Shown here: positions 1 to 32,000 of the stretch, piece after piece | Layout: every line of letters starts with the position of its first letter | Position numbering within the stretch: position 1 is the stretch's first letter | Source: an uncultured Alphaproteobacteria bacterium | Lineage (GTDB): Bacteria; Pseudomonadota; Alphaproteobacteria; Rs-D84 | DNA: 32,000 bases | Direction of reading: 5' to 3' | NCBI GenBank assembly: GCA_963931495.1 | Contig: OZ007020.1 | Span: 30,001 to 62,000, forward strand | Notes under the pieces: model-generated | Told to the model about the DNA's origin: nothing | The model's database searches: none | Seen by the model: only the letters and a program-made list of their open reading frames with translations | Position numbers and translations under genes: made by a program

Positions 1-1695
1 GCCATGCCGGGTTACAACTTGTCAGGGGTGCAGAGTGGATGGATTCGCCCCAGCGGTGGCGCATATTATTTCCATCCGTTTTCTGATACAGAGTGCAAAA
101 ATCCAACCGGAACGTATAATCCAGACAACGGTATTATCACAGATATAAATAATCCGGCACAAAAAATTGGTACAGATGCCGAACATATCGGATATACAAC
201 AATAACAAATGGAACATTACCACAACTGTCTAATCCGGCAACAACACGCAATGAAAATAAAGCGGTACAATTAACCGCGGCGGAAATAAACGCACTGCCA
301 CAATTATCGTCAGCGGGTCAAATGAAGCATGTTGAATTAAAGGCCGCACCCAAAGCACAAGTTATTGTCGGAACCAGTGGTTCGGCAACATATTCGTCAG
401 ACCCATATGACAGAAGTTTTGTTCTGCGCCAGTATAAACCAATTCCTGCAACAATTGTGTCCGAGGTTCGCGCCGACCCAACAATTTATGAATCTGGTCA
501 TGCACTGCCGGTCCAGGCAACTGTTGACAGAAATGTTTATTCTGATGATGGACGCACGATTGTAATTCCAACTGGCACACTAATGTTGGGATATGTTAAT
601 GGTGAATTGCCGGGACCGTATAAGTCAATTGGACGCATGAATATTAATTGGTATCAATTTATATTGCCAAATGGGGTTGAATTCAATTTCACCGGCGACC
701 CAAACCAGGATCCTTTTTCGGCGGATTCCCAGGGTCGTGTCGGTGTTCCTGGACACGGCAGTACAGATTATGTTGAACAATTGGTTATGCCAATGCTGAC
801 CGCGATTGTGCCAGCGGCGGTTAATATGATTGCACCAATATCAGACGCATTTATAAACCAAATTGATCTGGATAATAATACCGTTGTGCAAAGCGGAACA
901 ATTCGTTCATCCGAATTGGCCAAAAATGAAATTATTACCGCATGGAACCAGGTTGCACAAAAGTTACTGGTTGATGCCATGGATAATACCATTCCGCCAT
1001 TTTCTATTGCGGCCGGTACACGTATAACCGTATATTCACCGACTGATTTGGTTATAACATGTGGTCACGACGCAGATAAAATCTGTTCTGTTGAAAATCT
1101 GTACCAGGAGACACAATTGCGTCCTAATTGGCGCCACAATGTCACCGTTAATCCGAATGATGGTTCATGGACAGGCCAAGTACGTTCATTTAATCTGGAA
1201 CAATATTGCACAACGGACAGTGATGGCATTTGGGATATTAAGCCTGGCGTAGAAGGTGAAATTATAAATTCTGGATACGATTACAGAACTGTGTTGGCGT
1301 ATTGTCAATCATTGAATTACCAGGCGATTAATAATGCACGCCAAGATGCGGTATACCAAAATCAACAACAGCAATTCCAGAACAGTTACAGTGTTCAATC
1401 ATCGGGGGCATCAAATACAATCAGTGGCCTGAGTGGTATAACCGGCAGCCAGGCGTATAACGAAGATATCTTGGGGTTGACATATGATGACAGTGGCGCG
1501 ATTCAAAATCCATTCGTTGAATCAGACGCATTGACAGATGTCACAGAAACCACAGAAACAGTCATAACATGCGATGGCGGGGTGGCACCTGATGAATACG
1601 GTTGCTGTCCGGGTGAAATATATACCGATATGGGCGAACAAGGATTCAATTGCTGTCCGGAAACAGGGGGCGATTGTTTCCCGCCGATATTGTAA
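1..1695 (+). CDS. Type IV secretion VirB10/TrbI-family protein, 5'-truncated by the window edge, with a non-canonical ~210-aa Cys-rich C-terminal extension
   Basis: The frame is open to position 1, with no stop upstream of the ATG at 4. Residues ~140-352 match the VirB10/TrbI core as I remember it. NVYSDDGRTIVIPTGTLMLGYV compares with A. tumefaciens VirB10 DVYSFDGRNVLIPKGSRLIGQY. IPPFSIAAGTRITVYSPTDLVI compares with IPPTIHVDQGTRITVFVRRDLDF. RMNINWYQFILPNGVEF and GRVGVPGHGSTDY also fit. The TAA at 1693-1695 is followed by a hairpin terminator. Confidence 0.85.
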   Translation, partial: AMPGYNLSGVQSGWIRPSGGAYYFHPFSDTECKNPTGTYNPDNGIITDINNPAQKIGTDAEHIGYTTITNGTLPQLSNPATTRNENKAVQLTAAEINALPQLSSAGQMKHVELKAAPKAQVIVGTSGSATYSSDPYDRSFVLRQYKPIPATIVSEVRADPTIYESGHALPVQATVDRNVYSDDGRTIVIPTGTLMLGYVNGELPGPYKSIGRMNINWYQFILPNGVEFNFTGDPNQDPFSADSQGRVGVPGHGSTDYVEQLVMPMLTAIVPAAVNMIAPISDAFINQIDLDNNTVVQSGTIRSSELAKNEIITAWNQVAQKLLVDAMDNTIPPFSIAAGTRITVYSPTDLVITCGHDADKICSVENLYQETQLRPNWRHNVTVNPNDGSWTGQVRSFNLEQYCTTDSDGIWDIKPGVEGEIINSGYDYRTVLAYCQSLNYQAINNARQDAVYQNQQQQFQNSYSVQSSGASNTISGLSGITGSQAYNEDILGLTYDDSGAIQNPFVESDALTDVTETTETVITCDGGVAPDEYGCCPGEIYTDMGEQGFNCCPETGGDCFPPIL

Positions 1696-1699
1696 ATAA

Positions 1700-1724
1700 C
1701 GGCCTGCCATTGGCGGGCTGTTTT
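1700..1724 (+). terminator. Rho-independent terminator candidate after the VirB10-like gene
   Basis: CGGCCTGCC (1700-1708) pairs with GGCGGGCTG (1712-1720) over 9 bp including two G-U pairs. The loop is 3 nt and a TTTT run follows. Confidence 0.5.
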
Positions 1725-1733
1725 AATAACAGA

Positions 1734-1762
1734 TTGAAAAACCAAGGGAGTTATGCTATAAT
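1734..1762 (+). promoter_or_regulatory. sigma70-type promoter candidate (TTGAAA-17 nt-TATAAT)
   Basis: TTGAAA lies at 1734-1739 and TATAAT at 1757-1762, with exactly 17 nt between them. The predicted TSS is near 1769. Confidence 0.5.
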
Positions 1763-1794
1763 GCAAGTCTGAAAATATCTGATATTATATTGCG

Positions 1795-1818
1795 CGCGCG
1801 ATTTGCGCGTTTTTTTTA
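1795..1818 (+). terminator. GC hairpin plus T8 run (second terminator or attenuator)
   Basis: CGCGC (1795-1799) pairs with GCGCG (1805-1809). TTTTTTTT follows at 1810-1817. The element sits about 30-50 nt downstream of the predicted TSS of the 1734-1762 promoter. Confidence 0.45.
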
Positions 1819-1991
1819 TTTTATACACATAATAATCGCACCAATTACGATTCGTGCGCATGTGTATAAATCGCATAAACGAATCGGTTTTCCGATTCAC
1901 AAATCAACCAACGGTTGTACTGTTTTACATAATACAACCAATGGTATATACATCCAATCATAACCAAACAACATAAAAGGAGAAAAAATAC

Positions 1992-2339
1992 ATGACATCG
2001 CAAAATACACAAATCATATATCCATCAGAAAAGTTTCAAAATGCGGAACAACTGTGGTTCTGGTTTTTGTATTCTAAATCGGTTCAGAATGGATTCAGTC
2101 CCACAAAAGGACATGAAACACATCGCATATGCGAATTATTGGATGTAGAAATATTGATAACAAAATTATACTTGTCGGGCCGATTGTCCGATGAACAATT
2201 ATCAGTCATGAAAAAATACGGCGATCGGCGGCGTGCACCACATCAATATGTATGGTCTGAAAATCGTGCCGCCGATGTTTGGCGCGATGCAATGGTCATA
2301 TTGGGCGACGCCGCAATTAAACGCGGATGGATTGAATAA
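1992..2339 (+). CDS. Hypothetical protein, 115 aa (no family recognised; possible HTH-like C-terminal half)
   Basis: The ATG at 1992 is preceded by AAGGAG (1977-1982) at 9-nt spacing. The TAA at 2337-2339 is followed immediately by a strong hairpin terminator. The segment RLSDEQLSVMKKYG is only loosely HTH-like. Confidence 0.6.
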   Translation: MTSQNTQIIYPSEKFQNAEQLWFWFLYSKSVQNGFSPTKGHETHRICELLDVEILITKLYLSGRLSDEQLSVMKKYGDRRRAPHQYVWSENRAADVWRDAMVILGDAAIKRGWIE

Positions 2340-2363
2340 AAACGGGGCTTTGGCCCCGTTTTT
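2338..2363 (+). terminator. Rho-independent terminator
   Basis: AACGGGGC (2341-2348) pairs with GCCCCGTT (2353-2360) around a TTTG loop. A T-run follows to 2363 and an A-run lies upstream. Confidence 0.7.
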
Positions 2364-2382
2364 GAAACACAAGGAATATCAC

Positions 2383-2751
2383 ATGATTATAATTGGTTTT
2401 GCAACAAACACATCAAAGTTATTACCACGCATTTTTTGTCGCGCGCCACGGCATTGTGCACCAATCGTTCAGATTACTGATAACCGGTACATAATGTACC
2501 AATTTATCCGACGTAATTATATTGCGCAAATATCATTAAGCAGACGGGCAATAAAATTATTACACGCGTATGGATGGCGATTTATTTCATTAAAACACGA
2601 TATTCCACGCAACCTTATGCATCAGGCACGCTGTGCACGTTCATGTGTTGAATTATGCTGTATCGCCATTGGTCATACATATTCACCGATTATGACACCA
2701 CATGCATTATACAAACGATTAAAAAAATCCGCCATAATCGGCGGATTTTAA
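2383..2751 (+). CDS. Hypothetical protein, 122 aa (tentative permuted papain-fold / NlpC-P60-like amidase)
   Basis: The ATG at 2383 has AAGGAA (2371-2376) upstream. I chose this internal start of tracked ORF 2233..2751 because the upstream part overlaps the 1992 gene and its terminator. The pattern is IIIGFATNTSKLLPRIFCRAPRHCAPIV followed by RSCVELC ~80 aa later, a His-then-Cys order. No own promoter was found, and the gene sits 20 nt after a terminator. Confidence 0.5.
   Translation: MIIIGFATNTSKLLPRIFCRAPRHCAPIVQITDNRYIMYQFIRRNYIAQISLSRRAIKLLHAYGWRFISLKHDIPRNLMHQARCARSCVELCCIAIGHTYSPIMTPHALYKRLKKSAIIGGF
2721..2749. terminator. Bidirectional terminator shared by convergent genes
   Basis: ATCCGCC (2727-2733) pairs with GGCGGAT (2740-2746) around a 6-nt loop. 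A7 lies on one side and T4 on the other, so each strand reads a hairpin followed by a T-run. It overlaps the last codons of the 2383 ORF and lies just past the stop of the 2760 gene. Confidence 0.65.
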
Positions 2752-2759
2752 TGTTTTCA

Positions 2760-4949
2760 TTACTGCTTGGTCCAGTCACGGATTTCAGACGCCCAATTTT
2801 CCAGCAAGCAGTTTTCACGTATCACCGCAGAATTACACTGGGTCAAATCATCACCTGTGCATTCCGTACCCCCATCCCCACCGGTCACGCCGTTCAATAT
2901 TTCATTTAATGTTACAACATTGCGGCATGTATTCTTGCTGACATCCTGGGTATTATTGCATGTTTTGCTGTCTGTCAGACTGATAACCTTGGATATCTGG
3001 GAATCAGATGGATTGCAAACCATTTGTTCATAGCAATGCGGAACATTTGCAACCTGGGCGCAATATGTTTTGATACGCGCATCGGTCCAACCTGATTCTG
3101 ATTTTGCCTGGGTTTCATAGCAATCATACAATTCAGACAAACATTCTGTAAAATTGCTGATCGCATCATCATAATCAGATTTCATTGTTTCTTGTTCTTC
3201 TTGATAGAATTCCAGACGTTTCTGTTGCAATGCCTGTTGCGCCGCGGCCTTTTGATAACCAATATTTTGTGCCGTGGTGGTCAATTGTTCACCATACGCG
3301 TCACAGTCCGCATTTGCATCCAATGCATATTTCTGCATAATGCTGCGCCGTGCATCAGCAACCGGTCCACGCAGGTCGGCATACGGGTCACCCGATGCAG
3401 ATGAATATCCAAAACATGTCGCCGAATTGGATGACGTATATCCAGTATCTGGGGTAATAAAGTTCAACGAATAATCACCCGTGTTGGATACAGATATATA
3501 ACTGTTGTAATTGTACGGACATTGTGAACGACCGTTTCCGCACTTGGTGCCCCCAGATGGCGGGGTACCGCATGCTTCATATATACCATTAAAGCAAGAA
3601 TCCAAAACGCGGTTACATACATTATTATGGGCATATTCAAATAATTCGTACCCCCATGTTTCAGCCAATGAATCTTTCAAAGATTCTGTATCACCAATCG
3701 CATTACCAATCCCCGCCAAATTACCAACAACATCGGTCAGGTTTTCAAACGCTTCCAAGATATTATCATTATCTTGATCCAATATTGTCAGTGTTTTTTC
3801 CTTGGCATCGGCCCATGACTGTAATGATGCCAAAATATCACTGCTGCCACCGGAAATATTACTGATATCAAAGCCAAACGAATTACCATCTGATGTACAA
3901 TAACTGGGTTTCGTACATGGGCTCATCCCACCGCCATTGCTGTCATAAAAGCCGTGGTTATAGCACCATTCAACCGCCTCATCCGAACTTTCACCATATT
4001 GGCTGGTAATTTCTTGCCATGAAACACAGTTCATCACTTTTTCTGCATCAGTCAATTGGAATGCGGCACTGATATCTTTGCCCTTGGTTGCGATTAACAG
4101 TGCCAGTTCACCAGAAACCTTGATAAGTTCTTCGTTTGCCTGTTCCAGTTTTGCTTCGGCATCGGCAAATGCACGAACGCGTCCTGCGCATGCACAACGA
4201 CGCTGGGCCGCGTTACGGGCCGTGCAGATTTCGTCCATACATGCATAATATGATTCCATACAGTTATTGTACGCTTCGGCGGAAATCAATCCGGTTGAAG
4301 AATCAATGATGTTTGAATAATTCCCAGTGTACAATCTGTTTTGCAGGTATGTATACGTATTGGAATTTGTTGCATAACTGCCACGGATGGCACTGCCCTG
4401 TAATGATATGCGCGATGGATTTGTTGTCGTACGCGAACGCACACTGCGCGTCGGATTATTTGCCGCCACGCGCGATGCCGTTGTTGTTGTCGTACGCGAC
4501 ACGACATTACGTGACGCCCCCGACGCAGATGGACGCGCCGTTGTTGTCGTATTTCCGCGTGATGTCGTCATTGTCGGACGACCAGACGTCGCCATACGCG
4601 ATGATGCCGTCGCCGTCCCAGCCGCCACTGTTGGTGTGGTGGTCGCACGTGATACAACACTGCGACTGGCGGTGGTGCCGCGCGGTGATGTGACCGTTGT
4701 CGTCGCGTTTCCACGCGAAACAATATTTGCAGAATTCCCACGCGATGTTGCCGGACGCGATGTGCGTGATGTGTTGCCGGCACGCGTTGCCTGGGGGGTG
4801 ATAACATTATTCTGGGCCACCGGTGCAATCGGATCCGCCAACACCGAACGCATAGATAAAAATGTAGAGCAAACAAAAAATGCGCCCGCCAGTAAAAATA
4901 CAGTCCCCATCGCATTTTTGAATGAATCTGCAAAATTACGCTTTTTCAT
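2760..4949 (-). CDS. Large secreted cysteine-rich protein, 729 aa: Sec signal peptide, Ser/Thr/Arg-rich low-complexity region, ~520-aa 26-Cys domain with coiled-coil segments
   Basis: The start was moved to the ATG at 4949 (MKKRNFADSFKNAMGTVFLLAGAFFVCSTFLSMRSVLA/DP), which has AGGGAG 6 nt upstream. The N-terminus has basic-hydrophobic-AxA signal peptide features. The ORF is long and uninterrupted in AT-leaning DNA. I recognise no family. Confidence 0.8.
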   Translation of the reverse strand: MKKRNFADSFKNAMGTVFLLAGAFFVCSTFLSMRSVLADPIAPVAQNNVITPQATRAGNTSRTSRPATSRGNSANIVSRGNATTTVTSPRGTTASRSVVSRATTTPTVAAGTATASSRMATSGRPTMTTSRGNTTTTARPSASGASRNVVSRTTTTTASRVAANNPTRSVRSRTTTNPSRISLQGSAIRGSYATNSNTYTYLQNRLYTGNYSNIIDSSTGLISAEAYNNCMESYYACMDEICTARNAAQRRCACAGRVRAFADAEAKLEQANEELIKVSGELALLIATKGKDISAAFQLTDAEKVMNCVSWQEITSQYGESSDEAVEWCYNHGFYDSNGGGMSPCTKPSYCTSDGNSFGFDISNISGGSSDILASLQSWADAKEKTLTILDQDNDNILEAFENLTDVVGNLAGIGNAIGDTESLKDSLAETWGYELFEYAHNNVCNRVLDSCFNGIYEACGTPPSGGTKCGNGRSQCPYNYNSYISVSNTGDYSLNFITPDTGYTSSNSATCFGYSSASGDPYADLRGPVADARRSIMQKYALDANADCDAYGEQLTTTAQNIGYQKAAAQQALQQKRLEFYQEEQETMKSDYDDAISNFTECLSELYDCYETQAKSESGWTDARIKTYCAQVANVPHCYEQMVCNPSDSQISKVISLTDSKTCNNTQDVSKNTCRNVVTLNEILNGVTGGDGGTECTGDDLTQCNSAVIRENCLLENWASEIRDWTKQ
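4380..4787 (-). repeat. Degenerate tandem repeats encoding the S/T/R-rich region; locally GC-rich
   Basis: The encoded sequence contains recurring units, e.g. SRGNATTTVTSPRGTTASRSVVSRATTT versus SRGNTTTTARPSASGASRNVVSRTTTT. The DNA is visibly richer in CG/GC than its flanks. This composition suppresses stop codons and produces four spurious overlapping ORFs in other frames. Confidence 0.7.
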
Positions 4950-5034
4950 TAAACACTCCCTGTGTTCCGGGAAAGACCGGAATCCCGCCAATTTCGCACG
5001 CAATGGGCACGCCATTACGTCATTATTTTATATA

Positions 5035-5063
5035 ATTATATCATTTTTGCGAATGTCTGTAAA
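5035..5063 (-). promoter_or_regulatory. sigma70-type promoter candidate for the Cys-rich gene (TTTACA-17-TATAAT on the minus strand)
   Basis: On the minus strand, TTTACA is the complement of 5058-5063 and TATAAT the complement of 5035-5040, with a 17-nt spacer. The predicted ~80-nt leader contains the hairpin TTCCGG/CCGGAA (4965-4982). Confidence 0.35.
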
Positions 5064-5129
5064 TAAGAAAACCCGCAACAAACAATATGAATTTATGAAT
5101 CTTTATCAGTTTTATTTTGGCAAAATACA

Positions 5130-5138
5130 TGATATAAT
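5130..5138 (+). promoter_or_regulatory. Extended -10 element (TGATATAAT) just upstream of the PagL-like gene
   Basis: TGnTATAAT lies at 5130-5138. Only 8 nt separate it from the ATG at 5147, and no clear Shine-Dalgarno is present. Confidence 0.35.
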
Positions 5139-5146
5139 GTCGGGCG

Positions 5147-5713
5147 ATGAAGAAATCTGTATTATCTGTTTTTCTGGTGTTATCCATGACCGCCGGCACC
5201 GCACTGGCGGATTCAGACAATCCCATGTTTGCCCCAAATGCACAAAATGCAATCGCGTTGTACGGTGCCCAGAGCACAGGGCCAGGAACACTGTTCAAAC
5301 TGGTTGACCCATTCTTGTGGGAATTTGAACCAATGACAATGGCAATGTTGCAATACAGTCAACCGATGACGTTTTTCCGACTGCCGGCGCGAATGAATTT
5401 TAACTTGGTTCAAAATGTCGCGTATGGCGATGATCATGAACTGGCGTTCTTTGCAATTGGCGTGTCGTGGGATGTTGTGCTGGTGCACTGGCGTGGATTG
5501 TATATTGGGTTGGGTGTTGGACCATATATGCGTGATTCACGCGACGATTATGTAAACAGTCGTTTGGTATTTGGCGAACGGTTCTTTATTGGCAAAAATA
5601 TTGGTGATGCATGGCGGATTGAACTGTTTACCCAACATTTTTCTAATGGCGATTTTACTGATATAAATCGCGGATTTAACTTTTTCGGATTGGCCGTCAG
5701 TTATAGTTTTTAG
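5147..5713 (+). CDS. Acyloxyacyl hydrolase / PagL-like lipid A deacylase family outer-membrane beta-barrel
   Basis: The signal peptide reads MKKSVLSVFLVLSMTAGTALA/DS. The size is ~170 aa mature, with alternating beta-strand patterns. HFSNG near the C-terminus matches the PagL-family His-x-Ser catalytic motif. The terminal SYSF gives an aromatic OMP C-terminus. Confidence 0.72.
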   Translation: MKKSVLSVFLVLSMTAGTALADSDNPMFAPNAQNAIALYGAQSTGPGTLFKLVDPFLWEFEPMTMAMLQYSQPMTFFRLPARMNFNLVQNVAYGDDHELAFFAIGVSWDVVLVHWRGLYIGLGVGPYMRDSRDDYVNSRLVFGERFFIGKNIGDAWRIELFTQHFSNGDFTDINRGFNFFGLAVSYSF

Positions 5714-5726
5714 TTTATTGTGGCAA

Positions 5727-5757
5727 CAAAAAAAACGCCACAATGGGCGTTTTTTTA
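5727..5757. terminator. Bidirectional terminator between the PagL-like gene and yidC
   Basis: AACGCC (5734-5739) pairs with GGCGTT (5746-5751). An A-run lies upstream and a T-run downstream, so the hairpin reads as a terminator on both strands. Confidence 0.65.
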
Positions 5758-7332
5758 TTTGTTTATTCGCTTGATATAATACATCTGGGCAATGCCGAAT
5801 ATATTTGACACCGTCCAGTACAGCACCAATCCCGCCGGCATCCATGCGAACATTACTGTAAATATCAGTGGCATCCATTTCATTACTTTCTGTGTTTGTG
5901 CCGTAACGTCATTCTTGTCAATATTGCCTGATGGCGTCTGTAAATACTGTTGCAGCCACATTGTCGCGCCCATCAGTATCGGCAATATAAAGTATGGATC
6001 CATTGCCGCCAAATCAGAAATCCACAAGAAATGTGCACTGCGCATCTGTACAGATATTAATAACGCCTTGTACAATGCAAAGAAAATTGGAATTTGTATC
6101 AGCATCGGCAAACATCCAGACATCGGGGATGTCTTGTGTGTCTGGTACAGGCGTAACATTTCCATTTGTAATCGCGCCTTGTCATTGGCGTATAATTTTT
6201 GTATACGTGCCATTTCTGGTTGCATTTTCTGCATTGCCATCATTGAAACATATGATTTGCGCGTCAGTGGCCACATCGCCAAACGCATCAACAGTGTTAA
6301 AACAATTATCGCCAAACCATAATTTTTAACCACGGAATTTAATATGTTCAGCAACCATAATATCGGTTGAACAAAAAACCAAAACCACCCATAATCCACA
6401 GTTTCATCAATGCCCGGAATCTGTTGATTTGCAACGTCCAATATCTTGTTATCACGTGGTCCAACATACAGGTGCGCCGTCAATGTCGCCGCGTCGCCGG
6501 ACGCAATTTGAACCCCAGACGCGGTCACATCTGATTGGAACATTTCGCCAAATGCGCGAACCCGCATTGTTTGGTCAACACTGTCCAGTGCAATCACTGT
6601 TTCCCAATACTGGTCAACGAAACCAACAAAACCGTTCGTTGTTGAATACGCAAATGATTTTTTGGCAACACGTGACCAATCTTCATGTTCTAAATCAGAA
6701 TTCACAAATGCCACCGCCCCAGTATAAACCCCGGCCGATGACGACATGTCATTCGCACGCACGATATTCGCATATGGCGCAACCGAAATATCATTACCAG
6801 AATTGTTTTCAATCGTATCTGTGACGGTTATAACATAGCCATCTGTGGTAATGCTTCGTGTAAATTGCACATTATCAGAATTTTTCCATGTATACACGCC
6901 ATTACTGTAATTCCACACTGTTTCCGGTGTTGGTGCGGTTGTGCCACCGGCCGTCATACCGATTTCTGCGAATGCGCCATCCGACCCCAACAAAGTAACC
7001 GGTTCTGTGGAATCACGCTGGGCCGCATCAGCGGCATAATTTAACAATTCTATATCAGATATGCGTAATCCTTGGACATTGGCGGTCAGATTTTCTGATG
7101 CAATTTCATGCACCGGCACAGATGATAAATCAACCATTGGTGCGTATTCTGTATCTGGGCCGGTCGTTTTCGTTTCTGATGGTGCCATCCACCATGACAG
7201 CAACCACCACGATGCTAAAAATAATATAAACCACCATAAGATACCGCCCCAGCGCGACTTTGGGGCCGCCGCATCGCGCGCCGCATTCCACTGACGGAAT
7301 CCAGACAGATTATTATTCATATACTTTACCAT
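5755..7332 (-). CDS. yidC: Membrane protein insertase YidC
   Basis: The architecture is 525 aa: an N-terminal TM segment, a large periplasmic domain, and the conserved C-terminal 5-TM core (GCLPMLIQIPIFFALY, LPILMGATMW). The ATG at 7330-7332 directly abuts the lspA stop. Confidence 0.95.
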   Translation of the reverse strand: MVKYMNNNLSGFRQWNAARDAAAPKSRWGGILWWFILFLASWWLLSWWMAPSETKTTGPDTEYAPMVDLSSVPVHEIASENLTANVQGLRISDIELLNYAADAAQRDSTEPVTLLGSDGAFAEIGMTAGGTTAPTPETVWNYSNGVYTWKNSDNVQFTRSITTDGYVITVTDTIENNSGNDISVAPYANIVRANDMSSSAGVYTGAVAFVNSDLEHEDWSRVAKKSFAYSTTNGFVGFVDQYWETVIALDSVDQTMRVRAFGEMFQSDVTASGVQIASGDAATLTAHLYVGPRDNKILDVANQQIPGIDETVDYGWFWFFVQPILWLLNILNSVVKNYGLAIIVLTLLMRLAMWPLTRKSYVSMMAMQKMQPEMARIQKLYANDKARLQMEMLRLYQTHKTSPMSGCLPMLIQIPIFFALYKALLISVQMRSAHFLWISDLAAMDPYFILPILMGATMWLQQYLQTPSGNIDKNDVTAQTQKVMKWMPLIFTVMFAWMPAGLVLYWTVSNIFGIAQMYYIKRINK

Positions 7333-7878
7333 TTAATTATTCCCCTGGTTTTTTACAGATTTTACACAGCGACGACGCGCCAAGTACCAATTTAATATAA
7401 ATAAAAATACGCCAATTACAATACATGTATCGGCAATATTAAATGATGGATAGTGCCATCCACCAATATGAAAGTCCAGAAAATCAACAACCGCACCAAA
7501 TCTGATACGATCAATCAAATTGCCCAACGCGCCACCCATTATCATTGCCAATGGCACACGTTCGTACGATTTTGCCCGCACAAACAGGTAATATCCAATA
7601 AATCCAATTATTGCCCCAGTTAATATAACCATTATTATTGGGGCCGCTTCGCCGATTCCGCGCAACATTGAAAAAGATGCCCCCGGATTCCATGTAAACA
7701 CTATGTTGAAAAAATCACATACCTGGGTCATTAAATATGGCATTGGTACAATATCCCATGCCGAACCAATTAATGGAACCGTACCGGTAATGGCATACAG
7801 CAATATTCCCTTGGTCAATTGATCCAATAAAATTATTCCGACGATTATCAGTACAGAAATTAATATATTCTTTTTCAT
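7333..7878 (-). CDS. lspA: Lipoprotein signal peptidase (signal peptidase II)
   Basis: The motifs NPGASFSML and FNIADTCIVIGV are present, with 4 TM segments. I chose the ATG at 7878 (MKKNILIS, AGGG upstream) over the TTG at 7899 used in the track. Confidence 0.93.
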   Translation of the reverse strand: MKKNILISVLIIVGIILLDQLTKGILLYAITGTVPLIGSAWDIVPMPYLMTQVCDFFNIVFTWNPGASFSMLRGIGEAAPIIMVILTGAIIGFIGYYLFVRAKSYERVPLAMIMGGALGNLIDRIRFGAVVDFLDFHIGGWHYPSFNIADTCIVIGVFLFILNWYLARRRCVKSVKNQGNN

Positions 7879-7952
7879 ATCAAACCCTGTTTTTGGCAAT
7901 ATAACATACCGTTATGCAAAATCAAACATAAATGTCATGATGCGCAATACAA

Positions 7953-9656
7953 TTACTTTCCAGAAATTATATGTTCTAATCCAGAATAGTTATCTGAACG
8001 CATTGAATCCAACAAATTGTCAATTTTACGTTCTGAAATCCCCAGATGTGATAAAACATCTTGGCCCAACAAGAATGACGATTCTATGGTTTCTGGCAGT
8101 GCGGTATCAACGCCTTCTTTTAATAAAATTTGTGAATCTGCCAAGTTGCGTGCACGTGCAAAAATCTTGACCCGGGGCGCAATGTTACGCACGGTCAATA
8201 TCGTATTGCGTGCCGTCGCAACATTATCCAACGCAATCACAACCGCACGTGTACGACGGGGCGCCAACCCAAAACTGCGCATAACCGCATCATTGCATGT
8301 GTTACCATACACAACATTAAAACCACGTTCGCGCCCCATAACAACTGTTGACGCATCTAAATCAACCGCAACATATGGAATTTTTTCCGATGCCAACATT
8401 GTAGCAATTGTCTGGCCAACACGCCCAAAACCACAAATTACAACCACAGGTTTTGCACCCGCATCTATATCAGACGCACTGCGCAAAGGATATTTGGACA
8501 ACACCCATCCTTTGCGACGCAATTTATCAAATACCGCCAACAATATCGGCGTTAACATAATTGAAACAATTATTATCGCCGTTAATATTTCTTGGTGTGC
8601 AGTTGGCAACGCATCTATCCCAGATGTTTTCATCGTTTGCAACATTAATAACCCAAATTCGCCACCCTGGGATAATATCAGTGCAATCATTGATGCATCT
8701 GGGACAGATACATGGCGAACGCGCGCAACGATGAATATCGCAAAGAATTTTATTATTGTTAATCCGGCAACCCCCGCCAATATCCAATACCAATTCTGGC
8801 CCAACAGATTTAAGTCTAGCCCCATCCCCAGCGCAATGAAAAAAAACGCCAAAAACAGCATTGAATACGGCGAAATTTCCGCATTTATCTGGTGACTGTA
8901 AATTGTTTCAGATAATAACATACCTGCCAAAAACGCCCCCAGTCCCGCCGGCAGTCCCATCCATTCCATTATCATTGCCCACAAAACAATGTTCAGCATT
9001 ATTGCCACCAAAAAAGCTTCTTTGGATTTTAATTTGGCAACCAATCGCATTAATGGGTTCAAAATAAAGCGCCCAACAATCACAACGCCAACAACCAGAA
9101 CAATGGATAAAACCAAAACATCAATTGCCGTTGCCCCCAGATTAAAACTTTTACCCGCGAATACCGGCAACATGGCCAACAGTGGTATAGACAACAAATC
9201 TTGGAACAGCAATATTGAAAATGTCTGTCGCCCCATGTTGGTATTTAACTGGTTACGGTCGGTTAATAACTGCATATCTTCAGATGTACTGGACATCGCC
9301 AACAGCAATGAAACCATTATACACCCCAGCATTGACCACGGGGTTATGCCCGCCAAAATCGGGAACAGCATCACTGCAACCATTAAAACCTGGGCCGCAC
9401 CAAATCCAAATATTGTGCGACGCATTGACCATAACCGACCCATATTTATTTCCAACCCCAACGTGAACCACAAAAACAGAATCCCCAGATTTCCCAGGAA
9501 TGTCCATGTGTCTGTTAATTGAAATAAATCCAACACATATGGCCCGGATACAATCCCAACAATTAAAAACGCAACCAGTGCGCCAATGCGCACCGCACGT
9601 AACAGACAAATTAATATGAACAATATCGCAAAAAATATTAATATGGCCGGGGTCAT
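7953..9656 (-). CDS. Monovalent cation:proton antiporter-2 (CPA2) family protein with C-terminal TrkA-N/KTN domain (KefB/KefC-like)
   Basis: A ~380-aa polytopic Na_H-exchanger-type membrane domain is followed by the Rossmann motif VVICGFGRVGQTIATML. Confidence 0.9.
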   Translation of the reverse strand: MTPAILIFFAILFILICLLRAVRIGALVAFLIVGIVSGPYVLDLFQLTDTWTFLGNLGILFLWFTLGLEINMGRLWSMRRTIFGFGAAQVLMVAVMLFPILAGITPWSMLGCIMVSLLLAMSSTSEDMQLLTDRNQLNTNMGRQTFSILLFQDLLSIPLLAMLPVFAGKSFNLGATAIDVLVLSIVLVVGVVIVGRFILNPLMRLVAKLKSKEAFLVAIMLNIVLWAMIMEWMGLPAGLGAFLAGMLLSETIYSHQINAEISPYSMLFLAFFFIALGMGLDLNLLGQNWYWILAGVAGLTIIKFFAIFIVARVRHVSVPDASMIALILSQGGEFGLLMLQTMKTSGIDALPTAHQEILTAIIIVSIMLTPILLAVFDKLRRKGWVLSKYPLRSASDIDAGAKPVVVICGFGRVGQTIATMLASEKIPYVAVDLDASTVVMGRERGFNVVYGNTCNDAVMRSFGLAPRRTRAVVIALDNVATARNTILTVRNIAPRVKIFARARNLADSQILLKEGVDTALPETIESSFLLGQDVLSHLGISERKIDNLLDSMRSDNYSGLEHIISGK

Positions 9657-9691
9657 TGGTATTCTCTCTCTTGCATGTTATAACAGTTATA

Positions 9692-10519
9692 TTATATCAA
9701 AATACGCGCCATCTGTGCAAATGTTTCTGGGGCAATTTCTTCGGCACGTTCGGTACCATTTAATCCAAACTGTGCCCAATCAACACCAGGAATTATTCCA
9801 CGTATCATCTTGCGACGATGGCCAAATAATTTCGCCGTTATTAATTCCAGTTTCTTTATATCTGGCAATTCACTGATTTTATCCCGATTTGGAATTACAC
9901 GAATTACCGCGCTTTGTACACGTGGACGCGGGACAAATGCCGTGTTTGGGACATCAAATAATATCTTGGAATCTGCAACCAATGAACACAGCACAGCCAA
10001 GCGCCCATATTGTTTATCCCCACAGCGCGCAGTAATGCGTTCGGCAACTTCGCGTTGAAACATCAGTGTCATTGATTGAATTGGTGCACCACATGCCGCC
10101 GCAATAATCCATCGCGTGAACAATTCGGTGCCAACATTGTATGGTAAATTTGAACAAATTGCATATTCACCATTAACACATTCAGAAAAATTAACCCGCA
10201 TTGCATCAGCGTATATAACCGTTAAACGTCCCCCAGATGCCGCCACAATATCACTTAAAATTGGTTCTGTTTTTTTATCTGCTTCTATGGCGATAACGCG
10301 TGGCGCGCCCGCCAATAATAGCGCGCGTGTCAGCCCACCGGGTCCGGGCCCAACCTCTATGACCGGAACATGTGCAATATTTGGTACACTGTTTGCAATG
10401 CGACCCGTTAAATTCAAATCAAACAAAAAATTCTGGCCCAGTTGTTTTTTGGGTTCCAGTCCCGCATTGCGCATCATTTCTGATACAGGTGGTAAAGATT
10501 TTATTTTATCGTTCGTCAT
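9692..10519 (-). CDS. rsmA: 16S rRNA (adenine1518/1519-N6)-dimethyltransferase RsmA/KsgA
   Basis: KKQLGQNFLFD and the SAM motif VIEVGPGPGGLT are present. The gene overlaps recR by 4 nt (ATGA). Confidence 0.95.
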   Translation of the reverse strand: MTNDKIKSLPPVSEMMRNAGLEPKKQLGQNFLFDLNLTGRIANSVPNIAHVPVIEVGPGPGGLTRALLLAGAPRVIAIEADKKTEPILSDIVAASGGRLTVIYADAMRVNFSECVNGEYAICSNLPYNVGTELFTRWIIAAACGAPIQSMTLMFQREVAERITARCGDKQYGRLAVLCSLVADSKILFDVPNTAFVPRPRVQSAVIRVIPNRDKISELPDIKKLELITAKLFGHRRKMIRGIIPGVDWAQFGLNGTERAEEIAPETFAQMARILI

Positions 10520-11115
10520 AATTCCTTGCGACCACCAAATGCCAATGTTAATGTGCCATCGTCCAGATAATCTAAATCGCCACCCAACGGCACCCCAGAT
10601 GCCAGTTCGGAAAAACGAACCCCAGAAACATCCCCAATAACCGACATCACATAGTGCTGGGTTGTTTTACCTTCTATGGTATTGGGCAGTGCAAAAATAA
10701 CTTCACTGATATTTTCAGACGTTATTCGCGATGGCAAATTCGCAATGTGTAAATCATCAGGCATTGTTCCCGACGCCCCAGATAATAATCCGCCCAGTAT
10801 ATGATAACGCCCATGAAATACCGCAGACTTTTCTAATGTCCAAACATCGGCCAGATCACGCACAACACACAATTGTCCATTGGCGCGCGACGCGTCACGA
10901 CAAAATTCACATACGTGCGTATCCGCATCTGTCAGAATTCCACAAACAGCGCACGGACCAATCGTCGCAGATGCATCCAACAGCGCGTTTGCCAAATTTT
11001 CTGCACGCCCGGTTTTATCCTGTAATAATGCCAAAACAATACGCTGGGCCGCACGCGAACCCAATCGTGGTAATTTTGCAAATTGTTTTATCAAACGTTC
11101 TATTTTGGAATTCAT
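10516..11115 (-). CDS. recR: Recombination protein RecR
   Basis: The protein has the N-terminal HhH motif (LPRLGSRAAQRI), a C4 zinc finger (CAVCG...CEFC), a Toprim region, and a length of 199 aa. Confidence 0.95.
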   Translation of the reverse strand: MNSKIERLIKQFAKLPRLGSRAAQRIVLALLQDKTGRAENLANALLDASATIGPCAVCGILTDADTHVCEFCRDASRANGQLCVVRDLADVWTLEKSAVFHGRYHILGGLLSGASGTMPDDLHIANLPSRITSENISEVIFALPNTIEGKTTQHYVMSVIGDVSGVRFSELASGVPLGGDLDYLDDGTLTLAFGGRKEL

Positions 11116-11130
11116 GCACCTGTGCCATAT

Positions 11131-12333
11131 TTAATGAAAAACATAACAGTCCAGGCCAGCATCCTGGGCACGGCGCCGAATGTTCTGTGCCGATTGTTCG
11201 GATAAATTATTTGCCCGCACACGAAACATTCCATTTGGCGCTGTTTCAATAACCGTACTGACCCCGATTTGATTCATAACATTATTAACCTGGGTCTGGG
11301 CGGCATTGCGTGAAGAAAACGCCCCGAACTGGACCCCGGCATTACCCGGCGTATTATTTGACACGTCCGCCCGTGGTGCCGATTGGGCCGTTGCCGCCGC
11401 ATATGCACCATTAAACGTAGATACCCCGTGTGTTGATGACGTCGGAACATAATTGTAATTCGCCCCAGGTTGGGATGACGGCGCGGTTGATGATACCACC
11501 GGCGCAGTATACGTCTGGACAACCACCGGCGCGGCGCCAGTGGCAACCATTTCAAATCCCTTGTCCAGCATTTGTGTTGAAACACTGGCACGAACATCCT
11601 TGCTTTCCGCCCCAAGTACAACAGACAATAAATGATGCCCATCCCGCTTTGCCGTTGCAACCAACGAATACCGCGACTTGCGCGTATATCCGGTCTTCAT
11701 TCCATCGCACCCAGGGTATGTACGCAACAACCGATTGCCATTCGTATATGTCTTGCCGTTATATGTCCATGTATTGATAGAAAAATAGTGCCAATATTGT
11801 GGAAAATGCTTGTACACCGCCATCGCCAACAGCGCAATGTCACGTGCAGTAGACAAATGGTCATCATCTGGCAACCCAGACGAATTTTCAAAGTTCGTCC
11901 CAGACAACCCAATTTCACTGGCAACGCGGGTCATTAAATCGGCAAAGTTACCTTCGCGGCCACCCTTTAAGTTTTCGGCCAATACGCGCGCGACATCGTT
12001 GGCACTTAATACCGTTAATGCCTTTATCGCATCTTCAACTTTTATCTTGCTGCCCGCGGCCAAGCCCAATTTTACCGGTTCGGCCGACGCTGCGGATTTT
12101 GACACAATCAAATAATCGTCCAGATGCAAACGTCCGTGTTCCAATGCATTAAACGTCAGATACAGCGTCATTATCTTAGTTAAACTGGCCGGGTAATTTT
12201 GAACATTGGCGTTTTCTTCGTATAAAATCAGGCCGGAATCCATGTCTGCGACCAGTGCCGCCCGATACGGCGCCGCAACTGTCGGCATTGCCATCACAGC
12301 GAATGCAAAAAATACGGAAAGCAAACGTTTCAT
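11131..12333 (-). CDS. D-alanyl-D-alanine carboxypeptidase (PBP5/6, S11 family) with C-terminal SPOR domain
   Basis: The signal peptide is MKRLLSVFFAFAVMAMPTVAA. The active site reads PASLTKIMT (SxxK), with SGL.. and KTGYT motifs. The C-terminal GVQFGAFSSRNAAQ...FRVRANNLSEQSAQNI is SPOR-like. Confidence 0.9.
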   Translation of the reverse strand: MKRLLSVFFAFAVMAMPTVAAPYRAALVADMDSGLILYEENANVQNYPASLTKIMTLYLTFNALEHGRLHLDDYLIVSKSAASAEPVKLGLAAGSKIKVEDAIKALTVLSANDVARVLAENLKGGREGNFADLMTRVASEIGLSGTNFENSSGLPDDDHLSTARDIALLAMAVYKHFPQYWHYFSINTWTYNGKTYTNGNRLLRTYPGCDGMKTGYTRKSRYSLVATAKRDGHHLLSVVLGAESKDVRASVSTQMLDKGFEMVATGAAPVVVQTYTAPVVSSTAPSSQPGANYNYVPTSSTHGVSTFNGAYAAATAQSAPRADVSNNTPGNAGVQFGAFSSRNAAQTQVNNVMNQIGVSTVIETAPNGMFRVRANNLSEQSAQNIRRRAQDAGLDCYVFH

Positions 12334-12350
12334 CTTGATGTAAATAATAG

Positions 12351-12391
12351 TAAAAAAACAACGTGGCGGTCAATACTATTTTCCCGCCACG
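12351..12391 (-). terminator. Rho-independent terminator after pyk
   Basis: CGTGGCGG (12362-12369) pairs with CCGCCACG (12384-12391). On the minus strand, TTGTTTTTTT follows (the plus-strand A-run at 12352-12358). Confidence 0.6.
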
Positions 12392-12414
12392 CAACACAGA
12401 ATATTTACAACAAA

Positions 12415-13785
12415 TTATTCTATGGTTCGCAGACTGATTTTATCGCCGTCTACGATTACAAGTTTTCCAGAATTTAATCCAAAACGTCGCGCAGAATTAA
12501 ATGCATCACGCGCCGCGTACAGTTCGTTGTCACAAATCGGAAATACACCGCGCGCCAAACACAAATGACACGCAACAACATTTTCATTACACACGGCAAT
12601 AATTGGAATATCTGGCTTGCGACAAGAAATGTGTGTTGCAATATCGGCATCACGCGCGAATACAACAATCGCCGCCGCACGGTTCAAGTATGCCATTGAT
12701 GCAACACTGCGTGACCAATCGTTTTCAGGAATATTTTCAACACGCGACCAATCGTATGGATTATTAATCGCGTCATAGTCTGCATATGACAAGATTTTGT
12801 CCATTGTTTCAATTACGTCCACAGGATGCATACCGATTGTTGTTTCTTCGGATGTCATTGCCGAATCCGCGCGTAAATATGACGTGTTTGCAACATCACT
12901 GATTTCGGCGCGTGTGGGGAAATCACTGTCAACCATACTGCCCAGCATCTGGGTTGCGACAATAACAGGTCTGTTCAATTTGCGACATTCGCGAATAATC
13001 TGACGTGATATTGCAGGCACTTGTTCAAATGGGACTTCTATGGCTAAATCACCACGGGCAATCATCACAGCATCCGCCGCTGTGGCGATATCTGCGATGC
13101 GCGCAACCGCATTTGGGCGTTCTATTTTTGCGATAATTTTTATTGGATGCGATGTACGTGCAGTTATAAAATCACGTACTTCGGCGATATCTTCGGGTTT
13201 TTGAACAAATGAAATTGCAACCCAATCTGGATTTTTTGTTATCGCATATTCCAGGTCTGAACGATCTTTATCCGTCAGTACAGATGTTTCAATTTCTGTG
13301 TCTGGCAAATTAAATCCGCGACGCGACCAAATTTCCGTACCGCGTATAACCGTGGCAATTGCCCGGTCTGGGAAAACAGCATCTATGCGCATTTCAATTT
13401 TACCATCATTTAACAGAATACGATCACCGATATTTAATGACCGTAATACATCTGAATCTGGCAACTGAACGCGCGATCCATCGCCCGGGGTGGAATCAGA
13501 ATCAAATACAAATTGCTGGCCCGGGGTTAATGGATATTTATCTTCGGTGGCAAAGTTTCCGATACGGTGTTTTGGGCCCTGTAAATCAATCAAGATTCCA
13601 ACCGGCGTATTTAATTCAGATGCCACCGAACGAATTAAGTCAATTTTTTGTCCCTGGACATCACCGGTATCATGACTGAAATTCAAACGGCACAGGTTAA
13701 CGCCCGCCTGAATCATTTTTACAAGTATTTCACGATTTTCGCACTTTGGCCCAATGGACGCAGTTATTTTTGTAAATCTGTTCAT
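12415..13785 (-). CDS. pyk: Pyruvate kinase
   Basis: KITASIGPKCENREIL...GVNLCRLNFSH is present, along with MIARGDLAIEVP and ATQMLGSM. The length is 456 aa. Confidence 0.95.
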   Translation of the reverse strand: MNRFTKITASIGPKCENREILVKMIQAGVNLCRLNFSHDTGDVQGQKIDLIRSVASELNTPVGILIDLQGPKHRIGNFATEDKYPLTPGQQFVFDSDSTPGDGSRVQLPDSDVLRSLNIGDRILLNDGKIEMRIDAVFPDRAIATVIRGTEIWSRRGFNLPDTEIETSVLTDKDRSDLEYAITKNPDWVAISFVQKPEDIAEVRDFITARTSHPIKIIAKIERPNAVARIADIATAADAVMIARGDLAIEVPFEQVPAISRQIIRECRKLNRPVIVATQMLGSMVDSDFPTRAEISDVANTSYLRADSAMTSEETTIGMHPVDVIETMDKILSYADYDAINNPYDWSRVENIPENDWSRSVASMAYLNRAAAIVVFARDADIATHISCRKPDIPIIAVCNENVVACHLCLARGVFPICDNELYAARDAFNSARRFGLNSGKLVIVDGDKISLRTIE

Positions 13786-13818
13786 GAAAAATCCCCATCC
13801 TGTTAACAGAACTATTTA

Positions 13819-13847
13819 TTGAAATTTTGCGATTAATCTTATATCAT
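13819..13847 (+). promoter_or_regulatory. sigma70-type promoter candidate (TTGAAA-17-TATCAT)
   Basis: TTGAAA lies at 13819-13824 and TATCAT at 13842-13847, with a 17-nt spacer. The element is ~30 nt upstream of the small-ORF start. Confidence 0.4.
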
Positions 13848-13878
13848 ATCATCGTTATAAAAACAAGGAGAAAACAAT

Positions 13879-14037
13879 ATGCACCCACAGCATAACACAC
13901 CAATTACGCGCCCAACAATGGCAGATATTGCACAAAAAATTGAAAAATTAAATAATAATGTCAGTGCACTGGTATTTATTAATCTGTTCATATTTACACC
14001 GATTCTGATTTATTTTTTAATCATGTCTTTTTCTTGA
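13879..14037 (+). CDS. Small tail-anchored membrane protein, 52 aa (below the ORF-track size cutoff)
   Basis: The ATG at 13879 is preceded by AAGGAG (13865-13870) at 8-nt spacing. The translation is MHPQHNTPITRPTMADIAQKIEKLNNNVSALVFINLFIFTPILIYFLIMSFS, a polar N-terminal half followed by one C-terminal TM helix. The stop is TGA at 14035-14037. Confidence 0.55.
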   Translation: MHPQHNTPITRPTMADIAQKIEKLNNNVSALVFINLFIFTPILIYFLIMSFS

Positions 14038-14065
14038 TTTTTAATATTTATGATATATCATAAAT
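14034..14065 (+). promoter_or_regulatory. gapR promoter candidate (TTGATT-16-TATCAT) overlapped by a 20-bp perfect palindrome
   Basis: TTGATT lies at 14034-14039 and TATCAT at 14056-14061. The palindrome ATTTATGATATATCATAAAT at 14046-14065 covers the spacer and the -10. Confidence 0.4.
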
Positions 14066-14091
14066 CAACATAAAAAACGGGGGAAAACACT

Positions 14092-14340
14092 ATGAAAAAC
14101 GCAAATCATGGCGCAATTGATAATCAGCAATTGTTAAGCATAATTGAACGCATTGAAAAATTAAATGAAGAAACAGCCGCAATCGCCGCAGATATCAAAG
14201 AAATTTACAGCGAAGCAAAATCTGCGGGGTTTGATCCGAAATATATTCGCCAGATGATACGTCTGCGCAAACTGGATCCAGATGAACTGGACGAAGCAGA
14301 TGAATTGACCCAAATGTATCGTAATGCACTGGGGCTGTAA
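14092..14340 (+). CDS. gapR: DUF2312 / GapR-family nucleoid-associated DNA-binding protein
   Basis: The protein is 82 aa. LLSIIERIEKLNEETAAIAADIKEIYSEAKSAGFDPKYIRQMIRLRKLDPDE matches the conserved DUF2312 pattern known from Caulobacter GapR. GGGGGA lies upstream as the SD. Confidence 0.85.
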   Translation: MKNANHGAIDNQQLLSIIERIEKLNEETAAIAADIKEIYSEAKSAGFDPKYIRQMIRLRKLDPDELDEADELTQMYRNALGL

Positions 14341-14352
14341 TACCGCATTATT

Positions 14353-14384
14353 AAAATGGCGATGTTAAAAACATCGCCATTTTT
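14353..14384. terminator. Bidirectional terminator between gapR and pyrG
   Basis: ATGGCGATGT (14356-14365) pairs with ACATCGCCAT (14371-14380) as a 10-bp perfect stem. An A-run and a T-run flank it. Confidence 0.7.
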
Positions 14385-15960
14385 ATTTCCGTACATGCCG
14401 GGCCGCCGCCGCGATGAACGCGTTAAACATTGGATGGCCGATGTATGGACTGGATTGAAATTCTGGATGAAATTGCCCCGCAATAAAGAATGGATGATTT
14501 TTTAATTCAACCATCTCTGGCAGACGGCCATCCGGACTGCGTCCAGATATTATCATGCCTGCTGCGGCGAATTTATCCGCGTACGATATATCCATTTCAT
14601 AACGATGACGATGGCGTTCTGATATTTCTGTTTTGCCGTATATTTCATTGGCCAATGTGCCCGGTGTGATAACACATGGGTACGCCCCCAAACGCAATGT
14701 CCCCCCCAGATTTTCAGAATCATGATTCGGCATAATATTTATAACAGGGGTACAATTTTTTGAAAATTCTGTTGAATCTGCATCACTGATTCCTAAAACA
14801 TTTCGTGCAAATTCAATGACCGCCACCTGCATCCCCAGACATATTCCCATATACGGCACCATATTTTCACGCGCATATCCCGCCGCCGCAATTTTACCAG
14901 AAACACCACGTGTACCAAATCCACCTGGGACCAAAATACCATCAACATCAGCCGCATCATCAGGGGTAAATGTTTCGGCATTTATTTTCTTTAATTCAAC
15001 ATGTACATTGTTTTGAATACCCGCATGAAACAACGCTTCGTTCAAAGACTTGTACGCATCTGGGACATCAAAATACTTTCCAACAATCCCGATTGTAACG
15101 CGCGGCAAATCCGCATCCAGATAATGTTCTATGCGATTAAATTTGTCCATATTGCCGGCGGCATTTGGTAAATCAAAGTAATCCGCAATTATATCAAACA
15201 CATGCTGGTCATCATATGCCAGTGGGATTTTATATATATTATCAACGTCAATACCACTGATTACATTTTTTGCCGGCAAATTACAGAACATGCCGATTTT
15301 TGCGCGTTCGTCGGCGGTTAACATACGTGGCGTGCGCACAATCAGCATATCTGCCTGGATGCCGTTTTCCAATAATTCACGCACCGACATCTGGGTTGGT
15401 TTTGTCTTTAATTCGCCACTTTTTTCCAGATATGGTGCCAATGTTAAATGCACAAACATAACGTTTTTACGTCCAACGTCATTTGCAAACTGGCGCACAG
15501 ATTCCAAGAATATTTTGCCTTCTATATCACCAACAGTGCCACCAATTTCACACACAACAAAATCTGTATTTGTTGGTGCCGCAATGTATTCTTTGATTTT
15601 GTTACTGACATGCGGAATCATCTGAACCGTCGCCCCCAGATAATCACCACGACGTTCGGCATTCAGCACATCCCAATATATGCGCCCCCCTGATACGGAA
15701 TCATTTCTGGATAACTGTACACCCAAAAATCGTTCATAATATCCTAAATCCAAATCTGTTTCAAAGCCGTCATTCGTAACATATACTTCACCATGCTGGA
15801 ACGGCGACATGGTGCCAGGATCAATATTCAGGTATGGATCAAACTTTCGCGCATGAACAGAATACCCGCGCGATTGAAGAAGGGCGCCACAACTTGCCGC
15901 CGCGACGCCCTTGCCCAAACTGGAAACAACACCACCGGTTATAAAAATATATTTTGCCAT
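14383..15960 (-). CDS. pyrG: CTP synthase
   Basis: The start was set at the ATG at 15960 (MAKYIFITGGVVSSLGKG), with AAGGGGG upstream. The glutamine amidotransferase domain carries GICLGMQ and the HRHRYE motif. Confidence 0.97.
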   Translation of the reverse strand: MAKYIFITGGVVSSLGKGVAAASCGALLQSRGYSVHARKFDPYLNIDPGTMSPFQHGEVYVTNDGFETDLDLGYYERFLGVQLSRNDSVSGGRIYWDVLNAERRGDYLGATVQMIPHVSNKIKEYIAAPTNTDFVVCEIGGTVGDIEGKIFLESVRQFANDVGRKNVMFVHLTLAPYLEKSGELKTKPTQMSVRELLENGIQADMLIVRTPRMLTADERAKIGMFCNLPAKNVISGIDVDNIYKIPLAYDDQHVFDIIADYFDLPNAAGNMDKFNRIEHYLDADLPRVTIGIVGKYFDVPDAYKSLNEALFHAGIQNNVHVELKKINAETFTPDDAADVDGILVPGGFGTRGVSGKIAAAGYARENMVPYMGICLGMQVAVIEFARNVLGISDADSTEFSKNCTPVINIMPNHDSENLGGTLRLGAYPCVITPGTLANEIYGKTEISERHRHRYEMDISYADKFAAAGMIISGRSPDGRLPEMVELKNHPFFIAGQFHPEFQSSPYIGHPMFNAFIAAAARHVRK

Positions 15961-16039
15961 AAGAAATGCCCCCTTATGGACTGTCATGATACGAAATTTT
16001 TCATTGCGACGCAAACAAATAAATTCCTATACTTTTAGC

Positions 16040-17983
16040 ATGAAAGATTTTTTGGAAAATCAATCAGATAATTTGTTTCTGTGGGTACCGTTTCTGATGG
16101 CGTTTGGTGGTGGAATGTATTTTAACATTCCATGGAATCCAAATATAATCATAATTATACTGGGGATTGTTACAGCAATCATTTTACTGTTTTGTTTGCA
16201 TAAGCGTGGGGTTCGTGCATTTGCACTGTTCTTGTTCGGCTTTTGTTATTCCGCAATATTTACCCAGATAATTAATACACCACAAATTCCGCGCGATTTA
16301 CACAATCTGGACGTATGTGGCACCGTGGAACATATTGATTATACAAATAATAAATCCAGAATTTATATTAAACTGGACGCATCTGATATTCATGCCGGCG
16401 ATGGCACGGCAATCGTGCGCGTATCAGCATCGTCAAGCATTCCACCGCCAAATGTTGGCGATAAAATTCGGGCGAAAATCGGCCTGTTCCGCCCAAATGG
16501 CCCAGACGGACCCGAAACATTTGACTATGCACGTTGGGCGTATTTTAATGGGTTAAGTGCAAATGGGTATATGAATGATTACGACGTTATCGCACACGCA
16601 TCTGGTCACGGAATTGCAACACTGCGAAACAGTTTACATAAATCAGCAAATTCCTTTCTGGCCGATACGTTGGTTCTGGGTTATAAAAACGCCGTTCCAA
16701 AATCAGATTCATCAACATGGACAGCAACTGGCGTTGGACACGTTTGGTCAATCAGTGGATTTCACATCACATTGGTGTCCGCATGGCTGTTTGCAATATT
16801 TTATTTACTATTTCGTGCAATTGCACCAATAACACGCCGAATACCGGCGCGCATTCCGGCATTAATTTGTGCGTGGATTGGGTTAATGTTTTATCTGTTC
16901 TTGTCAGGGTGCGATGTTGCAACAGTACGCGCGTTCTTGATGGCAACACTGGTATTTATGGCATTTATATTTGGACGGAACGCGATATCTGTGCGCAACG
17001 TATGTGTCGCGTTTTGCATAATATTTCTGATAAATCCACACTATGTTATGCAACCAGGTTTCCAATTATCATTTGCGGCGATATTCGGACTGGTTTGGTT
17101 ATGGAATGACGTGCGTCCCAAAATGCCGAACAACAAAATATTAAAAGTAATTTATACAGCAATACTGACATCCGTTGTCGCCACAATATTTACCACGCCA
17201 TTTGTTATCGCGCACTTTTACAGTATGCCAATTTATGGATTAATTGGAAATCTGGTTCTGTTACCCGTATTTTCCGTGGCGATTATGCCAATGGTGATGC
17301 TGGGCATTTTTACTGCACCGCTGTTTGGTTGGTCGTTGCCACTGGATGTGGCAGAAAAAATTTATCAATTCACACTTGGGATTGCAACAAAAATTTCGTC
17401 TATGCCGATGGCAACAATAACAATGCCGCATATTACAAACGTCGCGCTGGGGACAATAATAATCGGTTTTCTGTGTCTGATGTTTATTCGGCCAATACGA
17501 ATAAAAATTAACTGGATTTTATGCGCAGTATTTTTTGCAATCGGAATTACAATCATATGCACAACCCAGCCACCAGTATTCTATGTCACACATGATCATG
17601 AACTGGCGGCATTTGTTGGTCCAGATAATAAACTGGAATTCACCAAGTCACGCGCATCAAATCATTACTTTACATTTGATACATGGAAACACATAAACGG
17701 CGAAGATGCCGGAACGAAAAACATACGCCGTGCCCCAGTTGATGGTGTCTGGGTGTACAAAACGCAAAAATTTACATTAGCGTATATTCAGAAATTTGTA
17801 CCATTGATGCGCAATATAGAAAAATTATGCAATGATGATGATATTGATTATATTGTTTCGTTTTTTGATGTTCAATCAAAACAGTGTGACCACAAAATTC
17901 TGCGCGGCGGATTTGTAATTTATCCAAACGGAAAAATTAAATACCTGGTTAATTCGCGCCCGTGGCATAATCCGCCCGAATAA
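16040..17983 (+). CDS. comEC: ComEC/Rec2-family DNA internalisation competence protein
   Basis: The start was set at the ATG at 16040 (MKDFLENQ) because the tracked N-terminal extension overlaps pyrG. The protein is polytopic with the Competence-domain region (GVGHVWSISGFHITLV). No HxHxDH metallo-beta-lactamase motif is evident in the C-terminus. Confidence 0.88.
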   Translation: MKDFLENQSDNLFLWVPFLMAFGGGMYFNIPWNPNIIIIILGIVTAIILLFCLHKRGVRAFALFLFGFCYSAIFTQIINTPQIPRDLHNLDVCGTVEHIDYTNNKSRIYIKLDASDIHAGDGTAIVRVSASSSIPPPNVGDKIRAKIGLFRPNGPDGPETFDYARWAYFNGLSANGYMNDYDVIAHASGHGIATLRNSLHKSANSFLADTLVLGYKNAVPKSDSSTWTATGVGHVWSISGFHITLVSAWLFAIFYLLFRAIAPITRRIPARIPALICAWIGLMFYLFLSGCDVATVRAFLMATLVFMAFIFGRNAISVRNVCVAFCIIFLINPHYVMQPGFQLSFAAIFGLVWLWNDVRPKMPNNKILKVIYTAILTSVVATIFTTPFVIAHFYSMPIYGLIGNLVLLPVFSVAIMPMVMLGIFTAPLFGWSLPLDVAEKIYQFTLGIATKISSMPMATITMPHITNVALGTIIIGFLCLMFIRPIRIKINWILCAVFFAIGITIICTTQPPVFYVTHDHELAAFVGPDNKLEFTKSRASNHYFTFDTWKHINGEDAGTKNIRRAPVDGVWVYKTQKFTLAYIQKFVPLMRNIEKLCNDDDIDYIVSFFDVQSKQCDHKILRGGFVIYPNGKIKYLVNSRPWHNPPE

Positions 17984-18695
17984 AGTACAACCCAGATGCC
18001 GGCGCCGTTGGTCCCGCGGCACTGCGATTTTTGGCGGCAAAAATCTGGTCAATATCATATGGCTTGCCCAGTCCAATTTCAACCAGTGTGCCAACCATAT
18101 TGCGTACCATATGATGTAAAAATGATCGCGCAGAAAATTCAAACACAATCACATCACCGCGCCGGGTTATCCGGCATTCATCCAGTGTTTTAATCGGACT
18201 GTGGGCCTGGCATTCTGATGCACGGAAACTGGTAAAATCATGATGGCCAATCAATTTTTTCGCCGCGCGACGCATTGCTGGGACATTCAATTTACGTGGC
18301 ACCCACCATACGCGATTTTTATCCAATACAGGTGGCGCACCGCGATTCAGTACAACATATTTATAGTGTCGCGCCACACATGAAAAACGCGCATTAAAAT
18401 CATCAGGCACAATTTCACATCCCAATACCGAAACAGGTGAACCAGTTAAATAAAAATTCATTGCGCGCATGACAGTATTTGCATCCACTGCATCATCTAA
18501 ATCAAAATGCGCAACCATTGCAATCGCATGCACACCTGCATCTGTACGACCAGCGGCAACAATGTCTGGACGCGCACCACAAAATTTTTCAATCGCATCC
18601 GATAACAACGACTGTACAGACGGGCCTTGGCGATTTTGTTGCCATCCAATTAAATCTGTGCCATCGTATTCAACAGTTATTTTATATCGTGTCAT
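17949..18695 (-). CDS. truA: tRNA pseudouridine(38-40) synthase TruA
   Basis: MTRYKITVEYDGTDLIGWQ and the catalytic GRTDAGVHA are present, with GLYFIRADY at the C-terminus. The length is 248 aa. Confidence 0.95.
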   Translation of the reverse strand: MTRYKITVEYDGTDLIGWQQNRQGPSVQSLLSDAIEKFCGARPDIVAAGRTDAGVHAIAMVAHFDLDDAVDANTVMRAMNFYLTGSPVSVLGCEIVPDDFNARFSCVARHYKYVVLNRGAPPVLDKNRVWWVPRKLNVPAMRRAAKKLIGHHDFTSFRASECQAHSPIKTLDECRITRRGDVIVFEFSARSFLHHMVRNMVGTLVEIGLGKPYDIDQIFAAKNRSAAGPTAPASGLYFIRADYATGAN

Positions 18696-18696
18696 T

Positions 18697-18978
18697 TTAT
18701 CTGGTATGTGCGCGATGTGCGCGAATTATTTCATGCGTTGGTTCATTTTGTTTTATATTGCGTGACATACGTGCACACAAACGGCATCGGTATGCCTTGG
18801 CCATTCTGTAATTATCTTTGATTTTTAATATTATTCGTTCTTGGCAGTCATTCATTATATTTAATGTTTTGACAGAATTACAGTTTTCTTGGTGGCAATG
18901 CGCACAAATACAATCTACATTAAATTCATTCAATATAACCGTACGATTTTTATACTTACAAAACAGTTCTTTATACAT
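18697..18978 (-). CDS. Hypothetical small Cys-rich basic protein, 93 aa (zinc-ribbon-like CxxC...CxxC)
   Basis: The ATG at 18978 has AAAGGA 10 nt upstream. The ORF fills the fmt-truA gap almost exactly, starting 18 nt after the fmt stop and with its own stop 1 nt before the truA ATG. CAHC lies at residues 25-28 and CRLC at 65-68, with 4 further Cys. The region is AT-rich, so a 93-codon open frame is unlikely by chance. Confidence 0.55.
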   Translation of the reverse strand: MYKELFCKYKNRTVILNEFNVDCICAHCHQENCNSVKTLNIMNDCQERIILKIKDNYRMAKAYRCRLCARMSRNIKQNEPTHEIIRAHRAHTR

Positions 18979-18996
18979 TATGTTAACATCCTTTAT

Positions 18997-19803
18997 TTAT
19001 TCACCGAAACGAATTTCTGCACCATGCAGACCGTTTACAAAACTCTGCCAATCCATGGGCTTCTTGCCCGCAGGTTGAATTTTGATTATATTTAATTTAT
19101 TATTGGCAACGCGCGCGTCCAGAATTTTTATATCAATTCCGTTTATCTTTGTACGCCCCGCACCCAGCGCACGAATTTGGTTGTGTATTTCGCGTGGTGT
19201 CCGGCGCCAATCAATTATTTCATCATCACCTGTGAATTTGCGCGTATATGTCGGGGTGCCGATTTGTGGTGTTGGCACATATGCAGATGGATTTGATAAA
19301 TATTCCATTAGTATTTCTGAACCAATTTCAGATACACGTTTTTCCACATCAGCGTTTGTATCATTTTCGCCAATATCAAATTCACGACACATATAAACAT
19401 CCCCAGAATCCAAATCGCGCGTCATTTGCATTAAACAAACCGCACTGTGCGTATCGCCATTATATATTGCGGTACGAATTGGTGACGGCCCGCGATATTG
19501 TGGCAATTGACTGGGGTGAATATTCACACACGGCGCAGATGATAAAACATTATCACGCAATATCACACCATATGACACAACAACAACCATGTCGGGCGTA
19601 AAGTTATAATCACGAATATTTGTGTACACCGGCAATCCGTGCGTTTCAGCCCATTTCTGGACCGGCGACGGTGTCAAAATGTGTTTGCGCCCCACAGGCC
19701 TTGGCGCACGCGTAAATACCGCGATAATGTCATGCCCAGCACAACGCACCGCATCAAATATCGGAACAACAAATTCGTTTGTTCCCATCAATACAATTTT
19801 CAT
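18997..19803 (-). CDS. fmt: Methionyl-tRNA formyltransferase (compact, 268 aa)
   Basis: MKIVLMGTNEFVVPIF, the HPSQLPQYRGPSPI motif and the C-terminal IQPAGKKPM are present. The gene overlaps def by 4 nt (ATGA). Confidence 0.93.
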   Translation of the reverse strand: MKIVLMGTNEFVVPIFDAVRCAGHDIIAVFTRAPRPVGRKHILTPSPVQKWAETHGLPVYTNIRDYNFTPDMVVVVSYGVILRDNVLSSAPCVNIHPSQLPQYRGPSPIRTAIYNGDTHSAVCLMQMTRDLDSGDVYMCREFDIGENDTNADVEKRVSEIGSEILMEYLSNPSAYVPTPQIGTPTYTRKFTGDDEIIDWRRTPREIHNQIRALGAGRTKINGIDIKILDARVANNKLNIIKIQPAGKKPMDWQSFVNGLHGAEIRFGE

Positions 19804-20300
19804 TTGCGTTTCCTTACTTTACGCATCAGCATTTCACGATGCACAGGCGACAAATAATCTATGAACAAAACGCCATCCAGATGGTCTGTTTCATGTTGAA
19901 CAATTCGCGCCGGCAACCCAGACATTTCAGCACGTAAAGTCTTGCCATTTTCATCCGTCCATTCAACGTCCACAGACGATGGACGGGTAACATTTGCATA
20001 TACCGGCAAATTATCATTCCCCAGAACGGACAAACATCCTTCTTCCATGGTGCAAACATCTTCGCTGCGCGATAATATTTTTGGATTTATCATTTTGAAC
20101 ACATGATTATCATCTGGATTCATCATTACCAAAAAACGCTTTAATTGCCCCACCTGGGGCGCGGCCAGCCCCACCCCCGACTGATCATGCATCATACCAA
20201 CCATTTCATCCATTATATCCAAAACATCTGGTGTAATTTCGGTAATCGGTGCACATTTTTCCCGCAAAATCAAATCACCACAAAGTTTCATTTGCAACAT
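19800..20300 (-). CDS. def: Peptide deformylase
   Basis: All three motifs are present: GVGLAAPQVG, EGCLS and QHETDHLDG. AAAGGA lies 7 nt upstream of the ATG at 20300. Confidence 0.95.
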   Translation of the reverse strand: MLQMKLCGDLILREKCAPITEITPDVLDIMDEMVGMMHDQSGVGLAAPQVGQLKRFLVMMNPDDNHVFKMINPKILSRSEDVCTMEEGCLSVLGNDNLPVYANVTRPSSVDVEWTDENGKTLRAEMSGLPARIVQHETDHLDGVLFIDYLSPVHREMLMRKVRKRK

Positions 20301-20319
20301 ATATAAATCCTTTTATAAT
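20292..20319 (+). promoter_or_regulatory. rmuC promoter candidate (TTGCAA-16-TATAAT)
   Basis: TTGCAA lies at 20292-20297, inside the first def codons on the other strand. TATAAT lies at 20314-20319. The SD AAAGGA is at 20330-20335. Confidence 0.35.
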
Positions 20320-20342
20320 TGATTCTATCAAAGGATTGGAAA

Positions 20343-21218
20343 ATGACAACTTATATTTTTGTATTGCTGGGGATAATAATTGTTTTATTAATCGTACTGT
20401 TGGCACGACGGCCCACGGTTGACATTTCGGGACTGCGCGAAGATAATGCACGTCTGCGTGAACGATTGGCGGAACGCTTGGGCGCACTTAGCCAAAATGC
20501 AATTGAATTAAAAAACATCAGTGCCGATATCGCAAATTTCAAAAATATATTGATGGGTAACAAACAGGCCCGCGGGACATTTGGTGAACGCAGACTGGAA
20601 GATTTGGTTTCTGATATAATGCCCCCAGAAACATATGCATTTCAATCCGTACTGGATACAGGCGTGCGCCCAGATTGTATAATTCGCCTGCCATATCCAC
20701 CGGGCGACATGATTATTGACAGCAAATTTCCACTGGAAAGTTATAACCGCATGACGTCCGACCCAAATGATGGCATGGCGCGCAAGCAATTTGAACTGGA
20801 CGTACGCAAGCATATTGATGCCATTGCCGAAAAATATATTATTCCGGGAAAAACAGCGGAATCTGCGATGATGTTTATCGCATCTGAATCAATATTTGAA
20901 TCACTGCATCGTGAATTTCCAGCAACTGTTGATTACGCCGCCCGTAAAAAGGTGTTTATCGTATCGCCATCAACACTGTGGGCGACACTGAACACAATTC
21001 GTGCAGTATTATCGGATATAAAAATTAAACATGTCGCAGATAAAATAAAACGCGAACTGGATATGCTGTTAACCGACCTGGGCCGATTATCAGAACGTGC
21101 GGCACGTGTTCAACAGCATTTTGCCCAGGCAAATACAGATATTGAACAAATTCAAACATCAATTGGCAAAATTTCCCCACGTGCAGAAAAACTGCGCAAC
21201 ATGGACTTTGATTCCTGA
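20343..21218 (+). CDS. rmuC: DNA recombination protein RmuC (short form)
   Basis: The start was set at the ATG at 20343 (MTTYIFVLLG, an N-terminal TM). The track start at 20319 is a TTG. RGTFGERRLEDLV and RPDCIIRLPYPPGDMIIDSKFPLESY form the RmuC nuclease-like core. Confidence 0.88.
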   Translation: MTTYIFVLLGIIIVLLIVLLARRPTVDISGLREDNARLRERLAERLGALSQNAIELKNISADIANFKNILMGNKQARGTFGERRLEDLVSDIMPPETYAFQSVLDTGVRPDCIIRLPYPPGDMIIDSKFPLESYNRMTSDPNDGMARKQFELDVRKHIDAIAEKYIIPGKTAESAMMFIASESIFESLHREFPATVDYAARKKVFIVSPSTLWATLNTIRAVLSDIKIKHVADKIKRELDMLLTDLGRLSERAARVQQHFAQANTDIEQIQTSIGKISPRAEKLRNMDFDS

Positions 21219-21232
21219 TAAACGTAACAGAA

Positions 21233-21961
21233 TTACATCTGTTCCCATGTGCAAATGACAGACGCATGTTCGGTGTCGTCTGTTTTTATTTTATGATGCG
21301 TCACCAATCCGTCAAACGCAACATCAACCGAAATTTGCGGTGTATCGGGACTGATTTCCTTTTTGAAATTTAATTCAATGCGCTTTAATTTATGCTGATT
21401 CCGGTATACATATCCAACGCTTTCAGTGGCCCACACGGCATATACAGCGTTATTTATATGCTGGTTCACATCAATATCATCAAAACGACATTTCATAGTA
21501 TGCGTTTTTGTTGGTGTAAAACCAGGAAATTTTTCAAATGGTACATCCCATGCACGTTCAGGAATAATTTCCCAATATGGTAAATTTTCATCCAATTTTA
21601 ATGGCCGACGACGTGTCATATCAATCAAAATCCACTGGGACGTTGCACGCACCAGTAAGCGGTTATCAGAACCACGAACCTCAAAATCACGTGTGGCGCG
21701 CAATACATCGTGCGCCGATGGCCATGTGATAAATGATAATTCTTCGCCTTCGCGTGGCAGTTCAATTATATCAACCAGATAATGCGTAACCACCCACGCC
21801 AAATTGTGTTCCAGCAAATATGTGCGTCCACATCCCAAACGTTCGGCCTGCGTGTCGGCAGCACCCTGTAATTCATTCATTAATATCAGTGGTCGCACAT
21901 ACCCATATCTGTCACACTGATATGCCTGTAACACACGTTTTTCAATCAACTTTTCTGTCAT
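21233..21961 (-). CDS. Acyl-ACP thioesterase family protein (tandem hotdog)
   Basis: The protein is 242 aa. The N-terminal hotdog reads LAWVVTHYLVDIIELPREGEELSFITWPS...ATSQWILIDMTRRRP. The C-terminal hotdog reads RFDDIDVNQHINNAVY. This architecture is typical of the Acyl-ACP_TE family. Confidence 0.8.
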   Translation of the reverse strand: MTEKLIEKRVLQAYQCDRYGYVRPLILMNELQGAADTQAERLGCGRTYLLEHNLAWVVTHYLVDIIELPREGEELSFITWPSAHDVLRATRDFEVRGSDNRLLVRATSQWILIDMTRRRPLKLDENLPYWEIIPERAWDVPFEKFPGFTPTKTHTMKCRFDDIDVNQHINNAVYAVWATESVGYVYRNQHKLKRIELNFKKEISPDTPQISVDVAFDGLVTHHKIKTDDTEHASVICTWEQM

Positions 21962-21975
21962 GATTTACACCAATT

Positions 21976-24375
21976 TTATTGATTATTCTGGGCAACAACA
22001 AAATCAATTGAATCACCCAATATAACTTCACTTGCGCGGGCCGCCGACTTTATCACACCATGCAATTCGGCCGGTACATCAGCCGGTATCGTCAACGTGG
22101 CCAATTTTGCACCGTTACCAACCTTGCGTTCTGTGCGCAATCCGCGAACTGTCTTTAATACATCCAGCGCGATTTGCATTTGTGACACATCTGTATCATG
22201 TGCCGCATCAGTGTTTGGAAATACCGTTAAGTGCAGCGTTTCGCCACCTTCGTATTGGCGATAAATCTTTTGCCATAATTCTTCGGTCTGGAACGGTATG
22301 AATGGTGCATACATTCCGATAATTGCACGCAACACTTCATATAACGTCCATTGCGCCGATAATTTAGATTCTGGACTGTATTTTTCCGGTGACCAGAAAC
22401 GGTCCTTGATAAATTCCAAATACTGGTCACAAAATACTTCATAGAAAAACGTATCCAGTGCCGCACGTGAATTATAGTTATCGTATTTGTCCAGATATTT
22501 CCGCACATCGGCAATTGTCTTATTCAGTTCTGACAATACCCAACGATCTTCAATAAAGCGCTTTCCCGGCGCCACAAATTCAGATGTCCCGGGTTCAAAA
22601 TCCGTCAAATTCATCAGAACATATTTTGATGCATTCCATAACTTTGTCAGCAGTTTGGAACCACGTTTAACTTCTTCTTCGCTGTATCTGATATCTGTGC
22701 CGATTGGCGCAGTTGCAACCCAGTAACGCAGCGCATCAGCCCCAAATTTTTCAACAATTTCCAATGGGTCCGCACCGTTACCCTTGGTCTTGGACATTTT
22801 TTGACCATGCGCATCACGAACCAATCCGTGGAAATTCACTGTTCTGAACGGAACGTCACCCATTACATACATGCCCATCATTATCATTCGGGCAACCCAA
22901 AAGAATATAATATCTGCACCCGTATACAATAAATCCGTAGGATAATATTTCTTTAATTCGGGCGTTTCATCCGGCCAACCCAATGTTGAAAATGGCCACA
23001 GCGCCGACGAAAACCATGTATCCAGAACATCATTGTCACGGGTTAATTCCCGCCCCCCAGATTGGGCGATGGCATCAGATTCTGTTTCTGCGACATATAC
23101 ATTACCATCGGCATCGTACCACGCCGGTATATGATGTCCCCACCATAATTGACGCGAAATCGGCCATGGGCGAATGTTTTTCATCCATGACATGAACAAG
23201 TTATACCGATGTTCAGGCATAAATTTGATATCACCATTTTCCACAACGCGTATGGCCGCCGTGGCCAATTTTTCCGCATCAACGAACCACTGGTCTGTCA
23301 AGTACGGTTCAACAACCACACCACCGCGTTCTGAATATGGTGTTGGAATCACCTTGTCTTCTATTTTAACCAACAGTCCTGCTGCATCTATATCAGCAAC
23401 AACCGCATCGCGGGCCGTAAATCTGTCCATACCGCGATATTTTTCTGGTACCACAGGATTATCGTTTAATCGTGCATCTGGGGTTAAAATATTTATTGGT
23501 GTCAAATTATGTCGCACACCAACGTCCCAGTCATCAAAATCATGTGCCGGCGTAATTTTTACCGCCCCTGTTCCCTTGTCTGGATCAGCATGTTCGTCGG
23601 CAATAACCGGTATTTCACGATTTGTCAGCGGTATAATCGCACGACGCCCGATAAGATGTTTCAATTTTTCATTTTCTGGGTGTATGGCGATTGCCTGGTC
23701 CCCGAATAGCGTTTCAGGACGCGTGGTGGCAATTTCAATCACACCGCCACCGACCAATGGATAATTAAAATAATAAAATTTGCCATGTTCTTCGCGTGTA
23801 AGAACCTCTAAATCCGATATAGACGTTTGCTGTTTTGGACACCAATTAACCAAGCGCTTTGCCCGATAGATCAATTTGTCATTATACATCTTTACAAACA
23901 GTTTTATAACTGCACGCGACAATCCGTCATCCATTGTAAAGCGTTCACGGTGCCATACCGGCGTTACACCCAATGTGTGTAATTGATTTATAATCTGGCC
24001 ACCCTTGTCCGTACGCCATTGCCACGCGTGTTGTAATAATTCGGCGGTTGTTAATGTGCGCGGATTTATTCCACGCTTTGACAAATCACGTTCAACCAAT
24101 AACTGGGTTGCAATAGATGCATGGTCGGTACCCGGTTGCCACAGGACATCATATCCACACATGCGTTTATAACGGCAAATAATATCCGTCAAAATATTAT
24201 CCAACGCATGTCCCAAATGCAAATTGCCTGTAACATTTGGCGGTGGCATCATTACGCAAAATGGCGCTTTGTCAGATTCTGTATGATTATCCCAGAAATT
24301 ATTGGAATCCCAAAAATCCTGGATTTTATTTTCCATTTCGCGTGTATTAATATTTTTGCCCAGTTCTGTATTCAT
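21976..24375 (-). CDS. valS: Valine--tRNA ligase (~799 aa)
   Basis: The start was set at the ATG at 24375 (MNTELGKNINTREMENKIQDFW). The HIGH region reads PPPNVTGNLHLGHAL and the KMSKS region reads KMSKTKGN. The editing domain is present. Confidence 0.96.
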   Translation of the reverse strand: MNTELGKNINTREMENKIQDFWDSNNFWDNHTESDKAPFCVMMPPPNVTGNLHLGHALDNILTDIICRYKRMCGYDVLWQPGTDHASIATQLLVERDLSKRGINPRTLTTAELLQHAWQWRTDKGGQIINQLHTLGVTPVWHRERFTMDDGLSRAVIKLFVKMYNDKLIYRAKRLVNWCPKQQTSISDLEVLTREEHGKFYYFNYPLVGGGVIEIATTRPETLFGDQAIAIHPENEKLKHLIGRRAIIPLTNREIPVIADEHADPDKGTGAVKITPAHDFDDWDVGVRHNLTPINILTPDARLNDNPVVPEKYRGMDRFTARDAVVADIDAAGLLVKIEDKVIPTPYSERGGVVVEPYLTDQWFVDAEKLATAAIRVVENGDIKFMPEHRYNLFMSWMKNIRPWPISRQLWWGHHIPAWYDADGNVYVAETESDAIAQSGGRELTRDNDVLDTWFSSALWPFSTLGWPDETPELKKYYPTDLLYTGADIIFFWVARMIMMGMYVMGDVPFRTVNFHGLVRDAHGQKMSKTKGNGADPLEIVEKFGADALRYWVATAPIGTDIRYSEEEVKRGSKLLTKLWNASKYVLMNLTDFEPGTSEFVAPGKRFIEDRWVLSELNKTIADVRKYLDKYDNYNSRAALDTFFYEVFCDQYLEFIKDRFWSPEKYSPESKLSAQWTLYEVLRAIIGMYAPFIPFQTEELWQKIYRQYEGGETLHLTVFPNTDAAHDTDVSQMQIALDVLKTVRGLRTERKVGNGAKLATLTIPADVPAELHGVIKSAARASEVILGDSIDFVVAQNNQ

Positions 24376-24465
24376 ATCTGTTACCCCATAAATATCAAGG
24401 ATATAGATTAACAGATTAAAAACAAAATTCAAGCATCCTGTGTACCACCACAATGCGTAATTTTA

Positions 24466-24493
24466 TTGACAAAACGATATATTGAACTAGAAT
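24466..24493 (+). promoter_or_regulatory. Near-consensus sigma70 promoter (TTGACA-16-TAGAAT)
   Basis: TTGACA lies at 24466-24471 and TAGAAT at 24488-24493. The ATG at 24503 is only 9 nt after the -10, and no SD is present. Confidence 0.45.
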
Positions 24494-24502
24494 AAACACC
24501 AA

Positions 24503-24895
24503 ATGTTTAATAAATTATGTAATAAATTATCAAAACTGATTCCAATGTGTTGGATATCGGTGAGCAATTCACCCGAAGAAACATCATACTGTATTGATGC
24601 GGGTCAAGACATGTACATAGATATTTGCAGCCGCGTTGCATACACCGGCACGAACACAATATATGCACGATATGAAATATTTATAAACGATGAACTGGTT
24701 GTCTGTGCCCAACGTCCAATATCGCTGATTGATACGCCATCTGTCAAAAACGTATCACGCGAAACCGCCGAAGCAGAAAAAATAGAACAATTGATGCGCA
24801 TGTGTTCGCGAAAAATACTAAAACAAGAAGCAATCAGTCAAAGAAATCATATGCTGAAAAATCTGTTTGCCCAGAAAAGCGAACATATTCACTGA
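24503..24895 (+). CDS. Hypothetical protein, 130 aa
   Basis: The ORF lies directly behind a near-consensus promoter. I recognise no family. Five Cys lie in the N-terminal 80 aa, and the C-terminal ~45 aa are helical and charged. Confidence 0.5.
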   Translation: MFNKLCNKLSKLIPMCWISVSNSPEETSYCIDAGQDMYIDICSRVAYTGTNTIYARYEIFINDELVVCAQRPISLIDTPSVKNVSRETAEAEKIEQLMRMCSRKILKQEAISQRNHMLKNLFAQKSEHIH

Positions 24896-24903
24896 TTTTT
24901 TCC

Positions 24904-25656
24904 CTATATTGCACGCACTGTGCGACAAAATACAACACCATAAACCGCCACCGCGCCGGCCGCCATCAGCACACGTCGCAATTCTGAAAACGTTGCACCG
25001 GTTGTCATAACATCATCCACCAACAATATTCTGCGGCCACGAATTTTATCTGGATTTTTAACCGTGAACACACCATGAATGTTTTCTGCACGTTGTGCGG
25101 CGTTCTTGTGTCCCATATCTGGACGATATGCACGATGTACACTGGACAAATCCAAAGGCACACCAAACGCACGTGCGATGGGACGTGCCAACAGTACGGC
25201 TTGGTTATAACCACGATGAAACAAACGACGATATGCCAATGGTACAGGCAAAACAACATCTGGGGATATCGTCACATCACGCATTGCCCAAATCATCGCG
25301 CGCGACATGAACAATGAATATTTTATACGTCCCGCATGCTTGAACGGCAACATTGCCGCACGTGATACATCATCATAAACACATGCAGAACGAATTAAAT
25401 CCAGCCCACATTCCCCAGCCGCACAGCGCGGACACAATGGCCGGGGTCCCAAATCCAGATTCGCCGGAAATGGATACCCACACTTGACACATTTTGGATT
25501 ACATATCCAATTAAATTCTGTCCAACATTCGGCGCATAATTCACCGTGCACAGAAACACGTGTCCCGCACAACGGGCACGATGCAGGGAACAAAAAGTTC
25601 ATTAAAAAACGCGTCGCATTATTAATAAAACGACGCGCAGCATTTTTATTCGGCAT
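24904..25656 (-). CDS. comF: ComF-family protein (phosphoribosyltransferase-type competence protein)
   Basis: The N-terminus carries Cys clusters (CPLCG...CAECW...CVKCG). The C-terminal PRTase motif is ILLVDDVMTTGATF. The first ATG (25654-25656) overlaps the upstream gene's TAA as TAATG; the track start at 25662 is a TTG. Confidence 0.88.
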   Translation of the reverse strand: MPNKNAARRFINNATRFLMNFLFPASCPLCGTRVSVHGELCAECWTEFNWICNPKCVKCGYPFPANLDLGPRPLCPRCAAGECGLDLIRSACVYDDVSRAAMLPFKHAGRIKYSLFMSRAMIWAMRDVTISPDVVLPVPLAYRRLFHRGYNQAVLLARPIARAFGVPLDLSSVHRAYRPDMGHKNAAQRAENIHGVFTVKNPDKIRGRRILLVDDVMTTGATFSELRRVLMAAGAVAVYGVVFCRTVRAI

Positions 25657-27068
25657 TACCAAGACATGCTTCTGTATGTTTTTTTGCTGACCGTGTCACC
25701 GAATATATCGCGCTGTTGCTGGGTCAATGTTTCATATTGGTCTAATGAAATCATACGCAACACTAATCCCGAATCATCACGTTGTGACAACACCGGTAAA
25801 ATGCGTTGTTCAGAAATTCCATTATCACGTAAAACTTGTTCCACAATGGCCAATCGGCGCGCCGCCAATTTACGATCATCGGCATCACGCGTAACACTTT
25901 CTGGGATTGATACTTGAACCGCACGGGTTGGATTACTTAACACAATACCCGCATATTCTGTCAGCAAATTATAGTTATCACGTGACAATGCAGAATCTTC
26001 GTTACGGAATTTTATTTTGATTTCCAGTGGTCGTATGCCGCCCGCTTCGGATAAATCACGGGCCGATGTAAATCCGGCTGCGTTTGCGGTTACATCACTG
26101 GCGACATCAAATCTGTCATCAATCTGGAATGCAGACAGATGTTTATTTTCAGACAAAAATGTTTTTCTGAATGCCTTGCGCAGTTCACTGGGACTCATCT
26201 TCGTCATGTCATCACGCACAGATGCGATACGTGGCGATTCCGACTTTTTAACCGCACGGACAACCACGTCATCAACCATTGGCACAACAACACGCGATAA
26301 TGTTACATCTGAATCATTGTTATCCTTGCTTGCAATACGCGTATCCGCATTAATATCACGAACAACATTTTGTTTTTTTACGCTTGGCCGCGCAACCACA
26401 GAACGCGTTTCATGGGCCACAGCGCGCGGCGCAACAGGTTCCAGATTCTGTTGTTCCATAACACTGGCATCGGCACGACGTTGCAGTTCATTCAATCGCG
26501 CAATCTGGGCGTCAATTTCACTTAATGGTTGTGACACCGCACGCGCAACGTTTGTATCATATGTGTCATATGTTGGAACACGGTTGGCAATTTGGCGTTC
26601 ATTATCATTACGTGCAATTGTTGTTGTGGCACGTGGCGCACCAATCAAACTTTCTTCGGGCAGTATGTCATCCGAACGAATAACAGAAAATTCATCCGGA
26701 CTGGGCAGGCGCAATGGCGCGTCTGTATATCCCACAGATGTATCAGAATGCGCCCACAAATCAGAACTGGGGCGATGTGGCGATAAAACATCCGCCGCCG
26801 CGACAATTGGCCCGCCGTGCGTAACATTCACATCAGGCCGTATTTCCGTGTGCGATTTACCCAATATAACATCCGTATCTGTTACATCGTTATTTAACGC
26901 GATATCTTGCCCCCCAGATTGAGATTCATTTATTTTCACAATGGGTTCACCAAACGCCGCACGTGCAGAAACACCACCCGCCGCCAAATTCACAACAGGC
27001 AACCGCGCATCTGCAAACGCCGGAAACACAAGCAATACAGACAATACAGAGACGGCAAAATGACGCAT
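25656..27068 (-). CDS. Secreted hypothetical protein, 470 aa, with a weak OmpA/MotB-like C-terminal domain
   Basis: The start was set at the ATG at 27068 (MRHFAVSVLSVLLVFPAFADA signal peptide), with GGAAGGAAAGGAAA upstream. The C-terminal ~100 aa (IKIKFRNEDSALSRDNYNLLTEYAGIVL...RKLAARRLAIVEQVLRDNGISEQRI) follow the beta-alpha-beta-alpha order of OmpA_C-like domains, but the canonical PG-binding residues are unclear. Confidence 0.7.
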   Translation of the reverse strand: MRHFAVSVLSVLLVFPAFADARLPVVNLAAGGVSARAAFGEPIVKINESQSGGQDIALNNDVTDTDVILGKSHTEIRPDVNVTHGGPIVAAADVLSPHRPSSDLWAHSDTSVGYTDAPLRLPSPDEFSVIRSDDILPEESLIGAPRATTTIARNDNERQIANRVPTYDTYDTNVARAVSQPLSEIDAQIARLNELQRRADASVMEQQNLEPVAPRAVAHETRSVVARPSVKKQNVVRDINADTRIASKDNNDSDVTLSRVVVPMVDDVVVRAVKKSESPRIASVRDDMTKMSPSELRKAFRKTFLSENKHLSAFQIDDRFDVASDVTANAAGFTSARDLSEAGGIRPLEIKIKFRNEDSALSRDNYNLLTEYAGIVLSNPTRAVQVSIPESVTRDADDRKLAARRLAIVEQVLRDNGISEQRILPVLSQRDDSGLVLRMISLDQYETLTQQQRDIFGDTVSKKTYRSMSW

Positions 27069-27140
27069 TTTCCTTTCCTTCCTGTATTTATCATAGAACA
27101 AATGACGAATCGCAGGCAAGCAGAAAATACATCATCCGGA

Positions 27141-28187
27141 TTATTTTGTTATTTCATCACAAATTATTTGTACGGCATTATTTGGAACCAATGATTTTTT
27201 TGCCATTTTTTCCAGTCGCAATGGATTATCAAACAGTTCTGTTAATGTTGTCGCCAACCATTTTGGGGTAAATTTTTCTTGGGGCACAGAAAAGCCGCCC
27301 CCCAGTTGTGCAAAGCATGCTGCGTTTGCCGCCTGGTCTGGATTTATATTTAACGGAACCAGAATTGCTGGTCGCCCAATTGTTTCAATTTCAACAACCG
27401 TACTGGCCCCGGCACGACCAATAATTAAATCAGATGCACATATGGCACCCGCCATATCGTGTACAAACGACAAAACATTCGCATGAATTTTATTATCTGC
27501 GTATAATTTCTGTAATCGTGCGACGTTTTCCGGACGCGTTTGGTGCATTACAAAAATACGCTTGTTTTTCATTTGCAAAATCGCCGCCGGGACAACGTCG
27601 TCCAATATTTTTGCCCCCAGTGAACCACCCGTGACAAACAGTCTGGATTCTTTTGGAATTGGACATGCCGCGGCATCAATAAATTCACGACGAACCGGCA
27701 ACCCAGTATATACCACGCGCGCAGATGTATTGTTTGGTATACCACTGACCGAATGAAAACTGGTCATCAATGTACGCACCCAGCGCATAGTAAATTTATT
27801 TGCCCGACCAATTGCCGCATTTTGTTCATGTAAAAATGTTGGTATATGCCATACATGCGCCGCAAAAACCGGTGCCACAGACGCATATCCACCGAATGCA
27901 ACCACACGCGCCGGACGCGAAAATAAAAATCGCACAGTTAACCAAATCGCAGATACACCGATTTTGAACAACGCGATAATTTGTTGTATTTTGCTTTTTG
28001 CGCCAACACCCGCCGCCCACACAGTTGTAATTCGTGCACCCGCCGGCGCACCATCGCGCACCATTTTTTTTACACGGCCGTCCGTTGAAATTATAACAGA
28101 ATGTCCACGTGCCACCAATTCATCTGCAACACTTAACGCCGGATAAACGTGCCCACCTGTACCACCTGTTGCAATCCATATTTTCAT
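27141..28187 (-). CDS. murG: UDP-N-acetylglucosamine--N-acetylmuramyl-(pentapeptide) pyrophosphoryl-undecaprenol GlcNAc transferase
   Basis: The start was set at the ATG at 28187 (MKIWIATGGTGGHVYPALSVADEL). The GT28 N- and C-terminal domains are present (GRAGASTVVEI). Confidence 0.95.
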   Translation of the reverse strand: MKIWIATGGTGGHVYPALSVADELVARGHSVIISTDGRVKKMVRDGAPAGARITTVWAAGVGAKSKIQQIIALFKIGVSAIWLTVRFLFSRPARVVAFGGYASVAPVFAAHVWHIPTFLHEQNAAIGRANKFTMRWVRTLMTSFHSVSGIPNNTSARVVYTGLPVRREFIDAAACPIPKESRLFVTGGSLGAKILDDVVPAAILQMKNKRIFVMHQTRPENVARLQKLYADNKIHANVLSFVHDMAGAICASDLIIGRAGASTVVEIETIGRPAILVPLNINPDQAANAACFAQLGGGFSVPQEKFTPKWLATTLTELFDNPLRLEKMAKKSLVPNNAVQIICDEITK

Positions 28188-28253
28188 GATTTTGCACCCC
28201 TGCTTTGATATCATAATAATTATATCACTGGAATTTAGTATTGCAATAACGCG

Positions 28254-29393
28254 CTATTTCCACTTGTCTTCACGAACCAATGCCAAAATCATTCCAAACA
28301 GCGCGCAAAACGCCAACAACGATGTACCACCATATGAAATAAATGGTAATGTCATTCCCTTGGGCGGGAATAAATTCAATGTTGACATCAGATTAATACA
28401 TACCTGGGCACCAAACAGCGCAGCCGTTCCCCCAGCCGCATATGCAACAAACCGATCACGCGCATTTGATGCGTTTACAATTAAACGCTTTAATACCAAC
28501 AACAGCAAAACAATTATTACACATGCAACCAGCGCCCCCCAATCTTCGGCAATCGCCGCAAATATAAAATCCGTATGCGCATCAGGCAAAGATTGCTTTA
28601 CAAACGCTTCATCACCACTGCCCAGCAAGCCACCATGCTGAATTGCCTGGACAGATTGCGTAACCTGGTACGTGTCACCAGTGCCGGTAAAGAATGCCAT
28701 AAAACGGTTATGCACATGCGACATGGTAAAAAATGCAAATACACCAATCACACCAACCAAGGCCACCAGCCCCAGAACAACAGACATCGGCAATCCTGCA
28801 ACAAACAACATCGCGCACAGGACCGTACAATACAATACCGCCGTTCCTAAATCAGGGTGATTTAATATAATCAAAACAGCCGGAATAAATATCGCCAGAT
28901 ATGTCCACCAACTGAACAATTTTGGGCGCCACGCTGTTTTGGTTAAAAACATATTTTCGCCGTACAATTCACGCATCTTGGCCAAAAACCATGCCGTCAG
29001 AATTATAAACCCGGGCTTCATCGCATCAGATGGCATAACATTAAAAAACATTAAATCAACAAATCGCGCAGAACCCTTGATTTCATGCGGTGCAATCAGT
29101 GTAACCAATAACAGCACCAGGCAAAACGCAACATCCAACAACGACATCCCCAGAACCATTTTGCGATTAAATGTACTGAATATGACCAATGTCGCAATAC
29201 CACCGATGTAAAAAGGAATTGCCTTTAATATAAAATAATTCCATGGCTGGCCAATACGTTCAGCGGCCACCGAACCAGCAGACACACCAAAAATAACCCC
29301 GATAAATATTAATATCAGCACATACAGCAACAAACGTCTGTCTGTTTCAAAATACCAGTTGGTCAGTTTACTTTCTTCGGTTCGTTTCAGCAT
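28254..29393 (-). CDS. ftsW: Peptidoglycan glycosyltransferase FtsW (SEDS family)
   Basis: The protein is a 10-TM SEDS family member (DFIFAAIAEDWG, PFISYGGTSLL). Its position between mraY and murG supports FtsW rather than RodA. Confidence 0.9.
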   Translation of the reverse strand: MLKRTEESKLTNWYFETDRRLLLYVLILIFIGVIFGVSAGSVAAERIGQPWNYFILKAIPFYIGGIATLVIFSTFNRKMVLGMSLLDVAFCLVLLLVTLIAPHEIKGSARFVDLMFFNVMPSDAMKPGFIILTAWFLAKMRELYGENMFLTKTAWRPKLFSWWTYLAIFIPAVLIILNHPDLGTAVLYCTVLCAMLFVAGLPMSVVLGLVALVGVIGVFAFFTMSHVHNRFMAFFTGTGDTYQVTQSVQAIQHGGLLGSGDEAFVKQSLPDAHTDFIFAAIAEDWGALVACVIIVLLLLVLKRLIVNASNARDRFVAYAAGGTAALFGAQVCINLMSTLNLFPPKGMTLPFISYGGTSLLAFCALFGMILALVREDKWK

Positions 29394-29418
29394 TGCCAGA
29401 TATCACACCATCGGTCCA

Positions 29419-30507
29419 TTACGCGAATTTTAATAAAATCATTGCCAGTCCAGAAAATAATACAGACATTACAAAAAATCTGTCTACAATCTTGGTTTCT
29501 GGCCACCCCAACTCTTCAAAATGATGATGTAATGGTGCACGTAAAAACACCCGCCTGCCGGTACCGGTAATTTTACGCGACGCCTTGAAATACATTGTCT
29601 GGATAAACGAAGACAACAGAATTAAAACCATCATGCCGGCCGCAATTGCCATTATTATTTCTGATTTTAACAGCATCGCAACCGTTCCCATAAATCCGCC
29701 CAACGCCAATGAACCAACGTCACCCATAAATATTGATGCCGGTTTGGCATTAAACCACAAGAACCCCAGAACCGCCCCAAACGCCGCACCCAATACAGCG
29801 TACAAACCACTGGCGGTTGGCAAGAACATCACAGTATCCATAAACCCAATACGCGTCGCCCCATACAATGCAACCACCAATACGACCAGTACCGGCATAT
29901 ACAATTTCGCCAACATGCCATCCAGCCCATCTGTGATATTGGTGGCGTTCGCACTGCCCGCGATTACAAAATATGCAAATATGTAATAGAATATCCCCAA
30001 TGGTAATATTATACCAAACGGCAAACTTAACGACAGTTCTGGTATATACAGCGGAAATGTGCGGTTAATTAAATATGCCAAGATGATGACACACACACCT
30101 TCCAGTGCCAAACGTGCCGCCGGCGACAGTCCATTTGATGCCTTGTGCGATTGGGATGATATTTTTTTATAATCATCGGCAAATCCGATTGCCCCAAACA
30201 TCAACAATGACAACAGCGCAATCCATCCTGTGGGATTTGAAATCGGCATAAATAAAATACTGGGGATAATAATCGCAATGATTATCAGCAATCCGCCCAT
30301 GCTGGGGGTGCCGGCCTTTTTTTTATGTTCAGCCGGAACATTTTCACTGATTGGTTGGCCCCTTTTTTGCCACCGATGCATTAAATTAATAAAAGGCCGA
30401 CCGAACGCCAGCATTATTAAAAACGCAACGCCAAATGCCGCCGCAAATTGTGTCCAACCACTGGCAAAAAAAGTCGCACCACTGTCAAGAAATAACGAAG
30501 TCAGCAT
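29419..30507 (-). CDS. mraY: Phospho-N-acetylmuramoyl-pentapeptide transferase
   Basis: NATNITDGLDGM, FMGDVGSLALGG and PLHHHFE are present. The ATG at 30507 (MLTSLFL, AAAGGAA 6 nt upstream) is preferred to the tracked TTG at 30513. Confidence 0.96.
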   Translation of the reverse strand: MLTSLFLDSGATFFASGWTQFAAAFGVAFLIMLAFGRPFINLMHRWQKRGQPISENVPAEHKKKAGTPSMGGLLIIIAIIIPSILFMPISNPTGWIALLSLLMFGAIGFADDYKKISSQSHKASNGLSPAARLALEGVCVIILAYLINRTFPLYIPELSLSLPFGIILPLGIFYYIFAYFVIAGSANATNITDGLDGMLAKLYMPVLVVLVVALYGATRIGFMDTVMFLPTASGLYAVLGAAFGAVLGFLWFNAKPASIFMGDVGSLALGGFMGTVAMLLKSEIIMAIAAGMMVLILLSSFIQTMYFKASRKITGTGRRVFLRAPLHHHFEELGWPETKIVDRFFVMSVLFSGLAMILLKFA

Positions 30508-30568
30508 TCTCAATTCCTTTGATTTAATTATACTGACATTCTATCACAGAAATCACGCAAAACAAAAA

Positions 30569-30862
30569 CTATTTAACAGTACAATATATCGGCATGCCAT
30601 CATCAAAAAACAGCATCCAATCCGAACCCTTGTTCCACAACGTCACATCTGTGCCATTTAATGTACCAACGTAACGCACCCCGGATGCGGATATCGCCAA
30701 ATCCAGTGTCATCTTGGTCCCATCCAGATTAACATCCAAATGTTCACCATCCCCAGACAAATTTATACCAACGTCATGACTGTCACACTGCAAATTAAAT
30801 TCATACATATCACATGCAGATACAACGAACATCGCACACAGACAAACCAGAATATTACGCAT
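30569..30862 (-). CDS. mliC: MliC-family lipoprotein (membrane-bound inhibitor of C-type lysozyme)
   Basis: The lipobox reads VVSAC. LQCD, ISASGVRY and LWNKGSDW followed by a terminal Cys parallel E. coli MliC/YdhA (YQCD, ISASGARY, FWSKGDEA). The length is 97 aa. Confidence 0.85.
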   Translation of the reverse strand: MRNILVCLCAMFVVSACDMYEFNLQCDSHDVGINLSGDGEHLDVNLDGTKMTLDLAISASGVRYVGTLNGTDVTLWNKGSDWMLFFDDGMPIYCTVK

Positions 30863-30889
30863 ATTTCCCCCCCATATTTGATTCCAGAA

Positions 30890-32000
30890 CTAAAACACAC
30901 CGCCAACCGCCGGTCCAGACTGGCGTGCCGCCCGCTGTGGTGCCGGATTTGGATGTTGACCAGGCTTGAACGCTTCGGTAATAATCATGCCATTCGGGTC
31001 GTCTGATGCCGCCGCACCGGTGCGCCGATTGACACGAACAAACGTTAATCCATCTGGGATGGCAAACGGTTGATTTGTTTCATTTGCCAACGCAACACGC
31101 ATAAAATCAGCAAAAACACGGGCGGCCATATGACTGCCACTGCCGGGGCCAAGTGGCTTTGGGGTATCAAACCCTAAATAAACCCCCGCGATTAAATTCT
31201 TGGAAAATCCGACGAACCATACGTCTTTGACATCATTCGTGGTGCCTGTTTTTCCCGCAATTGTGTGGCCATATACACGTGCCTGTTTGCCGGTACCGCG
31301 TTCAACCGCCCCCTGTAAGATTGATACCATTTGATATAAACTTTGTGCATCTGACAATGGTTGGGATTCAGCAACACGTTCAGGTGGCAACAAATCTTCG
31401 TGCCATTCAATCAATTCTGTGACATTACCGCCAATGGCATGGCCATATCTGTCTTCTATATAATCCACCATTTTCGGCTGTATCGCGCGACCACCATTTA
31501 CAAATGCCGAATACCCAGTAACCAGCCGTTGCAACGTTGTTTCACCCGACCCCAATGCCAAAGACAAGTTAACATCGGCCAAATCATCTGGATATACCCC
31601 AAAACGCTGGGCCACTTCTATGGCGTTTTCAACCCCCAGTTGTTGAACCATGCGAACCGCCGGAATATTTCGTGATGTTTCAACCGCCAAACGCAGCGGT
31701 ATATCCCCCATAAATTTACGGTCATAATTTTCTGGTTTCCATAAACTGTTGTCCGCACGCAGTCCGACAATTGGGGCATCTAATATTAACGCTTCGGGTG
31801 ATATGTCACGTTCCAACGCCGCCAAGTAAACGAACGGCTTAATCGTACTGCCGATTTGGCGCATTGCCTGGGTTGCGCGGTTAAATGCACTGTCGGCAAA
31901 CGAACGCCCGCCCGACATCGCGACAATTCGCCCTGTATGCGGGTTCATGGCAATTATTGCGCCCTGTAACTTTGGTTCATCAGGCCCCAGTTTCGCATTA
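30890..32000 (-). CDS. mrcA: Penicillin-binding protein 1A, C-terminal transpeptidase part (5' end beyond the window)
   Basis: The frame stays open to position 32000 (…QGAIIAMNPHTGRIVAMSGG). SxxK is present as STIKPF, SxN as SRN, and KTG as AGKTGTTND. Confidence 0.92.
   Translation of the reverse strand, partial: NAKLGPDEPKLQGAIIAMNPHTGRIVAMSGGRSFADSAFNRATQAMRQIGSTIKPFVYLAALERDISPEALILDAPIVGLRADNSLWKPENYDRKFMGDIPLRLAVETSRNIPAVRMVQQLGVENAIEVAQRFGVYPDDLADVNLSLALGSGETTLQRLVTGYSAFVNGGRAIQPKMVDYIEDRYGHAIGGNVTELIEWHEDLLPPERVAESQPLSDAQSLYQMVSILQGAVERGTGKQARVYGHTIAGKTGTTNDVKDVWFVGFSKNLIAGVYLGFDTPKPLGPGSGSHMAARVFADFMRVALANETNQPFAIPDGLTFVRVNRRTGAAASDDPNGMIITEAFKPGQHPNPAPQRAARQSGPAVGGVF

Follow-up and report, generated by a model that had tools for sequence, protein, structure and literature searches.

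The first 5 kb of the window (the whole 32-kb stretch of DNA analysed here) probably form the junction of two unrelated gene units, virB8-virB9-virB10-orf115-orf122 on one side and a pagL/Cys-protein pair on the other. The source organism is a reduced-genome gut alphaproteobacterium of the order Rs-D84, near Candidatus Enterousia; published genome analysis describes a reduced, partner-dependent lifestyle for it and reports that respiratory chains are absent in these bacteria (PMC12306168). Everything that the sequence-only reading had described is present at the positions it gave, and profile searches bear out its view of the remainder of the window as housekeeping genes. The observation itself is confirmed, and the type IV secretion system (T4SS) "module" built on it is an accident of rearrangement.

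Gene order in relatives separates the two units. Among 80 other species-representative genomes with a Cys-protein ortholog, none carries virB8, virB9, virB10, orf115 or orf122 within 10 kb of it, and of the related virB10-orf115 loci, the 34 whose sequence extends more than 4 kb downstream all lack the Cys protein. Judged from these loci, the adjacency of the Cys-rich gene and the virB10 block is specific to this species. Elsewhere the pagL/Cys-protein pair sits between ppdK and rplU-rpmA (ppdK is near the ortholog in 49 of the 80 genomes, rplU in 47), and pagL adjoins the ortholog in 60/80, divergently in 50 and co-directionally in 10. We propose that the pair moved, or was duplicated, into the orf122/yidC junction in this species. 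This junction appears to be a recurrent rearrangement point: ppiD/tpiA/grpE lie between orf122 and yidC in one related locus (L152) and bamB/rpoH-like/lpxD in another (L159), and such insertions of housekeeping genes lie only outside the five-gene block, which stays unbroken while its flanks rearrange. Where pagL and yidC converge, a hairpin (5724–5761; inverted repeat I6, 16-nt arms 88% complementary) is the putative right-hand junction of the relocated pair. The orf122 C-terminus, KKSAIIGGF, is an extension missing from orthologs and is consistent with a rearrangement junction.

On the plus strand, the 3′ part of virB10 (1–1695, 564 codons) runs off the left edge of the window, which begins "gcc atg", in frame with virB10 and without a stop; sister contigs give a complete protein of 820 aa. 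Residues 142–349 of the fragment match Pfam TrbI (57.6 bits, above the 35-bit cut-off; E = 2e-15), which places the beta-barrel domain at ~427–1050 (plus strand) in a layout of N-terminal membrane anchor, Pro-rich linker, barrel and C-terminal extension, with an extra Ig-like region in the N-terminal part. The lineage-specific extension (~1051–1692, plus strand; ~210 aa, acidic) holds 10 of the fragment's 11 Cys and ends in a six-Cys motif, C-x10-CC-x15-CC-x6-C-FPP. It is kept in 42/42 relatives examined, and a search for a plasmid counterpart found none. Both the VirB10/TrbI identity and the unusual Cys-rich tail are real. The extension presumably forms five disulfides and may decorate the core complex on its periplasmic or outer-membrane side.

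Contig sequence upstream shows an islet of three genes, virB8-virB9-virB10 with virB10 last, between secE/nusG and yidC (flank secE-nusG-rplKAJL-rpoB; order secE / virB8-virB9-virB10), with VirB8, CagX/VirB9 and TrbI/VirB10 Pfam domains all present. The "type IV secretion locus" anticipated upstream thus stands as an intact, conserved islet of three genes only, not as a full locus, and virB10 is no isolated remnant. These genes would encode the envelope-spanning T4SS core, in which case the remaining T4SS genes must be elsewhere. Rickettsiales rvh is a P-type T4SS whose genes are scattered in islets, including virB8-virB9-virB10-virB11-virD4; it shares with the present system a reduced alphaproteobacterial genome, a small virB8-virB9-virB10 islet amid housekeeping genes and the three Pfam domains, a likeness that here concerns the virB8-10 islet alone. 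Unlike in rvh, virB10 is followed by orf115 and orf122, with no virB11/virD4, VirB10 reaches 820 aa with its Ig-like region and 210-aa, 10-Cys tail, VirB9 is 507 aa, and VirB scores fall far under the NCBIfam equivalog cut-offs. The best sequence matches among solved structures, both weak and to the barrel domain, are Helicobacter ComB10 (E = 8e-4) and CagY (E = 9e-4), with no sequence similarity beyond the barrel. That a VirB10 homolog can carry large extra regions has a precedent in CagY, but the CagY addition is a mid-protein repeat region, whereas the present extension is short, Cys-knotted and at the C-terminus.

The virB10–orf115 intergenic region (1696–1991) is as heavily structured as had been claimed, with two hairpin and T-run terminators and conserved palindromes upstream of orf115. 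The intrinsic terminator T1 (1698–1727, plus strand; 11-bp GC-rich stem, −18.1 kcal/mol, then TTTT) is placed to end the virB8-10 transcript, and most related loci also have a hairpin at this position, differing in sequence. The terminator-like hairpin T2 (1792–1818, plus strand; GCGCGC stem and T8, −10.0 kcal/mol) is found in relatives with "long-form" intergenic regions. The 60-nt spacer between them contains a Shine-Dalgarno sequence and a mini-ORF of 2–3 codons (here ML*/MQV*; MNTS* or MT* in ~20 related loci). Multi-species alignment delimits a conserved regulatory region (1848–1952), comprising CGATTCG (1848–1854), CGAATCG-N6-CGATTCA (1880–1899), the palindrome CAACC-AAC-GGTTG (1905–1917) and, assigned by eye, a putative −35 TTTACA (1924–1929) and −10 TATACA (1947–1952); an AAGGAG Shine-Dalgarno follows (1977–1982), all on the plus strand. 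The first of these elements and both halves of the second contain GANTC, the CcrM-type methylation site. At least two CGAWTCR sites occur in 59 of 66 orf115-upstream intergenic regions and at least three GANTC in 53/66; within the whole window CGANTCG has three copies, two of them upstream of orf115. The composite palindrome was found in 47 loci, one copy per locus and only upstream of orf115, and in 0 of the 80 Cys-protein loci; the operator was also looked for upstream of virB8 and not found. From these sites, orf115 would have a transcript of its own, driven by a promoter that carries the conserved palindromes with their GANTC sites.

The two orphan ORFs, orf115 (1992–2339, plus strand; 115 aa) and orf122 (2383–2751, plus strand; 122 aa, the ATG-started portion of a 172-aa ORF), are conserved in many relatives and are therefore genuine, clade-restricted genes rather than chance ORFs. 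Neither matched Pfam, NCBIfam, PHROGs or PADLOC, and none of the 744 orf115 homologs has a Pfam domain; PDB searches, by fold and sequence for orf115, likewise gave no match for either. With 64–77% identity among the homologs examined (two near-identical ones excepted), orf115 is better conserved than VirB8 or VirB10, and its AF2 model (four helices, pLDDT 74.7) predicts a small, very conserved cytoplasmic protein. The product of orf122 is very basic (pI 10.45), shares 53% amino-acid identity with a 119-aa ortholog in an unbroken frame and, across 70 distinct aligned orthologs, has invariant columns F6, H24, W65, C88, V89, T105, P106 and L109. A terminator-like hairpin lies 3′ of orf115 (2337–2366, plus strand; −17.7 kcal/mol stem, then TTTTT); in many relatives the orf115–orf122 gap is only ~15–35 nt, and we judge that this leaves no room for such a stem-loop and that orf115 and orf122 may therefore share a transcript there. 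The synteny of the orphans with virB10 is without exception: orf115 is directly 3′ of virB10 in 40/40 related loci, orf122 is next in 57/57, and the order recurs in L097–L100. Because synteny across the clade extends to everything from secE to yidC, this linkage may reflect simple inheritance.

We infer that the orf115 product is a small, autoregulated protein that binds DNA or has a regulatory role, and that the basic orf122 product is its partner and possibly an enzyme of the His/Cys type; a T4SS role for the two is possible. A competing explanation, which we regard as possible if somewhat unlikely, is that they form a self-contained cassette unrelated to the T4SS (toxin-antitoxin-like or regulator-enzyme) that has never been separated from virB10, with orf115 a helical DNA-binding protein autoregulating via the palindromic operators and orf122 a small basic protein. 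The separate promoter with its palindromes, the one or two terminators between the pair and virB10, and the operator's absence upstream of virB8 would all fit, as would the gene sizes, the close spacing and the basicity of the orf122 product. Such a cassette sits less easily with the lack of any toxin-antitoxin or defence family match, with the unbroken five-gene block, and with the strictly vertical inheritance of orf115 at a fixed locus and its conservation above VirB8 and VirB10, unlike mobile toxin-antitoxin modules.

The second unit in the junction reading is the pagL/Cys-protein pair. The Cys-rich gene (2760–4949, minus strand) encodes a Sec-exported protein of 729 aa; a 751-aa ORF reaching 5015 is its in-frame upstream extension, and an AGGGAG Shine-Dalgarno, the gene callers and ortholog N-termini favour the start at 4949. 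On the minus strand, a signal peptide (aa 1–38; 4836–4949) is followed by a basic S/T/R/A linker, disordered and with repeats of 11 aa (aa 39–190; 4380–4835; pI 12.0), and by a Cys-rich domain that is acidic and mainly helical (aa 191–729; 2763–4379; pI 4.3). The count of 26 Cys holds for the mature protein, Cys27 in the signal peptide making 27 in all. Across 78 orthologs, 24 of the 27 are conserved, and identity is 40% in the linker versus 72% in the domain. The AF2 model (pLDDT 78.6) is built of helices, including one of 90 residues. The protein had no match in Pfam, NCBIfam, PHROG, PADLOC, PDB sequences or PDB folds, and no autotransporter or other recognisable secretion domain was found. 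It belongs to an unannotated, lineage-specific multigene family (motif C-x6-CMD-x2-C...RRCxC) confined to Rs-D84 and "Rickettsiales bacterium" gut MAGs; a distant MAG has a tandem array of four paralogs, and in 53/80 genomes the ortholog has one paralog, p791, nearby. No search turned up a known relative of this family, orf115 or orf122, so the mechanistic parts proposed for them here are inferential. The hairpin at 2724–2749 (10 pairs, −15.6 kcal/mol), with an A-run before and a T-run after, is able to terminate in both directions, for orf122 (plus strand) and for the Cys-rich gene (minus strand); the shared bidirectional terminator described earlier is present, though within the last nine codons of orf122 rather than between the genes.

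A promoter-like site for the Cys-rich gene (5025–5063, minus strand; TTTACA-17-TATAAT with TG, 11/12 match in a consensus scan) sits in the 197-bp divergent intergenic region common with pagL (5147–5713, plus strand), which encodes a PagL-like outer-membrane beta-barrel with a signal peptide (Pfam PagL 1.5e-13, 51.5 bits, above the 23-bit cut-off). As in the PagL lipid A 3-O-deacylases (PF09411), its C-terminal HFSNG includes what we take to be the catalytic His and Ser; unlike the full family, it covers only profile positions 41–136, the C-terminal two-thirds, and its activity is predicted. As lpxD is found in a relative, lipid A is probably made. To our knowledge, no other pairing of PagL with an exported Cys-rich protein has been described; the pairing is lost in relatives at 38–43% identity, so the link may be only genus-level synteny. 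In other species (L013), three unannotated tandem membrane proteins 6–10 kb from the ortholog might be divergent VirB6-like proteins.

Two explanations would tie the Cys-rich protein to secretion. It and its paralogs could be two-step T4SS substrates encoded at unlinked loci, passing through Sec and periplasmic disulfide folding before VirB release, for which pertussis toxin/Ptl is a precedent; its Sec signal, many conserved Cys and lack of a recognisable secretion domain, together with intact, conserved T4SS core genes in the same genomes, would suit this, yet positive support, synteny with T4SS genes and similarity to known substrates are all missing, and we consider it very improbable. The original proposal, in which the VirB10 tail, the orphans and the 26-Cys protein build a disulfide-stabilised T4SS-associated envelope or surface module (cap, adhesin or appendage), could draw on the adjacency of the genes in every contig of this species that has them, on conserved, even-numbered extracytoplasmic Cys sets in both large proteins and on orphans that invariably adjoin virB10, but it fails the synteny test that had been set for it at the outset, and it is very improbable given the synteny counts, the lack of a common Cys module (the VirB10 tail knot is not common to the Cys-rich family) or operator, and a junction that looks rearranged, with the orf122 C-terminus altered and a terminator inside the ORF. 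From it only the orphan–virB10 association survives, as a lead.

With the block read as a junction, the Cys-rich protein would depend on Sec and signal peptidase I for its export and consist of a basic disordered S/T/R linker joined to an acidic, Cys-stapled helical domain. Chlamydial OmcB/OmcA are Cys-rich envelope proteins of obligate intracellular bacteria, and the shared features (export, Cys richness, a host- or partner-dependent bacterium) make a disulfide-stabilised envelope role conceivable; unlike them, the 729-aa protein has no Pfam match, chlamydial families included, and its predicted fold is helical, not beta-rich. Since no respiratory chains are reported, formation of 13 disulfides is hard to account for, and the Cys could instead bind metals. 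The protein is likely an envelope or surface component independent of the T4SS, which may serve adhesion or act as an envelope scaffold in the partner-dependent lifestyle of this bacterium.

Gene order across related genomes separates the left end of the window into what we read as two units of independent evolutionary history, one a virB islet that ends in two small orphan genes (orf115, 1992–2339, and orf122, 2383–2751, both on the + strand) and the other a PagL-family gene paired with the gene for a large cysteine-rich protein (2760–4949, − strand). A single module associated with a type IV secretion system (T4SS) and centred on this 26-cysteine giant, as proposed from the sequence-only reading, is not supported. 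The features noted in that reading are themselves confirmed, with minor corrections to one gene start and to the position of one hairpin.

The virB10 reading frame (frame 1) is open at the left window edge and stops at 1695. Its product matches the TrbI domain (PF03743) with 57.6 bits against a Pfam cut-off of 35 (E = 2e-15, profile positions 3–186 of 188), and scores 53.8–55.1 bits against the NCBIfam equivalog NF038091, far under the cut-off of 220; by these scores VirB10 is a divergent family member with extra domains. The full-length translation of 820 aa comprises a membrane anchor (residues 20–40 are hydrophobic), an additional N-terminal part that weakly matches “choice-of-anchor D”, a linker of PEPEP repeats, the TrbI barrel and a tail. 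This cysteine-rich tail, already noticed from the sequence, extends ~214 residues beyond the TrbI domain, contains 10 cysteines, and is present in 42 of 42 full-length relatives (overall identity 42–67%), most of which also have 10 cysteines; the terminal pattern C-x10-CC-GE-x-YTDMG-x-QGFNCCP-x3-GGDCFPP is almost invariant among them. Nothing similar to the tail was found among 72,556 plasmids. Judged by this conservation, VirB10 with its tail is a genuine lineage-specific variant, in which the tail would lie on the periplasmic or outer-membrane face of the machine and could form a disulfide-stabilised decoration of the core complex.

The genes to the left of the window run rpoB, rplL, rplJ, rplA, rplK, nusG and secE, all transcribed towards rpoB, followed by tRNA-Trp and then, in the opposite direction, virB8 (PF04335), virB9 (CagX, PF03524) and virB10. 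Within ±10 kb of the locus virB8–virB10 are the sole T4SS genes, so that the “type IV secretion locus” amounts to a three-gene islet amid housekeeping genes. Extension upstream also answers the concern that virB10 might be an isolated remnant, as the islet is intact and conserved. It is reminiscent of the Rickettsiales rvh system, whose genes are scattered; virB8–virB10 are the part of the T4SS seen here. We class the islet as belonging to a P-type T4SS that is split and has an unusual VirB10; it adjoins members of unannotated lineage-specific families. VirB9 itself is 507 aa long in a record that extends upstream of the window (L002, 5696–7219), against a 248-position VirB9 profile that matches residues 55–294 only, and it probably carries lineage-specific additions like those of VirB10. 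Between secE and virB8 in the same record there is a 65-nt direct repeat (4400–4464 and 4581–4645, 94% identical, 181 nt apart), the second copy of which overlaps the 3′ end of tRNA-Trp (4628–4701, −); from its layout it looks like an att-site-type duplication.

The two orphans proved as unassignable as first described. Searches of Pfam, NCBIfam, PHROGs, PADLOC and the PDB gave no family for orf115, orf122 or the 729-aa cysteine-rich protein, and alignments of these proteins gave nothing consistent against the first four. orf115 has 744 homologs, and those examined are 64–77% identical apart from two near-identical ones. At the same loci this exceeds the identities of VirB8 (32–69%), VirB10 (42–67%) and orf122 (31–54%). 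Its AlphaFold2 (AF2) model has four helices (pLDDT 74.7), with no relative by PDB fold (Foldseek) or by PDB sequence and profile searches; the Foldseek hits for this model and for that of the cysteine domain of the 729-aa protein were generic helical and coiled-coil noise (lowest E-values 0.87 and 1.2). orf122 is, on its conservation, a real gene: it is 53% identical to a 119-aa ortholog with an unbroken frame, and in an alignment of 70 distinct orthologs His24 and Cys88 are invariant. The product is very basic (pI 10.45) and has no PDB or Pfam match in sequence and profile searches. The idea of a permuted NlpC/P60 (LRAT/YiiX-like) thiol hydrolase was unsupported, since hhalign of orf122 with human PLA2G16 (approximate query sequence) reached a probability of 0.15% across 12 columns.

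Both orphans stay with the islet. The order secE, virB8-virB9-virB10-orf115-orf122, yidC is constant across sister species and 80 metagenomic loci, breaking only at the flanks: breaks always fall outside the five genes, and the secE–virB8 distance varies. virB10 lies directly 5′ of orf115 in 40 of 40 loci with enough sequence, and orf122 lies 3′ of orf115 in 57 of 57. The orphans' proposed association with the T4SS thus holds as adjacency and, as to function, serves as a lead. The pattern is suggestive of a tie to the T4SS beyond background synteny and falls short of being conclusive, because the sample contains no genomes in which the virB islet has moved or been lost. We infer that orf115 may encode a small protein that binds DNA or has a regulatory role, with the orf122 product as its partner.

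The intergenic region between virB10 and orf115 (1696–1991) is structured, as had been claimed, and conserved. A strong terminator lies directly 3′ of virB10 (~1698–1727, −18.1 kcal/mol) and a second terminator-like hairpin at 1792–1818. A multi-species alignment shows, from 5′ to 3′, CGATTCG, the palindrome CGAATCG-N6-CGATTCR, and then CAACC-N3-GGTTG, which adjoins a putative promoter (TTTACA-17-TATACA) followed by the AAGGAG Shine-Dalgarno sequence of orf115. In this genome the conserved elements occupy 1848–1917, just 5′ of the orf115 promoter, as three CGAWTCG sites, each containing GANTC, and the CAACC-N3-GGTTG palindrome. GANTC is the CcrM methylation site of alphaproteobacteria; at least three copies occur in 53 of 66 virB10–orf115 intergenic regions, and over the whole window the motif is rarer than expected (78 versus ~119). 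In 47 loci the composite palindrome is present a single time each, solely 5′ of orf115, and it is absent from 1.4 Mb of loci encoding the cysteine-rich protein and from upstream of virB8. An operator common to orf115 and the virB8 or cysteine-protein promoters was accordingly rejected, and orf115 and the cysteine-rich gene have no common regulation visible at the sequence level. The dedicated palindromes and promoter imply that orf115 is separately and tightly regulated, plausibly by itself. No Rfam family scored above its gathering score in 1–6000. Between the two hairpins (1735–1790) we observed a tiny ORF (ML* or MQV*) preceded by a Shine-Dalgarno-like sequence, with a mini-ORF at the equivalent position in L103, L104, L105, L114–L116, L125, L129, L131, L137, L139 and other related loci. 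The peptide is MNTS* in ~12 loci and MT* in ~7, and the mini-ORF is absent from short-form intergenic regions; as a leader peptide it is too weak a candidate, since only ~20 of 66 loci have it and its peptide varies.

The second unit encodes an exported protein of 729 aa. The sequence-only reading was right about Sec export and, for the mature part, about 26 cysteines, and placed the block at 1–5015; the gene start is most likely 4949 and not 5015, as indicated by an AGGGAG Shine-Dalgarno sequence, gene callers and ortholog N-termini. The cleavable Sec signal (...SVLA|DP) is kept in orthologs. One of the 27 cysteines lies within it (Cys27, 4869–4871) and is present in all 78 orthologs; the preceding FFV is not a canonical lipobox, so the signal is read as probably type I. 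A linker (residues 39–190) that is T/S/A/R-rich with 11-aa repeats, strongly basic (pI 12.0) and variable (40% conserved) leads to an acidic domain (residues 191–729, pI 4.3) that is 72% conserved and in which 24 of the protein's 27 cysteines recur in 86% or more of the 78 orthologs. AF2 predicts a mostly helical cysteine domain with one helix of ~90 residues (pLDDT 78.6), for which neither PDB folds (Foldseek) nor PDB sequence and profile searches gave a relative.

An exhaustive HMMER search recovered 37 ortholog-level representatives and ~80 larger proteins (~700–1100 aa), which keep the N-terminal motif C-x6-CMD-x2-C-x9-RRCxC and many other cysteine positions, and in none of which Pfam finds a domain. 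In 53 of 80 genomes the ortholog has a paralog, p791, within a few kb. In a distant “Rickettsiales bacterium” MAG (L181, 7817–16449) there are four tandem paralogs of 364, 746, 760 and 610 aa, all of which combine a signal peptide with a linker of low complexity and carry the C-x6-CMD-x2-C motif; a nearby gene encodes a protein of 1851 aa that faintly matches chlamydial Pmp. The cysteine-rich protein is exported and belongs to a multigene family. We infer an envelope or surface protein, in which a basic flexible linker and a rigid acidic helical head could serve adhesion or scaffolding in a cell-dependent bacterium. The cysteines may alternatively bind metal instead of forming 13 disulfide pairs, a reading considered because respiratory chains that would oxidise them are reportedly absent from these bacteria (PMC12306168). 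A cysteine module common to the VirB10 tail and this family was sought with an HMM of the 48-residue knot, which found nothing significant among 379 proteins; a by-eye likeness of the VirB10 knot to one collected protein (P0300) is anecdotal.

Synteny decides between one module and two units. Relatives of the 729-aa protein are encoded in 317 species-representative genomes, and in the 80 best loci among them, each read to ±10 kb, virB8, virB9, virB10, orf115 and orf122 occur near the ortholog in none (0/80). Reciprocally, the cysteine-rich protein is encoded in 0 of 34 related virB10–orf115 loci with >4 kb of downstream sequence. In these loci, homologs of the giant are thus never near virB10 outside this species, and the position of the pair beside orf122 is specific to it. 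Among the same 80 best loci the recurrent neighbour is PagL, adjoining the ortholog in 60 (50 divergent, 10 co-directional), with ppdK (49), rplU (47) and rpmA (45) also near. Here the PagL-family gene lies at 5147–5713 (+; PF09411, 51.5 bits versus a gathering score of 23), and its product has a signal peptide and an HFSNG motif, in which we take the conserved catalytic His/Ser of PagL to be present, activity being predicted. The pairing is lost in relatives at 38–43% identity, so that as an association it reaches genus level at most. In other species (L013, 18620–22214, also L014 and L015) a tandem run of three polytopic membrane proteins, of 432, 480 and at least 398 aa, is encoded 6–10 kb from the ortholog; considered as possible VirB6-like proteins, they have no match in Pfam or the PDB. 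Two-step, pertussis-toxin-like export of the cysteine-rich protein through the T4SS is, in our estimate, very unlikely.

The junction itself bears the marks of a rearrangement. The pagL/cysteine-protein pair lies between orf122 and yidC (identified by Pfam downstream of the PagL-family gene) in this species alone. Other insertions occupy the same place elsewhere: ppiD-like, tpiA and grpE in one related locus (L152, 6850–9600), and bamB-like, sigma-70-family factor, rgpF-like, NERD and lpxD genes in another (L159, 8100–16080). These gene orders show that rearrangements recur at the orf122/yidC junction. The bidirectional terminator said to be shared by orf122 and the cysteine-rich gene does exist as a hairpin (2724–2749), but it falls within the final nine codons of orf122 and not between the genes; the orf122 C-terminus is altered and overlaps the cysteine gene terminator, which fits a junction made by rearrangement. 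A mobile-element origin was rejected, as neither the VirB10 tail nor the cysteine domain has plasmid matches and no direct repeats flank the putatively relocated pair.

Housekeeping genes fill the remainder of the window: lspA, kefB-like, rsmA, recR, dacC, pyk, pyrG, comEC, truA, fmt, def, rmuC, a leuS-type synthetase, comF-like, murG, ftsW, mraY and ftsI. The cell-division and cell-wall cluster (24904–31948, −) is shortened, with the ftsI-type PBP, mraY, ftsW and murG directly consecutive and murE, murF, murD and murC missing between them; a 487-aa ORF without a Pfam match (25656–27119) stands at the expected murC position, followed by the comF-like gene. ComEC (15911–17983, +; Competence and DUF4131 domains) and the ComF-like protein (24904–25662, −; double zinc ribbon and phosphoribosyltransferase) are kept despite a genome of < ~1 Mb, and their retention hints at a capacity for DNA uptake.

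The source organism belongs to the uncultured order Rs-D84, and close homologs come from MAGs named Candidatus Enterousia, “Alphaproteobacteria bacterium” and “Rickettsiales bacterium”, from animal and human guts. For Rs-D84 bacteria, whose genomes are < ~1 Mb, dependence on partner cells has been proposed as the lifestyle, and Rs-D84/Enterousia are widespread in human and animal guts, where they are thought to live at the expense of other cells (PMC12306168). The literature searched contains no description of a T4SS or of the cysteine-rich family in Rs-D84. On the most far-reaching view, which we consider improbable as a whole, the Rs-D84 T4SS would be remodelled, with a five-disulfide VirB10 knot, a larger VirB9, orf115 and orf122 inseparable from virB10, and orf115 acting as a GANTC-methylation-sensitive regulator of the machine, and these ~0.9-Mb bacteria would use the system and the cysteine-rich family to attach to and exploit cells. 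The adjacency of the cysteine-rich giant to virB10 is the product of a rearrangement in one species, and the family should therefore not be annotated as T4SS-associated. The conserved T4SS core with its VirB10 tail, the two inseparable orphans and the expanded cysteine-rich family are obvious candidates for cell-interaction machinery, and should the orphans or the cysteine-rich family prove to act for the T4SS, they would gain in importance for these poorly understood gut bacteria with reduced genomes.
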